DNA of 64,000 nt from Thermoflexia bacterium (GTDB lineage Bacteria > Chloroflexota > Anaerolineae > B4-G1 > SLSP01): NCBI GenBank assembly GCA_011192175.1, contig DUEJ01000002.1:26-64025 (forward strand). Reading direction: 5' to 3'. Below the pieces are notes generated by a model. It did not search any database and was not told the DNA's origin. It was given only the letters and a program-made list of their open reading frames with translations. The position numbers were made by a program, and so were the translations under genes. Shown piece after piece: positions 1-64,000 of the stretch. How positions within the stretch are numbered: the stretch's first letter is position 1; each line of letters begins with the position of its first letter.

Positions 1-786
1 TTTGAGCAGCACACACTTTTCCCCGCGACCAGTGGCGGTCGCGGCTAGCCCCGAAGCGAAGGCGGTGGTATAGATGAGCTCGTCGCCCTCGTAACAGGTG
101 AGCCGTTGGGCAGTGAGATTAGCCTCTAACCGTTTGTTGCCGATAAAAGGATGGATGGGGGCTATCTCGGCGCGGGGAATGCGGCGCAGATCGCGCGCCA
201 AGACCCACTCGTAGTTGATCTGCCGGGGAGGGTAATCATCCACTATCTTATACCAGCCAGTGCCGGCCTCGTCCGTTACCGCGTCCACCACGTGATAGAC
301 GGTGCCGCCGATTAACCGGTATTTTTTGGCGGCCTGGGGATGGGGCGCGGTGCGCGCGGCGCTATAAAGTTGTGAGAGCTGTCCCCAGAAACCCCACTCG
401 CCCACATTGGGGATGAAGGGTTGCGGCGGGTAGACGCGCACGGGCAACACCCAGGCGGAATGCACGTAACCCAGAGGGGTCTGATACCAGAGGTCGTTGT
501 GTGCGCTGCGCGGAGCATGTACGCGCTTCAGGAGTTGAAAACCCTCATCGCGGTTGCGGGTAGTGAGCCGCTCGGAGGAGGTCGCGGGTTCCGCATAGAA
601 GGTGACGCGGTAGATGGCGCGGCCTATCCAAGTCCAGTTCGCGCTGACAGCATTATCTCCCGGTTGTGGGGGCAGCGATTCGGTGGTGGGATAGCGGGCG
701 CGCGCGTGCAACAGGGGGGAAAACGTGGCAGTCGCGGCACCCGCTACGATCAGTTTTAGCACCTCGCGGCGGGTCAATCTTACCAT
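1..786 (-). CDS. L,D-transpeptidase (YkuD)-like exported protein; C-terminal part lies beyond the window start
   Basis: My own translation of the minus strand from ATG 786-784 stays open to nt 1 (262 codons). It reads MVRLTRREVLKLIVAGAATA (twin-arginine-type signal) ... PFIGNKRLEANLTAQRLTCYEGDELIYTTAFASG (typical entry into a YkuD domain). It is not in the ORF track because it runs off the window. The listed ORFs 312-518(-) and 421-759(+) are other frames of this gene. Confidence 0.55.
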   Translation of the reverse strand, partial: MVRLTRREVLKLIVAGAATATFSPLLHARARYPTTESLPPQPGDNAVSANWTWIGRAIYRVTFYAEPATSSERLTTRNRDEGFQLLKRVHAPRSAHNDLWYQTPLGYVHSAWVLPVRVYPPQPFIPNVGEWGFWGQLSQLYSAARTAPHPQAAKKYRLIGGTVYHVVDAVTDEAGTGWYKIVDDYPPRQINYEWVLARDLRRIPRAEIAPIHPFIGNKRLEANLTAQRLTCYEGDELIYTTAFASGLAATATGRGEKCVLLK

Positions 787-795
787 CCGGTTCCG

Positions 796-1296
796 TTACT
801 CGACTTTGCTGACGGTTACTTTTTGGATGCGGTCGCCCTGGGCGATATTATCAACTACTCCCATCCCCACGATGACTTTGCCAAAAACAGTGTGCCGGCC
901 GTTGAGATGGGGTTGGGGGGCGTGAGTGATGAAGAATTGGCTTCCATTGGTATTTGGTCCCGCGTTCGCCATTGAGATGACGCCGCGTTCGTGGATCAAG
1001 GGGTTGTTACGGGTCTCATCTGAGAAGCGATAGCCGGGGCCGCCGCGGCCACTTCCGGTGGGATCGCCGCCTTGGATCATGAAGTTGCTGATAACGCGGT
1101 GGAAGGTCACGTTGTCGTAGAATCCGGCCTCTGCTAAAAAGACGAAGTTGTTGACGGTGAAGGGAGCGTGCTCAGGATATAGTTCTAGCTTGATCGTCCC
1201 TTTCTTAGTTTCCAGCTCCACGAGGTACGTGGTCTCGGTGTCGATTTGCATTGCGGGGGGTTGTTTCCATTGTTGTTTTGCCGATTGTTTGATCAT
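796..1296 (-). CDS. ppiB: cyclophilin-type peptidyl-prolyl cis-trans isomerase
   Basis: Cyclophilin signatures [25 protein letters not shown] and [16 protein letters not shown]. The true start may be the internal Met (MQIDTE...). Confidence 0.9.
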
Positions 1297-1519
1297 CTGA
1301 GCTCCTTATGTTGGTTGATGTGTAGAGCCAAGTATACTAGAAAATCAGTAGGCGCATAGCATTCTTGTCATTCCGAGCGCACTAATGGACGGCTAGCCTC
1401 CGTAGGAGGTTTCGCTCACTCGCTCCCTCTTAAGTTGTGCTCCGGAGACGGGGCGCATTTTGAGGTATTGAGCATAACACCCCCCCCGCGTAAGTGGACG
1501 ACTGGCTAACAGCTAATCG

Positions 1520-3760
1520 CTACTGTCTTTTGGCTAACTCTGCTAAGAGCTGCGTGATGATTTGCTCCGGGGTGTCCGGTAAATTCTTACTGTACCAAGC
1601 CATGACCGGTTCCAGCGGCATATCTCCGGCAAAACGCATAAACTCCGTGCCGGCTTGAGCAATTACCTGCTGGAGCAGTGGTTGCAAGAGCTGCTCTCCG
1701 CGTGGATCCGCAAGCCACTCGTGGATGGTGCTCTCTCTGGTGAGAATGCAAGGTAGCTGTTGTGTGGATTCTAGCTGGACGGTTGCTTGCAAGCAGATGT
1801 CGGCGGAGGAACGCCCGATCAGGATATCAAAAGCGCCGCTCTCCGTGATCCATTGCTGGTAGGCGGGATCGTAATAGGCGAAGGCGCGCGTATCCAACTC
1901 CAACGTCACGGTCTGGGTTTCCCCTGGGGCGAGGGTGACTTTGGCAAAGCCTTTGAGTTCCTTCTCCGGCCGCACCAGACGGGATTCCTGGTCGTGAACG
2001 TAGAGCTGCACAATTTCCTTCCCCGCCACGTCCCCGGTGTTAGTCACGTCCACGGAGATTTGTAAGCCGTCCGGAGCGTTGAATTTTTCCGCCGAGACAC
2101 GCAGCTGGCTATAAGCGAAGGTGGTATAACTTAGCCCGTGTCCAAAGGGGAAGAGTACCTCCTGCTGGCGCGCGTCGTAGTAGCGGTAGCCGATAAATAG
2201 CCCCTCGCCGTAGCGCACCACGCCGTTTTCGCCAGGGAAGTTGAGATAGGCGGGGGTGTCCGCCAGCCGGAGCGGGAAGGTCTCGGCTAGCTTGCCGGAG
2301 GGGTTTACCCGTCCGAAGAGCACGTCGGCGATGGCCCCGCCGCCGGCTTGCCCCATCATCCAGGCTTCCAACACTGCCGGCACCAGGTCGATCCATTCCA
2401 GCATCTCTATCGCTGAGCCGTTGTTCAGAATCACCACGGTCTGCGGTTGCACGGCGGCTACGGCTTGGATCAACGCTTCTTGCTGCGCGGTGAGTCGCAT
2501 ATTCTGGCGGTCGTAGCCCTCCGATTCTATGTAGGAGGGCAGCGCGATGTAGAGCAAGGCCACCTCGGCCTCTTGCGCACAACTTACCGCCTCGTCAATC
2601 AAGGCTTGGTCGCGGCCCGGTTCCGCCTGGTATCCCGGTGCGAAGAGTAGCTCCACCTCTCCGGCCAGCGCCGCGATTTCGTCATAGGGGCTATCCACCC
2701 GTGTGGGGTGGATGTGGGAGCTCCCGCCGCCCTGGAAGTGCGCTTCCCGCGCCGCGCTCCCGATGAGGGCTAATTTCTGTCCTGCCTGAAGGGGGAGCAG
2801 CCCGCCTTCGTTCTTGAGCAATACCAGACTCTCGCCCGCGATTTTCCGCGCCAGTTGGTGATGGGCTGCTACATCGAAGCCCTGCGCATCTTTCGGCGTC
2901 TCCACGGCCTGGAAAATTACGTGCAACAGCCGTTTGACTGCTTCATCTAATACCTGTTCGTCCAATTCCCCGGCCTGGGCCGCCTTTATCACGCGCTGCA
3001 CGCGCTCCGGGCGCGGACCGGGCATCTCCAAGTCCAGCCCGCCGGCCAGCGCGGCCACGCGATCATGCACCGCGCCCCAATCGGAGACGACGAAGCCCTC
3101 GAAGCCCCACTCCTCTTTGAGAATCGAGTTCAACAGGCGCGCGTGCTCCGAGCAGTAATCGCCGTTGACGCGATTATAAGCGCACATCACTGTCCAGGGC
3201 TGGGCCTGCTTGACCGCGCGCTCAAAGCCGGCCAGATAAATCTCGCGCAGCGCGCGCTCATCTATCTGCGCATCAATCACAAAGCGCTGAAACTCCTGGT
3301 TGTTGGCGGCGAAGTGCTTTAGCGAAGTGCCTACGCCCAAACTCTGCACGGCTTGGATGTAACTGGCGGCCAACTCCCCGCTCAAAAATGGATCCTCGGA
3401 GAAGTACTCAAAGTTCCGTCCGCAGAGCGGCGAGCGCTTCATATTGTTGCCTGGCCCCAACAGAATATCCACATCCAAAGCCAGACACTCCTCGGCCAGC
3501 GCGTGCCCTAGCTGTTGGAGCAATTCTACATCCCAGCTGGCGGCCAACGCGGAAGCGGTCGGGAAGCAGGTCGCGGGGTGACTCTCGTTGCTCATCATCT
3601 CCGTCACCCGCCGCACCCCGTGCGGCCCATCAGAAACCGTGATGGCGGGAATTCCCAACCGCTCCACCGCCACCGTCTGCCAGGCGTTCGCCCCGGTGCA
3701 GAGCGTGGCTTTCTCCGTCAACGTCAATTGCGTTACCAGTTGCTCGATATCTCTCTTCAT
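1520..3760 (-). CDS. bglX: glycoside hydrolase family 3 beta-glucosidase
   Basis: 746 aa. GH3 motifs are present (LKHFAANNQE, GFVVSDWGAV catalytic-Asp region), with a C-terminal fibronectin-III-like domain typical of BglX. Confidence 0.9.
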   Translation of the reverse strand: MKRDIEQLVTQLTLTEKATLCTGANAWQTVAVERLGIPAITVSDGPHGVRRVTEMMSNESHPATCFPTASALAASWDVELLQQLGHALAEECLALDVDILLGPGNNMKRSPLCGRNFEYFSEDPFLSGELAASYIQAVQSLGVGTSLKHFAANNQEFQRFVIDAQIDERALREIYLAGFERAVKQAQPWTVMCAYNRVNGDYCSEHARLLNSILKEEWGFEGFVVSDWGAVHDRVAALAGGLDLEMPGPRPERVQRVIKAAQAGELDEQVLDEAVKRLLHVIFQAVETPKDAQGFDVAAHHQLARKIAGESLVLLKNEGGLLPLQAGQKLALIGSAAREAHFQGGGSSHIHPTRVDSPYDEIAALAGEVELLFAPGYQAEPGRDQALIDEAVSCAQEAEVALLYIALPSYIESEGYDRQNMRLTAQQEALIQAVAAVQPQTVVILNNGSAIEMLEWIDLVPAVLEAWMMGQAGGGAIADVLFGRVNPSGKLAETFPLRLADTPAYLNFPGENGVVRYGEGLFIGYRYYDARQQEVLFPFGHGLSYTTFAYSQLRVSAEKFNAPDGLQISVDVTNTGDVAGKEIVQLYVHDQESRLVRPEKELKGFAKVTLAPGETQTVTLELDTRAFAYYDPAYQQWITESGAFDILIGRSSADICLQATVQLESTQQLPCILTRESTIHEWLADPRGEQLLQPLLQQVIAQAGTEFMRFAGDMPLEPVMAWYSKNLPDTPEQIITQLLAELAKRQ

Positions 3761-3780
3761 TTGCTAAGTTCTCCTCTGAA

Positions 3781-3815
3781 AATAAGTCTAAAGTCGCAAG
3801 TTAAAAGTCTTAAGT
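3781..3815. repeat. 7-nt periodic degenerate array (NNNAAGT)x5
   Basis: Reads aataagt ctaaagt cgcaagt taaaagt cttaagt, immediately upstream of the bglX start. Confidence 0.7.
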
Positions 3816-4010
3816 CCGCTTCAAAACCCAGGTGGTTGCGTGGGGGTAGCATTTCCGTGGTTTTGTGTACATCAGAAGGGGGACTTTTTACTGTTCGGCG
3901 GTTAATTTGTGGGGAAAAGTGGACGTGCTCTCTTTACAGAATCCCCCTTACACCCCCCGGAACTTTATCATCCAACTGGGGTTTGGCAAGTTGCCCGGCT
4001 GGCGGCATTG

Positions 4011-4283
4011 GCGGGGATTGTAATCCCCGCGCAGCAGAAACTCGCCTGGCGACTGAAGTCGCGGCTACCGTTGCCAAGTCCACCTACGCGGACTAGTCGC
4101 CGTAGGGCGACTTCGTACCCGTAGGCGCGGTTTTAACCGCCAGCCACGGCTAAGCTCTCGCTCTTTCGCTCTCTCGCTTGCCTGGCGACTGAAGTCGCGG
4201 TTACTATTGCGAAGTCCACCTGCGTGGACTAACGCTCGTGGCTGAAGACCACGGGCTATGGAGCTACGCCCCGTAAACGGGGC
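4011..4283. repeat. cluster of GC-rich mini-hairpins (REP/BIME-like) containing a 52-nt direct repeat (4044-4095 / 4180-4231)
   Basis: Stem-loops read by eye: gcggggat-tgta-atccccgc, gcgac-tgaa-gtcgc (twice), gtccac-ctgc-gtggac, gtcgcc-gtag-ggcgac, cgtgg-ctgaaga-ccacg, gccccg-taaa-cggggc. The two 52-nt copies differ at a few positions. Confidence 0.75.
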
Positions 4284-4330
4284 TGGCCCTCGCTTTATCG
4301 CCCGCCCGCTCTTTCGCTCTCCCGCTTGTC

Positions 4331-4359
4331 TTGACAAATTAGGACTCGTACTATATAAT
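4331..4359 (+). promoter_or_regulatory. sigma-70-type promoter, TTGACA-17 nt-TATAAT
   Basis: Perfect consensus hexamers with a 17-nt spacer, 49 nt upstream of the 4408 start codon. Confidence 0.6.
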
Positions 4360-4372
4360 TAGGCGTGCCTAA
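4359..4372. promoter_or_regulatory. palindrome TTAGGC-GT-GCCTAA, putative DtxR/IdeR-type operator
   Basis: Perfect 6+2+6 inverted repeat overlapping the -10/+1 region. Its arms share the TTAGG/CCTAA arms of the known DtxR/IdeR box. A further AATTAGG lies in the promoter spacer. Confidence 0.45.
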
Positions 4373-4407
4373 AGAATAAGTACGCATAGTTTTAGGGGTG
4401 CTATATA

Positions 4408-5382
4408 ATGTCCGCAGCGTCAATGGTTTCACTCAGCGAAAGTATGCAAATGTATTTGGTCACCATCGCCCGCTTGCGGGAGGGGGCGCAGCCCGTGCCG
4501 CTCTCGCAACTGGCGGATACTCTCACTATTTCCTCAGTTTCGGTCAATGAGATGTGTCGCAAATTGCAGGATCACGGGTTGGTGGTTTACCGGCCATACA
4601 AAGGAGCATCGCTCACGGCGGAAGGGGAGCGGCGAGCTTATTACATCCTCCGCCGCCACCGGCTCTGGGAGGTCTTCCTGGTGGAGAAGCTGGGCTTCGA
4701 TTACGACCAGTCCCACGAGACCGCCTGCCAGTTGGAACATGTCACCTCTCCGCTGCTCGCTGATCGGCTGGACGCTTTTTTGGCATACCCGGCGGTCAAC
4801 CCCAGCGGGGAACCGATCCCCAGGATTGACGGCAGCCTGGCAGAACGGGTATTGCTCTCGCTGACAAAACTCTCGGCGGGACAGGGTGGTCACGTGGCTC
4901 GTTGCGATGTGAACGTGGCGGCGCGCGCTTTCTTGGCCGAACGGGGGCTGCGGCCGGGAGCACGCTTTACGGTGCTGGCAACGGCGGAGGAGAGCTTGTT
5001 GGTGCGAGTTGGAGGGGCGCATATCTCGCTGGCGCGGTCGCTAGGTGAAAATATAAAGGTGGAGTTAGCTGAGAAGAGTAAACTTGCCGCGGATGAGCTA
5101 CAACCATCAATTTTAGAGGAGGAAGTAGAAATGGTAGAGACAAAAAGTAGGCAGATACCGTTGCACAAGTTAAAGGTCGGGCAGCGCGGCGTCATCGTGC
5201 ATGTGGGTGGCCGGGGGCCAGTCAAACGGCGTATGTTGGATATGGGGCTGGTGACTGGCAGCGAAGTGAAAGTGGTGCGCGTAGCTCCCCTGGGCGACCC
5301 CGTTGAATTCACCGTCAAGGGATATAGCCTCTCGCTGCGTAAGTCCGAGGCCAGCAACATCAAGGTCGAGATATCTGCGTGA
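4408..5382 (+). CDS. DtxR/MntR-family metal-dependent regulator with two tandem C-terminal FeoA/SH3-like domains
   Basis: N-terminal HTH plus dimerisation region (MQMYLVTIARL..., RRHRLWEVFLVEKLG). Two FeoA-like segments follow: LTKLSAGQGGHVARC...IKVE and LHKLKVGQRGVIVHVGG...RRMLDMGLVTGSEVKVV...IKVE. Confidence 0.85.
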   Translation: MSAASMVSLSESMQMYLVTIARLREGAQPVPLSQLADTLTISSVSVNEMCRKLQDHGLVVYRPYKGASLTAEGERRAYYILRRHRLWEVFLVEKLGFDYDQSHETACQLEHVTSPLLADRLDAFLAYPAVNPSGEPIPRIDGSLAERVLLSLTKLSAGQGGHVARCDVNVAARAFLAERGLRPGARFTVLATAEESLLVRVGGAHISLARSLGENIKVELAEKSKLAADELQPSILEEEVEMVETKSRQIPLHKLKVGQRGVIVHVGGRGPVKRRMLDMGLVTGSEVKVVRVAPLGDPVEFTVKGYSLSLRKSEASNIKVEISA

Positions 5383-5393
5383 AAGGAGCAGCA

Positions 5394-5552
5394 ATGATGA
5401 CATTAGCAATGGCCTCTCCCGGAGAAGATGTGCGCTTGACCGCCATCCGTGGCGGACAGCGGATGCGCAGCGGTGTCTTTGGTCAGCTGGCGCTAGCCTG
5501 GCTGATGGCGTTCGTCATCTTTCAGGGAGGCAGGTTGCTGGGATTGGGATAG
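5394..5552 (+). CDS. 52-aa FeoA-like N-terminal fragment with hydrophobic tail (possible remnant)
   Basis: AAGGAG RBS upstream. Translation is MMTLAMASPGEDVRLTAIRGGQRMR... (FeoA-like start), then GVFGQLALAWLMAFVIF (TM-like). It is too short for the ORF track, and the FeoA second half is missing. Confidence 0.25.
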   Translation: MMTLAMASPGEDVRLTAIRGGQRMRSGVFGQLALAWLMAFVIFQGGRLLGLG

Positions 5553-5569
5553 CAGTAGGAATATATGCC

Positions 5570-5611
5570 AGTTAAGCGGGGCCAGCTTGTCTGAGGCCCC
5601 GCTTAACTTTG
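5570..5611 (+). terminator. intrinsic terminator hairpin
   Basis: agttaagcggggcc / ggccccgcttaact forms a 14-bp stem with an 11-nt loop, followed by TTT. Confidence 0.6.
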
Positions 5612-5633
5612 TGCTTGAGGAGGATAAAACAAT

Positions 5634-5927
5634 ATGCTACAATGTATCTTGAATGAATTTGAATCGGCCGCCGGCGGCATCAGCATCAATGAACTCGGCC
5701 AGAAGCTGGGCGTTGAGCGGAGCGCGCTGGAGGGGATGATTGGCTATCTGGTGCGCAAAGGCATTCTGCGTGACGAGGCCGCAGCCGCTATGGAATGTAG
5801 ACCGGAGGGGAGTGCTTGTGCGAGTTGCGCAAAACATTGTCCCTTCGCAGCAGTGAAGCTGCCGCGTTCGTACACGTTGGCGCCAATTGGAGGAAGAAAT
5901 GAAAGCAGTCATCAAAAGAGAATTTGA
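5634..5927 (+). CDS. FeoC-like winged-helix protein with C-terminal Cys cluster
   Basis: GAGGAGG RBS upstream. ISINELGQKLGVERSALEGMIGYLVRKGIL (wHTH) is followed by C..x..CASCAKHC, the layout of FeoC. The 3' end overlaps the next ORF, so the true stop region and overlap are uncertain. Confidence 0.5.
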   Translation: MLQCILNEFESAAGGISINELGQKLGVERSALEGMIGYLVRKGILRDEAAAAMECRPEGSACASCAKHCPFAAVKLPRSYTLAPIGGRNESSHQKRI

Positions 5928-6141
5928 GGTCATGTTCGCCAAAGATACACAGCCTCTCTGGTTTAGGATCACCAAGTGGACTCTGTACATTGGTCTCATT
6001 TTTATACTGCATGGAGGTCCATGGTTTTGGATCTGGGTGCTCGGAGTACCGCTTGCCGGTCTGGTGATGCATTTCGTGATCAGATGGAAGACCAAAGGTT
6101 GGACGAGGTCTTGGGGAGGTTGGGAATACGATGGAAGGTAG
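5899..6141 (+). CDS. small two-TM membrane protein, unknown function
   Basis: GGAGG RBS precedes ATG 5899 (MKAVIKREF...). Two hydrophobic helices are present (WTLYIGLIFILHGGPWFWIWVLGVPLAGLVMHFVI). Confidence 0.4.
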   Translation: MKAVIKREFEVMFAKDTQPLWFRITKWTLYIGLIFILHGGPWFWIWVLGVPLAGLVMHFVIRWKTKGWTRSWGGWEYDGR

Positions 6142-6170
6142 AAGTTGCAGGTTAAAGGTTGCAACTTTGT
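6142..6170 (+). terminator. hairpin aagttgca / tgcaactt directly after the stop codon
   Basis: 8-bp perfect stem with a 10-nt loop, then a short T-rich tail. It abuts the left end of the IS. Confidence 0.4.
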
Positions 6171-7540
6171 TAGTGTCACGAAGTATTCGCCACTAGAAAA
6201 CGGTCATGTTTGGCGTGGTCAAAATTGACGACCACTAAAAATAAAGTCAAACAACTGGTTTCATTGGGAAAAGCCCCAATTTCGTCCGCCTTAGTGCGGA
6301 ATACGCGGAAGAAACGTTCCAGCAAATTGGTGGTTCTAATCGCTGGATATAGTTTTTTATCAAAATTATAGAAAGTGAAGGTGCGTTGCAAGCCCCACTG
6401 AAAGGCATGGAGGGCCTGGGGTTCAACGGATTGCCAGCGCTTGACAAACTCCTGTAATTGGACTGGGGCTGCCGCTAAAGAGGGCGCCTCATAAATAGCA
6501 TAAGCCTCCTTTTTTAGTTGACGCCAGCGTTGTTGCCTAGCTTGCTTTGCCGTCAGCCGCTGGCCGGTGGCATCAGTCTCCGGTAAATCCTGGTAGGCCA
6601 GATAGCGGCGCATCCCCCGCACTTTATGCGTGATACACCGCTGCTGCTGGGCCTGCGGGAGGTGCTCTGCCATGGCGGCTAACAATCCGGGAGTACCATC
6701 ACTAACCACTAACTGGACGGCTGACGGATTCAAACCGCGCTCAAGGAGCTGGCCTAGTAGCGTTTTCCAAGCCGCTTCATCTTCATTTTCAGCGATTTCA
6801 TAGTGCAGGATGTAGTGAGAGCCATCCGCCCGCACCGCCATTACCGCGAGCAGCACGCGGTCTTGGGCCTGCCGTTGCTGTCTTTTATGCCCGGCTTGAT
6901 CTATCATGAACTCGTCCAAGGTGTATTGCACCTTGACCCATACTCCATCCACAATTAAGACCTGGGGAGTGGAGGTTATTGGGCATAATCGTTCGGCGTC
7001 TAAGCGTTTTTGGACTTTCAGAGTTACTCGGTTTATGGCGGTAGTGGACAAAACGGTGCCTAGTAGAAAATAGAGGGCCATTTGTAAATCGCGCAGGGAT
7101 AACCCCATCACATACAAATAACTAGCATAAGCCAACAGTCCAACTACGTTTTTTTCATGTCGCTCTAGAATTTGCCAGACCCGTTCTTTGTTGCCTGAAC
7201 GCAGTTTGGGAACCCGCAGGTCCACAATCTGCCCATATTGAGTGTTCACTATCCGCGAATAGTAACCCGACCGCCGCGGAGACGTCGGCAGCTGGGCTCT
7301 GGCGGCCAACAATTCTTCTATCAAAGCCAGCTCTAAGGTCTGGCGCACGGTGGAAATCACCTGGGCTCTGATTTTCTGGGCCAGGGTGGCACTCATTTGG
7401 GGATGAAAACTGGCTGCTTGTATGCGTAATATTTGGGCTTCACGTTTTGCTATTTGCATGAGGAACCTCCTGTATAGGCTGCGGTGGGTTCCTCATTATC
7501 TCACCTTTTTATAGCGGTGGCGAATACTTTAAGACACTAA
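6170..7540 (-). mobile_element. IS256-family insertion sequence (about 1.37 kb)
   Basis: Terminal inverted repeats are ttagtgtcacgaagtattcgccac (6170-6193) and gtggcgaatactttaagacactaa (7517-7540), matching at 20/24 positions. They enclose a single transposase ORF. I found no clear target-site duplication. Confidence 0.8.
6176..7459 (-). CDS. IS256-family (Mutator-type) transposase
   Basis: 427 aa. Matches the IS256 pattern RRSGYYSR...G.I.DLRVPKLRSG...ILERH...GLSLRD...LIVDGVWVKV...VVSDGTPGL...QRCITHKVR. Confidence 0.85.
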   Translation of the reverse strand: MQIAKREAQILRIQAASFHPQMSATLAQKIRAQVISTVRQTLELALIEELLAARAQLPTSPRRSGYYSRIVNTQYGQIVDLRVPKLRSGNKERVWQILERHEKNVVGLLAYASYLYVMGLSLRDLQMALYFLLGTVLSTTAINRVTLKVQKRLDAERLCPITSTPQVLIVDGVWVKVQYTLDEFMIDQAGHKRQQRQAQDRVLLAVMAVRADGSHYILHYEIAENEDEAAWKTLLGQLLERGLNPSAVQLVVSDGTPGLLAAMAEHLPQAQQQRCITHKVRGMRRYLAYQDLPETDATGQRLTAKQARQQRWRQLKKEAYAIYEAPSLAAAPVQLQEFVKRWQSVEPQALHAFQWGLQRTFTFYNFDKKLYPAIRTTNLLERFFRVFRTKADEIGAFPNETSCLTLFLVVVNFDHAKHDRFLVANTS

Positions 7541-7962
7541 CTAATTTTCATCTTGTTCCTCCTGTTCTTGTTAGTTACCTATTTTGTTATACTAGCCACG
7601 TCTAGGAACTTATGTGGTATGCCTCCGTTGCCTTTTCCTCTATCGGTTCTTCATCTTCCCCTCTTGTCGAATTCGGTTTACCTCCTTCCAATCTCCCTCA
7701 ACGATAAACTCCTCCTATTGGAGCGCAGTGCAGCCGGGGCGAAGCCCCGGGGTCGGCTTCATTGAGCAATTAGGCGGAGGCGCCGGGCGCGCGGCTGCGG
7801 CGTGAACACCTCTGCCAGGAAGCTCTCTGCAAGCGCGTTTTCCCGTAACCGCCTGCGGCGCAGACGCATTGAGTTGACGCTCATTGCTCCGGAGCGCCCC
7901 GTTCGCTTACATGTAGTATGTGACAAGACACGCTAGAAGTCAAGGGAAACGAGGGGAGGATT

Positions 7963-8010
7963 GAGCGAATGAGCGAGAAGGCGAGAAAGCGCGGAGGCGA
8001 GGAAGCGAGG
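7963..8010. repeat. 8-nt periodic array (GAGCGAGA-type) x6
   Basis: Reads gagcgaat gagcgaga aggcgaga aagcgcgg aggcgagg aagcgagg. Confidence 0.8.
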
Positions 8011-8124
8011 GGTGGCGTGGTCGGGAGACCGGTACAAGCTCCCTCAGTTTGGGGATACACTAAAACCAGAGTGCGCACGGCTAGAGGTTTCCCCCTATCC
8101 GTGCGCACTTTGGTGCATTGTAAG

Positions 8125-8199
8125 TCGGGGCGCGCGGATTCGAACCGCGGACCTCACGGACCCAAACCGTGCGCGCTAACCAAGCTGCGCTACGCCCCG
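8125..8199 (-). tRNA. tRNA-Pro (anticodon UGG)
   Basis: The reverse complement folds as a cloverleaf. Acceptor stem is CGGGGCG/CGCCCCG. Anticodon stem is CACGG/CCGTG with loop TTTGGGT (TGG). T-arm is CGCGG-TTCGAAT-CCGCG. Length is 75 nt and CCA is not encoded. Confidence 0.9.
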
Positions 8200-8235
8200 T
8201 CAACTTTAGTAATGGTACCCGCTTTTGGGTTTACG

Positions 8236-10056
8236 TCAAGGCGACCAGGAGAGCCGTTGATCGTCCCAAGCCGGCATTTCAACCCCCAGGTCTAAGATAC
8301 GGCGCACGTTCTTGCCCTGAGTATCTGCCACGTAAATGGCCCATGTCCCGCCACGGTTGCTGACAAAAGCCACCCCACTGCCGTCAGGCGCCCAGGCGGG
8401 CAGACCCTCGTCAGAGGTCTCATAGGTGAACTGGGAGACACCGCCGTCAGGATTTAAGAGCATTACGTCCCAGTTGCCGGTGATGTTGGTCATGTAGGCC
8501 AGCAGGTTGCCGGCCGGTGACCAACTGACGGCGGTATCGTCCCTGCTATTGGTGAGGCGCGTGCCCGGTTGGTCATCATCCGGGTTATCGATGATGATGC
8601 CACATTGCTCCTCGCCAGTTTCGCAGCCGGTATAGGCTAATTGCCCGGTAGCGCTCCAGGCCGGTGACCAACCCGGAGCCAGGGCTTGAGGTTGCTCGCT
8701 GGCGTAGGTGTTCGCCAGGTAAATCGTCCAGACGCCCTGGGCATTTGGGGCCGCGTAGGCCATCCGTTGCCCGTCCGGGGAGAGGGTCGGCCAGGCGCGC
8801 CCGTCGGGGGAGGTTAGCTGTTGGGGAATTCCCTCCTCGGGCAAGACCATGGAGATGGTGGCGCTTGTGCGGTCGCGGTAGATCAGCCGGCCGGTGTTCT
8901 TTTCCCACCAGGGATGATCGGCGTTTTGGGCAACCGGCAGAATACGTCCGTTGGCATAGAGCGCGTAGAGGTCGTAGGTGGCGCGTGGGCTAGCGTAGAT
9001 GGGATAGGCCAGGCGTCCCACGGTGAAGCCGGGGATGGCCTGGGGGGTGAGCACCGGTTGCGCGCCCTCGCGCGGTACGGGGGTGGCTAAGAGACAGGTT
9101 TGCGCGGCAGTAGCGCGTTTGGCTTCCAACTCTGCGTCTTTTACCAGACGCAGGGCCTCCGAGTAAGCTATCTCAGCCGGACAGAACTCGCCTTCCTCTG
9201 CCAGCTGATCTCCATAGGCGACGTGCGCGCGGTAGAGGCGCGAGTAGACATCTTTGTAGTTGGGCGTTACGGCGCAAAGGTCTGCAAAGGCGGCGATGGC
9301 CTCTTCCCAATCCACGCCCCAGAAACCCAGCGCGGCCAGATAACGGGCGGCCAGATTGCGGCGGTTGACCAGATCCGCTTCTAAGGGACGTAAGGCGATG
9401 GCCTGATCTAAGTAGAAGATACCTTGCTCTAGATTGTCAGCCTCTAAATATGACTTGCCGGCATTGTAGAGGCTGGTAAAGAGCAGCTCTTCCACTTCTG
9501 CGGGACGATATTCCGCATCCAGCGCGCGCAACTGGGTCAAGGTGCTGGCCGCCGGGGACCATTCCTCCGCTTGGTAAGCGGTGGCAGCTTGCGTCCACAA
9601 CTGGGCTAATTGCTCTGCTTGTTGCTCGGCTAGCGATTGTTGGGCTGCGGAAGTGGGCGTCGGTTTGGCTGCCAGTCGGGAGTTACTCTCCGCCAACCCT
9701 TGCTGGGAGAGCGCGTGAGCCGCCTCTAACTTGAGTACATATTGAAAATTAGCTCGCGCCAGCTCATATTGCCCTGCATTGAGAGCCTGCACGCCGTTCT
9801 GATAATGTTTTTCCACGACGGCCTGCCGGGTGGCCTCCCGGTCACGTTCCCCAGAGTGTAACCCGAGGTAAGCGGAGCTGGCTAAGGAGCCAATCAGGAG
9901 TAGCAAGGCTATCGTTATCCACAATAGCTGGCGCACCCAGGGATGTCGCAGCTCGTCAGGTTTCTCTTCTTTGGGTGAAGCCAGAGAGTTGCCACACTCT
10001 GGGCAGGGCAGGCTGGCGGATGTTAGCTCGGCGCCGCAGCTAGGGCAAAGTTGCAT
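8236..10056 (-). CDS. membrane-anchored zinc-ribbon / TPR / TolB-type PD40 beta-propeller protein
   Basis: N-terminal CPSCG...CPECG, one TM helix and TPR-like repeats. C-terminal PD40 repeats are present (SPDGQRMAY, SWSPAGNLLAY, APDGSGVAFVSNRGG). Confidence 0.8.
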   Translation of the reverse strand: MQLCPSCGAELTSASLPCPECGNSLASPKEEKPDELRHPWVRQLLWITIALLLLIGSLASSAYLGLHSGERDREATRQAVVEKHYQNGVQALNAGQYELARANFQYVLKLEAAHALSQQGLAESNSRLAAKPTPTSAAQQSLAEQQAEQLAQLWTQAATAYQAEEWSPAASTLTQLRALDAEYRPAEVEELLFTSLYNAGKSYLEADNLEQGIFYLDQAIALRPLEADLVNRRNLAARYLAALGFWGVDWEEAIAAFADLCAVTPNYKDVYSRLYRAHVAYGDQLAEEGEFCPAEIAYSEALRLVKDAELEAKRATAAQTCLLATPVPREGAQPVLTPQAIPGFTVGRLAYPIYASPRATYDLYALYANGRILPVAQNADHPWWEKNTGRLIYRDRTSATISMVLPEEGIPQQLTSPDGRAWPTLSPDGQRMAYAAPNAQGVWTIYLANTYASEQPQALAPGWSPAWSATGQLAYTGCETGEEQCGIIIDNPDDDQPGTRLTNSRDDTAVSWSPAGNLLAYMTNITGNWDVMLLNPDGGVSQFTYETSDEGLPAWAPDGSGVAFVSNRGGTWAIYVADTQGKNVRRILDLGVEMPAWDDQRLSWSP

Positions 10057-10062
10057 GGTTTT

Positions 10063-11778
10063 CTAGTCCCATTGGAAGTCTTGCAGGGCTAGTCCCCCCA
10101 CGAACTCACGCAGGAGCGAATTTTCCGGCACTAACTTCATATCCGCTGGAGAGAACCATTGGAGGAAGGACAAGAGACGTTTGGCTTCCACCCGTTGGGG
10201 GAGAGAACGATCGACCTGTAGCAGCAGCGGTTCCACAAAAGGCTTCAGCACTGCCAGCTCGTAGACCAGAGCCGAGTTAAACATCAGATCAGCGTTTTCT
10301 TGATAAGGGAAGATGTACTCTTTCTCGCCCCGGCGCACACTATCCCAGCGAGAGAGGGTGTCCACGGCATCATAGCCGCGCGTGCGCGCATCCCGCACAA
10401 TGCGCCGGATAAGTCGGGTATCCGTGGTGGGTACCCGACTATGCCGATCTAGGTTCAGTTGGGTGAGAGCCGAGACGAAAATACGAAACGTGCTGGAGGT
10501 GGGGATTGAGGGGACCAGCTGGGGGTTTAGCCCATGGATCCCTTCCACAATGATAATATGCTCTGGCCGCAGCTGCACTACCTTACCTGGCTGGCGGCGG
10601 CCTTCCTTGAAATCAAAACGCGGTAACTGCACCTGCTCCCCGCGCATCAGGGCCTGCAGATGTTCGTTGAACAGTTCCACGTTCAATGCTGCCAGAGCCT
10701 CAAAATTGTACTCTCCGTCCTCATCCAGGGGGGTATCTTCGCGGTTAACAAAATAGTTGTCTAATTCCAACGCGAACGGGCGCAGTCCGTGGGCTAATAG
10801 TTGCACGGCTAACCGTTTGGAGAAAGTTGTCTTTCCGGATGAGGATGGGCCAGCGATCAGCACTAAGCGCACCTGGCTGCGCCGCGAAAAGATTTCCTGC
10901 GCAATAGCGGCTATTCGCTGTTCATGCAATGCCTCAGAGATCAAAATAATCCGCCGTAATTTATTTTCTTGGATATGAGCGTTCAATTCGCTCACATTTT
11001 CTACTCCCAGCAGACGAAGCCAATGCCCATATTCACGAAAAACGCTCAATAATTGCGGCGAACGACGGAGTTCCTGAAGAAGGGTAGGCTCGTGACGGCG
11101 CGGGAATTGGAGGATCAGGCCATTGCTCCAGCGCAAGAGCCGGTAATAACGGAGGTGTCCGGTGGAGGGGACCATGTAACCGTGGAAGTAGTCCCGGTAG
11201 CCGGTTAGATTGTACATGCGTAGAGTGTTTTTGTAGCTGTCCTGGGCCCGGGGCTGAAAGAGGGCGACCTTGTCTAGCTCCCCACGCTGCCGAAAAATTT
11301 CCAGGGCTTCCTCAATGGGGGTTGGCTCACGGTGGATGGGCAGATCTGCCGCTATTAAACGTTGCATTTCTATTTCCAGGTTTTTGATCTGAGCAGCGGT
11401 CAGTGCGGGATGCTCCCGTATCTCACAGAAATAACCGCCAAAGGGGAGCGAGTAATCAATAAAGAGTTCTATCTCTGGAAAGAGGTTATGCCAAGCCGTC
11501 ATAAAGACGAAGGCCAATGACCGCCGGTAGATGCGCACCCCATCAGAGTCAGAGAGGTCAATCGGGGTAACAGCACAATCACGCTCAACTTCGGTTACTA
11601 ATTCGCTGAGGCGTCCGTCTACCAGTGCCGCCATCAAGGGAACTTCGCGCTCCGGATAAGCGTGTTGTAGAAATAGCTTCAGTGACGTTCCCCAAGGGCC
11701 CTCGAAAGTACGTCCATCCGGCAAAGTTATCTGCACGCTTTTGCGCGGCATCACTTCTTTGATCTGATCTTCTCTCAT
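10063..11778 (-). CDS. TGS-like domain + uridine kinase/phosphoribulokinase-family P-loop kinase
   Basis: P-loop LIAGPSSSGKTTFSKRL and a ubiquitin-like N-terminus (VQITLPDGRTFEG). ATG 11778 is preceded by GGAGGG; the track start at 11793 is a GTG inside that RBS. Confidence 0.8.
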   Translation of the reverse strand: MREDQIKEVMPRKSVQITLPDGRTFEGPWGTSLKLFLQHAYPEREVPLMAALVDGRLSELVTEVERDCAVTPIDLSDSDGVRIYRRSLAFVFMTAWHNLFPEIELFIDYSLPFGGYFCEIREHPALTAAQIKNLEIEMQRLIAADLPIHREPTPIEEALEIFRQRGELDKVALFQPRAQDSYKNTLRMYNLTGYRDYFHGYMVPSTGHLRYYRLLRWSNGLILQFPRRHEPTLLQELRRSPQLLSVFREYGHWLRLLGVENVSELNAHIQENKLRRIILISEALHEQRIAAIAQEIFSRRSQVRLVLIAGPSSSGKTTFSKRLAVQLLAHGLRPFALELDNYFVNREDTPLDEDGEYNFEALAALNVELFNEHLQALMRGEQVQLPRFDFKEGRRQPGKVVQLRPEHIIIVEGIHGLNPQLVPSIPTSSTFRIFVSALTQLNLDRHSRVPTTDTRLIRRIVRDARTRGYDAVDTLSRWDSVRRGEKEYIFPYQENADLMFNSALVYELAVLKPFVEPLLLQVDRSLPQRVEAKRLLSFLQWFSPADMKLVPENSLLREFVGGLALQDFQWD

Positions 11779-11963
11779 CGTACTTCCCTCCACCTGAATT
11801 TTCGCTTCTCTAAAATATAGCAGAGAGGCAGTATACTCAGTTTGGTCGGTTTGTAAAGTTCAGGTCGTCTAACTGCTTGAATTCTTCTTGGCAGGCCAAA
11901 AGACGGTGCTATAATCACTAAATAATATTTTATCCCAGACGAGTAAGTGAGTGGAGGTAGCAA

Positions 11964-12638
11964 ATGGGAGCGGCTCGAGCGCGTACAACTAATCGAAAGC
12001 AAGCAGCAGAAATCTATCAAGAGGCGCTGGTCGCCTATCGGCGCTGGGATGTGGATAAGGCGGTGGAGAAGCTACAATCTGCGGTGCAACTCATGCCCAG
12101 CGAGGCTGCCTATCACATGAATTTGGCCCAAGCGTTGGCGCGCGCCGGTGATTTTGATCGGGCGTTGCGAGCGTTGGCTAATTATCTGCGTTTGGCGCCT
12201 AATTCGGAGGTTGCAGAGCGCGTCGAACAGCTATTTGCCAGCGGAATGGACCCGGTGGAAGAAGTGCTGACCGAGCAGATGCAAGCCGCAAGTTTACCAT
12301 TGGATGTTATTGGCTCCGCTATCCAAATGTGGATGGAGTACCGCATCACGTTAGGGGAGGAGCTCTTGCGTATCCCCAAACCGGCGACTTGGGCCGCAGC
12401 GGTGGATTATACCACCCGCAAGGTCAATCTGCACGAGATCTCGTTGGATAAAATCAGTACGGCGTATGGAATTTCGACTCAGACACTCCGCGAGCATCAC
12501 CAACAGTTGACGCAGCGGTTGGATATTATGCCCTGCGATTATCGGTACTTCACCGGTACTGAGAATCCGCTAGATAAGTTGGTGGAGGCGGCGGAGATGT
12601 TAGAACGGTTGGAGCAACGTTTCCGGCAAGAAAATTAG
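11964..12638 (+). CDS. TPR-repeat protein with possible C-terminal HTH, unknown function
   Basis: TPR-like helices (AAYHMNLAQALARAGDFDRALRALANYLRLAP), then ISLDKISTAYGISTQTLREHHQQL. Confidence 0.6.
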   Translation: MGAARARTTNRKQAAEIYQEALVAYRRWDVDKAVEKLQSAVQLMPSEAAYHMNLAQALARAGDFDRALRALANYLRLAPNSEVAERVEQLFASGMDPVEEVLTEQMQAASLPLDVIGSAIQMWMEYRITLGEELLRIPKPATWAAAVDYTTRKVNLHEISLDKISTAYGISTQTLREHHQQLTQRLDIMPCDYRYFTGTENPLDKLVEAAEMLERLEQRFRQEN

Positions 12639-12661
12639 GTAAAAAGATAGTACCCACTGCG

Positions 12662-12692
12662 GCGGGAGCTTGTAAACGAGCTCCCGCTTTTT
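12662..12692 (+). terminator. intrinsic terminator
   Basis: gcgggagc ... gctcccgc stem followed by TTTTT. Confidence 0.7.
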
Positions 12693-12716
12693 AGTTTTCT
12701 GACGAGGTGATAGCCG

Positions 12717-13628
12717 ATGGTTAACCCCGCAAACATTAGCTTTCTTACCAGGCAAGAGATTATAAACTACGGAACCGCGCAACTGCGCTCTGCGACAGCC
12801 GCGCCGCGCCGGGAGGCGGAGCTGTTGTTAGCTCATCTTTTACATTGCCAACGTCTCTCCTTGCTAACTTATCCAGAGCATGCGCTTACCTCGGCAGAGG
12901 CGCAGAACTACAATGAGTTGTTGCGCCGGCGGGTAGCTGGCGAGCCGCTCCCCTACATCACCGGCAAAATGGAGTTCTACGGCCTCGATTTTGCCGTGAC
13001 TCCGGCGGTGCTTATTCCGCGCCCGGAGACGGAGCTGTTGGTTGACGAGGCGTTGGCGTGGCTAGATATACATCCATGCCAGCGGGCGGTGGAGGTGGGC
13101 ACCGGCTCCGGCTGCATTGCTACCACGCTGGCCGTGCGCGCTCCAGCGCTCCGGCTGACGGCCACGGATATCTCCCCGTCCGCGCTCCAGGTGGCGCGCG
13201 CTAATGCGGCGCGCCACGGAGTCACGGGACGGCTTAGTTTCGTGCAAGGCGATTTGCTGGCACCGTTGGCCGGGCCGTTGGAACTCTTGTTGAGCAATCC
13301 CCCCTACGTGGCGACGTATGAGTGGGATCTGTTGCCGGTATCAGTGCGCGAGGAACCGCATATAGCGTTACTTGCCGGCCCTCAAGGGCTGGATACTATC
13401 CACAGGTTGTTAGCACAGGCATCAACGCGGCTGCGACCGGGGGGCTTGCTCCTGGTGGAATTTGGGGAGCGACAAGGCAATGCCGTCCGCACGTTGGCGC
13501 GGGAGACCTTCCCGGCGGCCCAGGTAGAGATAAAACGCGACTTGGCAGGGAGAGAACGCTTGCTGCGAGTAGAGCGAGTGAGCGAGAAGGCGAGAAGGCG
13601 AGTAAGCGAGAAGAGAGTTCGCCGCTAA
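12717..13628 (+). CDS. prmC: peptide chain release factor N5-glutamine methyltransferase
   Basis: SAM motif VEVGTGSGCIA and NPPY motif LLLSNPPYV. The last ~17 codons (ERVSEKARRRVSEKRVRR) are encoded by an 8-nt repeat array. Confidence 0.9.
   Translation: MVNPANISFLTRQEIINYGTAQLRSATAAPRREAELLLAHLLHCQRLSLLTYPEHALTSAEAQNYNELLRRRVAGEPLPYITGKMEFYGLDFAVTPAVLIPRPETELLVDEALAWLDIHPCQRAVEVGTGSGCIATTLAVRAPALRLTATDISPSALQVARANAARHGVTGRLSFVQGDLLAPLAGPLELLLSNPPYVATYEWDLLPVSVREEPHIALLAGPQGLDTIHRLLAQASTRLRPGGLLLVEFGERQGNAVRTLARETFPAAQVEIKRDLAGRERLLRVERVSEKARRRVSEKRVRR
13572..13617. repeat. 8-nt periodic array (GAGCGAGA-type) x5-6
   Basis: Reads gagcgagt gagcgaga aggcgaga aggcgagt aagcgaga agagag; GCGAG recurs exactly every 8 nt. 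Confidence 0.85.
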
Positions 13629-13726
13629 GACGCAAAGCCGTTAAGTAAAAAAATTAGTTTCCTGAAGGTTAATTTTCAAATCTTTGCGCCTTCGCACCTT
13701 TGCGGTGAAATTCATGGTTTTTTCAG
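13620..13726. repeat. ~100-nt dispersed intergenic repeat, copy 1 (second copy at 60331-60420)
   Basis: Shared blocks with copy 2: CGCCGCTAAGACGC, AAAAA(T)TTAGTTTYCTGAAGRTTAA, ATCTTTGYGCC, TTTGYGG, GGTTTTTTCAG. The prmC stop codon lies inside the repeat. Confidence 0.75.
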
Positions 13727-13762
13727 GTGAAGCCGCCAGCCCCTTGCCTCTTGTCCTCCTGT

Positions 13763-15058
13763 CTACTGCTCAACCGCCTCTCCCCGCGTCACGCCTAACA
13801 TGCAGAGGAAGGCGATTAAAAAGAAGGCCGGCGCGACCAGGAAGATTAGGTTGTAATCACCGCCGCCCCATTCCACGATATAGCCGTTGGTGATGGGGCC
13901 GACGACGGCGGCCAGCTGTGAGGCGAGGTAGTAAAGGCCGGTGTAAGTGCCTAAGTCGGCATTGGAGGCGGCGGTATCAACGACCATAGGAAGCGAGTTG
14001 ATATTGATCAGCGCCCAGGCAATTCCGCCAACGATCAAGACGACCCAGATCAACGTGGCATTGCGGATAAAGTAGTGGGCTAGCAGCAGTGTGCAGAAAA
14101 TAATCAGTCCCGCCATGATGGTTTTGCGGCGTCCCAGCCGCCCCGATAGATAGCCGGCCGGTACGGCGAAGGCTAAGGAGGCGAGCGCCACGGCGCCAGT
14201 TAGAAGCGGGGCTTGTCCCGTGCTCATCCCTAGCTCGCTGACGCCGTAAGAGGAGAGGAAGGTCTCTAAGGCGTTATACCCCACAAACCAGCAGAAAATC
14301 GCCAGCATCAGGAATCCTAGGCTGCGGCGAGCTTCCGGGGAGATGCGCTTGATGCCGCGCAGTGCGTCCCAGCCCTCTTCTTCCGATCCCGAGGTGGCCT
14401 CAAAGGTTTGGCGTTCCTTGATAAAGATGAAGAGAAGCAAGATCGCCACTATCATCAGCCCGCCGCCGAAGATAAAAGGTGAGATGCGTCCCATCTGGTA
14501 AAGGGTATTGCTACCCAACGTGGCGACGAGAGCTCCCATACCGCCCATCAGGTTGATAATGCCGTTGGCCTGCGAACGCAACGGGCTGGGGGTGAGATCC
14601 GGCATCAGAGCGACGACGGGGGTGCGGAAGCCGGCCATCGCCAGCAAGAAGACGCCCACGGCCACCATAAATAGGGATAGTTGCGTGCTTAACTCCCCGG
14701 CTTGGCCGCTCAATTCTGGCGGGATCATACCGACGGTTAGGGGGATGAGGATGAAGGCGAGGATAGAGATGGGAGCGAGAACTAGAATGAAAGGCATCCG
14801 CCGTCCCCAGCGGGTCCAGACGCGGTCGGACCAAATGCCGATCAGCGGGAGGAGAAAGAAGGCAGCGACATTATCTAAGGTCATAATGACCCCGGTTAGC
14901 CCGGCTCCAAAGCCGAACCCTAGTTCGCCAGGGGCCTCGAAGTTGGGATTGCCGGCTTGTAAGAAGATGGGCACGTAGGCATTGTAAAGCGTCCATAATA
15001 CACTGGTACCGAAAAACCCAAAGCCGATGAGAAAAGTGCGTTTGTAATTCAATTTCAT
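13763..15058 (-). CDS. MFS-type (sugar/GPH-like) transporter
   Basis: 431 aa, about 12 hydrophobic helices, with a central charged loop (KERQTFEATSGSEEEG). Confidence 0.8.
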   Translation of the reverse strand: MKLNYKRTFLIGFGFFGTSVLWTLYNAYVPIFLQAGNPNFEAPGELGFGFGAGLTGVIMTLDNVAAFFLLPLIGIWSDRVWTRWGRRMPFILVLAPISILAFILIPLTVGMIPPELSGQAGELSTQLSLFMVAVGVFLLAMAGFRTPVVALMPDLTPSPLRSQANGIINLMGGMGALVATLGSNTLYQMGRISPFIFGGGLMIVAILLLFIFIKERQTFEATSGSEEEGWDALRGIKRISPEARRSLGFLMLAIFCWFVGYNALETFLSSYGVSELGMSTGQAPLLTGAVALASLAFAVPAGYLSGRLGRRKTIMAGLIIFCTLLLAHYFIRNATLIWVVLIVGGIAWALININSLPMVVDTAASNADLGTYTGLYYLASQLAAVVGPITNGYIVEWGGGDYNLIFLVAPAFFLIAFLCMLGVTRGEAVEQ

Positions 15059-15186
15059 GGATAACCCTCCAGGGTAAATGATAATTAGTAGAGTTTAGCA
15101 TAGATTTAGGAGACGAGAAACGCGCAAAGTGACAAATCAGCAAATTGCAAATGGCGAATGGCATTCCCCCCCCTCTGCTGATCATC

Positions 15187-15266
15187 GGTCTACTATTTAC
15201 TGGCTACTGTCTCTTCCCCACTTCCTCGCTTTCTCGCCTTCTCGCCTTTTCGCTCTCTTGCTCCTC
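15187..15266. repeat. mixed 7-nt then 8-nt periodic array
   Basis: Reads tctacta tttactg gctactg tctcttc ... cttcctcg ctttctcg ccttctcg ccttttcg ctctcttg. A further caaat-type array lies at 15131-15163. Confidence 0.75.
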
Positions 15267-15320
15267 ACAATGCTTCTGGTATCATACCGCCACTAACAGC
15301 CTGGAGAGGAGTCCCCATCC

Positions 15321-16202
15321 ATGAACCAACTTGCAGCCTTATTCAAGACCATGCGCCCCAAACAGTGGACGAAGAATGTGTTACTCTTCGCCGCGCTCGC
15401 CTTTGACGTGAAGATCTTCAATCCCTATTACCTAGGGCGGAGCATATTCGGGTTTTTGCTCTTCTGCCTGGTCTCCGGCGTGGTTTACACGCTCAATGAT
15501 CTGGTGGATATTGAGAAAGATCGCCAACATCCACGCAAACAACAGCGTCCTCTCCCTGCTGGCACATTGCACCCGAAATTTGCGCGTAACGGGGCAGTGC
15601 TCATCGCCTTGCTGGCGCTCGTTTTAGGAGTGTTGCTCTCGCCCCGTTTTGCGCTCATCTTAGTTGGGTATTTGGGACTGCAATTGACCTACTCCTTTTA
15701 TCTAAAAAATATCGTCTTGTTGGACGTGATGGCAATTGCGGCTGGCTTTGTGCTGCGTGTGGCGGGAGGCGCGCCCCTGGTGGACGCGGAGAACTTCTCG
15801 CCCTGGCTCTACCTCTGCACGACGCTGTTGGCGCTCTTCTTGGCCCTGGGCAAACGGCGCGGTGAGAAGATGCTCTTGGGCGCGGAGGCTGGCAATCACC
15901 GGGAGAGTCTCAGGCAGTACACTTTGCCGCTCTTGGATGAGTTGATCAGCCTGGTGACATCCTCCACCATCTTGGCTTACGCGCTCTACACCTTCTCGGC
16001 CCCTAACCTCCCGCAGAACCACCTGATGATGCTGACAATTCCTTTCGTCATCTATGGCCTCTTCCGCTATCTCTATCTGGTACACTCCGAGGGGGTGACA
16101 TTGGCCCCGGATGAGGTTCTGCTGACCGACCGTCCCCTCCAGGTGGATATTCTGCTCTGGGGAGTGCTAGCAATGGCGATCTTGTATCTGGGGGTAGGCT
16201 AA
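15321..16202 (+). CDS. UbiA-family prenyltransferase, decaprenyl-phosphate phosphoribosyltransferase-like subgroup
   Basis: Motif YTLNDLVDIEKDRQHPRKQQRPLPAG (NDxxDxxxD), about 8 TM helices, and N-terminal RPKQWTKN. Confidence 0.8.
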   Translation: MNQLAALFKTMRPKQWTKNVLLFAALAFDVKIFNPYYLGRSIFGFLLFCLVSGVVYTLNDLVDIEKDRQHPRKQQRPLPAGTLHPKFARNGAVLIALLALVLGVLLSPRFALILVGYLGLQLTYSFYLKNIVLLDVMAIAAGFVLRVAGGAPLVDAENFSPWLYLCTTLLALFLALGKRRGEKMLLGAEAGNHRESLRQYTLPLLDELISLVTSSTILAYALYTFSAPNLPQNHLMMLTIPFVIYGLFRYLYLVHSEGVTLAPDEVLLTDRPLQVDILLWGVLAMAILYLGVG

Positions 16203-16212
16203 CAGCCAATCA

Positions 16213-16254
16213 CTAACGGCTAACCGCTAATCACCAACCGCTAGCAACCTAAAT
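16213..16254. repeat. 7-nt periodic array (CTAACNN)x6
   Basis: Reads ctaacgg ctaaccg ctaatca ccaaccg ctagcaa cctaaat, just after the stop of the UbiA-family gene. Confidence 0.75.
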
Positions 16255-16295
16255 TCCGTGTCCTCTGCGGCAAACCCTTTCAATAGGAGTATCAT

Positions 16296-17252
16296 ATGCT
16301 TGAACGTTCGGCGCCGGGCAAGGTGATTCTCTGCGGGGAACATAGCGTGGTTTATGGCCGCCCCGCGATTGCCGTGCCGGTGGCTGGATTGCGGGCGCGA
16401 GCGCAGATAGAGCCGGTGCACGGAGATTTACGCATCGTCGCCGCCGACTTGGGCGAGGAGTTTTGGCTACGTAACGCTCCCGTTAAGCAGCCGCTGGCCG
16501 CCATTGCGCGGCTCACGTTGGCGCGGCTGGACGCCGCTGAACCAGACGCGCGGCTCACCGTGCGTTCCGAGCTGCCTATCGCCGCCGGGCTGGGAAGCGG
16601 GGCCGCCGTCTCCGTAGCCGTGGCGCGCGCGCTGGCGGCTTTTCTGGGGCACAAGTTGGATGCTGAAGCGGCCAGTGCGCTGGCCTACGAGGTGGAGAAG
16701 ATTCACCACGGGACGCCCAGTGGGATCGACAATACCGTGATAGCGTGGGAGCAGCCGGTCTACTTTATCAAGGGCGCTGCGCCGGAAATCTTCACCATCG
16801 GCGCGCCGTTTTGGCTGCTCATCGCCAACAGCGGCATCCCCAGTTCAACCCGCGCGGCGGTGCAGCGAGTGCGCCAACGTCGCGCCGCGGAGCGCGCTTG
16901 CTACACAGCCTACTTCGCGCGGATGGGGCAGCTCGCGGATAAGGCGCGCCGGGTTATCTCGGCTGGCGACATCACCGTGTTAGGCCCGCTCTTGGATAAG
17001 AACCACACGCTCTTGCGCCAGCTCGGAGTCTCACTGCCTGCGCTAGATCGCCTGGTGGCCTCGGCGCGCGCGGCGGGCGCGCTGGGCGCGAAACTGACCG
17101 GCGGTGGGATGGGCGGCAACGTCATCGCGTTGGTGCGCGTGGAGCAGAAAGCCGCGGTAGCCGAGGCTTTACGTCAAGCCGGCGCGGTGCAGGTCTGGGA
17201 AACGTTGGTGAAAAATGAAAATGGGACGCAGATGAACGCTGATGGACGCTGA
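16296..17252 (+). CDS. mvk: mevalonate kinase (GHMP family)
   Basis: APGKVILCGEHSVVYG plus the GHMP motif PIAAGLGSGAAVSVAVA. The C-terminal tail (NENGTQMNADGR) is encoded by a dispersed hairpin element. Confidence 0.85.
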   Translation: MLERSAPGKVILCGEHSVVYGRPAIAVPVAGLRARAQIEPVHGDLRIVAADLGEEFWLRNAPVKQPLAAIARLTLARLDAAEPDARLTVRSELPIAAGLGSGAAVSVAVARALAAFLGHKLDAEAASALAYEVEKIHHGTPSGIDNTVIAWEQPVYFIKGAAPEIFTIGAPFWLLIANSGIPSSTRAAVQRVRQRRAAERACYTAYFARMGQLADKARRVISAGDITVLGPLLDKNHTLLRQLGVSLPALDRLVASARAAGALGAKLTGGGMGGNVIALVRVEQKAAVAEALRQAGAVQVWETLVKNENGTQMNADGR

Positions 17253-17289
17253 TAAAAAAATCTGCGTTTTTCTGCGCACATCTGCGTCC
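17224..17289. repeat. hairpin-type dispersed element, copy A (copy B at 38623-38692)
   Basis: ggacgcagatgaac...gctgat...atctgcg...tctgcgcACATCTGCGTCC. The termini ggacgcagatg and catctgcgtcc are exact reverse complements. Confidence 0.8.
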
Positions 17290-17317
17290 AAATCAGGAAA
17301 AATAATGGAGCTGGGCT

Positions 17318-18094
17318 ATGAGTATTGAATTGGTTTTCGTCAAACTGGGTGGTTCGCTGATCACCAATAAACGGCGCGAGGCGACTCCGCGTCCCCAGGT
17401 CATCCGGCGGCTGGCCCAAGAGATAAAGTTCGCGCTGGCAAGTAATCCAGGGTTGCGCATTGTCTTAGGGCACGGCTCCGGTTCCTTTGGACATTGGGCT
17501 GCCAAACGCCATCCTCTGCCGGCAGGCTTCGTGCAGATTGGCGCCGCGGCGGCGCGTCTCAACCGCCTGGTGACGGATATTTTCCTGGCCGAGGGAGTTC
17601 CGGTGCTCAGTTTGCCGCCCTCAGCGGCAGTGTTAGCCGGAGCCGGCCGGATATCAACCTGGCAGTTGGCGCCGCTCCAATCCGCATTGCGAGACAAATT
17701 GATTCCGCTCATCTTCGGTGATGTGGTGTTCGATAGTGAGTGCGGTGGCGCGATCCTTTCAACGGAAGACCTTTTCGTTCATTTAGCGCCCATCCTCCAA
17801 CCGGAGCGGATCTTGCTCCTGGGCAACGCGCCCGGCGTGCTGGATGACCAACACCGCCTTATCCCCACCATCACCCCGGCGAATTACCCGACCGTCGCCC
17901 AATTCTTGCGCGGGTCCGGCTGCGTCGATGTCACCGGCGGCATGGCGGACAAAGTGGAACAGATGTTAACGTTGGTACAGCGGCTGCCGGATCTGCGCGC
18001 CTGGATCTTCACCGGACGCGAGCCGGGCAATCTAACCCGCGCGCTCTTGGAGCCGGAATCCACGCCGGGCACGCTGATCCAGGTGAAAGCATGA
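17318..18094 (+). CDS. isopentenyl phosphate kinase (amino-acid-kinase fold)
   Basis: VFVKLGGSLITNK, LGHGSGSFGH, and C-terminal DVTGGMADK. Confidence 0.8.
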   Translation: MSIELVFVKLGGSLITNKRREATPRPQVIRRLAQEIKFALASNPGLRIVLGHGSGSFGHWAAKRHPLPAGFVQIGAAAARLNRLVTDIFLAEGVPVLSLPPSAAVLAGAGRISTWQLAPLQSALRDKLIPLIFGDVVFDSECGGAILSTEDLFVHLAPILQPERILLLGNAPGVLDDQHRLIPTITPANYPTVAQFLRGSGCVDVTGGMADKVEQMLTLVQRLPDLRAWIFTGREPGNLTRALLEPESTPGTLIQVKA

Positions 18095-19182
18095 GTGCGC
18101 AGGTTGCCTACAACTATCAGCCTTCCCTCTTCGCGAATAAATCTCTGACGGCCAAATTCCCCAGCACCCGTTATCAGGGTAGCAAGGCTAAATTAGCTGA
18201 CTGGATCTGGGAAGAGATAAAATCATTGGATTTCACCTCTTGTCTTGATGCTTTTGGCGGCACCGGCAGCATAGCCTATCGCTTTAAGCAAGCGGGCAAG
18301 TGCGTGACCTACAACGACATTTTGCGTTTCAACTATCATTTCGGCAGAGCGCTGGTCGAAAATCGGGATGTGCATCTTTCCTCTCACGAAATTAGCTGGT
18401 TACTCCAGCAACATGCTGATATTGAATACCCCACCTTGATTCAGGACAACTTCCCTGATATATATTTTACGGCTGAAGAGAATGTGTGGCTTGATCAGAC
18501 CATCACGAATATCCGGCAACTGGAAAATCCCTACAAATTCGCGCTGGCATTCTTCGCGTTAGCTCAGGCGGCCATCGTCAAACGCCCTTATAATCTATTC
18601 CATCGCAAAAATCTCTACCTCCGGTTAGCAGCTGTGGAGCGTTCTTTCGGTAACAAAACCTCGTGGGATAGACCTTTTTCGTCATGGTTCCAGAAAATTA
18701 TCGCAGAGGCTAACCGGGCCGTTTTTGATAACGGGCAAGCTAACCGCGCGTTGAATATAGACGCGCTGGATATCCCCAATGAGTACGATCTGGTCTATAT
18801 TGATACTCCGTATATTTCCGCGCGCGGCGCTGGCGTTGATTACCGCGACTTCTACCATTTCTTAGAGGGGCTGACGAATTATAAGCAGTGGGAAACCCAG
18901 ATTGATCATCAATCCAAACACCGCCGGTTGAAACGCCAACCTTGTATCTGGACCAATAGAGAGCAGATTTACGCGGCTTTTGAGCGATTATTTGCCCATT
19001 ACCAAGAGAGTATTCTTGTCGTCTCATATCGCAGCGACGGGATACCTAAAGCAGAAGAGTTGCGTGGTCTGTTGCAAAAGTACAAACCCCAAGTGCAGGT
19101 GGTGCGGTCTGGTCGTTACAAGTACGCGCTTTCAGACCAGCAAAACAGTGAGGAATTACTCTTTATCGGGGACGGTCGCTAA
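18091..19182 (+). CDS. D12-class (Dam-like) N6-adenine DNA methyltransferase-like protein
   Basis: RYQGSKAKLADWI (Y-x-G-x-K), DAFGGTGS (FxGxG) and YIDTPY (variant of DPPY), in alpha-class order. The start overlaps the IPK stop (ATGA) and the stop abuts the GT39 ATG. A sampled line is about 40% GC. Confidence 0.7.
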   Translation: MSAQVAYNYQPSLFANKSLTAKFPSTRYQGSKAKLADWIWEEIKSLDFTSCLDAFGGTGSIAYRFKQAGKCVTYNDILRFNYHFGRALVENRDVHLSSHEISWLLQQHADIEYPTLIQDNFPDIYFTAEENVWLDQTITNIRQLENPYKFALAFFALAQAAIVKRPYNLFHRKNLYLRLAAVERSFGNKTSWDRPFSSWFQKIIAEANRAVFDNGQANRALNIDALDIPNEYDLVYIDTPYISARGAGVDYRDFYHFLEGLTNYKQWETQIDHQSKHRRLKRQPCIWTNREQIYAAFERLFAHYQESILVVSYRSDGIPKAEELRGLLQKYKPQVQVVRSGRYKYALSDQQNSEELLFIGDGR

Positions 19183-21174
19183 ATGTCTTCCCAACGCTCC
19201 CGTTCCCCTTTCTGGCGCAACCGCGCGCTCGTCTTGACGCTGCTCCTACTCGGAGCAGCGTTGCGCCTGGCCGCTCCCGGCCAAATCCCGCCGGGGCTGT
19301 ACCACGACGAGGCGCAACATGGCCTGGACGCGCTGCGCGTGCTGGCGGGGCGCTTCCCGCTCTACTTCACCGCCAACAATGGCCGCGAGCCGCTCTTCAT
19401 CTACCTGGTCACGGCCTGCGTAGGCTTGCTGGGCCGCACCCCGCTGGCCATCCGGCTGCCCTCCTTCTTTATCGGCGTGCTCACGCTGGCCGCCACTTAT
19501 GATTTAGCACGGGTTCTGCTTGGGGAGAAAATTGGACGTTGGTCCCTAGCTGTGTTGACCGTCACCTTCTGGCACCTACACCTCAGCCGGGTGGGGTTTA
19601 GAGCTATCTTGCTGCCGCTCTTCAGCGCGCTCTGCCTAGCACAAGCGGCGCGCGCGGTGAGAACACACCGCTCTCGCTACTGGATCGTGGCAGGGATGCT
19701 CTACGGCGCGAGCTGGTACACCTACACCGCCGTGCGCTTTACGCCGGTCGCGTTAGCCGCTTTTGTAGGCTACACGCTCCTCTTTCACCGTAAAGAGACC
19801 TTAGCCCGGTGGCGCGGAGCGCTGCTCTTTTGCGGCGCGGCGCTGCTCGCCCTCGTCCCACTGGGAATCTATACCGGCTTGCATCCCGAAATCATCTTAG
19901 GGCGTAGCGGGCAAGTCTCCGTCTTCAGCCCGGAGATCAACGGCGGCGACCCGTGGGGCTTACTCCTGCAGCACGCCTGGCGCACAGCAGAGATGTTCTG
20001 CGTGCGCGGCGACCGCATCTGGCGACACAACCTGGCCTGGCGTCCGGTCTGGGGGCCGGCGCTGGGATTGGCGTTCGTCACCGGCGTGGGCGTAGCTCTG
20101 GCGCGTTTCCGGCGCGACGCGAGCGCGGCGCTGGTGTTACTCTGGATCGCCGTCATGACCGTGCCCACGCTCCTGGCCGAAGACGCACCGCACTTTCTGC
20201 GCGCCGTGGGAATCTTGCCGGTGGTCGCGCTGCTTCCCGCGCTGGGATTGGATTGGCTGCAAGCGCGTCTCAACGCGCGCCATTCGCATTCTCTGCCACG
20301 TGTGCTGCTTCTGCTCCCCGCGCTCCTCTGGGGAATGGAGCTCGCTTCAACGACGACGGATTACTTCATCCATTACGCGGAGGCGCCGCTCGCTTACCAT
20401 TGGTTCGAGGCAGGGCCGGTGGCGCTGGCGGGAGAGATCAACACGCTACGCAACGCCGGCTGGGACGGCGCGCAAATGCTCCACGGGCCGGAGAACGAAC
20501 GTATCATCTACCTAGACGAGCAACTGTGGGATTCGTGGACGGCGATTCCTTTCTTGGTTCCCCAGGAGAAAGTGCGTTTTCTACCGGCGGAGAAAGTCAC
20601 GGGCGCGACCGGTCAAGCCTTTATCATCTGGCCCTACCGCGATTGGGCGCCGGAGGTCTGGCCGCTCATCGCACATCCGGCCTACCTGCGTGTGCACGAG
20701 GGCCCGCAATCCCAGGGCGATAAGGAACCAGAGCCAACCACCATCGCGCTCATCATCCAAGCCGACCCGGTGCCGGAACTCCCGGCAGCGGTGGCGCACT
20801 TCGAGGACGGCCTCACCTTGCACGCAGCGTTAGTCGCACCGGAGGAAGCGGGAGCGCGGGTGCAGCTCTGGTGGCGCGCGGAGAGCGCGCCGGCGGCGGA
20901 GTACATCGTTTTCGTCCACTATCTACGAGATGGCGAGCAGCTCGCGCAGCATGACTCGCCGCCGGGGGGAGGAGCGCTGCCTACCACGCGCTGGCAGGCA
21001 GGCGATTTGATCTTGGACGAGCACCGCTTGCCCGGCGTAACGCCCGATCCAGCGCGGGATACTTTGCGCATTGGGCTATACCGCCGTGACAATGGGGAAG
21101 GACTAGCGGTATTGGATGAGACTGGCAATCCAAGCGGAGGCTGGATTGAGCGTGCGGTTATTTTAAGTCAGTAG
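19183..21174 (+). CDS. GT-C glycosyltransferase, family 39 / ArnT-PMT-like
   Basis: 663 aa with multiple N-terminal TM helices. The first periplasmic loop is YHDEAQHGLDA, with a C-terminal soluble domain. Confidence 0.8.
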   Translation: MSSQRSRSPFWRNRALVLTLLLLGAALRLAAPGQIPPGLYHDEAQHGLDALRVLAGRFPLYFTANNGREPLFIYLVTACVGLLGRTPLAIRLPSFFIGVLTLAATYDLARVLLGEKIGRWSLAVLTVTFWHLHLSRVGFRAILLPLFSALCLAQAARAVRTHRSRYWIVAGMLYGASWYTYTAVRFTPVALAAFVGYTLLFHRKETLARWRGALLFCGAALLALVPLGIYTGLHPEIILGRSGQVSVFSPEINGGDPWGLLLQHAWRTAEMFCVRGDRIWRHNLAWRPVWGPALGLAFVTGVGVALARFRRDASAALVLLWIAVMTVPTLLAEDAPHFLRAVGILPVVALLPALGLDWLQARLNARHSHSLPRVLLLLPALLWGMELASTTTDYFIHYAEAPLAYHWFEAGPVALAGEINTLRNAGWDGAQMLHGPENERIIYLDEQLWDSWTAIPFLVPQEKVRFLPAEKVTGATGQAFIIWPYRDWAPEVWPLIAHPAYLRVHEGPQSQGDKEPEPTTIALIIQADPVPELPAAVAHFEDGLTLHAALVAPEEAGARVQLWWRAESAPAAEYIVFVHYLRDGEQLAQHDSPPGGGALPTTRWQAGDLILDEHRLPGVTPDPARDTLRIGLYRRDNGEGLAVLDETGNPSGGWIERAVILSQ

Positions 21175-21301
21175 GTACGCCTAGAGAAACGTCGTGAATC
21201 TTGCCGGTTGGTGAGCGTCATCAGGTTTTCGCCATCTGCCTACTGATAAAAAACATCCGGCAACCAATTGGAAACAGGAGCTAATTGAGGAGGAACCCAG
21301 G

Positions 21302-22888
21302 ATGAAAGTTCAGGTGTTACAAAATGCAGAGATTTATACCGGGGATCCGTCCCGCCCGTGGGCACAGACGCTGGCAATTGCCGCGGAACGCGTGGTAGCC
21401 CTTGATCAGGAGGCTGCCCGGTGGGAGGATGCTCCCGGCGCAATCGTCACAGATATGGAAGGCGCCACTATTATTCCCGGCTTGATTGATTCGCATCTGC
21501 ACTGGATGTGGTATACGTTGGCGCGGGATGAACTCGCGCTGCGCGATCTGACGCGGGAAGAGCTCTTGCAGCAGGTGGCCCAGAAAACGGCGGAAGTACC
21601 GCCGGGTGCGTGGATTCAAGGGCGCAATTGGGACCAGAACTTATGGGCCGATGACCGGTTCCCCACGGCGGCAGAGTTAGATAGCGTAGCGCCCCGCCAT
21701 CCCGTCGTGTTGACCGCCAAGAGTGCGCATGCCGTCGTCGCCAATAGCGCGGCGCTGCACGCGGCCGGTATCACTGCGGAGACGCCTGATCCTGCCGGAG
21801 GCGCGCTGGGTCGCCACGCTGACGGCTCCCCCAACGGAATGCTCTTTGAACAGGCTATGCAGCTGGTATTGGCGGCGGCGCCAGAACCGACCCTGGACGA
21901 GGTAATCACGGCGTTGCGAGGCGCCCAAGAGCAACTGCTCGCGGTGGGCTTGACCGGGATCCACGATATGGACGGTGCCCCGGCTTTCGCGGCGTTCCAG
22001 GCGTTGCACCGCACGCACACGCTGCGCGTGCGCGTCGTCAAATACGTGTGGCAGGATGCCCTGGAAGGGGTGCTCGCCGCCGGGCTACGCTCCGGCAGCG
22101 GGGATGATTGGCTCCGTTTCGGTGGCCTCAAGCTCTTTGCCGATGGCGCGTTGGGTGCGCGGACGGCCGCGCTCTGTGCGCCTTACGAGGGGGAACCGGA
22201 AAACGTGGGGCTGCTCACCTTAGAACCGGCGCAGTTGCTGGATATCGCCCGGCGCGCGGTCGTGGGCGGCGTGGCTCTGGCCATCCATGCCATCGGGGAC
22301 CGCGCCAACCAGCTGGTGCTGGACACCCTGGCAGCGGTGCGTCCGCTTGATCAATCCTTACGGCACCGTATAGAGCATGTGCAACTGATCACGCCCGCAG
22401 ACCAACCGCGCTTGGCTAAACTGGGAATTGTCGCGGCGATGCAGCCTATCCACGCGCCACACGACCAATTGATGGCGGAACGCCACTGGGGGAAACGCAC
22501 GGCTACCGCCTACGCTTGGCGCTCATTGCTAGCTGCGGGGACAGTGCTGGCGTTTGGCTCGGATGCGCCCATCGAGCAGTTTGATCCCCTGCTGGGGTTA
22601 TACGCGGCGGTCACGCGCCGGCACGAGGTCAACGGTGCGCCTGACGCGGCGGGCTGGCATCCAGAACAACGGCTTGACCTGGCCGCAGCATTACATGCCT
22701 ACACCTGGGGCGCAGCCTACGCCGCCGGAATGGAAACATATCTGGGTCTCTTAAAACCCGATTTCCTGGCCGATTTGGTCGTGCTGGATCGCAATATCTT
22801 CACCTTGCCGCCGGCCGCGTTGCTAGCCGCCAGAGTGACCCAAGTTATGGTCGGTGGGAAATGGCAATGGGGGACGTTAGTGTCATAG
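21302..22888 (+). CDS. amidohydrolase-family metal-dependent hydrolase (YtcJ-like)
   Basis: IPGLIDSHLHW (HxH), plus later HAIGD and GSDAP motifs. Confidence 0.8.
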   Translation: MKVQVLQNAEIYTGDPSRPWAQTLAIAAERVVALDQEAARWEDAPGAIVTDMEGATIIPGLIDSHLHWMWYTLARDELALRDLTREELLQQVAQKTAEVPPGAWIQGRNWDQNLWADDRFPTAAELDSVAPRHPVVLTAKSAHAVVANSAALHAAGITAETPDPAGGALGRHADGSPNGMLFEQAMQLVLAAAPEPTLDEVITALRGAQEQLLAVGLTGIHDMDGAPAFAAFQALHRTHTLRVRVVKYVWQDALEGVLAAGLRSGSGDDWLRFGGLKLFADGALGARTAALCAPYEGEPENVGLLTLEPAQLLDIARRAVVGGVALAIHAIGDRANQLVLDTLAAVRPLDQSLRHRIEHVQLITPADQPRLAKLGIVAAMQPIHAPHDQLMAERHWGKRTATAYAWRSLLAAGTVLAFGSDAPIEQFDPLLGLYAAVTRRHEVNGAPDAAGWHPEQRLDLAAALHAYTWGAAYAAGMETYLGLLKPDFLADLVVLDRNIFTLPPAALLAARVTQVMVGGKWQWGTLVS

Positions 22889-22911
22889 TGTACCACTCCC
22901 CTATTGCCATT

Positions 22912-24123
22912 TTAGAGAAGTTTCCGACGTCGCTCATCTTCAAAGTTGCGCAAAAGCTTAAGATGTTCAGTGGAAACCACTTGGTTTTCAGTTAATACTT
23001 CCTCAATCGGGGTGCGCCACCGCTCAACAGTATCGCGCAGTTCTTCCCAGAGAGCTAGAATTTCCGCATATAGCATGTCATTTCTTTTATCCAACTCCGC
23101 CAACTCTGTGACGGATTTCTGATTAGCTAAATCTTGCCGGCGCCAATGATCTGCCTCTGTCACCTGGCGCTTTTGCCAATCTTTGGTGAAAATAGTTTGC
23201 CACTCTTCCCATTGCCGCTTCATACGCTCTTCGGTAAGGCGCTGCATCTCTGAGATTTCCCCTTGGCGCCTCTCGATCCGTATACGGAAAGGCTCCAATT
23301 CCCCCAAGTCTCTTTTGATCTGATTAGAGAGCAAGCTGTACTGCTGGGTTTTCTCCACTATGCGAGTTACTGTCTTTTCCATCTCCGCTGCTTGCTCGGT
23401 GAATTTCTTCAACAGCTGCTCCCGTTTGAAATCCGCTATACGCAATTCCTCGATGCGCGGATCATAGGATCTAGCAATGTTGATCGCTTCCTCTACTCGA
23501 CCAGGTAATTTACGCACATTATCTTCTAGCCGGACATTTTTGGCGGTCAACTCAGTCAATTTGATCCTCAAAGGGGGTAATTCTCCTGCCAGCGAAACCA
23601 GTTGCCGGGCATCAGCGCGGCGTTGCTCTTCCAGGTAGGTGATGGATTGTAAACGGTCATCGGTAGACGTGGTCAAATCACGCAGTTCATTACCGATAAT
23701 TTGAATCCGCGCTTGCAACTTGCGTTCCCCCTCCGCCCGGGCTTGCAGGGCCTCATCATAACGCGGAAGTATACGCAACCTTTTATCCAGATCACTGATA
23801 TCCTGGAGAAGAGTCTCAATTTCTGAACGCCGCAGGCGCTCATTCTCGAGCTTCTGACGGTTAACTTTGTCTTTAAGCGTCTCTAGAGTACTAGTTAATT
23901 CACGGCGCGCCTTGTCTATCATGCCGGGATAACTATCGGTACGCCGGAGATCATTGGTTACAAAATCAATCTGCTGTTGCAACTCTTCTACTCTCCCAGC
24001 TCGCGCATCAAGGGTAAGTCGCTGTTGCTCCGTGCGTTCTTGTAGTTGAGAGATGAGGGATTTATCCCGTTTGCGCTCTTCATCTAGAAAACGCACCATC
24101 TGTTCGATTTGTGATAGTTCCAT
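22912..24123 (-). CDS. long coiled-coil protein, unknown function
   Basis: 403 aa, E/R/K/L/Q-rich with heptad-like character throughout. I recognised no enzymatic motif. Confidence 0.6.
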   Translation of the reverse strand: MELSQIEQMVRFLDEERKRDKSLISQLQERTEQQRLTLDARAGRVEELQQQIDFVTNDLRRTDSYPGMIDKARRELTSTLETLKDKVNRQKLENERLRRSEIETLLQDISDLDKRLRILPRYDEALQARAEGERKLQARIQIIGNELRDLTTSTDDRLQSITYLEEQRRADARQLVSLAGELPPLRIKLTELTAKNVRLEDNVRKLPGRVEEAINIARSYDPRIEELRIADFKREQLLKKFTEQAAEMEKTVTRIVEKTQQYSLLSNQIKRDLGELEPFRIRIERRQGEISEMQRLTEERMKRQWEEWQTIFTKDWQKRQVTEADHWRRQDLANQKSVTELAELDKRNDMLYAEILALWEELRDTVERWRTPIEEVLTENQVVSTEHLKLLRNFEDERRRKLL

Positions 24124-24210
24124 TTTTACTCCTCAAAGATTTGATAATTTATTCGCTCTCAGCCGAGGGTTGCAAATATGATTGCGCTAGTTATTATCTC
24201 CCGAGCTTGG

Positions 24211-27200
24211 CTACCGCCGGAAGAGGGTCGTTAGCATTTCCCGCTCTTCTGGCGCCAATAAGTTAATGCGCCACGCTACCAGTGGATAGACCAGCAAGGC
24301 TCCCATAAACGCCCACCAGCGACCTACCATCAACAAGGGCAGGGCGACTACTAGCATCCCGACTAGAGCCACGAGCGGTTTGCCAATAATCTCCCGCCAG
24401 TTGAGAGCGCCTACCTGTTGCCGTAAGCCAATGAGGAAGGGCACACAGAGTAGCAATTCGGCGAAAATGTGGATGACGGCCGAGGCACGGTAGCCATAGC
24501 GCGGTATGAAGATCAGGTTAGCGCCCAGACTGAAAGCGAAACCGAGCAGATAGGCGCGGGTGAGATACCGTTGCTGGTCCAAAGCGATGAGCACGTACTG
24601 GGTGAGGCTATTAATCCACCCGATGGGCATGGACCAGACCATCAATTGTAGAGCGACCATGGAACCGGGCAAATACTCCGCGCCGCCCAAGAGGAAGACC
24701 AGCTCACGGGCAGCCAGCGTGGTCAGGACGGTGACCGGCAGCGCCAATCCCACCAGTAATTTGATACTGAGCCGGTAGAAGCGGAGGAGTTTGGCCGGTT
24801 CTTCTTTTGCTTGTCGAGAGAGCACCGGGAAGATGGCCAACGTGAACATGGCCGGAATCACATTGAGCGCGTCCAAAAATTTATACCCGGTGCTGTACAA
24901 TCCCACGATGGCGCTGCTGCGCATAGCTTCCAACAAGAAGATATCCACTTTGAAGAAGAGGGTGGCTAACAGATGGTTGACCATCAAGGGCCAGGACTCG
25001 CCGAGCATCTCGCGGCGGAGCGCACGTTCCGGCTGCCACGCCGGGCGAAAGAGAAGCCGGGCGGTCAATATCCCCAAGCTACTTACCGTGACCAGGTTGA
25101 CCAGGATGGAAGCCCCGGCTAACCCCGCAATACCCCATCCCCAAAAGAGCACCACGGTGCCCAAAGTGACCTTGAGCAACGTGGAGACGGTGGAGATAAC
25201 GGCCGGATATTCAGCCTTCTCATAAGCGTAGAAAAGTGAGGTCAGCCCTTTGGAGATGGAGCCGGGGATCAGGCCCAGATAAAGCAAGCCTAGAGCGGTG
25301 ATGGCCTGCGTGGATACCGGCGCGGCGAAGAAATTCTGCCGTAACGCGATAAAGCCAACCAATAAAGGCAACCCCACCACGCTCAATGTTAGGCGCAGCG
25401 CGGTGACATTGAAGAGATACCGCGACCCTTGTTCGCGGTGACGAGCCACCTCGCGCGTCAGATAAGCATCCAACCCAAAGTTGGTGATAATATCAAACCA
25501 GGTGTAGAGGGTGATGGCGTAGTAATAGTCGCCAGCGTTGGCCGGGCCTAAAATGCGCAGCATCAGCGCGGCGAACGCGAAATCTACCGCCCGGTTGAAG
25601 AGGGTGAGGAGGATGGGCGCCAGGCTGTTTTTGGCGATGCGCTGGATAGCTGTTTGCTCCTCTTTTTCACGATAGGTGCGCCGCCAGAACCAGAGCACGC
25701 CTAAAAAGAAGATGATCATCCCCGCCAAGAAAGAGATGAACGCGCCGAATTTGACGCTGTTGGGGCTATATTTGAAGCGGACGATCCAGTCGCCCGGTTC
25801 CAGCTGCACGCCCCGGAAGTGCCCCGCGACGCGCGCGATGGAGAGCTCCTTTTCGGCATCCTCGCCGGTACCCTCTGGGCGCACGAAAGCTTTCCATCCT
25901 GGGAAGTAAGCGTCCGTCAACACCAGCCAGGAGTTCTCGTTGACGGAGGCTCCAATCACCACTTGATTGCTCTCGTAGGCAACCACCGGCTGCGCTTGCG
26001 GTTCGGCAGCTTGTGGCGGAGTAGAGAAGCGCGCTGGCGCGCCGTCACTCCAACCACGCGGAGATTCCTCCACAATCACGTAATGCCGGGGATCATATTC
26101 CAAGACCGCCTCGCCCACCGCCTCCACAGCGGAGACTGGTAACGTGGCGCTCTGCGGCAGAGTGAAAGCGCGGGGCATCACGCCCAGATTCTCATAGACG
26201 CGGATGCCCTCATCCTGATAGACCTCGCGGTAGCGGGGCAACGGTATCTCCACATCGGTGAAAATATACTTCACGTTGAGCAGATCGGTGAGCGGGCTAT
26301 CCAAGCTGGAGAATTGCGTGAATGGCGCGATGCGATTGTAGGGTAACTCACCTTGTGGCTCGATCCAACCCATGTAGCGGGCGTACTGCGCTGTGAAAAG
26401 GCTATCGTAGCCGCGCACATCCTGGAAATCGAAGTACATGCCGACGTTGGCGTTGAAGAGCTTCTGCCCGTGCGGATCGAAGGTCGAAAAGCGCCAGAGT
26501 CCCTGATCCTGCCGGAGGAATTGCACCACCTCCGGGGTATATTCCAATAACGCTGGATCAACCTGGGGATTGAACCCCAGACCAAAGCTGAGCAGGTCCA
26601 CCAGCAGCACCACGCCAGCCAGCAACTCCCAAATCGGGCGTTTGTGGCCGGTGCGCGGCAGATAGATGGGGCAACGGGAGACGCGCAGCACAATGCCGGT
26701 GATGATCAGCAGTAGCGCGCTCTGTTGAAGCCAGTGAAATTCATAGGAATAGAAGGCGCGCGGGTTGGGGAAAGCATAAGCCGCCTTCGCCATCGACCAG
26801 AAGACCTTTTCCACCAGCGGTTCAAGCCGCGCGAAGCAGAGGCGTGAAGCCCACAAGCCGCCTAACAGCAGCAGGCCGCCCCAGAGAGCGGTCGCCGCGA
26901 GTATACTCACCAGGTTGGGGGCAGTGTCGAAAAGCGCGAGGCGCTGATACCAGGGGCGGGAACGCGGTTCGGGGGTTCCGTCCTCCGGGCCGTGAGTGTT
27001 ACGGTAGCGGCTAACCGTCGTCGCGCCCAACGCCGCCAGGGATGCGACCGCCACAGTCAGCGGGAAGACCCAGCGGAACGGCGAATGAGATTGACTGATG
27101 AGCGGCAGCGCATAAACAATCGCGTAAAACGGCGTCCCAAAGATGCAGCCCAGCGAAAAGAGCGCCAGCCCGGTGAAGTAGGGAACGTAAGGCTGCAAAA

Positions 27201-28407
27201 ACCAAGCCCGTAAACGCCAGAGCCATCCTCGCTCCCTCGCTTTCTCGCCTTCTCGCTTTCTCGCTTTCTCGCTTGCCGGCTTGAAAATCGCTAAGAGAGC
27301 CAGAAAGAGCGGCAACAAACCCAAGTACGCCCCGCCCTCCACGTAATTCTTGATGTTCCAATTGAAGGCGTTGATCGGTTCGCCGTGCGCATTGACAGTC
27401 GCCTGGAGAAGCTCTCCCGTAAAGAGATCGCGCAACGTGCGATGGGTAGGATTCCCGAAGAAGTTGGGGGTCAGAAAGGTGAGGATGCGCCGTTTGGGAT
27501 AGGCCCATCCCAACACCTCCTGGAGCGTCACCGCTCCCTGCCGGAAACTCGCGGTCACAATCTCGTAGAGCGGGATAAATTGCACCGCGCCCAACGCTAA
27601 TCCCAGCCCGAGCATGAGCAGGAGTCCTAGCGCCGGACTGAGCACCTCGCGGCGCCATTGCGCGCGCGGGATGGTCAAAACACCATGCAGCAGCCGCCAG
27701 GCGGCGAACGTTCCCCCCACCAAGAGGGAAAAATAGGTGATTTCGGCATGTCCGGCCAACATCTGGAGACCAATGCTGAGAGCTCCCAACACGGCCCAGG
27801 GGAGCATAGCGCGTTCAGCGCGCAGGAATGACCGGCGGCTGATGGTGAGTTCCACCAGTGCCAATTGCAGCGGCAGCCACGCGGCCGCTGCCACAATCAT
27901 GGGATGCACCACCGAGACAACCAAAAAACCGCTGAATTGGAAGGTAATCCCCGCGAGGAACGCGCCCAGTTTAGTGGCGTGCATAGTCCGGCCCAGAAGA
28001 TAGCTCGAAATCCCAGCCAATCCCAGCTGGAGCACGATGAATATGCCATAAGCGCGGGGGAGCGGGAAGAGATGAAAGACTAGACTCAACGGGTAGAGCG
28101 CGGAGTGTTGTCCATTAGCCAAGAAGGGATGGCCCGTGAAGAGGAATGGATCCCAGAGCGGCAGTTGCCCGGCGTGGACGCTCTTCACAATAAAGCGTTG
28201 CCAGACGTAATTTTCCAGCACCAAGTCGGCCAAGAGCGGGTTTTGCGGCTCCTCTATCTTGAGAGCGGATTGATATGGTTCAAAAGAATAGAGTGTATCC
28301 GCGGGGAGAAGAGTCTTATTGCCCAACGCGACGGGAGCGAAAAGCAAGAGAGGCAGCAACAAGAGGGCCAGTATCAAGAATAAATCGGTTTTGTAACGCC
28401 GTATCAT
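24211..28407 (-). CDS. fusion protein: YfhO-type GT-C membrane glycosyltransferase + C-terminal MOP/Wzx-type polysaccharide flippase domain
   Basis: 1398 aa. The N-terminal part has YfhO hallmarks (GQLPLWDPFLFTGHPFLANGQHSALYPL ... TDAYFPGWKAFV). The last ~480 aa have a polysaccharide-biosynthesis/MOP pattern (IAKNSLAPILL..., VGLYSTGYKF..., IFPVLSR). Confidence 0.8.
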   Translation of the reverse strand: MIRRYKTDLFLILALLLLPLLLFAPVALGNKTLLPADTLYSFEPYQSALKIEEPQNPLLADLVLENYVWQRFIVKSVHAGQLPLWDPFLFTGHPFLANGQHSALYPLSLVFHLFPLPRAYGIFIVLQLGLAGISSYLLGRTMHATKLGAFLAGITFQFSGFLVVSVVHPMIVAAAAWLPLQLALVELTISRRSFLRAERAMLPWAVLGALSIGLQMLAGHAEITYFSLLVGGTFAAWRLLHGVLTIPRAQWRREVLSPALGLLLMLGLGLALGAVQFIPLYEIVTASFRQGAVTLQEVLGWAYPKRRILTFLTPNFFGNPTHRTLRDLFTGELLQATVNAHGEPINAFNWNIKNYVEGGAYLGLLPLFLALLAIFKPASEKARKREGEKARERGWLWRLRAWFLQPYVPYFTGLALFSLGCIFGTPFYAIVYALPLISQSHSPFRWVFPLTVAVASLAALGATTVSRYRNTHGPEDGTPEPRSRPWYQRLALFDTAPNLVSILAATALWGGLLLLGGLWASRLCFARLEPLVEKVFWSMAKAAYAFPNPRAFYSYEFHWLQQSALLLIITGIVLRVSRCPIYLPRTGHKRPIWELLAGVVLLVDLLSFGLGFNPQVDPALLEYTPEVVQFLRQDQGLWRFSTFDPHGQKLFNANVGMYFDFQDVRGYDSLFTAQYARYMGWIEPQGELPYNRIAPFTQFSSLDSPLTDLLNVKYIFTDVEIPLPRYREVYQDEGIRVYENLGVMPRAFTLPQSATLPVSAVEAVGEAVLEYDPRHYVIVEESPRGWSDGAPARFSTPPQAAEPQAQPVVAYESNQVVIGASVNENSWLVLTDAYFPGWKAFVRPEGTGEDAEKELSIARVAGHFRGVQLEPGDWIVRFKYSPNSVKFGAFISFLAGMIIFFLGVLWFWRRTYREKEEQTAIQRIAKNSLAPILLTLFNRAVDFAFAALMLRILGPANAGDYYYAITLYTWFDIITNFGLDAYLTREVARHREQGSRYLFNVTALRLTLSVVGLPLLVGFIALRQNFFAAPVSTQAITALGLLYLGLIPGSISKGLTSLFYAYEKAEYPAVISTVSTLLKVTLGTVVLFWGWGIAGLAGASILVNLVTVSSLGILTARLLFRPAWQPERALRREMLGESWPLMVNHLLATLFFKVDIFLLEAMRSSAIVGLYSTGYKFLDALNVIPAMFTLAIFPVLSRQAKEEPAKLLRFYRLSIKLLVGLALPVTVLTTLAARELVFLLGGAEYLPGSMVALQLMVWSMPIGWINSLTQYVLIALDQQRYLTRAYLLGFAFSLGANLIFIPRYGYRASAVIHIFAELLLCVPFLIGLRQQVGALNWREIIGKPLVALVGMLVVALPLLMVGRWWAFMGALLVYPLVAWRINLLAPEEREMLTTLFRR
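27227..27274. repeat. intragenic 8-nt periodic array x6 (48 nt, in frame)
   Basis: Reads cctcgctc cctcgctt tctcgcct tctcgctt tctcgctt tctcgctt. It encodes the charged loop EKARKREGEKARER of the YfhO-flippase protein. Confidence 0.85.
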
Positions 28408-29192
28408 TGAGACTCCGTAATACGATCTTGGGACGTTAGCCGGCGGTGCCGGCGCCAGACGTCCCAGACGCGCAAGGTCGCCTCAATTTTGATTTTAAGA
28501 TCCATTTTGGACTCGCCCACTTGCCGGTCAGGGAAGAAAATGGGAATCTCCACTATTTTGTATCCCAGCCGGTGCGCGACGTAGGTCGTCTCCACCTGGA
28601 AAATATAACCCTGCGAGTGAATACGTTCCAATCCAATTCCCCACAGGGTTTCACGACGCCAGGCGCGGAACCCCCCCGTCGCATCCTGGACCGTGCGTAA
28701 TCCCAAGATGAGCCGTGCGTATAGATTACCGCCAGAGGAGAGTACCCGTCGTTGTACGGCCCAAGCAGGGTCAATGCCGCCGCCGGTCACGTACCGCGAA
28801 CCGATAACCAAGTCGGCGGTCTCCAGGGCGGCCAATAAATGCGGCGCCTCTTGCGGCTGATGGGAGAAATCGGCATCCATCTGCACCAACGCAGTCGCCC
28901 CTGCCGCCAGAGCGTGTCGGAAACCATCGCCGTAAGCGTGACCCAAGCCGCGTGGCCCGGTGCGGTGCAATACGTTCACCTGGCCCGGAAAGCGACAAGT
29001 CAATTTCTCCAACAGCTCTCCTGTACCGTCGGGCGAGTTGTCATCCACAAAGAGCACCTGCAACGCCGGTATTGCTAAATCCAAGAGCGCGTTAGCTAGC
29101 GGCTCAACATTGCCAATTTCATTGTAGGTGGGAATCACCACCCAGGGTTTTCGCATATAGTTCTTCACAGTTTTCGTCCTTCGGCCCGCCAT
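28404..29192 (-). CDS. GT2 polyprenyl-phosphate sugar synthase (Dpm1/Ppm1/GtrB-like)
   Basis: VIPTYNE, DDNSPDGTG and QMDADFSH. The stop overlaps the start of the YfhO-flippase gene (4 nt). Confidence 0.85.
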   Translation of the reverse strand: MAGRRTKTVKNYMRKPWVVIPTYNEIGNVEPLANALLDLAIPALQVLFVDDNSPDGTGELLEKLTCRFPGQVNVLHRTGPRGLGHAYGDGFRHALAAGATALVQMDADFSHQPQEAPHLLAALETADLVIGSRYVTGGGIDPAWAVQRRVLSSGGNLYARLILGLRTVQDATGGFRAWRRETLWGIGLERIHSQGYIFQVETTYVAHRLGYKIVEIPIFFPDRQVGESKMDLKIKIEATLRVWDVWRRHRRLTSQDRITESQ

Positions 29193-29220
29193 AGGGGGTC
29201 TGGGTTAAGTACGATAACAT

Positions 29221-29261
29221 AAAAACAGGGTCAAGAGGTAGATACAACCCCTAGTCCCTGT
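29221..29261 (-). terminator. imperfect hairpin + T-run terminating the ATPase cassette
   Basis: The minus strand reads acagggactagggg-ttgtatcta-cctcttgaccctgt-tttt, pairing at 11/14 positions. Confidence 0.5.
29225..29238. repeat. 14-nt arm ACAGGGTCAAGAGG (perfect inverted partner at 30901-30914)
   Basis: Exact reverse complement of 30901-30914. The flanking nts extend the match to 17/18. Confidence 0.9.
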
Positions 29262-29298
29262 TTAGAATAACGCATTTAGGATAATCTATGTTACCAAA

Positions 29299-29829
29299 TC
29301 AACGCGGTGAGGATATTGTTCTCACCCTCAGTCCTAATTTACTACTGGCTAGATCCTGATTATATACTTGCGTTTCATCCAACGAGAAGATTTTACTTAT
29401 AGGCCCACATTCTTTCCGCAGACTGTCACGTAATGGCCCCAACCACTCCCGTTTGATATCTCGAATAATGAGTACCAATCTTATGGGATGAGTTAAAATA
29501 GTTAGGCTCTTCAATGGAGCGGGAAGATTGGTGGCCTGAGTATTATGCCTGTTAGCTACCGCGGCCACATAAACTAAAATTGAGTCCCTAAATTTCTTAC
29601 GTATAGCTGCTACATATTCATCCGGTTTTCTCGGTGCAGATGACTTTACTTTAATGAACAGCAATTCCTCGCCTGCATTTCGCAAGCAGATGAAATCGCA
29701 GATGCTGACCCCATACGTGTTAAGACCTTTGTGACCGCGATAGAAATCCTCTCGTTCAGGAGTAAAAACCTCTTCCTCGCGAAAAGTGAATATCAAACCC
29801 GATTCCTCAAATTCTTTGCCGCGCTCCAT
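29299..29829 (-). CDS. 176-aa protein of unknown function with restriction-endonuclease-like (E...D...KxK) signature; partner of the ATPase
   Basis: ATG lies 3 nt after the ATPase stop (TAA TTG ATG). GKEFEE ... VSICDFICL ... EELLFIKVKSS, followed by a helix then IRLVLIIRD, suggests an alpha-beta-beta-beta-alpha-beta nuclease-fold order. Lys occupies the usual acidic position. Low GC. Confidence 0.6.
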   Translation of the reverse strand: MERGKEFEESGLIFTFREEEVFTPEREDFYRGHKGLNTYGVSICDFICLRNAGEELLFIKVKSSAPRKPDEYVAAIRKKFRDSILVYVAAVANRHNTQATNLPAPLKSLTILTHPIRLVLIIRDIKREWLGPLRDSLRKECGPISKIFSLDETQVYNQDLASSKLGLRVRTISSPR

Positions 29830-29832
29830 CAA

Positions 29833-30849
29833 TTACCCTTGCAATTCGACATCAAGCTCATTCTCGTACAGGGCAATTGAGGCATCAATAATTGGATTAT
29901 CTGGCATCTCTTTAGATAAATCGGTGATAGTGTATTGAGAAGTATCAATAAACGATATGGTTTGTATGTTCACAGATTCCCGTTTGGCTATGACATACAG
30001 GTGCTTAAGCACAAAATAGGAATGAGAAGCTAAAAATACCTGGGTACCAGCTTTTGACAATAAATATAAAATCTCCATAAAGGCCGCCACCGCGCGCGGA
30101 TGCAAGGTAGCCTCTGCTTCATCTACAAACAAGATAGAATTAGGAGTCAAGGTGCGATTCTCGATAAGCCGATCAACTAAGGCCAGACGTTTTGTTCCTT
30201 CAGCCGTAATCTGGATGGGATGCTTGACTTGACCTTCTTTAAATATCCATTGCTTATCTTCTCGTGCTAATCTGCCGTGGAGAAGTTTTGATAGTTGCTT
30301 GCGCGCCCTTACCAAGTCTGGATAATTATTTCCCTTTTGGGGAGGACGTTTAACAGCAATTGCCAGATCCAAATAGCTATCATCAAAACCAAAAAGCCGG
30401 TCTTGTAGCCTTGACGTCTCAATAATCGGCATCAAAGAGAGGATCTCTTTGGGAGGTAAAAATAGAGAAACGGCATCTCTTCTAGGCGTAACAAGTTTAG
30501 AAATTTCTCCTACTCCATGTCCCGCCGAGCGAGTAAACGAGAAATAAATCTGCTGTCCATCTAGTTTACAATCACAACGGAGATGGTTTGAGGAGCCTTT
30601 CCTGACCAGATCCCCAATATGTTTCAATTGAAAAGTGCCACGGAGTTTATCATTGAGGATTTGCTTAAAACTACGCACATCATCACCGCGTTGATAACCT
30701 TCCGTGGCACGAGTTATAACATATAACATTTTCAGCAGTAGACTCTTACCACTGCCATTTGGGCCTATAATCAAATTTATCTTAGGAGATACCTCCCATT
30801 CTACCTTTTTTAAGGGGCCACAATTTTCTAACACAAACTTTCTGATCAT
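29833..30849 (-). CDS. ABC/AAA_21-type (SMC/RecF-like) ATPase without fused effector domain
   Basis: Walker A GPNGSGKS, signature-like ITAEGTKRL, Walker B ILFVDEAEATLHP, H-loop LASHS. 338 aa. Sampled lines are 35-47% GC. Confidence 0.8.
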   Translation of the reverse strand: MIRKFVLENCGPLKKVEWEVSPKINLIIGPNGSGKSLLLKMLYVITRATEGYQRGDDVRSFKQILNDKLRGTFQLKHIGDLVRKGSSNHLRCDCKLDGQQIYFSFTRSAGHGVGEISKLVTPRRDAVSLFLPPKEILSLMPIIETSRLQDRLFGFDDSYLDLAIAVKRPPQKGNNYPDLVRARKQLSKLLHGRLAREDKQWIFKEGQVKHPIQITAEGTKRLALVDRLIENRTLTPNSILFVDEAEATLHPRAVAAFMEILYLLSKAGTQVFLASHSYFVLKHLYVIAKRESVNIQTISFIDTSQYTITDLSKEMPDNPIIDASIALYENELDVELQG

Positions 30850-30900
30850 CGTTGTTTATCCCCATTTATATAAAAATAAACCACCCCGAAATAGTCTCTT

Positions 30901-30914
30901 CCTCTTGACCCTGT
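30901..30914. repeat. 14-nt arm CCTCTTGACCCTGT (inverted partner of 29225-29238; 11/14 direct copy at 29248-29261)
   Basis: Lies 15 nt downstream (on the minus strand) of the response-regulator stop codon. Confidence 0.9.
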
Positions 30915-30929
30915 CGCAATTCGCCCCAT

Positions 30930-31832
30930 TTACACCGCTTGCCGGTAAAATAAAACCTCTCGCAATGTGGTGATATTTACCTCTGTTGGTATCTGAACGG
31001 TTGAGAGTTTCTGCATATTAAAAATCAATTTAGGAATAGGCGAGCCATCCCGGCAGGTCCCGCTTTCCCAATCTTGACGGGGGTAGAAAAAAGAAAGCGC
31101 CTCATTCAAACGTTGATGTAAGCGTCCTATCACCAGATAATGTTGGTTGCTGGGAATAATAATCACAAACTCGTAGGCGGATAATTGACCCACAAAAGGT
31201 TCTTCTTTCATGACCTCCGCGACGGTACTTTTGAGGATAAGCGAGACAGCTCTCAGTACATCATCGTGAGTGACGAAACCGTAAAAATCTCCAAATTTTT
31301 TTAACCCGCGGAGCTTAAGTCCCACCAGACATAAATTGTCAGTCTTCCGTATCTCTTCGATCTCTTCTTCTACCAACGTGGAAATAGGCAGCTCGGTGAT
31401 GGGGTGCAATAAAGTATTGATGTCTTCACGGTTCAAGATATTGCGAACGCGGTATCGCAATTCCTGTACATCAAAAGGCTTCGTGATGTAATCCACCGCC
31501 CCTAAGTTTAAGCCCATCAGCCGATCCATGCGCTCACTGCGCTCGGTGAGGAAAATGATCGGGATATTCTTGGTGCGCCGATGGTCACGCAAGCGTGTAC
31601 AAATCTCGTAGCCATCAATGTCTGGCAGGTGAATATCCAAGATTATCAAATCCGGGGGAGATTCTGAAGCAAACGCGAGAGCATCTTGTCCCCAAGCGGC
31701 ATAAGATACTTCATAGTTCAATGAAGAAAAATACGAGACCAGCATATCAGATGTACTAGGATTGTCTTCCACTATCAAAATATGATGGGGAGACTCTTCT
31801 CCCGTAACCGACATAACAGCATCAATGGGCAT
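30930..31832 (-). CDS. response regulator: receiver domain + degenerate GGDEF-like output domain
   Basis: REC motifs (ILIVEDN, LIILDIHLPDIDG, ITKPF). The C-terminal half aligns by pattern to the GGDEF fold (HPITELP.., FGDFYGFVTHDDVLR), but SAYEF replaces GG[DE]EF. Confidence 0.75.
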   Translation of the reverse strand: MPIDAVMSVTGEESPHHILIVEDNPSTSDMLVSYFSSLNYEVSYAAWGQDALAFASESPPDLIILDIHLPDIDGYEICTRLRDHRRTKNIPIIFLTERSERMDRLMGLNLGAVDYITKPFDVQELRYRVRNILNREDINTLLHPITELPISTLVEEEIEEIRKTDNLCLVGLKLRGLKKFGDFYGFVTHDDVLRAVSLILKSTVAEVMKEEPFVGQLSAYEFVIIIPSNQHYLVIGRLHQRLNEALSFFYPRQDWESGTCRDGSPIPKLIFNMQKLSTVQIPTEVNITTLREVLFYRQAV

Positions 31833-31877
31833 AGATTCCCAACCTTAAAGTTAGAACTAAACAAGGGGCCTTAGGTG

Positions 31878-32519
31878 TTAGCCTAGCGGCTCCTTATAAA
31901 CTGCGTATTTGCATTCTTTATCGCCCATCGCAATACAAGTCACTTCATCCACCCGGAACGTATGTCCTCCGCTAATCCAGCGGAGCGCTTCTTCAATGAT
32001 ACCGGAGGCAATAAAACAAACTGGACGATCCGCCGTGCGTTTCCAACACATGGAACATCGGGCGATATGATAGAAATAATGGTCGCCACCGGGGTCAGTG
32101 ACATAGGAAGTTTGATCACTCAAGGAATCAAAAACTTGCGCGATCGCTGGTAGCCCGGCCTTCAACTTGATCTTGAGCGGCAATACTTTGAATGCTAAAT
32201 CGCTGGCGCCGACCAACGACCCGAAATTGGCCAGCCCTTCGGCAAAGAGTACCCGCCCTAACCGTAGCTGCAAACCACGCCCCCCACGCGGCCCGTACAT
32301 CTCTTCCAGGGCCTCGTTGAGAGCCGCCATGTAAGCAAAATCAAACTCGGCCTTCTTCATATCATCTGGAGGAGGATTTTCGATCCAATCACTCAAGCCC
32401 CCCATATTCAAAACAGCATTCAATCCATTACGCCCCATGATTTCTTCTAATGCATTTAAGAGGATCAGTGCGAAGCGATCTGGGTAATAAAGTCCACTGG
32501 GTTCGGGCATATTAGCCAT
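31878..32519 (-). CDS. V4R (4-vinyl reductase) domain protein
   Basis: C-terminal CSMCWKRTADRPVCFIASGIIEEALRWISGG pattern and a final GDKECKY motif. AAGGAG RBS upstream. Confidence 0.7.
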   Translation of the reverse strand: MANMPEPSGLYYPDRFALILLNALEEIMGRNGLNAVLNMGGLSDWIENPPPDDMKKAEFDFAYMAALNEALEEMYGPRGGRGLQLRLGRVLFAEGLANFGSLVGASDLAFKVLPLKIKLKAGLPAIAQVFDSLSDQTSYVTDPGGDHYFYHIARCSMCWKRTADRPVCFIASGIIEEALRWISGGHTFRVDEVTCIAMGDKECKYAVYKEPLG

Positions 32520-32530
32520 GGGAGACTCCT

Positions 32531-32905
32531 TTAGAGAATAACCGAGAATTCTTCTGCAGCACGACGCATATCCAAGAAGAGCAAACCCAATTTTGCCTGT
32601 TGGCGCGCCAAGACAGTGAGAACAGCATCTTCACCTACTGCCCGTAGGATGACGTAGCCTTTCTCACCCTTGACGTAAACTTCATCCAACATGCCCCGGC
32701 CTAGCTCACTGGCGATGCGTTCACCCAACGAGAGCATAGCAGCAGACATAGCGGAGACGCGGTCTTCTTCTACTCCTTGAGGTAACGACGAGGCGATTGG
32801 CAAGCCATCCACGCTAACGATAGCTGCCGCCTCAATATCCGGGCTACTGACTTGCAAATCGCGTAACCGTTCTACCATACGTTCAGCACGAGATCGAGAT
32901 ACCAT
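32531..32905 (-). CDS. Roadblock/LC7 (MglB-like) domain protein
   Basis: 124 aa: IEAAAIVSVDGLPIASSLP...DRVSAMSAAMLSLGERIA...GYVILRAVGEDAVLTVLA. GGAGG RBS upstream. Confidence 0.75.
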   Translation of the reverse strand: MVSRSRAERMVERLRDLQVSSPDIEAAAIVSVDGLPIASSLPQGVEEDRVSAMSAAMLSLGERIASELGRGMLDEVYVKGEKGYVILRAVGEDAVLTVLARQQAKLGLLFLDMRRAAEEFSVIL

Positions 32906-32942
32906 AATTATTCCTCCATTTTGGGGATCACAGAACTACAAA

Positions 32943-32970
32943 AGATTACCATAGGAAAAATCGTTGTCAA
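32943..32970 (-). promoter_or_regulatory. putative promoter of the Roadblock operon (TTGACA-16-TAATCT)
   Basis: The minus strand reads cTTGACAacgatttttcctatggTAATCT, about 40 nt upstream of the GGAGG RBS. Confidence 0.4.
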
Positions 32971-32984
32971 GATATGAATCATAG

Positions 32985-33000
32985 GAATAAGCTCTTATTC
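32985..33000. promoter_or_regulatory. 16-nt perfect palindrome GAATAAG-CT-CTTATTC upstream of the -35
   Basis: Read directly from the sequence; the position is appropriate for a dimeric regulator site. Confidence 0.35.
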
Positions 33001-33227
33001 ATACCTGCTCATTGTATACAACAATATCAGATTTGCAACTTTGTTTTTAGTAGAGTGATGATCCAGGATTTTCAGATTCCCCGTCGGCGCCAAGCTCAGC
33101 GCTTCCCCCGCCCAGAGTCCGGTGAGCAGATAGGATTGCTCTCATAAAACGACCTCGAAATGATCATGGTGCAGCTAGATCAGTATAAGCGGAGGGGGAC
33201 AGCTGTCAATCTAACCAAGTCACAACG

Positions 33228-33256
33228 TTGACATCTGTTCTCAATTCTCTTATACT
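33228..33256 (+). promoter_or_regulatory. near-consensus promoter TTGACA-17-TATACT in the 760-nt AT-rich spacer
   Basis: Hexamers and spacing read directly. The nearest downstream gene starts 410 nt away (33669), so its target is unclear. Confidence 0.35.
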
Positions 33257-33668
33257 GAAAAATAGTTTTTCCTTGACCTGTCCGTTATTGACTAGGAGGT
33301 GTATATACACAAAAATTATCTGAGTGCGTTTCAAATGAGTGAGGAGCTCTTGTCCAAGTTGTGTTACATATTGAGTGTGGCGTAAAATTTCTCCAGGTAG
33401 ATAGGGACTAGAGCGCGTCGCCGCAGGGCGACGCCCGGCGCAACGCTCCTCGGAAAGCGACTTTAGTCGCGGCAGTAGCGAAATTCTAGTGACACTAATC
33501 TAAATAGAACACGCAATGTGCTCCCAGAAATGCAATCGCATTATATCTATGTGGTTCAGGGCTGAGAGCTAAATAGTTTTAACCTTTGTGAGAGCTTTTC
33601 TTTCTGCACGCTCCAGCTCAATTGGTTGAAATTAGTTAAACGTAATCTAGTCAATAAAGGAGACGACG

Positions 33669-34775
33669 ATGAAACACAAAATTCTCTCAGTAGCTGGATT
33701 GGCGACAGTGCTGTTGACCATAGCTTTACTCGGCGCCGGGTGCGGACTCAATCCGCAGTTCACCTACCAGGGCCGCCTGACCGACGAAAATGGAATTCCT
33801 CTAAATGGCGACTACTCGTTTACCTTCAGGCTCTACAAGAGTGAAACGGGTGGCACAGCTTTTTATGAGGAGCCCAAGACGTTGACGGTGGAAGATGGGC
33901 TTTTCGATACCGAGGTGGGACCATCTAGTACTGTGTCCGGGTTGGGGGCGGAGGATCTTTCTCAGCCATTATGGCTGGAGGTAGAAGTTGATACCGAAAC
34001 CTTAACCCCTCGGCAGCGTCTATATGGCGCACCTTATGCCTTTACACTGATGCCCGGCGCTTACATTTCCACCACGATGAGTACAGTCATCCATGGGGCG
34101 AGTGGAGCAAAGGCTATCCTCAACGTGGTAAACTCGTATGACGGCAACGATGTGGGGGGGAGCGATCCGGCCTTGCCCGCGTTGCGAGTGGTCGGTGAGC
34201 AAGGAATAGAGATCGTCAACCCCATAGATTCAGGGGCTAGTATTCATAGTGATATGAGTAGTAGCTTTAGTGACCTATACCTGTACAGTCACGACGATAT
34301 CGAGCTTTTTTTAGACCACGATGCTAACAGTACTGGCTATTTTCGTATCCGCAATGGGGCAGGCCTCATTGTATGGTATGTTGATGAGAGTGGTAATCAC
34401 ACAGCATCAACCTTCCAATCTGAAGTCGACGCAGGAGATAAGAGAGTGAGTCTCTATGCCGTTCAGAGCACGGAAAACTGGTTCGAGGACTTCGGCGCGG
34501 CATCCTTGAAGAACGGCGAAGCCGTGGTGGAGATTGAACCGCTCTTTGCCCAGACGGTTAACTTAGGTGAGGATTACCGCGTATTCCTCACCCCGTTGGG
34601 AGATTGCCACGGTCTCTACGTGGCAGAAAAAACGGCTACCTCCTTCACGGTGCGGGAGCTGGGCGGCGGGACTGCGGGGGTTGATTTTGATTACCGCCTC
34701 GTCGCCAAGCGGTTGGGCTACGAGAAGGAACGACTGGAGCCAGTTTCTACTAACCTACAAACGGATGATGAGTGA
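33669..34775 (+). CDS. lipoprotein with tail-fibre-like N-terminal repeat region, unknown function
   Basis: Lipobox LLGAGC. YQGRLTDENGIPLNGDYSFTFRLYKSETGGTAFYEE...VEDGLFDTEVG resembles N-terminal repeats that I recall from proteins annotated as tail-fibre-domain proteins. AAGGAG RBS upstream. Confidence 0.65.
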   Translation: MKHKILSVAGLATVLLTIALLGAGCGLNPQFTYQGRLTDENGIPLNGDYSFTFRLYKSETGGTAFYEEPKTLTVEDGLFDTEVGPSSTVSGLGAEDLSQPLWLEVEVDTETLTPRQRLYGAPYAFTLMPGAYISTTMSTVIHGASGAKAILNVVNSYDGNDVGGSDPALPALRVVGEQGIEIVNPIDSGASIHSDMSSSFSDLYLYSHDDIELFLDHDANSTGYFRIRNGAGLIVWYVDESGNHTASTFQSEVDAGDKRVSLYAVQSTENWFEDFGAASLKNGEAVVEIEPLFAQTVNLGEDYRVFLTPLGDCHGLYVAEKTATSFTVRELGGGTAGVDFDYRLVAKRLGYEKERLEPVSTNLQTDDE

Positions 34776-34786
34776 GGAGGGCTGCC

Positions 34787-35131
34787 ATGAGAGGGCGCAA
34801 AAAAATTTGGGGGCTTACATTGGTGGGGCTGGTGGGACTCGCTCTCGTAGGGTTGCTGACCAGTCAAACGGTTGTAGCCCGGCGACCCGTGCTAGCCGCA
34901 TCCGGACCTTTTGGCACGGCGCAGAGGGGATCAGCTAATTTCGGTTTGGATTGGAATGTAGTTGGGACTGGCGGGGGCAAAATAGCCTCCGCTCACTTCC
35001 AGATCCGCTCAACGCTGGGGCAACCGACGACCGGTTGGATAGCTAGCTCGCACTTCAAAAACCATGCTGGCTATTGGCAGAATTACACCTACCGTATCTT
35101 CCTCCCGCTGGTGCTGAGGAATTACTCGTAA
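34787..35131 (+). CDS. small exported protein ending in FLPLVLR motif
   Basis: GAGGAGG lies 6 nt before ATG 34787. Signal/TM WGLTLVGLVGLALVGLL, repeated S-x-[NH]-F segments, C-terminus YRIFLPLVLRNYS. Confidence 0.6.
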   Translation: MRGRKKIWGLTLVGLVGLALVGLLTSQTVVARRPVLAASGPFGTAQRGSANFGLDWNVVGTGGGKIASAHFQIRSTLGQPTTGWIASSHFKNHAGYWQNYTYRIFLPLVLRNYS

Positions 35132-35151
35132 CCTGAGCGCGAGACCCTAGT

Positions 35152-35186
35152 AAACACCCCGGCTTCAACAAAGAGCCGGGGTGTTT
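35152..35186. terminator. bidirectional terminator between convergent genes
   Basis: aaacaccccggct / agccggggtgttt forms a 13-bp stem with a 9-nt loop. A/T tracts lie on both sides. Confidence 0.7.
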
Positions 35187-35203
35187 GTAGTTGCGTCAGC
35201 GGA

Positions 35204-35860
35204 TTATTTCCCCGCTACTTTCTCCCAATCCGCCAGAAATTTCGCCAAGCCAACATCCGTAAAAGGACTGGAGATCATCTTTTGGAGCACGCCGTAGGGC
35301 ATGGTGAGAATATCTGCGCCGGCCAGCAATGATTGGGTGACGTGATAAGTGCTACGAATGCTGGCCGCCAACACTTTGCAGGTCAGCCCGTAGTTATCAA
35401 AGATCTGACGGGTTTCCTGGAGCACTTGGATGCCGTCCAAGCCGGCGTCATCCAGCCGCCCCATGAAGATGGAGGCGTAACTCGCGCCGGCCCGCGCGAC
35501 CAGATAGGCTTGGTTCGCCGAGAAGATCAACGTCGCGTTGATGCGTCCGTTGGGCCACGCGGAAATCTCGCGCATCGCCTTGAGACCCTCCGCGATGGCG
35601 GGGATCTTGACGTAAACATGCTCCGACCAGGAGAGAATCTCCCGCGCCTCCGCGACCATCCCGGCGGCGTCAGTGCTGATCACCTCCGCGCTCACGGAAC
35701 CTTGCACGATCTCCACGATCTTGAGCGTCTGCTCCTTGCGGTTGGCCGTCCCCGCGCGAAACATCAACGTGGGATTGGTCGTCACCCCATCCAAGATGCC
35801 CCAGGCGGCCGCTGCTTTTATCTCTGCTATCTTAGCTGTATCAATAAAAATCTCTGCCAT
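35204..35860 (-). CDS. short-type transaldolase / fructose-6-phosphate aldolase
   Basis: 218 aa: IFIDTAKIAEIK..GILDGVTTNPTL, and VYVKIPA carrying the Schiff-base Lys. Confidence 0.9.
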   Translation of the reverse strand: MAEIFIDTAKIAEIKAAAAWGILDGVTTNPTLMFRAGTANRKEQTLKIVEIVQGSVSAEVISTDAAGMVAEAREILSWSEHVYVKIPAIAEGLKAMREISAWPNGRINATLIFSANQAYLVARAGASYASIFMGRLDDAGLDGIQVLQETRQIFDNYGLTCKVLAASIRSTYHVTQSLLAGADILTMPYGVLQKMISSPFTDVGLAKFLADWEKVAGK

Positions 35861-35972
35861 GTTATCCTCCTATTGTTTAATGATAAACGTACTTCACCAC
35901 GAAAATACATTTGCTCTGAAAGCTAAGTTAAAAATTCCTGCGCTCTCCGCGCCTCCGGGGTGAAATTTTTGG

Positions 35973-37505
35973 TTACAGCGTCAAAACCCGCGTGCGATAT
36001 TGCAGTGCCTCCGCCAGATGCTGGGTCTGGATATCCGGGGCACCCTCCAGATCGGCGATGGTGCGCGAAACTTTGAGGATGCGATGATAGCCCCGCGCGC
36101 TTAACTGCATCTGGCTCATGGCCGCCCGAATTAGCGCCTGTGAATCCGGTTTGAGAGGGCAGTATTTTCGCAACTCCCCCGGCCCCATGTCGGCGTTGCA
36201 GGCCATCCCCACCTCGGAGAGCCGTTCCTGTTGCCGACTCCTGGCCCCCTCCACGCGGGCGCGGATGGACTCCGAGCTCTCGCCGCGCGCGTCATTGGTG
36301 ATCTTATCATAGGGCACGCGGGGCACCTCGATGTGCAGGTCAATGCGATCCAGCAGCGGGCCGGAGATGCGTTTGCGGTAACGTTGAATGTTCCCCATAG
36401 AGCAGGTACATTCGCGTTGGGAATCGCCGTAGTAACCACACGGGCAGGGATTCATGGCCGCGATCAGGGTGAAGCTGGCCGGGAAGGTGAGACTGCCTTG
36501 CGCGCGGCTGATGGTGACGACTTTATCTTCCAACGGTTGGCGCATCACTTCCAGTACCCGGTGGGCGAATTCCGGCAGCTCATCCAAGAAGAGCACGCCC
36601 CGGTGGGCCAGGCTGATTTCGCCTGGACGCGGCCAATGTCCACCGCCCACCAAACCCGCGTGGCTGATGGTGTGGTGCGGGGCGCGGAAGGGTCGCAACT
36701 GGATCAGGGGCATATCGGCGGGCAATTTGTTGGAGATGCTGTAGATGCGCGTAACTTCCAACGCCTCTTCCAGCGAGAGGCTGGACATGATGCCCGGCAG
36801 CGCGCGAGCCATCAACGTTTTGCCGGCGCCGGGCGGCCCCATCATCAATAAATTGTGTCCGCCGGCGGCAGCGACTTCTAAGGCACGCTTGGCGTGCTCC
36901 TGTCCCTTGATCTCGGCGAAATCGACGACCGGCGGAGGTGGCTGCGCCGGCAATTCCGCGTGGGAGAGGAGCGGCTCAATGTGCTGGAAACCTTGCAGGT
37001 GCCCAATCAATTCGGCCAACGACGCAACGGGGTAGACCTCCGGACCGGGGATGAGAGCCGCTTCGCGCGCATCCACAGCGGGCACGTAGAGCGTCTCGAT
37101 CTCCCGCTGGCGCGCCATATCTGCGATGGGCAGCGTGCCGCGCACATGACGGAGCGAGCCATCCAGGGAGAGCTCGCCGATGACGACCGCGCCATCCAGC
37201 GCGGCTGGCGGCAACTGTCCGCTCGCCGCCAGCACACCTAGCGCGATGGGTAGATCGTAAGACGGGCCTTCTTTGCGTAAATCGGCCGGCGCCAGATTGA
37301 CCGTGACTCTCTTATTGCCGGGGAAGGCGAAGCCGCTGTTCCGAATGGCTGCCCGCACCCGCTCGCCGCTCTCGCGGACGGCGGCGTTGGGCAAGCCCAC
37401 GATGGTCATGATGCCGGCCTGCCCGCTCCGCCGGATATCCACCTCCACCTCGATAGGTTGCGAGTCCAATCCCAACACGGCCGCGCTCCTAATTTTCGCC
37501 AGCAT
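35973..37505 (-). CDS. comM: YifB/ComM-family Mg-chelatase-like AAA+ protein
   Basis: 510 aa: LLMMGPPGAGKT, VLFLDELPEF, and Lon-like N-terminal domain features. Confidence 0.9.
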   Translation of the reverse strand: MLAKIRSAAVLGLDSQPIEVEVDIRRSGQAGIMTIVGLPNAAVRESGERVRAAIRNSGFAFPGNKRVTVNLAPADLRKEGPSYDLPIALGVLAASGQLPPAALDGAVVIGELSLDGSLRHVRGTLPIADMARQREIETLYVPAVDAREAALIPGPEVYPVASLAELIGHLQGFQHIEPLLSHAELPAQPPPPVVDFAEIKGQEHAKRALEVAAAGGHNLLMMGPPGAGKTLMARALPGIMSSLSLEEALEVTRIYSISNKLPADMPLIQLRPFRAPHHTISHAGLVGGGHWPRPGEISLAHRGVLFLDELPEFAHRVLEVMRQPLEDKVVTISRAQGSLTFPASFTLIAAMNPCPCGYYGDSQRECTCSMGNIQRYRKRISGPLLDRIDLHIEVPRVPYDKITNDARGESSESIRARVEGARSRQQERLSEVGMACNADMGPGELRKYCPLKPDSQALIRAAMSQMQLSARGYHRILKVSRTIADLEGAPDIQTQHLAEALQYRTRVLTL

Positions 37506-37518
37506 ATTTCTCCTTGAC

Positions 37519-38529
37519 CTACAACTTTGGACTTAAGAGGACTTGCACCTCACGTAAGCGAACGGCGATCTTCCCCAAGTCGGCAGCCGATTTTACGTTG
37601 CCCTGCCCGGCGCGACGCCAGCTAAAAGCGGCTTCTGTGATCAGCTGAAAATAACGCCGTAGCTGATACCATCGTTGGAAATCCCCGTTGAGGAGTGCTT
37701 GCCAGCGGACCTTTTCGCGCTGCCGGGGCGAGATCAGGGTCGCCAGTTCCCCGGCGGGAATACGGTACGCGGCGGCCTGGCTGTTAAGGAAAGCGACCAG
37801 TCGCGCTTGCTCCAACCACCGCGCCCAGATGGCGACCAATAAGAGCAGCAAGACCCCGCTCCAATCGCTGATGATGGCGACGAAGAGAGAAGTCCCGTCT
37901 TCCAGATGGCTCCAGAAGGTAGCCAGGGTATTATGATAAGCGTGGGCAAAGACAGCCAGACTCAAGCCGAGAGGAGGCAAAAGCCATTTGAACCACCGCT
38001 GCCGGTATTCTAAGGCCAGAGCGACGCCCAGCCCCGTGAAACCAGTGTACATGGCGTGATTAAGGCCAAAGACGCCGGCCCGGAGGAACGCCAGCCAGAA
38101 CGTGCTTACCAATCCGCCATCGCCATAAGCGGTGATGAAATAGAGTAGATTTTCCACTGCCGCGAAGCCGAAACCGGCCATGCCGCCGTAGAGCACGCCG
38201 TCAATGGGGCTATCAATCTCGCGGGGGAAGAAGATGAGTAATCCCAGCACAGCTACGGCTTTTAGGCTCTCCTCAACTAAGGGCGCGGTCACTGCGCCGC
38301 CCAGCAGATTGTAAATCAGCGTGTGGTTGCTAGCAAAGGCCGTGGCCGGGATATCGAAAAGTAACTCCAGGATTACTGAGAGAATAATCGCCGGGAGCGC
38401 GCCCCAGAAAAAGGAGAAGGCCAAAAGCAGCCACGGCTCCTTCTCGTAGCGGTCCAGCCACCAGAGAAAGAAGGCGTAGAGCAACATCGGTGCGAAACTC
38501 AAGAAAAGAATGATCAGGATTGTGAGCAT
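37519..38529 (-). CDS. PrsW-family intramembrane protease
   Basis: VEESLKA, FAAVENLLY, HAMYTG and HAYHN motifs across multiple TM helices. ATG 38529 is preceded by AAGGAG. Confidence 0.8.
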   Translation of the reverse strand: MLTILIILFLSFAPMLLYAFFLWWLDRYEKEPWLLLAFSFFWGALPAIILSVILELLFDIPATAFASNHTLIYNLLGGAVTAPLVEESLKAVAVLGLLIFFPREIDSPIDGVLYGGMAGFGFAAVENLLYFITAYGDGGLVSTFWLAFLRAGVFGLNHAMYTGFTGLGVALALEYRQRWFKWLLPPLGLSLAVFAHAYHNTLATFWSHLEDGTSLFVAIISDWSGVLLLLLVAIWARWLEQARLVAFLNSQAAAYRIPAGELATLISPRQREKVRWQALLNGDFQRWYQLRRYFQLITEAAFSWRRAGQGNVKSAADLGKIAVRLREVQVLLSPKL

Positions 38530-38622
38530 GGTACTCCTTTGTAGGAAGAAGGTATCCACGGATTACGCAGATTTTGTTACTACTCACCACTCTCCAAATA
38601 GCTTGTTGGAATAGTTTTTTTA

Positions 38623-38692
38623 GGACGCAGATGAACATTGATAAACGCTGATTTTATATTTTATCTGCGAAAATCTGCGCGCATCTGCGTCC
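38623..38692. repeat. hairpin-type dispersed element, copy B (copy A at 17224-17289)
   Basis: Has the same termini ggacgcagatg / catctgcgtcc and the same internal gctgat / atctgcg words as copy A. Confidence 0.8.
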
Positions 38693-38702
38693 GCTCTGGA
38701 GT

Positions 38703-39932
38703 TCAGACTTTAGATTTCTTCACCACCGCCGCTAACCTGGCCGCCGCCAGACCCGCCGCGCCCAAGAACGCCAGCCCTTGTCCCAAGGTCTTCCGCTCCA
38801 CGCTGGGCAAGACCGCGCCTTCCAAGCCCGCGTCGGCGCCATACTCCGCGAAGAGCTGCCCCCACGGCGTCTCCAACGCTGCCTCGACGCGCTGGCGGCC
38901 CACCACCGGATACCAGTAGACGTTGTGGTAGAAGTTGCTGGCAAAATACGACCAGGGTACTAGCGGGCTACGCAGGAGCAGATTCTCAAACGGCTTGAGC
39001 GCGCCATGATAGATCAGCTTCTGTCCCTGGCTGGCGAACGTATCCTCCTGCTCAAAGTTCCAGCGCTCCTCGGCGGCGTCCACGTCGCCCACAAACTCAA
39101 TCTCCTTTGGATTGCCGACACCCAATCCCAGCTCATGCGCGATGCGGATAAAGGGTAACTCCAGCGCGTCAAAACCCTGGAGCGTGGCCGAAGCCGCGTC
39201 AATCGCCACCTGATCCGCCGAAGCCAGCAACACGTTCTTCTCATGCCAGTGCATCGCGCGCGGGCCAGGCCCGTCGCCCGCGAAAGTCCCATCCATGACC
39301 GCGAGCAACCCTGGATGAATTTCCTGCTGGATCTGTAAGAGATCCACCACCGTCTCATTGATCACGCTATGCGTCCAATGCCGCTTGCGTCCCAACAACC
39401 CACCAAAAGCGTTCTTCATCGCGCCCGTGATCGTCGTGAAGACGTGCGTCTTGATCGTGGGCAGCTGAATGATATTATTGCCGATCAAAATCTCCGGGAT
39501 GTAGACCCCCTCTGGATAAACATCATCCAATACCAAAAAAGGCGTTTGCGGTTCATACCGCACCCACTGCGCCTCCGGCTTGTAGATGTAAGTGCAAGGC
39601 ACGCCGTACTTATCCGTCACGTACCGCTGCTTGTTATTGCGCTCCCCATCCCCCGTATCCACTACTACCGTGTCGTTATGTACACCCAAGAGCTCATAAC
39701 CCGCTTGCTGCAACGGGCGGATTACCCCCTCCAATTGCCAGGGCGTCGTGGAACAGGCCGGGTACCACGTCTGCCAGGAGATATTGATCTTGAGCAACGT
39801 CCGGTGCTCTGGGGGCAACACCTGCTGATACTCCGCCAACTCTAACAACCGCGCGTAATCATCCACCACCGTCTTGGGAGTGGTGCGCACAATCGCCACC
39901 TTGCCGCGTCCGTGAAAATCCTTTTTAACCAT
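38703..39932 (-). CDS. DUF362-domain protein with C-terminal membrane anchor
   Basis: LLKINISWQ..., TIKTHVFTTITGAMKNAFGGL, MDGTFAGDGPGP. The C-terminal segment GLAFLGAAGLAAARLAAVV is hydrophobic. Confidence 0.7.
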   Translation of the reverse strand: MVKKDFHGRGKVAIVRTTPKTVVDDYARLLELAEYQQVLPPEHRTLLKINISWQTWYPACSTTPWQLEGVIRPLQQAGYELLGVHNDTVVVDTGDGERNNKQRYVTDKYGVPCTYIYKPEAQWVRYEPQTPFLVLDDVYPEGVYIPEILIGNNIIQLPTIKTHVFTTITGAMKNAFGGLLGRKRHWTHSVINETVVDLLQIQQEIHPGLLAVMDGTFAGDGPGPRAMHWHEKNVLLASADQVAIDAASATLQGFDALELPFIRIAHELGLGVGNPKEIEFVGDVDAAEERWNFEQEDTFASQGQKLIYHGALKPFENLLLRSPLVPWSYFASNFYHNVYWYPVVGRQRVEAALETPWGQLFAEYGADAGLEGAVLPSVERKTLGQGLAFLGAAGLAAARLAAVVKKSKV

Positions 39933-40081
39933 AGTAGACCTCTCTTATGAAATTTTTATTTTGGAAAAAAAACAACTGCTCTTTTAACCAACCCTTTCCC
40001 CACTTTTGACGTAACTCACACCACCACTTGGAGCTACAAGAGAAACTATCTCGCTGCCCGCGTTTGTTTTCTATGCTAACG

Positions 40082-40276
40082 TCAACCTGCTGCTCCGCAC
40101 CAACTTCCGTTCACCGGGTCATTTTGATGTTGCGGCCAATCAGAGACATTCGGGGTAATACTTTTCTGTAAATACGCGCGAGCTGTGATGACAAGTAGCC
40201 CGGCTAGCAGACATCCGCATAAGGCGACTAAAATGGATTTAATGAGTTTGTTGCGCATTGTATTCTCCGCACTCAA
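40082..40276 (-). CDS. small membrane-anchored protein, unknown function
   Basis: 64 aa with one TM (ILVALCGCLLAGLLVITA). 4-nt overlap with the upstream gene. Lower-GC stretch. Confidence 0.4.
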   Translation of the reverse strand: MSAENTMRNKLIKSILVALCGCLLAGLLVITARAYLQKSITPNVSDWPQHQNDPVNGSWCGAAG

Positions 40277-41034
40277 CCAATGGGATGAACTTCGTCAGCC
40301 CGATATATTTTTGTCTTATTCATGATATGAATCACATAAAACGTAATCCCTTCTTCAGTCTCTACTTCCCAAAAAGGACTGGTTTCATCGCCACTCTCTC
40401 TAAGCCATCTAAAAACCAACCGGGGTTCCCCTTTTATTTTGAAGCCTTCCGCTTCAATCAGTTTTTGGGCTTCTGCACTATCCACTACTGGGAATTTATC
40501 ATACGTAGCGTTGGACCACATTCCCAGTATCCCCGCGCCGTCTACTACTCCAACCACCGCTATACCGGAAACCTGCTGGTTCTTGTAAAATGGCACCAGG
40601 TAATAATCATTTTTTTTGGGATCTAACGATATTACAAAAACCGGCTCGCCAGGTATGGCATCTTTAATACGTGGGCCAAATGCAGAATCATCCAAAGACC
40701 TTTTAAATAACGGGTCATTAAGGACTGCGCTGATTACATCCTGACTGGATTGGATGGGCGTAAGCGGTCGGGGCGTCGCTTCCGATTTATGTTGTGAACC
40801 CAACGCAGCTACCGTCGCTTTGGCCGCCATGGGGGCTAGCGTGAGCGTGGCTAGCGGCGAGGTATCCCGGGCCGCGAGCGGCGTTGCGGTACCTGGTCTG
40901 ATTGGGGATAGCAACGGCAGCTCGGTTTCAGATTCCTCTTTCATAGTTTGGCAGGTCAGTAGCACTGTCCCCATCATCCCCGCCAACAAAAACAAAGTGA
41001 AACTGCGCCTAAGCACCGGTGACACTTTTTTCAT
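40273..41034 (-). CDS. lipoprotein of unknown function
   Basis: Signal with LLTC lipobox, a Pro/Thr/Ala-rich linker, and a C-terminal globular part. I recognised no motif. Confidence 0.55.
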   Translation of the reverse strand: MKKVSPVLRRSFTLFLLAGMMGTVLLTCQTMKEESETELPLLSPIRPGTATPLAARDTSPLATLTLAPMAAKATVAALGSQHKSEATPRPLTPIQSSQDVISAVLNDPLFKRSLDDSAFGPRIKDAIPGEPVFVISLDPKKNDYYLVPFYKNQQVSGIAVVGVVDGAGILGMWSNATYDKFPVVDSAEAQKLIEAEGFKIKGEPRLVFRWLRESGDETSPFWEVETEEGITFYVIHIMNKTKIYRADEVHPIG

Positions 41035-41167
41035 GGATTATTCTCCCCAAGAAATATCCTATTTCAGCAAACACGCTACGTCACCATCCGCCGCCCAAAT
41101 TATTTTCCCCATCAACGCCAAACCGCTGTACCGCTGAGACGCTACAACGCTGTCCCGCTCCCCTCCC

Positions 41168-41719
41168 TCATTCTGCCAATAGCTGCGCCAGCTCACTGAC
41201 CCCGTAGTAGCCGGCCCAAGCGATCCCCACCGCCTTGAGCGTCTTCCCTAGCCACGTAGCCAGGAGAAAGCGCGGCAAGGGAAATCCAGCGAGTCCGCCG
41301 ATAATGCTGGCCAGATCAAAAAACGGATTGGGGATCAATGCCAGCACAAAGAGGGTGAGATCACCGTAGTTGGTCATCCACCGCTCAAAGCGCGCGTAGA
41401 GCTTACCGCGCTCCAACACGTCATCCAGCGCGTAACCGGCCAGATAACCCGTCAGCTCTCCCCCCGTATCCCCTAAGCCGGCGGCCAGCCCCACGCACCA
41501 GGGATTGAAGACCGCGCCCAGCGCGAAGATGAGCGCCAGATGTGGGACGGGGAAAATTATGGTGGCGCTTCCTACCAGCGCGACGAGGAAAATTCCCGGA
41601 TACCCCCATGCCGCGAACTGCGCCACCTGCTCCCGATTGACCACAATGAATACCGTGATCCCGGCTACCAGAAGCAGCGCCGCCACGCGCAGATAAACCC
41701 CTCGACCCTGCTTAGACAT
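41168..41719 (-). CDS. TVP38/TMEM64 (DedA-related, VTT-domain) membrane protein
   Basis: LIPNPFFDLASIIGGLAGFPLPRFLLATWLGKTLK pattern and 5-6 TM helices. Confidence 0.75.
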   Translation of the reverse strand: MSKQGRGVYLRVAALLLVAGITVFIVVNREQVAQFAAWGYPGIFLVALVGSATIIFPVPHLALIFALGAVFNPWCVGLAAGLGDTGGELTGYLAGYALDDVLERGKLYARFERWMTNYGDLTLFVLALIPNPFFDLASIIGGLAGFPLPRFLLATWLGKTLKAVGIAWAGYYGVSELAQLLAE

Positions 41720-42710
41720 GTGTCCCTCGTAACTGCTGCGCCAATAACTCCAGCTTACCCTCCACCTCGTACCAGCTGATCTGCGAGAGTCCTAACTTGC
41801 GGCGCAGCTCCTCGGATTCCAGGCCCTCCAGTTTATCGCGGACCGCACACGTCCAGCGGAGCATCTCGAAGGAGAGCCGAGGAATCGCGGCGCGTTTAGC
41901 CACCTTTGCCAACACGTACTCCAAATTGCGCGCCGTCCACGGGAAGAGCAGTTGCTGTGGTGCATATTCCTGTTGGTACGTTGCCAACACGTTCGGCCAT
42001 CTCACCGGGAGCGCGATACGGCGCTCTTTGTGCCGCCGGTTGGCTTGCTGGTAACGTATCCAGAGCGCGGGATGCTCGCGGTCAGTCAAGTCGATGTGGT
42101 TGAGAGCAATACGCACACATTCACCTTTCTTGATGCCGGTATGGAGCAGCAACGTCACCAACAGATGCGGGCGTGAATCCGGGTCGTGCTCCTCATCACC
42201 CTGCCGTAGAGCCTGCGTCGCGGCCAACACCGCTTGGAGCTGCTCATCAGCTAAAACAGCGGGGAGCGGCGCGGAGACAGTATGATGAATCAACGGCGCG
42301 GAAGGATCGCGGGCGAAGAGCTCCTCCTCCGTCAACCAACCGAAGAAAACCTTGAGCGTGGTAATCCGGCGTTCCAATGTCTTGGGGCTGCAAGGCACCT
42401 CCCGCAGATATTCCATCCAGGTCAGGAAGGCTTTTAGATTCGCGGTGCTGATTTTACTCAGAGCTTCGCCCGCACCTAAATACTCGATCAGCAGTTCCAT
42501 ATCCAAGCGGAAGGCTTGCTGCGTATTCTCGGTAAAACCGCGCCTTTTCATATACTTCTCAAACGCATCCAGCGCGGTAGTCAGCGAAGATTGCGCCGTG
42601 AGATTTACTTTGCCGGATGAGGATGGTTGCTCCGCTAACATCCCTGCAATTTCAGCAAGCGGCAATTGCGTTGGGGATACTTCTGGGGTTGATTTTTCCA
42701 TAGTGTTCAT
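41712..42710 (-). CDS. tyrosine-recombinase (XerC/D-like) family protein with non-canonical catalytic positions
   Basis: SAM-like N-domain (AFEKYMKRRGFTENTQQAF) and core LLHTGIKKGE. EMLRW replaces HxLRH, LGLS replaces LGH, and a candidate Tyr sits in SWYEV. Confidence 0.65.
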   Translation of the reverse strand: MNTMEKSTPEVSPTQLPLAEIAGMLAEQPSSSGKVNLTAQSSLTTALDAFEKYMKRRGFTENTQQAFRLDMELLIEYLGAGEALSKISTANLKAFLTWMEYLREVPCSPKTLERRITTLKVFFGWLTEEELFARDPSAPLIHHTVSAPLPAVLADEQLQAVLAATQALRQGDEEHDPDSRPHLLVTLLLHTGIKKGECVRIALNHIDLTDREHPALWIRYQQANRRHKERRIALPVRWPNVLATYQQEYAPQQLLFPWTARNLEYVLAKVAKRAAIPRLSFEMLRWTCAVRDKLEGLESEELRRKLGLSQISWYEVEGKLELLAQQLRGTHV

Positions 42711-42823
42711 ATTATATGCGCCCGCAAAAGGGGAGCAAGGAAATTAGTTAAGTAGGCGGGTGGTCTGGTAGTCAGTGGGTTGTGAATTGATTTTTCTTAG
42801 TGCCTTGGCGGCTTAGCGGAGAG

Positions 42824-43549
42824 CTAGCTCTTCTCCAACGGGCGTTTGGAAGGCATCCCGGGACGCCGGGGATATTTCTCCGGCGTGGCTGCCTTTTTGT
42901 CCAAAACCACCAGATAGCGTCGCTCCACCAGGCCGCGCATCTCTACCGGCACCAGTTGTTGGACGCGCCCGCCCAAATAGACGATCGCCGCTTCGGCCAA
43001 CTGCACTTCAGCCGCGGCATCTTCGCCCTTCTGCGCCAGGACGCGCCCGCCAATCCGCGCCAGAGGCAACAGGTACTCCGCTAAAATCGTCATCTCCGCT
43101 ACCGCGCGCGCCATGACCCAATCATAGCGCTCGCGGTGCGCGGGGTCTTGACCCAACGTCTCCGCCCGCGCGTGCAAAACGGTGACGTTGGATAGCCCTA
43201 ACCGCTGCACTAGATGTTCCAGGAAGTGCGTTTTCTTGCGGGTCGCTTCCACCAACGTCAATTTGATTCCCGGGCGCAGCACCTTGAGCGGAATACCGGG
43301 GAAGCCGGCCCCGGTGCCCACATCAATGAGCGATTGAGAGGTCAACCTTCTCTGCGTCTCCAGAGCCAGCAGACAAGTAACTGAGTCCAAGAAATGCCGC
43401 ACTTGCGCGCCCTTGTAGTCGGTGATGGCGGTCAGGTTGAATTTCTCGTTCCAGCTGACGAGTTCCTCGTAATAGATGCGGAAGGCCGCTAGATGCGCTG
43501 GCTCCAGTGCAATCTGCAAATCCCTAGCGCCGGCGGTCAGTAAATCCAT
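42824..43549 (-). CDS. rsmG: 16S rRNA (guanine527-N7)-methyltransferase
   Basis: DVGTGAGFPGIPLKV. ATG 43549 is preceded by AAGGAG. Confidence 0.9.
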   Translation of the reverse strand: MDLLTAGARDLQIALEPAHLAAFRIYYEELVSWNEKFNLTAITDYKGAQVRHFLDSVTCLLALETQRRLTSQSLIDVGTGAGFPGIPLKVLRPGIKLTLVEATRKKTHFLEHLVQRLGLSNVTVLHARAETLGQDPAHRERYDWVMARAVAEMTILAEYLLPLARIGGRVLAQKGEDAAAEVQLAEAAIVYLGGRVQQLVPVEMRGLVERRYLVVLDKKAATPEKYPRRPGMPSKRPLEKS

Positions 43550-43635
43550 ATAAACTCCTTCTAAAAATGGCAAATAGCCAATCTGCTCAAGCTGCTGAAT
43601 AATTATTCAAAAATCTGCGTAGCCTGTGGATCAGG

Positions 43636-45210
43636 CTAGCTCTCCAATCCTAACGCAGAGGGGATAATCGGATCGAGGGCCGGGAATTTAGCCAGCCACG
43701 CGCGCCGATCCTCTTTCAACACCTGGGTCAACGCCGCGTATTCTTCCGGCGTGTAGTAACGATGCGGATTCAAGCGTTCCGCGTAATCTGGCACCCCCGT
43801 TACCTCCACAGCGACCTCATAACCCCAATCGGGATCGCGTTCCCAGCGGATACCGCCTTTAGCCAGTTGCTTGATAATCTCCGTGGAATCTAACACGCTG
43901 ACCTTTGCGCCCACTCTCTCTCCATTTACGGCGATGCGCTCCTGGCGGTTTACATCGCGGGCGCCAATCCGCCCCGTGTTGAGCAAAAAGACCTGCACCG
44001 CAGGGTTCTGGCGTAACAGCCGGAGAAAAGTATTGCCCTCCTCATCGTAAGAGCCGATGATAAAGGGGTTAGTGCCCACGCTATGCACCGCTTGGCCGGC
44101 TTTAGCCGGATCGCCCGCGGCCGTCTCGATGGATTCGCCTAACATGAAGAACGCCGCGCCCTGGGCTGGCGTCAACCGCGCCACCGCCGGCACGATATCC
44201 TCGCGCCGGGTGATAAAGACGATGATATCCGCACACGGCAGGTCAATGCTCGCGTCGGTGTACTCCATGTCCGCCCGGAAAACGATAGCGCGCCCGTTCC
44301 GTCCCAGCGTGTAGTTGAGGAACCCCGGCGCGCCATCCGGCTCGACCCAGACATTCTCCAGCATCGCCCGTGGGGAGGTCGCCGCGCCGTACAACAACGG
44401 CTGGCTCTCCTCATCCAAGCCCTCCGTCTTGATAAAGAAGTTATCTTCGGTGCCGTAGCAGTACGCATCAGAGCGCATCAGCACCACATCATCCTGTCGA
44501 ATGGCGACGCTCTCTGCACCCGCCAAGAAATGGTGATGGCAAGTCAGCGTCGTCTTGCCGGTGCCGCTCAAGCCAAAAAAGATCGCCCCCTTCTCCACCA
44601 GCTCGCCCTGCTGATCCCGCACGCGGAGCACCTTGGAACCGGCGTGCAGTCCCAAACCATCATGCTCCTTCATCCAATACATCGCCAGCCGGAGGAAAGA
44701 TTTCTTGACCTCGCCCGCATAATCGCTCCCCAGCGCGTAGGTGGTATACGTGGTCGGATCGACTAAGATGCGGCGTTCCATAAATTTATCGCGCCATTGG
44801 GGGATCATAACCGTGGTGATGTCGGCACGTTCACGCTCAGCGTACTCCGGCGGCGCGTCAAAGAGCGATTGCCCCCACATAAAAGCGAGCCGGGCGTTTT
44901 CGATGGGGAGGTAGAGCCGGCAATGCAGCCGTAGGTCAGGATTATTGCCCAGTACCCGGTCAAGTTGGATGAGGCGCATAGTGCGCAAGGAAGCCTGCGC
45001 TTCTGCCAACCACCGGCGTTGCTCGGCATCTGGTTCGGCGAAGAGAATATCGGTGAATTTGGCAGAGCGGCTGCGGATCCGCGTGATGTAACGCGCCGAG
45101 CCGAACTTGGTAGTCGTTTCCCCCACCTTAGCCCAGGCACGCAACTGTTCCCAGGAAGGATTTTTGATGATTTCCAATGCTGCAATCGGACGAGTGAAAA
45201 TTTCAGACAT
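43636..45210 (-). CDS. pckA: phosphoenolpyruvate carboxykinase (ATP)
   Basis: FFGLSGTGKTTL kinase-1a motif; 524 aa. Confidence 0.9.
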   Translation of the reverse strand: MSEIFTRPIAALEIIKNPSWEQLRAWAKVGETTTKFGSARYITRIRSRSAKFTDILFAEPDAEQRRWLAEAQASLRTMRLIQLDRVLGNNPDLRLHCRLYLPIENARLAFMWGQSLFDAPPEYAERERADITTVMIPQWRDKFMERRILVDPTTYTTYALGSDYAGEVKKSFLRLAMYWMKEHDGLGLHAGSKVLRVRDQQGELVEKGAIFFGLSGTGKTTLTCHHHFLAGAESVAIRQDDVVLMRSDAYCYGTEDNFFIKTEGLDEESQPLLYGAATSPRAMLENVWVEPDGAPGFLNYTLGRNGRAIVFRADMEYTDASIDLPCADIIVFITRREDIVPAVARLTPAQGAAFFMLGESIETAAGDPAKAGQAVHSVGTNPFIIGSYDEEGNTFLRLLRQNPAVQVFLLNTGRIGARDVNRQERIAVNGERVGAKVSVLDSTEIIKQLAKGGIRWERDPDWGYEVAVEVTGVPDYAERLNPHRYYTPEEYAALTQVLKEDRRAWLAKFPALDPIIPSALGLES

Positions 45211-45231
45211 AATTAGCTCCTTTGTGTGGTT

Positions 45232-45287
45232 GTTAACTGGTTAGCTATTAGTCGTTAGTGGTTAGTTAAAAGTCGAAAGTTGAAAGT
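45232..45287. repeat. 7-nt periodic array (NNTTAGT / NNAAAGT)x8
   Basis: Reads gttaact ggttagc tattagt cgttagt ggttagt taaaagt cgaaagt tgaaagt. Confidence 0.8.
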
Positions 45288-45601
45288 TCTCCGTGATTGG
45301 CGGAGCGCAGGGAGTGCGTGCAAGATTCCTCGCTGAGCAGGTTGCCCTCCGTGTTTTCCAGGGCTTGCGCGCCGAGCGGTGCCAGCGTGCGCAGAATCTC
45401 CCGGCGGGTAGCGCGGGTCACAGTATCAACGTTCGAGAAGAAATCCAGCTCTATCGAGCGCCGGTGGCCGAGGCGCAAAGCCAACGCTGTACCGCCGGCC
45501 AGATAGAAGCGCTCCGTAAAAGCACATTGGCCAATGAAATGTAGCAACTCACGCAGTTCTGGTGTGATCGCTTCCCAATGGATGGGACTCAATAGGGCCA
45601 T
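45266..45601 (-). pseudogene. truncated AbiEii/AbiGii-type nucleotidyltransferase toxin (N-terminal ~100 aa only)
   Basis: Begins at internal ATG 45601 (MALLSPIHWEAI...). FYLAGGTALALRLGHRRSIELDFF is the family N-terminal motif. Only 111 codons remain, and the last codons (GELSTFDF) are encoded by the 7-nt array. Confidence 0.55.
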
Positions 45602-45900
45602 ATCCGTTGCTCCTCGCTGCGTGGGTGGGGCGCGCGCGGCAGATCCAGGAGCACGCACCAGAGGGTGTAACGTCGCCAGGGGAGTCGCCGTAGTCCATCG
45701 CGTTTCACCCAGGCGCGGATGCGCTCGCGCCGGTAGCGCTGCCAGAGCCACCGTAACGCGCGCCGGTCACCATAAGCCAACGTGCGTTCTATGATCAGAT
45801 CGCTATGCTCTTCTGGATCAAGTCGCTCTAGATCGTATTCTTGGAAACACGGCGCTAGCCGGCGTGGAATCTCGGCGGCCGTGGTCGTTTCACATTCCAT
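45589..45900 (-). CDS. small protein upstream of the AbiEii-like gene (putative antitoxin-like partner)
   Basis: 103 aa: FQEYDLERLDPEEHSDLIIERTLAYGDRRALRWLW. 13-nt overlap with the downstream toxin-like ORF. Confidence 0.5.
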   Translation of the reverse strand: MECETTTAAEIPRRLAPCFQEYDLERLDPEEHSDLIIERTLAYGDRRALRWLWQRYRRERIRAWVKRDGLRRLPWRRYTLWCVLLDLPRAPHPRSEEQRIWPY

Positions 45901-45920
45901 CTAATTTCACTTCCCCCCAC

Positions 45921-45961
45921 TACCTACTCGCTTACTCGCTCTCTCGCTTATTCGCTTCCTC
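45921..45961. repeat. 8-nt periodic array (CTCGCTNN-type) x5
   Basis: Reads tacctact cgcttact cgctctct cgcttatt cgcttcct. It supplies the C-terminus (ANKRESE) and stop codon of the GT2 gene. Confidence 0.8.
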
Positions 45962-46681
45962 ATAGATCCCGGCGCGCAGATTACGCCGCACGCGCCACAC
46001 TTCCCGAATCATGCGGAGGGAATCCTGGATGGGATTGACCCGGCTCCCCTCGCCGTAGTACCAGGGGATGCCAACTTCTATGATTTGACGGCCGCGTTGC
46101 TGCGCCAGTGCCAGGATTTCCACGTCAAAGGCCCAGCCGTCGATGGTTTGCAGGGCGAAGAGTTCTTGTGCCACCTCCCGCCGCAACGACTTGAAACCGC
46201 ATTGAGTATCCTGGATTCGCGGTACGGCCAGCACGCGCACCACCAGGTTGAAGACGCGGCCCATGATATGACGATACCAGGGTTCATGGTAACGCTGCGC
46301 GCCGGCCGCTTCGCGGGAACCGATGGCGATATCGTAATCGCCCCCCAACGTCTCCGGGAAGAAACGCGGCAGCTCCTCGATGGGCATAGCCAGATCGGCG
46401 TCGCAGATAAAGACGTAGCGGCCCGTTGCGGCCAAAATCCCCTGGCGGACGGCGGCGCCTTTGCCGGGGAGCGGTTGTTCCAACACGCGCAGGCGCGGGT
46501 AGAGCGCGGCGAGCTCGCGCGCCACCGCGCCGGTATGGTCTTGGCTATTGTTGTTCACTACAAGCACATCCAACGTCTCAGTGCAGGTCGCGACGAAGTT
46601 CATCACTCTAGGGAGGGTTTGGGGCAGACGATGAGCTTCGTTATAGGCTGGAATAATAATGGTCATCAAAGATGCGTTCAT
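45932..46681 (-). CDS. GT2 polyprenyl/dolichyl-phosphate beta-glycosyltransferase
   Basis: IIIPAYNEAHRLPQTL, VVNNNSQDHT, ICDADLAMP. Confidence 0.85.
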   Translation of the reverse strand: MNASLMTIIIPAYNEAHRLPQTLPRVMNFVATCTETLDVLVVNNNSQDHTGAVARELAALYPRLRVLEQPLPGKGAAVRQGILAATGRYVFICDADLAMPIEELPRFFPETLGGDYDIAIGSREAAGAQRYHEPWYRHIMGRVFNLVVRVLAVPRIQDTQCGFKSLRREVAQELFALQTIDGWAFDVEILALAQQRGRQIIEVGIPWYYGEGSRVNPIQDSLRMIREVWRVRRNLRAGIYEEANKRESE

Positions 46682-46694
46682 ATAACCTCTAAAT

Positions 46695-46750
46695 TAGGTA
46701 ATTAGTTTAGTAGTCGAGTAGTCAGGGAGTTGTTCGTTGGAACTGTTCAA
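46695..46750. repeat. 8-nt periodic array (TAGTNNNG-type) x7
   Basis: Reads taggtaat tagtttag tagtcgag tagtcagg gagttgtt cgttggaa ctgttcaa. Confidence 0.7.
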
Positions 46751-46768
46751 CTGCTTGCCTTTTCCTTC

Positions 46769-47581
46769 TTACTCCGCACTACTCCCTAGCTGCTCCCAGT
46801 CTACCACGTTTCGATTTTTGAAGCGCGCTAAACGGGTGAAACCGGCGGCTTGCGCCAGCTCCCGAGCACGGGCGAAATGTTGCCCCACTTGTTCGGGGCG
46901 ATGGGCATCTGAACCTAATACCAGAATCTCCCCGCCTAACTCACGATACCAGCGCAAGATGGTCAATCCAGGAGCGGGCTCCGCTAAATCCATGCTCCAG
47001 GGTGAAGTGTTGATCTCCAGACCTTTGCCCCGCGCGATGACGGCTTTAAGCACTTGGTGGATGAGTGATTTATACGGCGCAATCGGCAAAGTGCGGCCGC
47101 ACAACGTCCAGGCATCGCGCTGCACCAAGTCGAAGTGGGCCAAAACGTCATACTCGCCTTCCTCGGCTAAGAGCACCAGCTCCTCGAAATAGCGTTGATA
47201 AGCCAACTCAAGACCTTCCGCAAACGCCACCGTTTCCCAGCCCGGCAGCCCGGCGGCCCAATGAATGGAACCCAAGATGTAATCCCAGGGCCAAGCCGCC
47301 AACAGCGCGCGCGCCTGCGGAAGAAAACGGTGCGAGCTGCCCATCTCCAAGCCGGCCAAGAGTTGGATTTGCTGGCCATATTTAGCCCGCACTTCCCGCA
47401 GTTCCGCAAAATAACGCTCTGGCGCCAGATACCCAGTCGCGCCATCTTCCTCGTACCACTCCAGATGATCGGTAAAGGCCATCCCCCGTAACCCGGCGCG
47501 CAACGCCGCCGCGACCATCGCCGCCATTGGCGGCTCGGCATCGGGGGAATGCCAGGTGTGAACGTGGTAATCAAAGTTCAT
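46769..47581 (-). CDS. PHP-domain histidinol-phosphatase-family (HisJ-like) hydrolase
   Basis: N-terminal DYHVHTWHSPDA, later FTDH and GSDAH. Confidence 0.8.
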   Translation of the reverse strand: MNFDYHVHTWHSPDAEPPMAAMVAAALRAGLRGMAFTDHLEWYEEDGATGYLAPERYFAELREVRAKYGQQIQLLAGLEMGSSHRFLPQARALLAAWPWDYILGSIHWAAGLPGWETVAFAEGLELAYQRYFEELVLLAEEGEYDVLAHFDLVQRDAWTLCGRTLPIAPYKSLIHQVLKAVIARGKGLEINTSPWSMDLAEPAPGLTILRWYRELGGEILVLGSDAHRPEQVGQHFARARELAQAAGFTRLARFKNRNVVDWEQLGSSAE

Positions 47582-48534
47582 AGCTTCGGGAGCTCTTCTG
47601 GCGGTTTACTGAAGAGATCACGTGGCGCCTGCGGCGGCACCAATAAACGGAGTGCTCCTGGCGCCAGAGAGATGGTAGCCGGGGTTTCCAGACAAGGTTC
47701 GCCATCCAACTGCATGACGACGGTGGGGGTAGTCACAATGTGCATTTGGCGCGCCAGTATCTGGATAACCGCCGGGTCTTGTAAATGCCGGCCACTGAAG
47801 ATATGAAAGAGGTGCCGAAATATGTATCCCAGTCCCAAACCCTTGAAGATGAAGATATCTAACATCCCATCGTCCATGTAAGCGTGGCGGGCCATGTTGA
47901 AGGCGGCGTAGTGCTGGATATTGCTCACCACTATCAATACCGTGCGCGTGTTAAAAGTGCGATTTTCTACCGTGATGCGCGTCTTCACCCCGCGAAAGTC
48001 CGTGGCTACCGTAGCCACCGCCAGCGCGTAGGGCAAGATGCGCAAGAATTTGATGTATTTGGGGCGCGGTTCCATCCGTGAGGTGACTTCAGCGTCCAAG
48101 CCAATCCCGGCCCAGGAGAGGAAATAGCGGTCTTGCACCTGTCCCACGTCCACGCGCTGATAGCGGCTGCTTATCAGCGCGTCCTCCACCTCAAGATTTG
48201 TGAACGGTAAAGACATTGAGAGTCCCGGCATCCGCATCTGGCGTGCCAAGATATTTCCGGTGCCCACAGGAATGATCCCTAACGCGGTCTCCGTTCCTAC
48301 CAGGCCATTGACTGCCTCATTGATAGTCCCATCGCCGCCGGCGACCAAGACCAATTTGAATCCAGCTTCCCGCGCCTGCCGTGCCAACTCAGTCGCATCA
48401 CCAATCTGCTGAGTCTCCACTATTTCTGTCGTCCAACCATGGTTGCCAAGGTTAGTCGCCAACTGCTTCAGTCGGCGACGCTTATCCCAAGGCCCAGCAG
48501 TAGGATTGTGGATCAGGAGTGTTCGATAGCTCAT
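47578..48534 (-). CDS. diacylglycerol-kinase-family lipid kinase (YegS/DagK-like)
   Basis: LIHNPTAG..., VAGGDGTINE, IPVGTGN. 4-nt overlap with the PHP gene. Confidence 0.85.
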   Translation of the reverse strand: MSYRTLLIHNPTAGPWDKRRRLKQLATNLGNHGWTTEIVETQQIGDATELARQAREAGFKLVLVAGGDGTINEAVNGLVGTETALGIIPVGTGNILARQMRMPGLSMSLPFTNLEVEDALISSRYQRVDVGQVQDRYFLSWAGIGLDAEVTSRMEPRPKYIKFLRILPYALAVATVATDFRGVKTRITVENRTFNTRTVLIVVSNIQHYAAFNMARHAYMDDGMLDIFIFKGLGLGYIFRHLFHIFSGRHLQDPAVIQILARQMHIVTTPTVVMQLDGEPCLETPATISLAPGALRLLVPPQAPRDLFSKPPEELPKL

Positions 48535-48580
48535 ACGCCTCCGCAGATTTTATTAAGCTCGAACAGAGTATAACATAGGA

Positions 48581-48612
48581 GAGCGAGGAAGCGAGGAGAG
48601 CGAGGGAGCGGG
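48581..48612. repeat. 8-nt periodic array (GAGCGAGG-type) x4
   Basis: Reads gagcgagg aagcgagg agagcgag ggagcggg. Confidence 0.8.
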
Positions 48613-48717
48613 AATTAGTGACGCGGGATTGGGGAAGCGGCTGGGCGGCTTAGTGTCTCAGCGGTTAAGTAACTCAACTAGCTTCCTTGATAGGACCCGC
48701 ACTCAGTATGACAAACA

Positions 48718-48753
48718 ATCGCCTTCTCGCCTTCTCGCTTACTCGCTTTATCG
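48718..48753. repeat. 8-nt periodic array, opposite orientation (CTCGCCTT-type) x4
   Basis: Reads atcgcctt ctcgcctt ctcgctta ctcgcttt. It is roughly complementary to 48581-48612. Confidence 0.8.
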
Positions 48754-48759
48754 TACTGG

Positions 48760-48787
48760 TTGACAATTTTCGGCGGGACGCTATAAT
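48760..48787 (+). promoter_or_regulatory. promoter TTGACA-16-TATAAT of the rplU-rpmA-rpmE operon
   Basis: Perfect hexamers read directly. Confidence 0.6.
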
Positions 48788-48791
48788 CGCA

Positions 48792-48822
48792 AAGAAGCCG
48801 AACCCTTACGGTTCGGTTTCTT
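48792..48822 (+). promoter_or_regulatory. 5'-leader hairpin of rplU (possible autoregulatory/attenuator structure)
   Basis: aagaagccgaacc / ggttcggtttctt forms a 13-bp stem (one G-U) with a 5-nt loop. It starts a few nt after the -10 and is followed by a U-rich stretch. Confidence 0.4.
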
Positions 48823-48848
48823 ATTGTGTATCTTGGGGAGGCGGTATC

Positions 48849-49172
48849 GTGTACGCAGTCGTAAAATCAGGCACGCATCAATACAAAGCAAAAATTAATC
48901 ATGATCTCATTGTGGAAAAACTCTCTGGTCCAGTGGGTACACAAGTAGAGATTAATGAGGTTTATCTGATCGCTGATGGAGAGGAAATTTTGGTTGGCCA
49001 ACCCACCGTATCGGGGGCTAAGGTCCACGCGACCATTATGGAAGAAGTACCCGGCCCCAAAATCAGAATCCTAAAACATCACGCTCGTAAAAATTACCGG
49101 CGGCGCAAAGGACATCGGCAGACCTATATGCGTCTGCGCGTTGATGAGATCGTGAAGGGAACGGAGGCGTAG
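48849..49172 (+). CDS. rplU: 50S ribosomal protein L21
   Basis: GTG 48849 follows GGAGG. Translation reads (M)[13 protein letters not shown]...[18 protein letters not shown]. Confidence 0.9.
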
Positions 49173-49430
49173 ATGGGACGCAAAAAAGCAACCGGCGTCA
49201 ATGGACGCGATAGCAATGCCAAACGCCGTGGTATTAAGAAATATGACGGGGAACGGGTGCGCACGGGGCATATCCTAGTCCGCCAGGTCGGAATGCGTAT
49301 TAAGCCTGGCCAGAACGTAGGCATGGGCAAAGATTACACGCTCTTTGCATTATCTGATGGAACTGTCAAATATGATGTTACCCGCGGACGCAAGCGGGTG
49401 AACATCAAACTCGAAGGAGCGACCGTATGA
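49173..49430 (+). CDS. rpmA: 50S ribosomal protein L27
   Basis: [20 protein letters not shown]...[24 protein letters not shown]. Confidence 0.9.
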
Positions 49431-49906
49431 AACCCAATATCCATCCTAAATGGTATCCAGCAGCCAAGGTCTCTTGTGCTTGCGGTAGCGAATGGACGGT
49501 TGGCGCTACTGAGCCAGAAATTCGCGTCAATATCTGCTCAAGTTGTCATCCGTTCTTCACTGGCGAGCAACGTATCGTAGATACTGAAGGTCAGGTTGAT
49601 CGCTTCATACGCCGGCTCAAGGCGCGTGAGGATATCCAACAAGAAACTCAACGCCGTGCAGCTGAGCTCACATCGCCGGAACTAGCTCTCACTGAATTAG
49701 GGTTAGGGACGCGCATAGAGAATCTGCTGGCAGGAGAAGGATTTAAGAAAGTCGGGGACGTTTTGGAATTGCTGCAGACAGCTGGCGAAGAGGGCCTGAC
49801 CGATATTCGCGGATTGGGACTGACATACTCGGCAAACTTGAAAAAGTCCCTGCGGGCCAGAGGTTATATCCTGCCAGACGATGAGCAGGCAGAAGAAAGC
49901 GCGTAA
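49427..49906 (+). CDS. rpmE: 50S ribosomal protein L31 (Zn-ribbon type) fused to an RNA-polymerase alpha-CTD-like helix-hairpin-helix domain
   Basis: The N-terminal ~70 aa are L31 ([11 protein letters not shown]...CACG...[13 protein letters not shown]). The C-terminal [29 protein letters not shown]...[21 protein letters not shown] matches the alpha-CTD HhH pattern. Confidence 0.85.
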
Positions 49907-49917
49907 CCGCACCTACG

Positions 49918-49951
49918 CGGGGCAGGGAGATAATCCCTGCCCCGTTTTTTA
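49918..49951 (+). terminator. intrinsic terminator
   Basis: cggggcaggga / tccctgccccg forms an 11-bp stem with a 5-nt loop, followed by TTTTTT. Confidence 0.8.
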
Positions 49952-49993
49952 TTTCCCTCGCACAGCCCCCCTTTACTCCCAGGAGAACTATGT

Positions 49994-50632
49994 ATGTATG
50001 GTAAACCCAGTGGCGGTTGGCTAGAGGTCATCTGTGGCAGCATGTTCAGCGGTAAAACCGAGGAACTGATCCGCCGTCTGCGCCGCGCGCAAATCGCCCA
50101 CCTGAAGGTCCAGGTTTTTAAGCCGGCCCTTGACCGGCGTTACGGTAAGGACGCGATCGCTTCACATAACGGGTTACAAGCAGCCGCCATTCCGGTGCAG
50201 GATAGCGCGGAGTTGCGGCAATATCTTGATCCCACCGCCGACCTTATCGCCATTGATGAGGTGCAATTCTTCGATGCGGGGATCGTGACGGTGTGCAACG
50301 CGCTCACCGGTCAAGGCAAACGTGTCATCTGCGCCGGACTGGATATGGATTTTCGCGGTGAACCGTTCGGCCCGCTTCCTCAACTGCTGGCTATCGCGGA
50401 ACACGTGCGTAAGCTGCAAGCGATCTGCATGGTTTGTGGCGGCCCGGCCAGTCGCTCCCAGCGGCTGATCAATGGGATACCGGCAGCTTACAACGATCCT
50501 ATTGTGTTAGTAGGAGCCTCCGAGGTCTACGAGGCGCGCTGCAGAGGCTGCCATCGCGTTCCATCCCGCCAGGAGAACCTGGTAGATATCAAGCGCCAGC
50601 GGCCCAGAGGCATGCAACAGTCAATCAGTTAG
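49994..50632 (+). CDS. tdk: thymidine kinase
   Basis: [17 protein letters not shown] and a C-terminal Zn motif C..C....C..C. Confidence 0.9.
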
Positions 50633-50670
50633 CCCCTTCTCACTATGTTACTCGCAACAGGAGATAAATT

Positions 50671-51222
50671 ATGTCAATGTACGATGATGTGGAGAAGATA
50701 CTTTATTCAAAAGAGAGCATCCAAAAACGTTTGCAGGCAGTCGCCAAGGAGATGAACGCGCTGTACAGCGACGCAGATCTCCCCTTGTTGATCTGCAATC
50801 TCAAGGGGGCTTTCATGTTCTTGGCTGATTTGGTGCGCTACCTGGATTTTCGGCACGAGCTTGATTTTATCGAAACTTCCAGTTACGGCGCGGGGACGGC
50901 CAGCAGCGGCGATGTGCGGTTTCTACTAGATGTGGGCGAAAGCATCACAGATCGCAACGTGATCATCGTTGAGGATATCGTAGATTCTGGCGTCACGTTG
51001 AGCTGTATCTTGGAGCGCTTCGAGGCGCGGCACGCGCGGAGTGTGCGCGTGGCGGCCCTGCTCAACAAACCTAGCCGGCGGGAGATTGAAGTACCGATAG
51101 ATTTTTGCGGCTTCGTGGTACCCAACGAGTTCGTCATTGGTTACGGGCTGGATTACGACCAACAATATCGTAACTTGCCCTTCATCGGAGTGCTCAAGCC
51201 AGCGGTGTACCAGGGTAGCTAG
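50671..51222 (+). CDS. hpt: hypoxanthine(-guanine) phosphoribosyltransferase
   Basis: PRPP motif VIIVEDIVDSGVTL. Confidence 0.9.
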   Translation: MSMYDDVEKILYSKESIQKRLQAVAKEMNALYSDADLPLLICNLKGAFMFLADLVRYLDFRHELDFIETSSYGAGTASSGDVRFLLDVGESITDRNVIIVEDIVDSGVTLSCILERFEARHARSVRVAALLNKPSRREIEVPIDFCGFVVPNEFVIGYGLDYDQQYRNLPFIGVLKPAVYQGS

Positions 51223-51289
51223 GGGGAACGTTCGCCCAGCCAATTGCTAGCTGGAAAGCCGGTGACCGGCATAGCGCTAGCGACGTCAT

Positions 51290-51318
51290 TTGAAGACCCT
51301 CTCAAGATGAGATATAAT
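51290..51318 (+). promoter_or_regulatory. promoter TTGAAG-17-TATAAT
   Basis: Read directly, 24 nt upstream of the sortase start. Confidence 0.5.
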
Positions 51319-51341
51319 GCCTCTTAGGGGGCAGCAGAAAA

Positions 51342-52169
51342 ATGACGTTGAGAAGCTGGAAAATTGCTAATATCTTCATCTGGAGTGGGGTCACACTGCT
51401 CTTGTTGGGGATAGGGCTTAACTATCCGCTCTTTCAACCTTGTTTTGCTACGTTACTAAAAACCCGACAGCTTGCCGCGGCGCCTTCCTTTGAGGAGAGT
51501 GGAGCGGAGATACCCATCCCCCAGCTTGCCGCGGACGCGCCGCTAGCCAGTCGCCCCGTTGTTACCGTGACGGGACCGGCAACGCCAGAGAAGAGTCCTC
51601 CCGCTCCTGACGCCCGGACGGTGACAAGCACTCCTTTGCCGCCAACCGCAACTATTCCAGTTCCATCCCCCTCCCCAGCAGGGACGCTCCCTCAATATAT
51701 CCGCATCCCCTCTATCGGATTAGCAGCCCCCATCGTTCCAGTAAAAGAAAAAGCGCTAGCGAGTAGTGAAGCCGGCCAGATAACCTGGGGGGTGCCTGAT
51801 TGGGAGGCGGTCGGGTGGCATAATAGCTCGGCGTTACTGGGAGAGTCTGGCAATACGGTGCTCAATGGGCACAATACGACGCGGGGTGAGGTCTTCCGCG
51901 ACCTCTATCAAGTGGAGGAGGGCGCATACATTCTGCTCACAGGGGAAGATCAAAAAACCTATCCCTATCATGTTGCGCACATCTATATTTTGGAAGAACG
52001 GGGGCAGCCTCTGGAGGTGCGCCACGAAAACGCGCAGTACATTCAAACTACCCTTGATAAGAGAGTGACGTTGGTAACTTGTCATCCTTACGCCAGCACC
52101 CGTTACCGGTTAATTGTGATTGCCAGACCAACCGCTAAACTAAATTTGAGCGCAGGAAGAGGAGAATAG
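51342..52169 (+). CDS. sortase-family transpeptidase
   Basis: N-terminal TM and a Pro-rich linker. NTVLNGHNT (His), TLVTCHPY (TLxTC Cys), RYRLIVIA (Arg). Confidence 0.85.
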   Translation: MTLRSWKIANIFIWSGVTLLLLGIGLNYPLFQPCFATLLKTRQLAAAPSFEESGAEIPIPQLAADAPLASRPVVTVTGPATPEKSPPAPDARTVTSTPLPPTATIPVPSPSPAGTLPQYIRIPSIGLAAPIVPVKEKALASSEAGQITWGVPDWEAVGWHNSSALLGESGNTVLNGHNTTRGEVFRDLYQVEEGAYILLTGEDQKTYPYHVAHIYILEERGQPLEVRHENAQYIQTTLDKRVTLVTCHPYASTRYRLIVIARPTAKLNLSAGRGE

Positions 52170-52171
52170 AG

Positions 52172-52672
52172 ATGTTAGTCAAATTAGTACGCCGTATCCG
52201 CCGTAATCATGCTCTGGAACATGCTACTATCAACTTGTTAGGCCGGCTCCAGAGCGATTCACAGACAGTCGGAATTTCTGGCCCCCGAGGGTTCACGCTC
52301 TACACCGATCTCACCATAGAAGAAGTTTATCCCGCTGTACAGCAGGCCTTAGCGGCATTGCAGCAAGGGCGTGCGGAGCTGGCTATACACCCTAACTGTG
52401 GAACTAACCTTCTGACCACGGCGTTGCTCACCACCATCACGACGGTGTTAGGATTACGGCGTAAACAGGAACAGAAATCTGATCGCGTGGAGAATTTCCT
52501 GCAATTGGTACTCCTTAACGCGCTGATGTTGGTGCTGGCCCGCCCCATGGGTTTTTGGGTCCAGGCCAATCTGACGGTGGATCCCCGGGTGCAAGACCTC
52601 AAAATCTCGGCCATCCTCAGCCGGCAGCGAGGTAGATTACAATGCATCGAAGTTCAGACGGTACAAGGGTAA
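52172..52672 (+). CDS. conserved hypothetical protein with RNHALEHAT motif
   Basis: 166 aa with a hydrophobic central segment. It is tightly packed between the sortase and holA genes (2-4 nt gaps). Confidence 0.5.
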   Translation: MLVKLVRRIRRNHALEHATINLLGRLQSDSQTVGISGPRGFTLYTDLTIEEVYPAVQQALAALQQGRAELAIHPNCGTNLLTTALLTTITTVLGLRRKQEQKSDRVENFLQLVLLNALMLVLARPMGFWVQANLTVDPRVQDLKISAILSRQRGRLQCIEVQTVQG

Positions 52673-52676
52673 ACTA

Positions 52677-53639
52677 ATGTTCTACATTATCCACGGCGAT
52701 AACCTGCTGGAGCAGCAGGAATATCTAGGCCAGTTACAAGCGGCGCAAGCGGCAAAGGAAGAGTTCGCGGATTTGAATAACGAGACTCTATCGGCGCCGC
52801 TCTCGTTGGGCAAGTTACAACATGCTTGTGATACGCTTCCCTTTTTAGGCGGCCACCGGCTTATCACTGTGAAGAACGCGCTGGCGGAGAGCAACAAAAG
52901 TTGGTTGAAAGAGGCGGCGGCTTATCTGCCCGGTCTTCCCGATTCCACCGTGCTGGTCTTTGTGGAGCAACGCGCGCTGCCCAAAAGCAACCCCGTCTTG
53001 AAGTTGGCCCAGCAGCAAGGGAGCAGCGCGCGGATCAAGCTTTATATGCTCCCGCGACAAAAAGCCTTGTCTGGTTGGATCCGGGAACGTGCTCAGAAGT
53101 TGGGGAGCTGCATTGAGCCGGCTGCGGCAGCGTTGCTGGCACGCAATATCGGGGTCCAACTTCAGCAGCTGGATCAAGAGCTCCACAAGCTCAAACTCTA
53201 CCACGGGGAGAGCGGCGCGATCACGTTGGCAGAGGTGCGCTTGTTAGTGCCCTACGTGCAGAGCGCCGATGTCATCTTTGACTTGGTGGATGCACTAGGA
53301 CAGCGTAACCCGCGGATCGCGGCGCGGCATCTGCATCGTCTATTGGATACCAACGAACCGCCATTACGTATCTTTGGCATGATCGTGCGCCAATATCGAC
53401 TGCTGATCCAAGTGCGCTGGCTGATGCAACACCAGCATCCCGCAGTGGAGATCGCCAAGCGGCTCAAGTTACATCCTTATGTAACGAAAAAAACCTACCA
53501 GCAAGCCACGCTCTTCACGCACGCGCAGCTACTACAAGCTTATGAGATCCTCCGAGAGAGTGATCGGGCCATCAAAACCGGGAAGCTGAGCGCCGAAACC
53601 GCGTTAGATTTATTGGTGGCGCGTTTGACCGCGCTCTGA
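52677..53639 (+). CDS. holA: DNA polymerase III delta subunit
   Basis: 320 aa. N-terminal FYIIHGDN..., overall HolA helix pattern, and C-terminal AIKTGK. Confidence 0.75.
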   Translation: MFYIIHGDNLLEQQEYLGQLQAAQAAKEEFADLNNETLSAPLSLGKLQHACDTLPFLGGHRLITVKNALAESNKSWLKEAAAYLPGLPDSTVLVFVEQRALPKSNPVLKLAQQQGSSARIKLYMLPRQKALSGWIRERAQKLGSCIEPAAAALLARNIGVQLQQLDQELHKLKLYHGESGAITLAEVRLLVPYVQSADVIFDLVDALGQRNPRIAARHLHRLLDTNEPPLRIFGMIVRQYRLLIQVRWLMQHQHPAVEIAKRLKLHPYVTKKTYQQATLFTHAQLLQAYEILRESDRAIKTGKLSAETALDLLVARLTAL

Positions 53640-53702
53640 GCTGCGGGTTAAAAGTCGTCAGCTGGGGACCCGCGCAGTGACCGGTAAGCACTAAGTTGCC
53701 CT

Positions 53703-53927
53703 TTACTCGCTCTCTTCTCGTCCAATCCAGAGGTGATCCCGCAACACAGTTGCCGAAGGACGTAAAAGCACCCCGTTGACCTGCCGTTCCCCGTCGGGCA
53801 AAGATTGAGGGTTCACGTAGCAGATATTCGGGACCTCGCCAAACCGTTCACGATAACGTTTAACGGCTTTGGTCAGTTGCGAAGACAACCCTTTTTTTCT
53901 CCCGTACCAGAGTAATCCAATCTCCAT
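53703..53927 (-). CDS. 74-aa protein, unknown function (4th gene of the SOS-box operon)
   Basis: ATG 53927 shares one nt with the upstream stop (TGATG). MEIGLLWYGRKKGLSSQLTKAVKRYRERFGEVPNICYVNP... The tail (GREESE) is encoded by a GAGCGAG-type repeat. Confidence 0.5.
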   Translation of the reverse strand: MEIGLLWYGRKKGLSSQLTKAVKRYRERFGEVPNICYVNPQSLPDGERQVNGVLLRPSATVLRDHLWIGREESE

Positions 53928-54193
53928 CAGGAGACCTTCTGCGCTAAATACCACGCATTCAAATTCACATCTTGATAGAGATCAAAAATACCCTCCACGC
54001 ATTTCACCCGGAAGAAATGGCGTGGCTCTCTGCCGCCCCGGGCCATCTCCGTCCAGGCGCGTTCTACCGCGTAGACGTTATATTTCTCACCGCGCCAGAG
54101 AAAGCGTCGTGGAAAATAATTATGCCGCCGAGATAATAGAGCGATAGGTTCAGACTTACTCTGTGACCAGAGCGCAATTCCCCCAATATTCAT
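53927..54193 (-). CDS. 88-aa protein, unknown function (3rd gene of the SOS-box operon)
   Basis: ATGA overlap with the upstream gene. The pattern FLWRGEKYNVYAVERAW...HFFRVKCVEGIFDLYQD...WYLAQKV recalls small domains I remember next to ImuB-type polymerases (unverified). Confidence 0.55.
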   Translation of the reverse strand: MNIGGIALWSQSKSEPIALLSRRHNYFPRRFLWRGEKYNVYAVERAWTEMARGGREPRHFFRVKCVEGIFDLYQDVNLNAWYLAQKVS

Positions 54194-54579
54194 TGTTCTC
54201 CTCCTACAATCGTAAATTTACGTTCCGCCCGCGCCATCTCCCAGCTCCCTGCTTGCCGGTTATGCGCCCCCGGTTCTGCGCGCTGTGGCCCATAACCAGG
54301 TAAGGCGGAAGGAGCAATCACCACCACGGGGAGGTTTCGCTCTGCGGGTCGATATTGTCGCGCTTCTTGGTAATGCAGCTCCTGACGCCGCCAGATAAAC
54401 GCCAACAATCCCACCAGGGGAAGCATGGCGATGATGCCTACTGCCAAGCCAATTAAGAGGGCCAGCGCATCATTACTAAGCCGTTGAGTGACGATCACCG
54501 CGACTGTAATGATAAATAGTATACTGACCAAAGCGCCAAACCGTTTGAGACGTTTGCCCAGGGACTCTTCTCTCTCCAT
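54190..54579 (-). CDS. small membrane protein (2 TM), unknown function (2nd gene of the SOS-box operon)
   Basis: GAGGAGG RBS before ATG 54579. Two hydrophobic helices followed by a cytoplasmic tail. Confidence 0.6.
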   Translation of the reverse strand: MEREESLGKRLKRFGALVSILFIITVAVIVTQRLSNDALALLIGLAVGIIAMLPLVGLLAFIWRRQELHYQEARQYRPAERNLPVVVIAPSALPGYGPQRAEPGAHNRQAGSWEMARAERKFTIVGGEQ

Positions 54580-54596
54580 CAACTACCTCCTCTCAG

Positions 54597-55697
54597 CTAG
54601 CTTGCTTCTGCATACAACAACCCTTTACGCTCCAAGTTAGGGACCCCCATACTGCTGTCTAGCCGAAAATTACCCGCTTTGGTGCGCAATTCCGCCTCAC
54701 TGACAAAGGCGACTTGGAATCGAATCGGTTCTCCGCCCCCGCCCACCGCTAGAAAATCACCGCGTCCGCTTAACAAATGCGCATCAGTGCCGCCGCGTCC
54801 CGTAGCCACTCTGGCATCACTGGCGGAGACCACTTTTCCCACCAATCGCAAGGGGAAGTTAGCCCGCATCAACCCACTCATGATTGCCGAAGAGGGGCGT
54901 TGCGTCGCGGCTACAATATGAATTCCCGCCTCGCGGCCCCGTTGCACCAAGCGCGTCAGTAATTTGGTGATCTCATCGCCGCCTTGAAAAATCAAGTCGG
55001 CCAGCTCGTCTATTAACAAGACAATGCAAGGGGAATCCTCTCGCTGGCGGTCGCGCATTTCCATCGCGCGTACCAATGATCTGAGAGCTTCTAATATCTC
55101 CGCCAGCTCTGTCACCGGAGGGCGCAACAAATGTGGCGCGCCCGTCAAGCCCTGAAAGGCACGCCCCTTAGGATCCAACGCCAACAAGCGCAATTGCTCT
55201 GGCCGGTGAGTCAAGAGCAGCGAGAGTGCAATAGTGCGCAATAAGACGCTCTTCCCGGAGCCGGTGGTGCCCGCGATCAAAATATGAGCTACTTCTGGCG
55301 AGGAGAGCCGCGCCAATAAAGGGAGCCCCTCATCGGTCAACCCTAGCAGCGCCGTAGAGAGCGGTACCGGATCTGGCGACCCATCGGCGGCTCTCAAAAT
55401 CGGCGGCAGCAGATTCGAGAGGGTTACTGGTTGTGGTTTAGGATTATCAAACGCCAAAATAACGCCCTCTTTGCCACGCTTGACCCGCAGAGTAGTTACC
55501 TTCAGAGACAAAGCCATATCGTCAGCCAGCCGGCGAATAGCAGCATAACGAATATGCGGCGCTGGACTCAAGAAAAACTTGATCAGCCGCGGGCCAACTG
55601 TCCCGCCAGTTACTCGGCCAGGAGCACGGTGTGCGAATAAGACACTTTCAACGCGATCTGCTTGATTTTCTAAATATCCGCGTAAAGGTTGGGACAT
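54597..55697 (-). CDS. stand-alone FtsK/SpoIIIE-type DNA-translocase ATPase domain protein
   Basis: 366 aa: GGTVGPRLIKFFLSP...IRRLADDMALSL (alpha domain), Walker A IAGTTGSGKS, Walker B IVLLIDELADL, GIHIVAATQRPS. There is no N-terminal TM region and no gamma domain. Confidence 0.85.
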   Translation of the reverse strand: MSQPLRGYLENQADRVESVLFAHRAPGRVTGGTVGPRLIKFFLSPAPHIRYAAIRRLADDMALSLKVTTLRVKRGKEGVILAFDNPKPQPVTLSNLLPPILRAADGSPDPVPLSTALLGLTDEGLPLLARLSSPEVAHILIAGTTGSGKSVLLRTIALSLLLTHRPEQLRLLALDPKGRAFQGLTGAPHLLRPPVTELAEILEALRSLVRAMEMRDRQREDSPCIVLLIDELADLIFQGGDEITKLLTRLVQRGREAGIHIVAATQRPSSAIMSGLMRANFPLRLVGKVVSASDARVATGRGGTDAHLLSGRGDFLAVGGGGEPIRFQVAFVSEAELRTKAGNFRLDSSMGVPNLERKGLLYAEAS

Positions 55698-55722
55698 GCT
55701 AGCTCCTTACTATAATATGATT

Positions 55723-55736
55723 AGAACATCCGTTCT
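55723..55736. promoter_or_regulatory. LexA-type SOS box AGAACATCCGTTCT (proximal)
   Basis: GAAC-N4-GTTC palindrome located at about +1 of the minus-strand promoter. Confidence 0.7.
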
Positions 55737-55742
55737 TATCAT

Positions 55743-55771
55743 ATTATAGAACATCCGTTCTACTATGTCAA
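55743..55771 (-). promoter_or_regulatory. consensus promoter TTGACA-17-TATAAT of the FtsK-like operon
   Basis: The minus strand reads cTTGACAtagtagaacggatgttcTATAATatgataagaacggatgttct...AGGAGctagcATG. Confidence 0.7.
55748..55761. promoter_or_regulatory. LexA-type SOS box AGAACATCCGTTCT (distal, inside the -35/-10 spacer)
   Basis: Identical 14-mer, centre-to-centre 25 nt from the proximal box. It overlaps the first T of the -10. Confidence 0.7.
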
Positions 55772-55800
55772 GTCTTTTTTGGGCGAGATGAGAATTTCAC

Positions 55801-55830
55801 TTGACAATTACGGAGGGCTTATGATATAGT
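55801..55830 (+). promoter_or_regulatory. promoter TTGACA-18-(TGa)TATAGT with extended -10
   Basis: Read directly. It is divergent from the SOS promoter and 233 nt upstream of the sigA start. Confidence 0.5.
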
Positions 55831-55852
55831 CAAGGTATTAGAGAAAAGATAG

Positions 55853-55890
55853 AAAGAGCACGGATGGTCTACGCCACCAGTGCTCTTTTT
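55853..55890 (+). terminator. hairpin + T5 about 25 nt downstream of the 55801 promoter
   Basis: aaagagcac / gtgctcttt forms a 9-bp stem with an 18-nt loop, ending in TTTTT. Confidence 0.45.
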
Positions 55891-55993
55891 GAGCCTAATC
55901 CACCAATTATGAACGTCGTTAGGAAAGAAAACTAGAATTTTGTAATTTTTGTATCAACAGTTTTCCATCTTAATGTTATTCAGGAAAACTCAC

Positions 55994-56022
55994 TTGAACA
56001 TTTTTAGAAATTAGGATACACT
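55994..56022 (+). promoter_or_regulatory. promoter TTGAAC-17-TACACT proximal to sigA
   Basis: Read directly, 41 nt upstream of the TTG start. Confidence 0.45.
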
Positions 56023-56062
56023 AAGTCAAGGAAATCGTATTCATACAAGTAAGGATCTAAAT

Positions 56063-57265
56063 TTGAGCAAGAAAAAGAATTACGGAAAAGAAAAACATTT
56101 GCAAGCTCAACAATCTGGTGAAGAATACCTCTTCACGGTCGGAGAGGAACAAGGATTCGTCACATACGATGATATCCTCACTATTTTCCCAGAAGTGGAG
56201 ACTAATATCGAGCGCCTAGATGAAATTATCATGGCCCTCATCGAGAATGATATTCTTATCGGGAAACCGGGAGCGGACCGCGCCGAAGCTCTCCAGGATC
56301 ACGCTGACGGCGATCATGATGCGGATGTAGACGCCACAGAAGATGATATTTATCGCGCTATTGCCATAGACGACCCCATTGGCATCTACCTAAAGGAAAT
56401 AGGTAAAGTTTCCCTATTAACCGCAGGCCAAGAGGTTGAACTGGCCAAACGCATGGAAGCCGGCAGACAGGCGCAACGCAAGCTAAAACGTGTGCGTCTG
56501 CCAGAAAAACGCAATAAATATCAGAAGATCATGGAAGATGGCATTATGGCCCGTGAGCATCTGGTGCGCGCTAACTCGCGACTGGTTATCAGTATCGCTA
56601 AGAAATATATTGGGCGGGGAGTTCCCTTCCTAGATCTCATCCAAGAAGGGAATATCGGACTGATCCGCGCGGCTAATAAATTTGAGTATCAACGCGGACA
56701 TAAATTCTCCACTTATGCTACCTGGTGGATTAGACAGGCTGTCACACGCGCCATCGCGGATCAGAGCCGCACTATTCGGGTTCCCGTTCACATGGGGGAT
56801 CAGATCAGCAAGTTGTTACGCATTTCACATAAGCTTACCCAACGCTTGCGACGCGATCCTACGCCTGCGGAGATGGCAGAAGAGCTGGATATCCCGATCG
56901 ACAAAGTAGAGCACATGCTGGATGTGGCACGCCGGCCGCTTTCGTTGGAGATGCCCACCGATGATGAGCAAAGTAGCACGCTGGGTGACTTTGTAGAGGA
57001 TAAAGATAGTCCGGCGCCACCGGACGAGGTGGGAGGCGCGATTTTAAAGGATCTCCTGATGGGAATTCTGACGGATTTACCGCCTCGCGAGGTCAAGATA
57101 CTCCAGATGCGCTACGGGTTGTTGGACGGGGAGACGTACACGCTCCAAGAGGTGGGCAAAAAAATGGGCGTCACGCGCGAACGAGTGCGTCAAATTGAGG
57201 CCCAGGCGCTTAGTCGTCTACGGCATCCAGCTCATGCGCGGCGGTTACGTGATTTCTTGCAGTAA
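56063..57265 (+). CDS. sigA: primary (group 1) RNA polymerase sigma factor
   Basis: Region 2 is [30 protein letters not shown]. Region 4 is [27 protein letters not shown] start with an AAGGA RBS. Confidence 0.9.
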
Positions 57266-57285
57266 CATAGTGTCTGCATAAAACA

Positions 57286-57319
57286 CCCGGCGGCCAGGAT
57301 AAAAATCCTGGCCGCCGGG
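57286..57319. terminator. bidirectional terminator between convergent sigA and tsaC
   Basis: cccggcggccagga / tcctggccgccggg forms a 14-bp stem. An A-tract lies on the left flank. Confidence 0.7.
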
Positions 57320-57324
57320 CTGTA

Positions 57325-58419
57325 CTAGTCCCCGCAGGTGGACTTCGCTAGACTCCCTTCAACGTGGACTACTCTTCCCCCGGCAGCTCTCGTTAACCGG
57401 TCGCGGAGCGCTAGTCCTAGTCCCGCTATACCAAAATCGCGAGCGAGGATTAGATCTACAGCGGCTCTATCTAACGCGCGGAGAGTCGGGAAGAGAGATT
57501 GAGCCACTAAATCCAGCCGCGCTAACGGTCCCGCAGCGCGCAGAATCAGCGGCAAACCGGAGAAGAAAGGTAAATCCTCTTGAGCTAGAAACAAGCCTAC
57601 GCGCTTACCGCTCGCGTGCTGGCGCATAGCCTCTTGACGCATTGCTCTTAACAACGTCGTTCCTTGTCCCTGATACAAAATCAGGCGGGCAGCGGGGGCG
57701 TAATGTTGCGACAATGTGCCGGGAGAGTGCGCGGTCTCGCCATTCTCTACTGGTTTCATACGGAACGCCACCTCTCCCAATACCGCGCTCAACGCCTCGC
57801 GACTTACTCCGCCGGGACGGAGGATCGTGGGAACTGGCGTGACCAGGGAAAGCACCGTGGATTCCACGCCCACGCGCGTGGCGCCAGCAGCTAGCACTAG
57901 ATCAATGCGCCCGGCCAGATCGGCGAGGACATCTTCCGCGCAGGTGGGGCTAAGACGGCCAAATCGGTTAGCACTCGGGGCGGCAATCGGCAAATTCGCC
58001 AGCTGTATTAGTTCCAGAGCAACGGGATCTGCGGGAACTCGCACGGCCACCGTGTCACCGCCGGCTGTAACGCTCAAGGGTACCTGTGACCCCCGGGGAA
58101 GCACCAAAGTCAGTGGGCCGGGCCAAAAATGCTCGGCCAGTTCCCAGGCCAACGTCGGTACAAAGCGCACCACGCGCGCCAGCCACCGGGCTTCAGCCAG
58201 ATGCACAATCAACGGGTCATGCGCTGGCCGTCCCTTAGCGGTAAAAATATCAGCGACCGCCTCAGCATCCAGCGCATTCGCCCCCAAGCCATAGACTGTT
58301 TCTGTAGGAAAGGCGACCAATCCTCCTGCGCGTAGCACGGCAGCAGCTTGCTGGATCAAGTGGGGGGCGATATGCCGGGGATCGATTCGGATAATACGTG
58401 TCTCTTTCATATTGGGCAT
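57325..58419 (-). CDS. tsaC: L-threonylcarbamoyladenylate synthase (YrdC + Sua5 domains)
   Basis: GLVAFPTETVYGLGANAL and SANRFGRLSPT, with a C-terminal Sua5 domain. Start is uncertain (58449, 58419 or 58410). Confidence 0.85.
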   Translation of the reverse strand: MPNMKETRIIRIDPRHIAPHLIQQAAAVLRAGGLVAFPTETVYGLGANALDAEAVADIFTAKGRPAHDPLIVHLAEARWLARVVRFVPTLAWELAEHFWPGPLTLVLPRGSQVPLSVTAGGDTVAVRVPADPVALELIQLANLPIAAPSANRFGRLSPTCAEDVLADLAGRIDLVLAAGATRVGVESTVLSLVTPVPTILRPGGVSREALSAVLGEVAFRMKPVENGETAHSPGTLSQHYAPAARLILYQGQGTTLLRAMRQEAMRQHASGKRVGLFLAQEDLPFFSGLPLILRAAGPLARLDLVAQSLFPTLRALDRAAVDLILARDFGIAGLGLALRDRLTRAAGGRVVHVEGSLAKSTCGD

Positions 58420-58512
58420 GATAACAGGAGCCTTGCGCTTGACAAGCACAAAAAGACCGGGACAGGCCCTTTTTATAGCCTGTCCCGGTCATAATTGCTT
58501 TTCGTTTGCGTA

Positions 58513-60153
58513 CTAATGGCTCTTTGCGTGCCGCCGCTTTTTCTTAGCCCAGGGCCAGGAAGAACGTTTTTCTTCTTCTTCTGAATAGTAACCATAGTGA
58601 TAGTATGAACCTCGACCATCCATCGGCACTTTGTTGAGGACTGTCCCTAAGAGGCGCGCTCCACTCCGCCTGACTTGCTCCACTGTATACGCGATTGCTT
58701 GGCGAGCCGTTGAGCCGACCTCCACAACCAACAAGACGCCATCTACCTTAGCGGATAAAATTGTAGCGTCAGCCGCGACCAGAACAGGCGGCGAGTCCAC
58801 GATAACTATCACATCTTCCCGCTCTCTGAAATGCGCTAGCAGCTCTTCCATCCGTCGCGAGCCTAACAGTTCGGTAGGATTGGGGGGGCTATGACCCGGC
58901 GGCAGGAGCTGTATCTCGGGTTGCATCGGGAGCGGTTGTAAATAGCGTTGCCAATCCATTTCAGGTGAGGCTAGAGTCTCACTCAACCCAGGCTCACGCT
59001 CCACCTGCGCATATTTGCACAATTTGGGACGCCGCATATCTGCATCTATCAAAATTACCCGCTTACCGGTGGCTTCTAAGGCCAGAGCTAAATTTAATGC
59101 CACCGTTGATTTCCCTTCGCCGGGACTGGGACTGGTGACTAAAATTGCCTTGAGTGGCTCATCCACGGAGGTGAATTGCAGATTGGTTCGCAAGAGCCGG
59201 TAAGCTTCTGCCCCCAGCGATAAGGGGTGATTGATAATCACCCCGTGCTCCCCAGAACCATTTAATTTGTCCATCTCCGCTTCATGCCAAATCCGCCCCA
59301 AGACCGGCGCCTCAACTAAGCGTTCCGCTTCATTCGCAGATTTTACGCTGGTATCCAGGTATTCTTGCAGGAACACTCCTCCCACCGCGACCATGCTCCC
59401 CACCACGGCAGCCAAGAGCGCGTTCATGGCTTTGCGCGGGCGGATGGGGCCTTCAGGATAGCGCGCCGGCTCGATGATACTTACTAAATCAGCCGCTTGT
59501 AACTCAGCCAGTTGAATACTCTGATAGGCGGTGGTAAGGCGTGATAGGGAATCTTGTAACCGTGTAATTTGTGACTCCAGCTCGCTCCGTTCTGCCGAAT
59601 CTGAGACGGAGTCCAACCGCACTCTATATTCTCCGATATCTTGCTCTAGCGCATCAATCTGCTTTTGCAGACGCGCCAGCGCATCTTGAAAACGTGCAGT
59701 CTGACGTTCCCGGTTCTCTTCCATGAAAACTTGCGCGAGCATATTGGCCAAATCAGCGGTTAGTTGAGCATCTATGCTTTCTACGCTAATTTGGAGTACT
59801 TGAGTATCGCGCACCGGCGTTATTGTTAATTCATAGGGAATTAGCTGCTCTTCAGCGTATCCCAAGCGGAGCAAAGCGGCTTCTTGCAATGGACGGCTGT
59901 TGAGCATCTCGGCGTAGGTCTGCGCGGCCCGCTGGCCGGCCATAATATCTGCGTAATCCGAACCCGTGAGCGAGCTGCTCGGCTGAACTATTATCCGCAC
60001 GGCCGCATGGTAAACAGGCTCTACCATCCATTTACTGATGATATATGCCGTTCCTCCGGCCAGCAGCGCAGCCAGCACAATCAGCCATAACCAGCGACGT
60101 ATCAGTTGCCAGTACATACGTAAATCAATATCCATAGTCAGCTCGTCTTGCAT
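58513..60153 (-). CDS. polysaccharide co-polymerase / BY-family tyrosine autokinase (Wzz + CpsD-like)
   Basis: TM-flanked Wzz domain with a coiled coil. Walker A SPSPGEGKST and a C-terminal Tyr cluster YYHYGYY. Start is uncertain (TTG 60195, or ATG 60153 after GAGGTGG). Confidence 0.85.
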   Translation of the reverse strand: MQDELTMDIDLRMYWQLIRRWLWLIVLAALLAGGTAYIISKWMVEPVYHAAVRIIVQPSSSLTGSDYADIMAGQRAAQTYAEMLNSRPLQEAALLRLGYAEEQLIPYELTITPVRDTQVLQISVESIDAQLTADLANMLAQVFMEENRERQTARFQDALARLQKQIDALEQDIGEYRVRLDSVSDSAERSELESQITRLQDSLSRLTTAYQSIQLAELQAADLVSIIEPARYPEGPIRPRKAMNALLAAVVGSMVAVGGVFLQEYLDTSVKSANEAERLVEAPVLGRIWHEAEMDKLNGSGEHGVIINHPLSLGAEAYRLLRTNLQFTSVDEPLKAILVTSPSPGEGKSTVALNLALALEATGKRVILIDADMRRPKLCKYAQVEREPGLSETLASPEMDWQRYLQPLPMQPEIQLLPPGHSPPNPTELLGSRRMEELLAHFREREDVIVIVDSPPVLVAADATILSAKVDGVLLVVEVGSTARQAIAYTVEQVRRSGARLLGTVLNKVPMDGRGSYYHYGYYSEEEEKRSSWPWAKKKRRHAKSH

Positions 60154-60330
60154 TTGCCACCTCATCTGGTTGAGTGTCAGGTTAGCATACTTCAAATGAT
60201 CATTTCCTACCCACTATAACATGGATTAGCAGCCAAACAATGTGATTTTGTGGGAAGAGATTATTTATTCGCCCTGCTCTCTCTGAGAAATCATGTACAA
60301 TAAAATTGATTCCACTGAAATAAGCTAGTG

Positions 60331-60420
60331 CGCCGCTAAGACGCCAAGAAAAATTTAGTTTTCTGAAGATTAAGTTGAATATCTTTGTGCCTTTGTGGGA
60401 AAAAATCCTGGTTTTTTCAG
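60331..60420. repeat. ~100-nt dispersed intergenic repeat, copy 2 (copy 1 at 13620-13726)
   Basis: See copy 1; it carries the same ordered blocks from CGCCGCTAAGACGC to GGTTTTTTCAG. Confidence 0.75.
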
Positions 60421-60468
60421 CAGAGTCAAAATTGGACAAGCAACTAGAATAAAACAAGGAGCTCCAAA

Positions 60469-62055
60469 ATGAGAAACCTCTATAAAACTAGCGGCATAGC
60501 CATAATGTTGGCGATACTGACAGGGGCGTTGTTCGTGTTCACTGTCAGCGCGGGGGAGAAAACGCCTCCCTACGTGGTCGCCATGCAGAGCACCGGGGCT
60601 AACAGTAACCCCAGTCGCGTGGCCGTTGATGCCAGCACCCGCCGGGCTTATGTGCTGGATACTCAGTATAAGCTCTGGATATTCGAGGGCGTCAATGACC
60701 CAATTTCTCTACCAATAGGCCGGCCAGCTGAGATCGCAGTGGATCCTGAGCATTACATCTACGTCACCAGTGACATCCCCCACAATCCCCTTTCGATATT
60801 AAAAGGCACTGAAAAATTTGGCACCATCTCGCTGGGTGAGAGAGCCGCCGGCGCGGTTGCGGTGTTGACCAGTACGCATAGTGCCTATGTCGCTCTCCCC
60901 CAGCACAGCAGGATCGTGATGCTCAGCGGTGATCCCCCCACCTTGACCGCTGAAATCACGGTGGGCGTTAACCCAGTAGCCATCGCCGCCAATCCCAGCA
61001 ACGAGCAGGTCTATGTGGTTAACAGGGGGGATCATACCGTCTCTATCATTAAGAACGGGGTTGTTACTCAAACCGTCACGGTAGGCATCACGCCCACGCA
61101 TGTGGCGGTGAACCCGGTCACGAACTATGTTTATGTTTCCAACAGCGGTGATGATACCGTCACCGTGATAAGCGGAGATACTCACGCTACCAGCACTATA
61201 GCTGTGGGAGATGAGCCAGGAGATATTGCCATCAACCCCAGATCGGGGGACGTTTACGTTATCAATGAGGGCGCAACTGGTTCTTTGAGTGTCTTGCGCG
61301 GCGCCACGCTCCTGCAGACCAAAATGCTGCCAGATTCTCCCCATGCCGTGGACGTGAATCCGGCGACTGGTTACGTCTACGTGGTGGGCGGCGAGGACGA
61401 CGCTGGCACGATCACGGTCTTGAGTGCCACGTTGGCTTCGGAGACTTACGTGCCCATTGGCCACGCGCCGCACGATATCGCGGTACTGCCCGGCGTCGAA
61501 GGAGATTTTGCCTACGCGGCCATGTACAAGGGTACCGGTGGTGATGATGAGGGACGGGTGGTGATTCTGGGTCGCAGTGAAGCTACCAGAGTGGTACTCG
61601 AAGATGGCGAACCAGCCACCATGAACTGTGCTGGGGTCAATGCTCTCTCCATCACCCTCCAAATTCCAGCCCAGACCATCACGGAGAATGTGGATTTAAT
61701 TTGTAGCGCTTGGGAACCGGAAACTCTGCCGCATTATCAATTCGCCGGCCAGGGGTTTATCCTAAAAGCTTACCAGCAAGGTCAATACCGATCTGGCTTT
61801 GGGTTCGATCCAGCCATCACCATGGGCGTCAATTACCCGCCACCCCATCCCGCTAGCCTGGAGGCGGAGTTGGAGCTACGTTTTGGTATTCCTGGTGGAG
61901 AATGGAGCGCTGCCGGCATCGCTTTGCTTTCGCCGCCGGCCTACAGCACGCTGACGGTCACGTTGAACTACCTGCCAGCAGATTCGTTGGCGGGTTATGC
62001 GGTCGTCATACCCCGTACCTTTCTCTACTTGCCGCTGGTCATGCGCGGAGCGTAG
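60469..62055 (+). CDS. exported YVTN-family beta-propeller repeat protein ending in YLPLVMR motif
   Basis: Signal peptide, then repeats YVVNRGDHTVSII, YVSNSGDDTVTVI, VYVINEGATGSLSVL, YVYVVGGEDD. C-terminus is RTFLYLPLVMRGA. Confidence 0.8.
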   Translation: MRNLYKTSGIAIMLAILTGALFVFTVSAGEKTPPYVVAMQSTGANSNPSRVAVDASTRRAYVLDTQYKLWIFEGVNDPISLPIGRPAEIAVDPEHYIYVTSDIPHNPLSILKGTEKFGTISLGERAAGAVAVLTSTHSAYVALPQHSRIVMLSGDPPTLTAEITVGVNPVAIAANPSNEQVYVVNRGDHTVSIIKNGVVTQTVTVGITPTHVAVNPVTNYVYVSNSGDDTVTVISGDTHATSTIAVGDEPGDIAINPRSGDVYVINEGATGSLSVLRGATLLQTKMLPDSPHAVDVNPATGYVYVVGGEDDAGTITVLSATLASETYVPIGHAPHDIAVLPGVEGDFAYAAMYKGTGGDDEGRVVILGRSEATRVVLEDGEPATMNCAGVNALSITLQIPAQTITENVDLICSAWEPETLPHYQFAGQGFILKAYQQGQYRSGFGFDPAITMGVNYPPPHPASLEAELELRFGIPGGEWSAAGIALLSPPAYSTLTVTLNYLPADSLAGYAVVIPRTFLYLPLVMRGA

Positions 62056-62115
62056 CCCTCCAACAAAACTCCCCCAGATGATTGTTCATCTGGGGGAGTG
62101 CGTTTGCTTTGCAGC

Positions 62116-63459
62116 CTATGGATAGATACGGTTTAATGTCCGGGGGAAAGGGATGGTCTCGCGGATGTGGTTGATGCCGCAGAGCCAAGTAACCGTGCGC
62201 TCCACGCCCAGTCCGAAGCCGCTATGGGGAACGCTCCCATACTTACGCAACTCGATGTACCACTTGAACGCTTCCTCCGGCAACTCGTGCTCATGGATGC
62301 GTTGCAGCAAGAGCTCCGGATCGGAGATACGCTCGCTGCCCCCGATGATCTCACCGTAGCCCTCCGGGGCCAGCAGATCAACACTCTTGGAGACCTCCGG
62401 GCGGCCTGGCCACGGCTCCATGTAAAAAGCCTTTGCCTCCGTGGGATAGCCGTAAACGAAAACCGGCTTCTCGAAGAGTTTGGTCAGTTCCGTCTCGTGC
62501 GGTGAGCCAAAATCCTCTCCCCACTCGATCTGCAACCGTTCCTTGAGCTCTGGGTCAGTGGTCGCTTCCCGGATCTCGGTGAGTTTCTCCAGAGCCTCAT
62601 CGTAGGAGATGCGGGGGAACGGTGGCGTGATCTTCTCCAGCTGACTTATATCGCGGCCTAGAGCGGTTAACTCCGCGGCGCGCTCACTTAACACCCGTTG
62701 CACGATGTGCGAGACAAACTGTTCCTCGATTTCCATCAGCTCATCTAGCTCACAGAACGCCATCTCCGGCTCCACCATCCAGAACTCGGTGAGATGCCGG
62801 CGGGTCTTGGACTTCTCCGCGCGGAAAGTGGGGCCAAAGCAGTAAACCTTCCCCAGCGAAAAGATGTTGGCCTCGTTATAAAGTTGTCCGGTCTGCGCCA
62901 GATAGATAGCGTCACCGAAGTAATCCACCTCAAAGAGCGTGGACGTCCCTTCTCCGGCCGCCGGCGTGAGGATCGGCGTATCCATATTGATGAAGCCGTG
63001 TTGATCTAACCACTCGCGGATGGCGCTGATGATGGTCGCGCGGATGCGCAAAATCGCCCACTGGCTGGGCGTCCGAATCCAGAGATGCCGGTTCTCCATC
63101 AGAAAGTCGGTGCCGTGTTCCTTGAGCGTGATAGGATAATCTTCAGCGCTCGCCTGTACCACCTCGAAGCCGGTGACGCCTAATTCATAACCGCCGGGCA
63201 CGCCAGGGGCGCGGTCATCCGCCCGTACCTGCCCCGTGATCCGCACCGAGGATTCCTGCGGAATATGCGCCATGCTTTCAAATACCTCAATGACCAGATC
63301 ATTTTTGAAAGCTACACATTGTACAAACCCAGACCCATCCCGCACCAAGAGAAAGACCAATTTTCCCTTGTGCGTGCGGTTGTAAACCCAACCCTGAATA
63401 GTAACTTCCTCTGCTACGTGCTGTGCAATTTCTTCAATTCTAACCATAGGGGCTGACAT
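62116..63459 (-). CDS. asnS: asparagine--tRNA ligase
   Basis: Class IIb aaRS: OB fold at the N-terminus, motif 2 FRAE, and a C-terminal [10 protein letters not shown]...[10 protein letters not shown] ending characteristic of AsnRS. Confidence 0.8.
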
Positions 63460-63480
63460 GATGCTCCTCCTAATAATTTT

Positions 63481-63522
63481 AGACCTTTGACCTTAGACCT
63501 TAGACTTCTGACCTTCGACGTC
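63481..63522. repeat. 7-nt periodic array (AGACCTT-type) x6
   Basis: Reads agacctt tgacctt agacctt agacttc tgacctt cgacgtc. It spans the stop and last codons of the DedA gene. Confidence 0.8.
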
Positions 63523-64000
63523 TTTACTCTGCTGGCGCAAACGACTGACTACAAAGGCTCCCCCGGCCACGACCGCCAACACGAGCACTATTTTTTCGTA
63601 ACGGCCTACCCACTCCATGACCAGCGGCCAATTCTTACCCAGTAAATAACCGGCCAGAGCCAGCAGAAAACTCCAGAGCGCCGTACCTATAGCGGTGTAG
63701 AGATTGAAGCGTCCCAAATTCATGCCGGCGATACCGGCTGGAATGGAAACTAGGCTCCGCACAATCGGCACCATGCGTCCAAAGAAGATCACATGTTCCC
63801 CGTACCGTGCGAACCAATCCAGCGCAGTATCAAAGTCTGCCTCCGTCAGCAGCATCCATTTCCCATAACGGCGTAAAAGTTCGCGTACCCGTTGCTCGCC
63901 GAACCAGTACCCCAGCCCGTAGAAAACCAGCGCGCCGCTGACCGAGCCGAGCGCTCCCACCAGCGTCACTCCCCACAACGTGAAGTTTCCTTCTTTCTCA
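63493..64000 (-). CDS. DedA-family membrane protein; N-terminus lies beyond the window end
   Basis: YGEHVIFFGRMVPIVRSLVSIPAGIAGMNLGRF. The frame stays open upstream of the track's TTG start through nt 64000. Confidence 0.75.
   Translation of the reverse strand, partial: EKEGNFTLWGVTLVGALGSVSGALVFYGLGYWFGEQRVRELLRRYGKWMLLTEADFDTALDWFARYGEHVIFFGRMVPIVRSLVSIPAGIAGMNLGRFNLYTAIGTALWSFLLALAGYLLGKNWPLVMEWVGRYEKIVLVLAVVAGGAFVVSRLRQQSKDVEGQKSKV

Follow-up and report, generated by a model that had tools for sequence, protein, structure and literature searches.

Among the described anti-phage systems, the closest to the locus analysed here is HEC-02 (Hma-embedded candidate 02, included in PADLOC-DB v2), a pair formed by an ABC-ATPase and a NERD-like PD-(D/E)xK protein that protects E. 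coli from phages, both genes being needed for defence; the second protein, HEC-02B, carries a (D/E/Q)xK motif (Payne et al., bioRxiv 10.1101/2024.01.29.577857). The evidence for defence comes from this single preprint, with one representative tested, in E. coli. The architecture is common to PARIS (AriA/AriB), Septu (PtuA/PtuB), Gabija (GajA), AbiL, OLD, PD-T4-4 and Menshen (NsnB), which share a presumed logic: the ABC ATPase would act as sensor, and the nuclease effector is either fused to it or encoded separately. As effectors these systems use TOPRIM, DUF4435 or HNH domains, unlike the HEC-02B family.

In this work, we analysed a low-GC two-gene cassette located in the window, i.e. the whole stretch of 64,000 nucleotides under study, which belongs to a Chloroflexota MAG. 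All positions given below are those of the window. The two genes are the following:

29833-30849, minus strand: HEC-02A, ABC-type ATPase of 338 aa (ORF list, PADLOC and Pfam)
29299-29829, minus strand: HEC-02B, small partner of 176 aa counted from its ATG (PADLOC HEC-02B)

An earlier reading made from the letters alone (hereafter the sequence-only reading) had described two translationally coupled minus-strand genes, which is borne out by the ORF coordinates and by the junction GGG TAA TTG ATG, where the ATPase stop TAA abuts the TTG ATG of the partner (the partner ORF, 29299-29832, has 177 aa counted from TTG and 176 aa from the ATG at 29829). All the ATPase motifs that it listed were found intact in the translation, i.e. 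Walker A GPNGSGKS, signature-like ITAEGTKRL, Walker B ILFVDEAEATLHP and H-loop LASHS. The same adjacent and co-oriented ATPase-partner order occurs in the related cassettes L081 and L164, in the sister lineage L170 and on a Comamonas plasmid.

Both proteins gave full-length matches to HEC-02 profiles. The ATPase matched PADLOC model PDLC04214 (HEC-02A) at E 7.5e-122 and 404.8 bits, with residues 1-336 aligned on model positions 1-337 of 338, and the partner matched PDLC04221 (HEC-02B) at E 1.5e-34, with residues 7-164 on model positions 4-165 of 171; six more PADLOC HEC-02B models also matched the partner. Pfam matches of the ATPase were AAA_21 (E 2e-20) and AAA_15 (E 3.2e-16). Its PADLOC matches to the AriA, PtuA, GajA and AbiLi models (E 1e-21 to 1e-12) were far below that to HEC-02A, and across the models of all the other pairs cited above its matches were weak (E 1e-21 to 1e-9), the HEC-02A score being about 100 orders of magnitude better. 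The partner had no match in Pfam (at E<=0.1), NCBIfam or PHROG, and none to HNH, TOPRIM or DUF4435 in Pfam or PADLOC. Judged by these profiles, the low-GC pair is not a new system but belongs to the known anti-phage system HEC-02. The sequence-only reading had proposed an uncharacterised defence module with a possible new effector type; the HMM searches that it recommended place both proteins in known HEC-02, and no new effector type is present in the cassette. The resemblance extends to gene order (ATPase, then small partner, coupled on the same strand) and to protein sizes (338 aa and about 170-180 aa). The window copy differs from described HEC-02 in having a Lys for the Glu of ExK, in being neither embedded in Hma nor near other recognised defence genes, and in its location at a housekeeping operon boundary of a Chloroflexota MAG.

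The HEC-02B family was represented by 375 cluster representatives at E<=1e-3. Conserved residues were E9, S10, D/E45, E60, K62, P66, K79 and R94; among them, E9, D/E45, E60 and K62 show little or no variation, giving the order E...D/E...ExK typical of PD-(D/E)xK nucleases, in agreement with the order of elements that had been read in the window partner. In a confident AF2 model of the partner (pLDDT 93.4, pTM 0.90), residues 45 and 60-62 lie on or beside predicted strands 46-50 and 55-62. Foldseek of this model against PDB and BFVD returned nothing at E<=1e-3, the weak matches including FokI (probability 0.54, TM 0.37) and HamA (TM 0.34), and a profile search of PDB sequences gave chance matches only. 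The Pfam NERD model matched neither the window partner nor any of 61 family members; these 61 proteins had only sub-threshold Pfam matches (best 0.0039, PDDEXK_4), mainly to PD-(D/E)xK families (PDDEXK_4, AHJR-like, VRR_NUC, MmcB-like, Mrr_cat, NOV_C and RE_XamI). With NERD / PD-(D/E)xK nucleases such as HamA of Hachiman and the FokI cleavage domain, the partner shares the acidic/Lys order on predicted strands, and it differs from them by its lack of a significant sequence or fold match and by the Lys at the catalytic Glu. We presume that it is a NERD-like PD-(D/E)xK protein and that its role would be that of a nuclease effector.

Two features concern the integrity of this partner:

29650-29652, minus strand: codon AAA for Lys60, in place of the near-invariant ExK Glu (family alignment)
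29658-29856, minus strand: segment of 199 bp missing in metagenome contig L172 (blastn)

Position 60 is a Glu in 148 of the 150 aligned family representatives and a Lys in the window protein only. With the K62 codon at 29644-29646, the window motif reads K60-V-K62, which does not match the (D/E/Q)xK motif of HEC-02B; in the sister lineage (L170/L083), the codon is GAA and the motif IEVK. A Lys at the expected second acidic residue had already been noted: it is present, but it is not a family feature, being found only in the window lineage among the sequences compared. The D46/K62/K64 numbering used at that time was off by one or two, these residues being D45, K60 and K62 from the ATG. E60K could conceivably be tolerated.

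The AAA codon also occurs in L172, which is 99.7 % identical to the window; the MAG and L172 may stem from related samples, and the K60 populations are possibly not fully independent. Alignment of L172 with the window by blastn gave two blocks (31328-29857 and 29657-24811), and the deletion between them removes the last 8 ATPase codons and effector codons 1-58. A premature stop seen in L083 was discarded as a low-coverage variant, the gene of the 99.9 %-identical L170 being intact. Using protein-guided codon alignments against the sister lineage, dN/dS was 0.165 for the ATPase and 0.21 for the effector. The latter value indicates purifying selection on the effector over most of its history, and any loss of function must therefore be recent.

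Because the ExK Glu is replaced by Lys and a near-identical variant lacks the 5' third of the effector gene, the module of the window is probably decaying, its defence function being lost or in the course of being lost. The partner is a HEC-02B member by descent with a variant, probably inactive motif, and its nuclease activity would have been lost. We consider it unlikely that the window carries a fully functional HEC-02, in which KxK would still be catalytic or the effector would act without cleavage, e.g. through DNA binding or ATPase regulation. The two intact frames, the intact ATPase motifs and an omega of 0.17-0.21 across the divergence from the sister lineage would suit such a system; however, the Glu is near-invariant outside the window lineage, the equivalent ExK residues were those mutated for nuclease-dead HamA (title of PDB 8vxy), and the existence of a variant without the first 58 effector codons suggests relaxed selection.

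The GC contents counted by hand in the sequence-only reading were exact, i.e. 0.35 (29881-29940) and 0.467 (30301-30360) within the cassette and 0.633 (28801-28860) in the adjacent glycosyltransferase (GT2) gene. Among the 51 ORFs of the window (mean GC 0.556, sd 0.052), the two cassette genes rank lowest for GC (0.415 and 0.436) as well as for GC3 (0.378 and 0.421). The GC of the adjacent response regulator (RR) gene is also low (0.453); since the RR gene of an empty-site relative has 0.457, this gene is natively low in GC, and a sharp GC step is thus seen only towards GT2.

The surroundings of the cassette are organised as follows, in the direction of transcription:

30930-31832, minus strand: RR with a degenerate GGDEF domain (Pfam; synteny in >25 relatives)
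30901-30914, minus strand: proximal left-arm copy ACAGGGTCAAGAGG, 15 nt past the RR stop
29262-30900, minus strand: inserted DNA of 1,639 bp, i.e. 51-nt leader, two genes and 37-nt trailer (break of homology to empty sites)
29248-29261, minus strand: distal left arm ACAGGGACTAGGGG of the retained ancestral terminator (aligns with the empty-site and L170 hairpins)
29221-29247, minus strand: terminator loop (29239-29247), right arm CCTCTTGACCCTGT (29225-29238) and T run (29221-29224)
28404-29192, minus strand: GT2, polyprenol-phosphate mannose synthase-like glycosyltransferase (Pfam; source names)

The RR gene is the last of a Roadblock/LC7-V4R-RR operon. When genome and metagenome collections were scanned with the RR protein, the relatives retrieved had at most 61 % identity; they served to compare synteny, but an empty site could not be read from them at the sequence level, and close relatives were drawn from the list of GT2 homologues. 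In three of these (L166, L173 and L169), RR is directly followed by GT2 (GT2 79-89 % identical), the spacer consisting of 15-16 nt after RR, the hairpin ACAGGGCCnnGAGG-loop-CCTCTTGGCCCTGT and TTTTGTTGT. In these empty sites the terminator is intact (ACAGGGCC.. loop ..GGCCCTGT-TTTT), and they are homologous to the window up to the end of the proximal arm and again from the distal arm onwards. RR also lies directly before GT2, without HEC genes, in >25 distant Chloroflexota loci (RR identity 39-61 %). Because of this arrangement in close and distant relatives, the 1.64-kb cassette is identified as an insertion. The search for an empty site with RR followed by an intact hairpin, suggested by the sequence-only reading, was thus successful. 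Its view of a horizontally acquired module of defence type combining an ATPase and a small effector is also supported.

A second filled lineage (the sister, L170) has the proximal arm as in the window and a distal hairpin nearly that of empty sites. Between the window and this lineage, dS was 0.51-0.52 for the cassette genes vs 0.55 for the flanking RR, with omega at 0.17-0.21. These values indicate a single old insertion, after which the cassette descended vertically under purifying selection. The insert has no recombinase gene, since the two genes and flanks of 51 and 37 nt make up all of it, and it contains neither element-specific terminal repeats nor attC, the inverted repeat being host terminator sequence found in empty sites. 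No relative was detected in viral contigs scanned with the ATPase, nor any homologue in phage genomes by tblastn; the homologous pair of the Comamonas plasmid is located between a recombinase gene and IS26. Neither an arm duplication nor an inverted repeat flanks the related cassettes L081 and L164, so that the association with a terminator is not general.

As described in the sequence-only reading, a perfect arm is found 15 nt after the RR stop and its complement, followed by TTTT, at 29238-29221; both positions were checked. The right arm is the perfect complement of ACAGGGTCAAGAGG, and the inverted repeat formed with the proximal arm is perfect over 14 nt and reaches 19/21 nt when extended. 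The degenerate third copy reported at 29248-29261 was also found, the distal left arm matching the proximal copy at 11 of its 14 positions. In a window of 64 kb, about 0.7 inverted matches of 14 nt are expected at a spacing of up to 3 kb, so that one such match is no rarity; between these two spacers (80 and 106 nt), however, 14 nt is rare, being reached in 0/20,000 shuffles. The proximal arm, which is identical in the sister filled lineage, retains its native upstream flank GCGAATTGCG, and the right arm with its TTTTGTTGT-like tail is conserved in all relatives. By comparison with the empty sites, the proximal arm is a duplicate of the terminator left arm, the two copies making a direct repeat of 14 nt. 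In the window, the local hairpin has a folding energy of -16.7 kcal/mol, vs -21.1 in L170 and -23.6 to -24.0 in empty sites, a weakening that we also cite in the case for decay. A terminator consensus scan of the window locus found none, owing to the internal mismatches of the local hairpin, and a consensus scan of the RR-ATPase spacer gave no convincing candidate for a minus-strand promoter.

The module had been proposed to sit inside a split terminator hairpin. Insertion at the terminator holds, as the empty sites were found; the hairpin was not split, a complete ancestral hairpin being retained on the distal side. It would be quite improbable that the cassette entered the terminator loop and brought the distal left-arm-like copy with it. 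Pairing of the proximal and right arms does surpass the local pairing, and the hairpin reconstructed from them folds at -31.7 kcal/mol. However, both filled lineages have a complete distal hairpin; the distal left arm and loop of the sister filled lineage (ACAGGGCCTAGAGG GAGTT) are nearer to empty-site left arms (13/14) than is the proximal copy (11/14); and an internal mismatch at arm position 9, common to all functional hairpins, is absent from the proximal copy.

We thus retain an insertion with duplication of the left arm, and we know of no mechanism that accounts for this 14-nt duplication. Insertion at a hairpin, flanked by a direct repeat of the target, is shared with REP-targeting IS elements and terminator-targeting mobile introns; the window insert differs from these in having no transposase, intron or integrase, and in that the duplicated 14 nt correspond to one arm of the hairpin. 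It is doubtful that the duplicated arm marks an undescribed, recombinase-independent entry route, or that a long-range pairing is maintained. Along the first line, small defence cassettes might enter the gap between stop codon and terminator, e.g. by staggered breakage or template switching at the hairpin. Along the second, the proximal arm/right arm pairing might compete with the local terminator hairpin and tune read-through into GT2. In the long-range pairing, the window has T7:A8 where the sister lineage has a T7·G8 wobble, and the window pairing reaches its 19/21 nt while the local hairpin has weakened.

A cassette ancestral at this site, which recombination across the 14-nt direct repeats would have removed from the relatives with restoration of the terminator, appears very unlikely. 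Such repeats would permit precise excision and, on the GT2 side, the two filled lineages are no closer to each other than to the empty L173; the tree of the four close lineages is almost star-like, and the two filled ones are not clearly grouped on its GT2 side. However, the RR side unites the two filled lineages, the >25 distant loci and the outgroup L169 are all empty, and the cassette genes show the lowest GC and GC3 of the window. A perfect repeat around a 1.66-kb segment and an IS256-family element elsewhere in the window might suggest a non-autonomous transposable element carrying both genes, with the 14-nt inverted repeats as its termini. This is scarcely credible, as both arms are homologous to the host terminator in genomes without the cassette, the repeat has no further copy in the window and no repeat of this kind flanks the related cassettes L081 and L164.

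Taken jointly, the data make us fairly confident that a HEC-02 module was inserted at the RR terminator with duplication of one arm and that it is probably decaying here. The module would have been acquired horizontally by the common ancestor of the Thermoflexia-like lineage of the window and one sister lineage, and was inserted between the stop codon of the RR operon and the intrinsic terminator of that operon. The insertion duplicated the 14-nt left arm, placing one copy upstream of the cassette and leaving the complete hairpin with its T run downstream. The cassette may then be transcribed by read-through, as a 3' extension of the host operon ended by the old terminator. Following the roles given in the HEC-02 preprint, HEC-02A is an ABC-type ATPase presumed to act as infection sensor or regulator, and HEC-02B the presumed nuclease effector. 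In the genome of the window, the metal-binding Glu of ExK is changed to Lys, and the near-identical population variant has lost the 5' third of the effector.

The biology of defence systems gains little from this locus, HEC-02 being already in PADLOC-DB and tested. Its insertion history is clear: the series of filled and empty sites shows a two-gene defence cassette, devoid of recombinase, between the stop codon of a host operon and its terminator, and a cassette so placed would borrow the transcription and the terminator of that operon. The locus also appears to capture the first step in the decay of such a module, with one change of a catalytic Glu to Lys and then a 199-bp deletion in the effector of a population variant. 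It calls for caution, too, as the odd motif residue was here a lesion of one lineage and not the sign of a new effector class.

Two minus-strand genes, encoding an ATPase and a small partner protein, lie between a response-regulator gene (RR) and a glycosyltransferase gene (GT2).

30914-30901, minus strand: proximal arm ACAGGGTCAAGAGG, 15 nt after the RR stop
30849-29833, minus strand: ATPase ORF, 338 aa
29832-29299, minus strand: partner ORF, 177 aa from TTG, 176 aa from the ATG at 29829
29261-29248, minus strand: distal arm, 11/14 match to ACAGGGTCAAGAGG
29238-29225, minus strand: right arm, perfect complement of ACAGGGTCAAGAGG, followed by TTTT

The TAA stop of the ATPase is followed without gap by TTG ATG. 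All motif strings quoted in the sequence-only reading were found in the translations, its hand-counted GC values were exact on recount (0.35, 0.467 and 0.633), and its three repeat elements (a perfect pair and an 11/14 copy) lie as described. Among the 51 window ORFs of at least 150 aa (mean GC 0.556, sd 0.052; mean GC3 0.631, sd 0.094), the two cassette genes rank last in both GC (0.415 and 0.436) and GC3 (0.378 and 0.421). The RR gene is also low in GC (0.453); this is its native composition, since the orthologue in a cassette-free relative has 0.457. Two inverted matches inside the cassette (29298-29314/30679-30695, 16/17 nt; 29385-29410/30757-30782, 26 nt at 77 %), one overlapping the partner stop codon and each with its other arm within the ATPase coding region, are probably due to chance.

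Searches against PADLOC-DB settled the identity of the pair as HEC-02: the ATPase matched HEC-02A (PDLC04214) over its full length (E 7.5e-122) and the partner matched HEC-02B (PDLC04221; E 1.5e-34), whereas the ATPase models of PARIS, Septu, Gabija, AbiL and OLD matched far less well (1e-21 to 1e-9). Pfam gave only the generic AAA_21 and AAA_15 for the ATPase and no match for the partner, and NCBIfam and PHROGs added nothing further on either protein. HEC-02, whose definition rests on one preprint, consists of an ABC ATPase and a NERD-like PD-(D/E)xK protein embedded in Hma systems; a (D/E/Q)xK motif was reported in HEC-02B, and one representative lowered phage plaquing in E. coli, both genes being needed (Payne et al., bioRxiv 10.1101/2024.01.29.577857). 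The name was not found in further papers in our literature search. The pair had been proposed as a candidate uncharacterised defence module whose effector might be of a new type; it is indeed a defence-type pair, but the PADLOC matches and the preprint show that it had already been described and that its effector type is not new.

An exhaustive HMMER search retrieved 375 cluster representatives of the partner family (E<=1e-3), nearly all of 160-185 aa and labelled 'hypothetical' by their sources. Alignments of 61 and 151 sequences revealed conserved positions E9, S10, F14, D/E45, E60, K62, P66, K79, R94 and L120. In the AlphaFold2 model, which is confident (42-sequence input; pLDDT 93.4, pTM 0.90), residue 45 adjoins strand 46-50 and residues 60-62 lie on strand 55-62. 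Foldseek found no match to this model in PDB or BFVD at E<=1e-3, giving only weak matches, to FokI (probability 0.54, TM 0.37) and the Hachiman nuclease HamA, and the family profile found nothing among PDB sequences. Pfam matches of 61 family members were all sub-threshold and largely in PD-(D/E)xK families, i.e. PDDEXK_4 (three members), AHJR-like, VRR_NUC, MmcB-like, Mrr_cat, NOV_C and RE_XamI. A PD-(D/E)xK fold is likely, on the basis of the motif pattern and the structural comparison of the preprint rather than of an independent fold match here.

Scans with the RR protein yielded 160 Chloroflexota loci, more than 25 of which have the order Roadblock/LC7, V4R, RR, GT2 (then a 1398-aa membrane protein) with an RR-GT2 gap of 0-270 nt; none of these carries HEC-02 genes at that position, and the closer ones have a GC-rich hairpin and T run in the spacer. 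The window's 1398-aa protein (24211-28407) has YfhO-like, Polysacc_synt and MurJ-like segments; in the outgroup L169 (6762-10950) its counterpart is called as a 1180-aa gene after a 645-nt gap, which may reflect a frameshift or another fusion state there.

Close relatives were obtained through GT2-protein homologues. The empty sites anticipated by the sequence-only reading were found in L166 (GCA_034717835.1), L173 (GCA_030643165.1) and L169 (ERZ1757541), whose GT2 proteins are 88, 89 and 79 % identical, respectively. The L166 junction reads RR stop, GCAGAGTGAATTGCT ACAGGGCCCAGAGG AACTC CCTCTTGGCCCTGT TTTGTTGT, GT2, and the empty-site hairpins fold at -23.6 to -24.0 kcal/mol. A filled sister lineage, L170 (with L083 and L171, 99.9 % identical), has the order RR, ATPase, partner (intact, 181 aa), GT2. 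Its proximal junction is that of the window (GCGAATTGCG ACAGGGTCAAGAGG), and its distal end is a complete hairpin, ACAGGGCCTAGAGG GAGTT CTTCTTGGCCCTGT TTTGTTGT, near-identical to that of the empty sites.

In the alignments, filled and empty sites are homologous from RR across the left arm; after a break, homology resumes with the distal left arm, loop, right arm and T run. The left arm is thus present twice, as a 14-nt direct repeat around a 1,639-bp insert (29262-30900). This pattern indicates that the ancestral terminator was kept whole downstream of the cassette and that insertion took place beside, not into, the host terminator, with duplication of one arm. The earlier proposal that the cassette, bracketed by a direct repeat, was inserted at a terminator therefore stands, except for the split hairpin. 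The inverted repeat extends to 19/21 nt; about 11 inverted matches within 3 kb are expected by chance in such a window for 12-nt seeds and about 0.7 for 14-mers, so that alone it is unremarkable. Between the RR-side and GT2-side spacers, 14 nt was reached in 0 of 20,000 shuffles.

The perfect 14-nt complementarity in the window is largely due to descent, the proximal arm having been copied from a hairpin arm. A further contribution comes from the window right arm, which has an A, in place of the G of all relatives, paired with a T in the proximal copy. The corresponding pairing of proximal and right arms in the sister lineage takes two G·U wobbles. The local hairpin of the window has become weaker (-16.7 kcal/mol), with a different, longer loop. 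AAGAGAC (30894-30900), after the proximal arm, is complementary at 5/7 positions to the 3' part of this unusual 9-nt loop (GTATCTA, 29239-29245). The sister lineage carries other, unrelated sequences at these two positions. The match may have been left by template switching or by conversion between the inverted copies, or it may have arisen by chance (about 1 %). The insert contains no recombinase gene, and we found no known mechanism by which a 14-nt stretch matching a hairpin arm would be duplicated.

At 0.51-0.52, the dS of the cassette genes matches the 0.55 of the flanking RR, which fits a single insertion before the split of the two filled lineages. Across the four close lineages, the flanking genes are related in an almost star-like way (83-87 % identity): on the RR side the filled pair (0.865) and the empty pair (0.867) each group together, and on the GT2 side the grouping is ambiguous. 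Precise excision through the direct repeats, later and in one lineage, is conceivable; one insertion is the simplest reading.

Distant HEC-02 pairs fit equally tightly within unrelated operons: in L081 an M23 peptidase gene and ligA flank the pair, with an AbiEii-like gene nearby, and in L164 the neighbours are sugar-transporter permease genes on one side and a GH116 gene on the other. Neither cassette has a flanking arm duplication. Upstream of the L164 pair (50 % identical, in another Chloroflexota MAG), four tandem 15-nt units (CAGTAGGTCGGTGTT) occupy 4790-4864. A pair on a Comamonas IMP-1 plasmid lies between a recombinase gene and IS26. Searches of viral contigs and phage genomes turned up no relatives.

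Transcription most likely enters the cassette by read-through from the RR operon and ends at 29221-29261, given the position of the cassette between RR stop and sole terminator and the lack of both a strong hairpin and a consensus promoter in the RR-ATPase spacer.

Elsewhere in the window, 6160-7550 has the appearance of an intact IS element, about 22 kb away from the cassette: 34-nt inverted repeats (6160-6193 and 7517-7550, 82 % complementary) bracket a transposase gene of the IS256/Mutator family (6176-7459, minus; Pfam Transposase_mut, E 9.6e-52). Low-complexity inverted repeats of 39 nt, made of GAGCGAG/GAAGGCGAG units (13571-13610 and 15221-15263, 90 % complementary), bracket an MFS transporter gene (13763-15058, minus). 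Close to the cassette, two conserved genes have no Pfam match: one of 403 aa (22912-24123, GC 0.486), in the same place in L166 and L169, and one of 368 aa (33669-34775) with a signal-peptide-like N-terminus.

The acidic residue of (D/E)xK binds the catalytic metal in PD-(D/E)xK enzymes, and the PDB title of a nuclease-dead HamA (E138A, K140A) exemplifies the usual inactivating mutation. Of what the sequence-only reading noted, the Lys in place of an expected acidic residue tells most: the column at residue 60 is Glu in 148 of 150 aligned sequences, and among them Lys occurs in the window protein alone. The sister lineage, 84-86 % identical to the window in DNA, has a GAA codon there and reads IEVK. 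L172, a metagenome contig (JGI 3300005264) 99.7 % identical to window 31328-24811, has AAA as in the window and lacks window 29658-29856, i.e. the last 8 ATPase codons and effector codons 1-58 including the start. The active-site substitution in the effector is specific to this lineage, and a near-identical variant is losing the effector gene. Comparison of window and sister lineage gave dN/dS values of 0.165 (ATPase), 0.21 (partner) and 0.134 (flanking RR). Purifying selection therefore acted on the pair during most of its time here, and the lesions are of recent date. We infer that the window effector has lost its catalytic activity wholly or in part and that the module is in decay.

The cassette is a further member of the already known HEC-02 kind, not a new system or effector class, and the value of the case lies in its well-resolved natural history and in the insertion signature of a duplicated hairpin arm.

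Follow-up and report, generated by a model that had tools for sequence, protein, structure and literature searches.

What does a stand-alone FtsK-type ATPase do when its gene lies behind two LexA-like operators and is followed by genes for a small membrane protein and two still smaller proteins? The question is raised by a locus in a 64-kb stretch of Thermoflexia DNA (64,000 nucleotides, hereafter the window), which the first-pass annotation had read as a strongly LexA-repressed module combining a DNA pump with a membrane component. We lean, with some reserve, towards the view that it is an SOS operon which Anaerolineae and Thermoflexia carry on the chromosome and inherit vertically, encoding a split FtsK pump and its adaptors. 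No description of the four-gene operon was found in the literature searched, and its layout is shared throughout an entire class of filamentous bacteria; it therefore looks like an undescribed branch of the SOS response.

Promoter, paired operators and operon layout

Read on the minus strand from 55771 to 55695, the region ahead of gene 1 presents in order TTGACA, the 17-nt spacer TAGTAGAACGGATGTTC, TATAAT, ATGATA, AGAACGGATGTTCT, AGGAG, CTAGC and the ATG start codon (55697). This sigma-70 consensus promoter scored 12/12 in the promoter scan, and the earlier description of a consensus -35/-10 pair with two identical palindromes, one in the spacer touching the -10 and one at the start site, was confirmed on the minus strand (Table 1). 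Seen from the plus strand, the repeat extends to the 15-nt sequence TAGAACATCCGTTCT, identical copies of which occupy 55722-55736 and 55747-55761, 25 nt apart. The motif GAAC-N4-GTTC occurs three times in the 64-kb window, against 0.68 occurrences expected by chance; two of these are the operators, and the third, at 14915, is internal to the gene of an MFS transporter. The longer palindrome around operator 2 has a counterpart in related locus L001 (19-nt arms, 100% complementary) with an arm sequence unlike that of the window, and was absent from L002 and L008 when looked for there.

Table 1. Coordinates of the promoter elements and genes in the window
Feature	Position	Strand	Basis or remark
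-35 hexamer TTGACA	55766..55771	-	promoter scan; TTGACA/TTGACC at the same place in orthologous loci
-10 hexamer TATAAT	55743..55748	-	sequence and promoter scan
LexA operator 1 (predicted), AGAACGGATGTTCT	55748..55761	-	fills the 17-nt spacer; its final T is the first base of the -10
LexA operator 2 (predicted), AGAACGGATGTTCT	55723..55736	-	identical to operator 1, 25 nt downstream, over the expected transcription start
Extended palindrome centred on operator 2	55710..55749	.	18-nt arms, 94% complementary; takes in the -10 hexamer and its mirror image
Ribosome-binding site AGGAG	55703..55707	-	5 nt ahead of the gene-1 ATG
Gene 1, 366 aa, FtsK/SpoIIIE-type alpha+beta motor	54597..55697	-	PF17854 and PF01580; 2IUS alignment
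Gene 2, 129 aa (130 from TTG 54582), two-TM membrane protein	54190..54579	-	start chosen by ribosome-binding-site spacing
Gene 3, 88 aa, standalone ImuB-C (DUF6504) protein, all-beta	53927..54193	-	PF20114
Gene 4, 74 aa, small alpha/beta protein of an unnamed family	53703..53927	-	profile search and AF2

The four genes form one translationally coupled operon on the minus strand behind the two-operator promoter. The gene-1 stop (54597) is followed by GAGGAGG and then by two possible start codons for gene 2, TTG 54582 and ATG 54579, the latter being better spaced from the ribosome-binding site. Genes 2 and 3 overlap by ATGA (54193-54190) and genes 3 and 4 by TGATG (53929-53925), so that the tight coupling noted earlier stands, with a gap between genes 1 and 2 of 14 or 17 nt depending on the start codon.

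The LexA box and its chromosomal setting

GAAC-N4-GTTC reportedly emerged as the LexA operator in a study of Dehalococcoides LexA. It is the LexA (Cheo) box of Gram-positive bacteria, GAACN4GTTC (PMC2248561). Of 80 related loci, orthologous and paralogous, 64 have an exact copy ahead of the gene for the FtsK-like protein or, where lexA and this gene form an operon, ahead of that operon, and the other 16 have no exact box; absence of the boxes, which the first-pass annotation had set against its own reading, is limited to this minority. The boxes are concentrated where operators would be expected, with 77 in 21 kb of upstream DNA and 16 in the other 586 kb of the related loci (3.67 versus 0.027 per kb, an enrichment of ~134-fold), and their consensus is TAGAAC-AWWT-GTTCTA. 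They occupy the promoter spacer, the stretch immediately following the -10, or both, the second of these positions being the commonest arrangement, and the place of operator 1 is also occupied in L001, L002, L008, L035, L081, L095 and others. Both the four-gene order and the boxes are kept in relatives, as is the position of the box relative to the -35 and -10. Boxes inside gene 2 of some loci were rejected as operators, since GAA CGC AAG TTC there encodes the conserved ERKF.

A search for lexA, proposed in the first pass, had a divided outcome: the gene is absent from the 64-kb window and was found beside the gene 1 homologue in seven related loci. In these, lexA lies immediately upstream on the same strand with a box in front, located ~30-45 nt before lexA in L068, L070, L071, L075, L076 and L078 and before an fpg-lexA pair in L081; L071 has two tandem lexA genes. 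The LexA proteins encoded upstream carry both LexA_DNA_bind and Peptidase_S24 domains. The presence of this box ahead of lexA itself is a hallmark of LexA autoregulation. Together with the conservation of the box, this linkage strongly supports the predicted control of the operon by LexA, as the first reading had it.

All four-gene loci examined are convergent with holA-DUF6391-sortase, the window locus having the housekeeping genes rpoD and holA as neighbours, and no integrase, Rep or Xis gene was detected at the window locus or at any four-gene locus. This constant convergence indicates a vertically inherited chromosomal operon rather than a mobile element, and the earlier concern that the operon might be the edge of such an element is thereby set aside.

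The four proteins

Gene 1 matches FtsK_alpha (PF17854) and FtsK_SpoIIIE (PF01580), and its residues 9-339 align with the alpha-beta portion of E. coli FtsK (2IUS residues 44-412). Walker A (GTTGSGKS), Walker B (LLIDELAD) and ATQRPS are intact, and gene 1 has the features of the canonical alpha plus beta RecA-fold motor, namely Walker A, Walker B and the arginine finger. In FtsK, the gamma domain reads KOPS and activates XerD. Gene 1 gave no FtsK_gamma winged-helix match, with only ~25 residues following the beta domain, and neither a TM segment nor an FtsK_4TM match was found at the N-terminus, where the alpha domain begins at residue 8. Domain profiles and the 2IUS alignment thus agree with the earlier description of a complete motor core lacking the N-terminal membrane and gamma domains. 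There are >3600 homologues at E <= 1e-20; the best 120 of them are mostly ~340-390 aa long and come from Chloroflexota wherever the source is named. Comparison of the operon proteins with PADLOC and PHROGs returned only generic FtsK-like ATPase matches, all to gene 1 (SspH and mad8 in PADLOC); genes 2-4 matched nothing in either, so that the partners gave no anti-phage defence-system match.

As anticipated from the first pass, gene 2 encodes two TM segments. Its alignment shows two conserved features, PPVVVV.P and, at the C-terminus, ER.FTIVGGE, and it directly follows gene 1 in ~68 of the 80 loci. Searches of gene 2 against Pfam and NCBIfam gave nothing above threshold, including no LysM and no defining domain of YneA or ChiZ. 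The proposed likeness to the division inhibitors YneA, ChiZ and SidA is accordingly reduced to an analogy, in view of the missing domains and the constant ATPase partner.

Gene 3 scores 35.3 bits against PF20114 (DUF6504), above the cut-off of 24.2. Deide_1p01890 of D. deserti, which is ImuB-C by name (PMC8072749), is annotated as a 'DUF6504 family protein' and scores 30 bits on the same model, and hhalign of the gene 3 family with this protein gave a probability of 92.6% (E 4e-7). The tentative suggestion that gene 3 resembles domains adjoining ImuB-type polymerases was hence borne out, DUF6504 being the family of the standalone ImuB-C of D. deserti. The AF2 model of gene 3 (pLDDT 84) has six strands; W81, near the C-terminus, and R62 are invariant and R34 nearly so. 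A beta-rich protein with a C-terminal Trp and basic residues and no known fold agrees with ImuB-C as described (PMC3765255, PMC12926913).

Standalone ImuB-C genes are present in LexA-linked repair operons (PMC3765255), and AlphaFold models of mutasomes have ImuB-C touching the RecA-like ImuA and DnaE2 (PMC12926913). The documented contexts of ImuB-C all include polymerases or repair enzymes (PMC3765255, PMC12926913, PMC8072749), and an FtsK context is absent from those listed in PMC3765255, in which 'FtsK' occurs 0 times. LexA-controlled mutagenesis cassettes with ImuB-C, as in Deinococcus (PMC8072749), resemble the present operons in that they often begin with lexA and combine ImuB-C (DUF6504) with a RecA-fold protein, under a LexA control that is predicted here. 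They differ in that the window operon has no Y-family or DnaE2 polymerase in or near it, in that an FtsK-type hexameric pump takes the place of ImuA as the RecA-fold partner, and in that a membrane protein is present. No Y-family polymerase, DnaE2 or other polymerase was detected near the operon in any locus seen, and the only repair-linked neighbours were lexA and, in L081, fpg.

Gene 4 begins at MEIGLLW, the conserved start of its family, and has as conserved features GLLW, H.W.G and the core C-[YF]-V-[HN]-P; its profile search gave 868 cluster representatives at E <= 1e-3. Searches against Pfam and NCBIfam assigned it to no family, and from its AF2 model (pLDDT 91) it is a new small alpha/beta family; the modelled fold, which is not a winged helix, led us to reject gene 4 as the missing gamma domain. 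The models of genes 3 and 4 found no match below E 0.1 in PDB fold searches, and sequence-profile searches of the PDB with either protein gave no matches. Against viral structures, gene 4 gave nothing better than weak similarity (best E 5e-3) to small phage proteins that are themselves uncharacterised.

Proposed function and rival readings

Our best guess from these sequences is that the operon specifies a DNA translocase that is induced by damage, tethered to the membrane and equipped with adaptors for damage or for polymerases. LexA dimers would sit on both operators, one in the spacer touching the -10 and the other over the start site, and with both occupied the operon would be silent until RecA-stimulated self-cleavage of LexA after DNA damage. 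The gene 1 product, predicted to be a hexameric dsDNA motor of the FtsK alpha plus beta type, may use as its docking site the cytoplasmic tail of the gene 2 product, with the conserved ER.FTIVGGE terminus, and so form a 'split FtsK' at the membrane or septum. Such a pump would move DNA with no KOPS-type direction, freeing or repositioning damaged, unsegregated chromosomes in septate filaments. In modelled mutasomes, ImuB-C is bound to RecA-fold and polymerase partners (PMC12926913); here ImuB-C and gene 4 could act as adaptors linking the motor to lesions, translesion polymerases or the division machinery. In keeping with this, a relative of gene 4 is encoded between mraY and murD in a dcw division cluster. 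A bolder version, which we think improbable as it stands, has the ImuB-C adaptor recruiting the membrane-anchored pump to damaged DNA, the pump sharing chromosomal DNA across filament septa as intact templates for recombinational repair, or bringing lesions to a membrane-bound repair or mutagenesis complex, and the motor-anchor pair being borrowed later by mobile elements for transfer.

Parts of this scheme have precedents. E. coli ftsK is SOS-induced via the dinH promoter, so that an FtsK-family dsDNA translocase belongs to the LexA regulon there (PMC4080785) and, by prediction, here, gene 1 spanning the whole alpha-beta motor. In E. coli FtsK, however, a single polypeptide of 147 kDa also contains a 4-TM domain, a linker and a gamma domain (KOPS, XerCD activation), whereas the window has a 366-aa alpha-beta core with a separate two-TM anchor and no gamma, belongs to a multi-copy family, and is predicted to be co-transcribed with ImuB-C and gene 4. 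Small membrane partners of such motors have been described in Streptomyces, where SmeA, encoded beside the SpoIIIE/FtsK-like ATPase SffA, is said to target the ATPase to septa (reportedly Ausmees et al. 2007); the adjoining genes for a small membrane protein and an FtsK-like ATPase are, by that description, alike. Bacillus SftA is a soluble FtsK-like motor with no TM segments. To our knowledge these accessory FtsK-like translocases, SmeA-SffA and SftA, are developmental or housekeeping systems and not LexA-controlled, and unlike the window operon they are not known to have an ImuB-C partner.

If the SOS reading is right, Anaerolineae and Thermoflexia, which make up a large group that has received little study, possess a conserved, strongly repressed SOS regulon member outside the repair enzymes, polymerases and known checkpoint proteins. 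ImuB-C would gain a polymerase-free context in which its role as a general adaptor for RecA-fold machines could be tested, a naturally split FtsK, in which the anchor is separate from the motor and gamma is missing, would offer a model for studying pump targeting, and a chromosomal stress module would be tied to transfer genes of integrative elements in filamentous Chloroflexota.

The links of ImuB-C known to date are to polymerases and not to translocases, and genes 3 and 4 may have a separate function and be simply co-transcribed. The transcript would then carry two unrelated SOS functions, genes 1-2 being a translocase and genes 3-4 accessory to a PolY or DnaE2 encoded elsewhere, with a UmuD-like S24 protein added in one clade, and there would be no four-protein machine. 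We find this doubtful, although worth serious weight: many loci have a gene 1-2 pair behind its own LexA box with no genes 3-4, which are confined to the holA-linked copy, an S24-peptidase-like gene is inserted between genes 2 and 3 in one clade, and the polymerase and repair-enzyme contexts of ImuB-C documented so far fit it. Yet wherever genes 3-4 were seen they follow genes 1-2 within one operon, often with overlapping stop and start codons, this linkage holds from 92% down to ~48% gene-1 identity, and no locus has a polymerase gene nearby. A repressor other than the global one, either a module-specific LexA paralogue or an S24-like protein, could also use the palindrome in place of general SOS control. 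The tandem lexA genes of L071, the lack of lexA in the window and the lexA copies that Deinococcus mutagenesis cassettes have of their own (PMC8072749) would suit such a repressor, to which we nevertheless allow only a small chance, as the motif is the established LexA box of Gram-positive-type systems (PMC2248561), the adjacent regulators have both LexA domains, a paralogue would still respond to RecA, and the box also precedes the fpg-lexA pair.

The gene 1-2 pair occurs in two to four copies per genome, most with their own box, which is unusual for a simple rescue function, and a role in DNA transfer is possible because some copies belong to integrative elements. Six paralogous loci lie in such elements, beside a large serine recombinase, a Xis-like HTH_17 protein, a primase Zn-ribbon/Toprim protein, a DNA methylase and an actin-like partition protein. 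Genes 1-2 might on these grounds be a TraB-like, conjugation-type dsDNA transfer apparatus, whose chromosomal SOS copies move DNA between filament cells after damage or are remnants of integrated elements; actinomycete TraB (AICE-type) likewise serves the integrative elements of filamentous bacteria as a lone FtsK-like motor. Gene 1 matches the NCBIfam plasmid TraB model NF041214 weakly, its 34.5 bits falling far below the cut-off of 800 and hence outside TraB membership, and it has neither the TM segments of TraB nor its C-terminal wHTH reading clt repeats. The window locus lies outside any element, and the integrase-free, holA-flanked setting of the four-gene loci also speaks against this reading. 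Copies of genes 1-2 alone were likewise rejected as mobile, their neighbours being glycoside hydrolases, an Hsp70-like protein, methyltransferases and similar metabolic genes, and tblastn of genes 3 and 4 against plasmid and phage collections gave zero matches. The element-borne copies have an extra ~80-aa C-terminal extension and no LexA box, and an NJ tree places them as two clades within the chromosomal radiation with the lexA-linked Thermoflexus copies basal. We consider the transfer reading as a whole unlikely. That gene 2 is the effector, an SOS-induced small membrane division blocker like YneA, SidA or ChiZ with the ATPase as an auxiliary, seems highly improbable to us. Gene 2 has no LysM or other domain in common with the known inhibitors and behaves as an ATPase partner, not as a stand-alone inhibitor, no examined locus having it apart from the ATPase; in the lexA-gene 1 operons of Thermoflexus no gene 2 was detected, and the same pair is used by mobile elements, to which blocking division would be of little use. 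What gene 2 shares with these inhibitors is that it is a small two-TM protein under predicted LexA control, and the gene 4 relative in a dcw cluster would also fit a role in division.

Operators over the promoter and their link to lexA

The first-pass annotation had described a double LexA-box promoter driving four tightly coupled genes, and reading the minus strand from the -35 hexamer onwards confirmed this layout, with a promoter scoring 12/12 in a consensus scan. The two palindromes (GAAC-N4-GTTC) are identical 15-mers with a start-to-start spacing of 25 nt; the first occupies the whole spacer, its last T forming part of the -10, and the second starts at about the expected transcription start. 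Only three copies of the motif occur in the 64 kb (vs 0.68 expected from shuffles), the third lying within an MFS transporter gene. The coupling of the four ORFs was likewise borne out by their coordinates; ATG at 54579, 6 nt past GAGGAGG, is preferable to TTG at 54582 as the start of gene 2, and the gene 4 start giving 74 aa (MEIGLLW) is the form kept in homologues.

Scanning a single genome per species yielded 80 related loci, and the boxes claimed for the window were found in most of the orthologous loci as well. In 60 of the 80 the exact motif is present in the 200 nt preceding gene 1, a number that rises to 64 once operons starting with lexA are included. Upstream DNA (21 kb) holds 77 boxes vs 16 in the remaining 586 kb, a density of 3.67 vs 0.027 per kb. 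The extended consensus, TAGAAC-AWWT-GTTCTA, agrees with the described Firmicutes form of the LexA (Cheo) box (PMC2248561). A recurrent promoter (TTGACA/TTGACC-17-TATAAT/TATGAT) carries the box in the spacer, directly past the -10, or both; the double box at 25 nt is shared by the nearest relatives of the window (L001, L002 and L008), while L005, L006, L007, L025 and L080 have it with one of the boxes degenerate.

No lexA was found within the 64-kb window. Seven loci encode a LexA_DNA_bind and Peptidase_S24 protein immediately upstream of gene 1 on the same strand; a box directly precedes lexA in L068, L070, L071, L075, L076 and L078, and in L081 one box precedes an fpg-lexA pair and a second lies in the gene 1 promoter. 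A box preceding lexA itself is a classical sign of a LexA operator, and Fernandez de Henestrosa et al. reportedly found in 2002 that Dehalococcoides LexA binds a GAAC-N4-GTTC motif. The consensus promoter of the window is overlain by two predicted LexA-type operators of a kind that is conserved and linked to lexA, and LexA control of the operon is, judged from sequence, highly probable.

Several further features were observed around these promoters. Operator 2 is the centre of a 40-bp palindrome mirroring the -10 hexamer; its arms in L001 are unlike those of the window in sequence, yet 100% complementary, and L002 and L008 have no counterpart. A divergent promoter (TTGACA-18-TATAGT, extended -10 TG) is directed towards rpoD, the primary sigma factor gene, and its leader contains a stem-loop (AAAGAGCAC...GTGCTCTTT) with a T run after it, a possible attenuator of that gene; a degenerate LexA-like site lies within the stem-loop. 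In L009, L015, L017, L019, L020, L021, L030, L033 and L041, members of the clade that also has an extra gene between genes 2 and 3, two boxes about 60 nt apart upstream of gene 1 enclose a terminator-like hairpin and T run (CACGCC...GGCGTG TTCTTTTTT), which suggests a short leader transcript or attenuator. L071 has two tandem lexA paralogues (44% identical): a single box precedes the first by about 90 nt, and a pair of boxes 31 nt apart directly precedes the second. Several distant orthologous loci carry repeated and inverted TTATCCCAAAT / ATTTGGGATAA elements directly before the -35, where a second regulator could act; none is obvious in the window. An exact box, GAACGCAAGTTC, inside gene 2 of several loci was rejected as an operator; it codes for the conserved ERKF of the C-terminal motif, and motif scans can therefore mislead.

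Coordinates of features in the window and in related loci (L handles)
Feature	Position	Remark
Gene 1, FtsK-like motor	54597..55697, minus	
Gene 2, two-TM protein	54190..54579, minus	
Gene 3	53927..54193, minus	
Gene 4	53703..53927, minus	
-35 TTGACA, 17-nt spacer, TATAAT	from 55771, minus	direct sequence reading
Operator 1 (predicted)	55748..55761	
Operator 2 (predicted)	55723..55736	
Stretch after TATAAT	to ATG at 55697, minus	six bases, second palindrome, AGGAG, five bases
holA - DUF6391 - sortase block	51342-53639	adjoins operon; kept class-wide
40-bp palindrome	55710-55749; L001:3259-3298	
Divergent promoter	55801-55830, plus	region 55796-55890; rpoD at 56063
Stem-loop and T run	about 55850-55890	
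Degenerate LexA-like site AGCACGGATGGTCT	55857-55870	2 mismatches
TTATCCCAAAT / ATTTGGGATAA elements	L081:6140-6190; L095, L096; L097	L095, L096: ~130-170 nt upstream of gene 1
GAACGCAAGTTC in gene 2	L031:5492; L035:5460; L055:5470; L064:5596	rejected as operator
Tandem lexA paralogues	L071:2443-3941	upstream of gene 1
Extra gene between genes 2 and 3	L020:1762-2739	same position in L009, L015, L017, L019, L021, L027, L030, L033, L041
Gene 4 relative, 190 aa	L082:7001-7573	dcw cluster
Gene 4 relative, 74 aa	L083:7001-7225	prophage

Products of the four genes

The gene 1 product contains FtsK alpha and FtsK/SpoIIIE domains only; residues 9-339 align to the E. coli FtsK motor structure 2IUS with intact ATPase motifs, no membrane segment was found, and about 25 residues extend beyond the beta domain, which leaves no gamma domain. 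More than 3600 homologues were retrieved at E <= 1e-20, the best 120 of which are mostly about 340-390 aa, those with a named source coming from Chloroflexota metagenome-assembled genomes. Gene 2 encodes two TM helices; its alignment shows that the stretch PPVVVV.P is conserved and the C-terminal ER.FTIVGGE nearly invariant.

Gene 3 passes the Pfam DUF6504 threshold, and its confident AlphaFold model (pLDDT 84) has six strands. ImuB-C is a beta-rich domain with a conserved C-terminal Trp, which forms the end of ImuB and also exists as small standalone proteins in LexA-linked repair operons (PMC3765255); its model in a 2026 survey is a novel-fold beta-barrel contacting DnaE2 and ImuA (PMC12926913). 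In Deinococcus deserti the cassette lexA-imuY-imuB-C-dnaE2 (Deide_1p01870-1p01900; PMC8072749) lies on plasmid 1, where imuB-C carries the annotation 'DUF6504 family protein'. Its product scored 30 bits against PF20114 and aligned to the gene 3 family in hhalign (92.6% probability, E 4e-7) across the W-x-G...Y-x-V...W core. Because of the DUF6504 match and this homology, gene 3 is identified by sequence comparison as a standalone ImuB-C, and the likeness to ImuB-adjacent domains suggested in the first-pass annotation proved right.

The gene 4 family comprises 868 cluster representatives, its members with source-given names being Chloroflexota, and the likewise confident AlphaFold model (pLDDT 91) has an alpha/beta fold. 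Profile and structure searches of the small proteins thus named gene 3 alone: genes 2 and 4 gave no Pfam or NCBIfam match, and neither gene 3 nor gene 4 had a significant PDB match by fold search of the model or sequence-profile search. The operon is predicted to encode an intact FtsK-type motor that lacks both anchor and gamma domain, the two-TM protein that constantly accompanies it, an ImuB-C protein and a small protein of a new family.

Gene 4 relatives also occur elsewhere: one, in Chloroflexota MAGs, lies between mraY and murD and has a Lys/Ala/Pro-rich, histone-H1-like tail; another lies between primase and terminase plus portal genes; two more (L093, L094) are in arrays of small unknown genes. 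These contexts hint at division or phage-host interplay.

Proposed working of the operon

We rate the operon as a predicted LexA-regulated DNA-transaction module. LexA would keep it repressed and DNA damage would induce it; the motor would dock onto the gene 2 tail, forming at the membrane or septum a split FtsK that would move damaged or not-yet-segregated DNA without a set direction, with ImuB-C and the gene 4 protein serving as adaptors. This specific cellular role is proposed tentatively, with modest confidence. The strongest rival takes genes 3 and 4 as polymerase accessories merely co-transcribed with genes 1 and 2. Standalone ImuB-C proteins in lexA-led cassettes are already known (PMC3765255, PMC8072749), and an FtsK-like ATPase is in none of the ImuB-C contexts listed by PMC3765255, PMC12926913 and PMC8072749. 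About 68 of the 80 loci have gene 2 directly after gene 1, and about half have genes 3 and 4.

The split FtsK that we propose has partial counterparts in known systems. The Streptomyces SmeA-SffA pair reportedly includes a small membrane partner of an FtsK-like ATPase, as gene 2 lies beside gene 1 here. The LexA-type operators before gene 1 recall E. coli, where SOS induction of FtsK from the dinH promoter is known (PMC4080785). No description of the four-gene operon was found in the literature searched; what is new is the combination of genes, its class-wide conservation, the physical link to lexA and the multiplication within genomes.

Inheritance and paralogues

All 80 loci belong to Anaerolineae, Thermoflexales or other Chloroflexota, and several genomes give two to four loci apiece. 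The window operon sits between holA and rpoD. As in the window, the operon in every locus with genes 3 and 4 converges on holA, followed by DUF6391 and a sortase gene, and three more loci reached from DUF6504 proteins have the identical arrangement. By this shared synteny, the four-gene operon is a vertically inherited chromosomal feature. In one clade the extra gene between genes 2 and 3 encodes about 300 aa, with an S24 (LexA/UmuD-like) peptidase region that contains GDSM and scores 22.1 bits, slightly below cut-off, and an N-terminus weakly matching bacterial Death-like domain 1.

In an NJ tree of gene 1, the lexA-linked Thermoflexus copies are basal and four-gene and two-gene copies are intermixed, a pattern suggesting that the gene 1-2 pair was duplicated repeatedly. 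Where a two-gene copy carries a LexA box, its neighbours are ordinary metabolic genes. The box is missing from six copies, whose gene 1 is longer by about 80 aa at the C-terminus; their flanks encode a large serine recombinase, Xis-like HTH_17, primase Zn-ribbon/Toprim, DNA methylase or actin-like partition protein, and the motor-anchor pair therefore appears to be used in integrative elements as well. Such elements are probably transferable, and the gene 1-2 pair may have a DNA-transfer function; the element-borne paralogues do not make the window locus mobile. The candidate AICE-like elements of Anaerolineae (L052, L057, L059, L061, L062 and L063) include an actin-like ALP together with the gene 1-2 paralogue.
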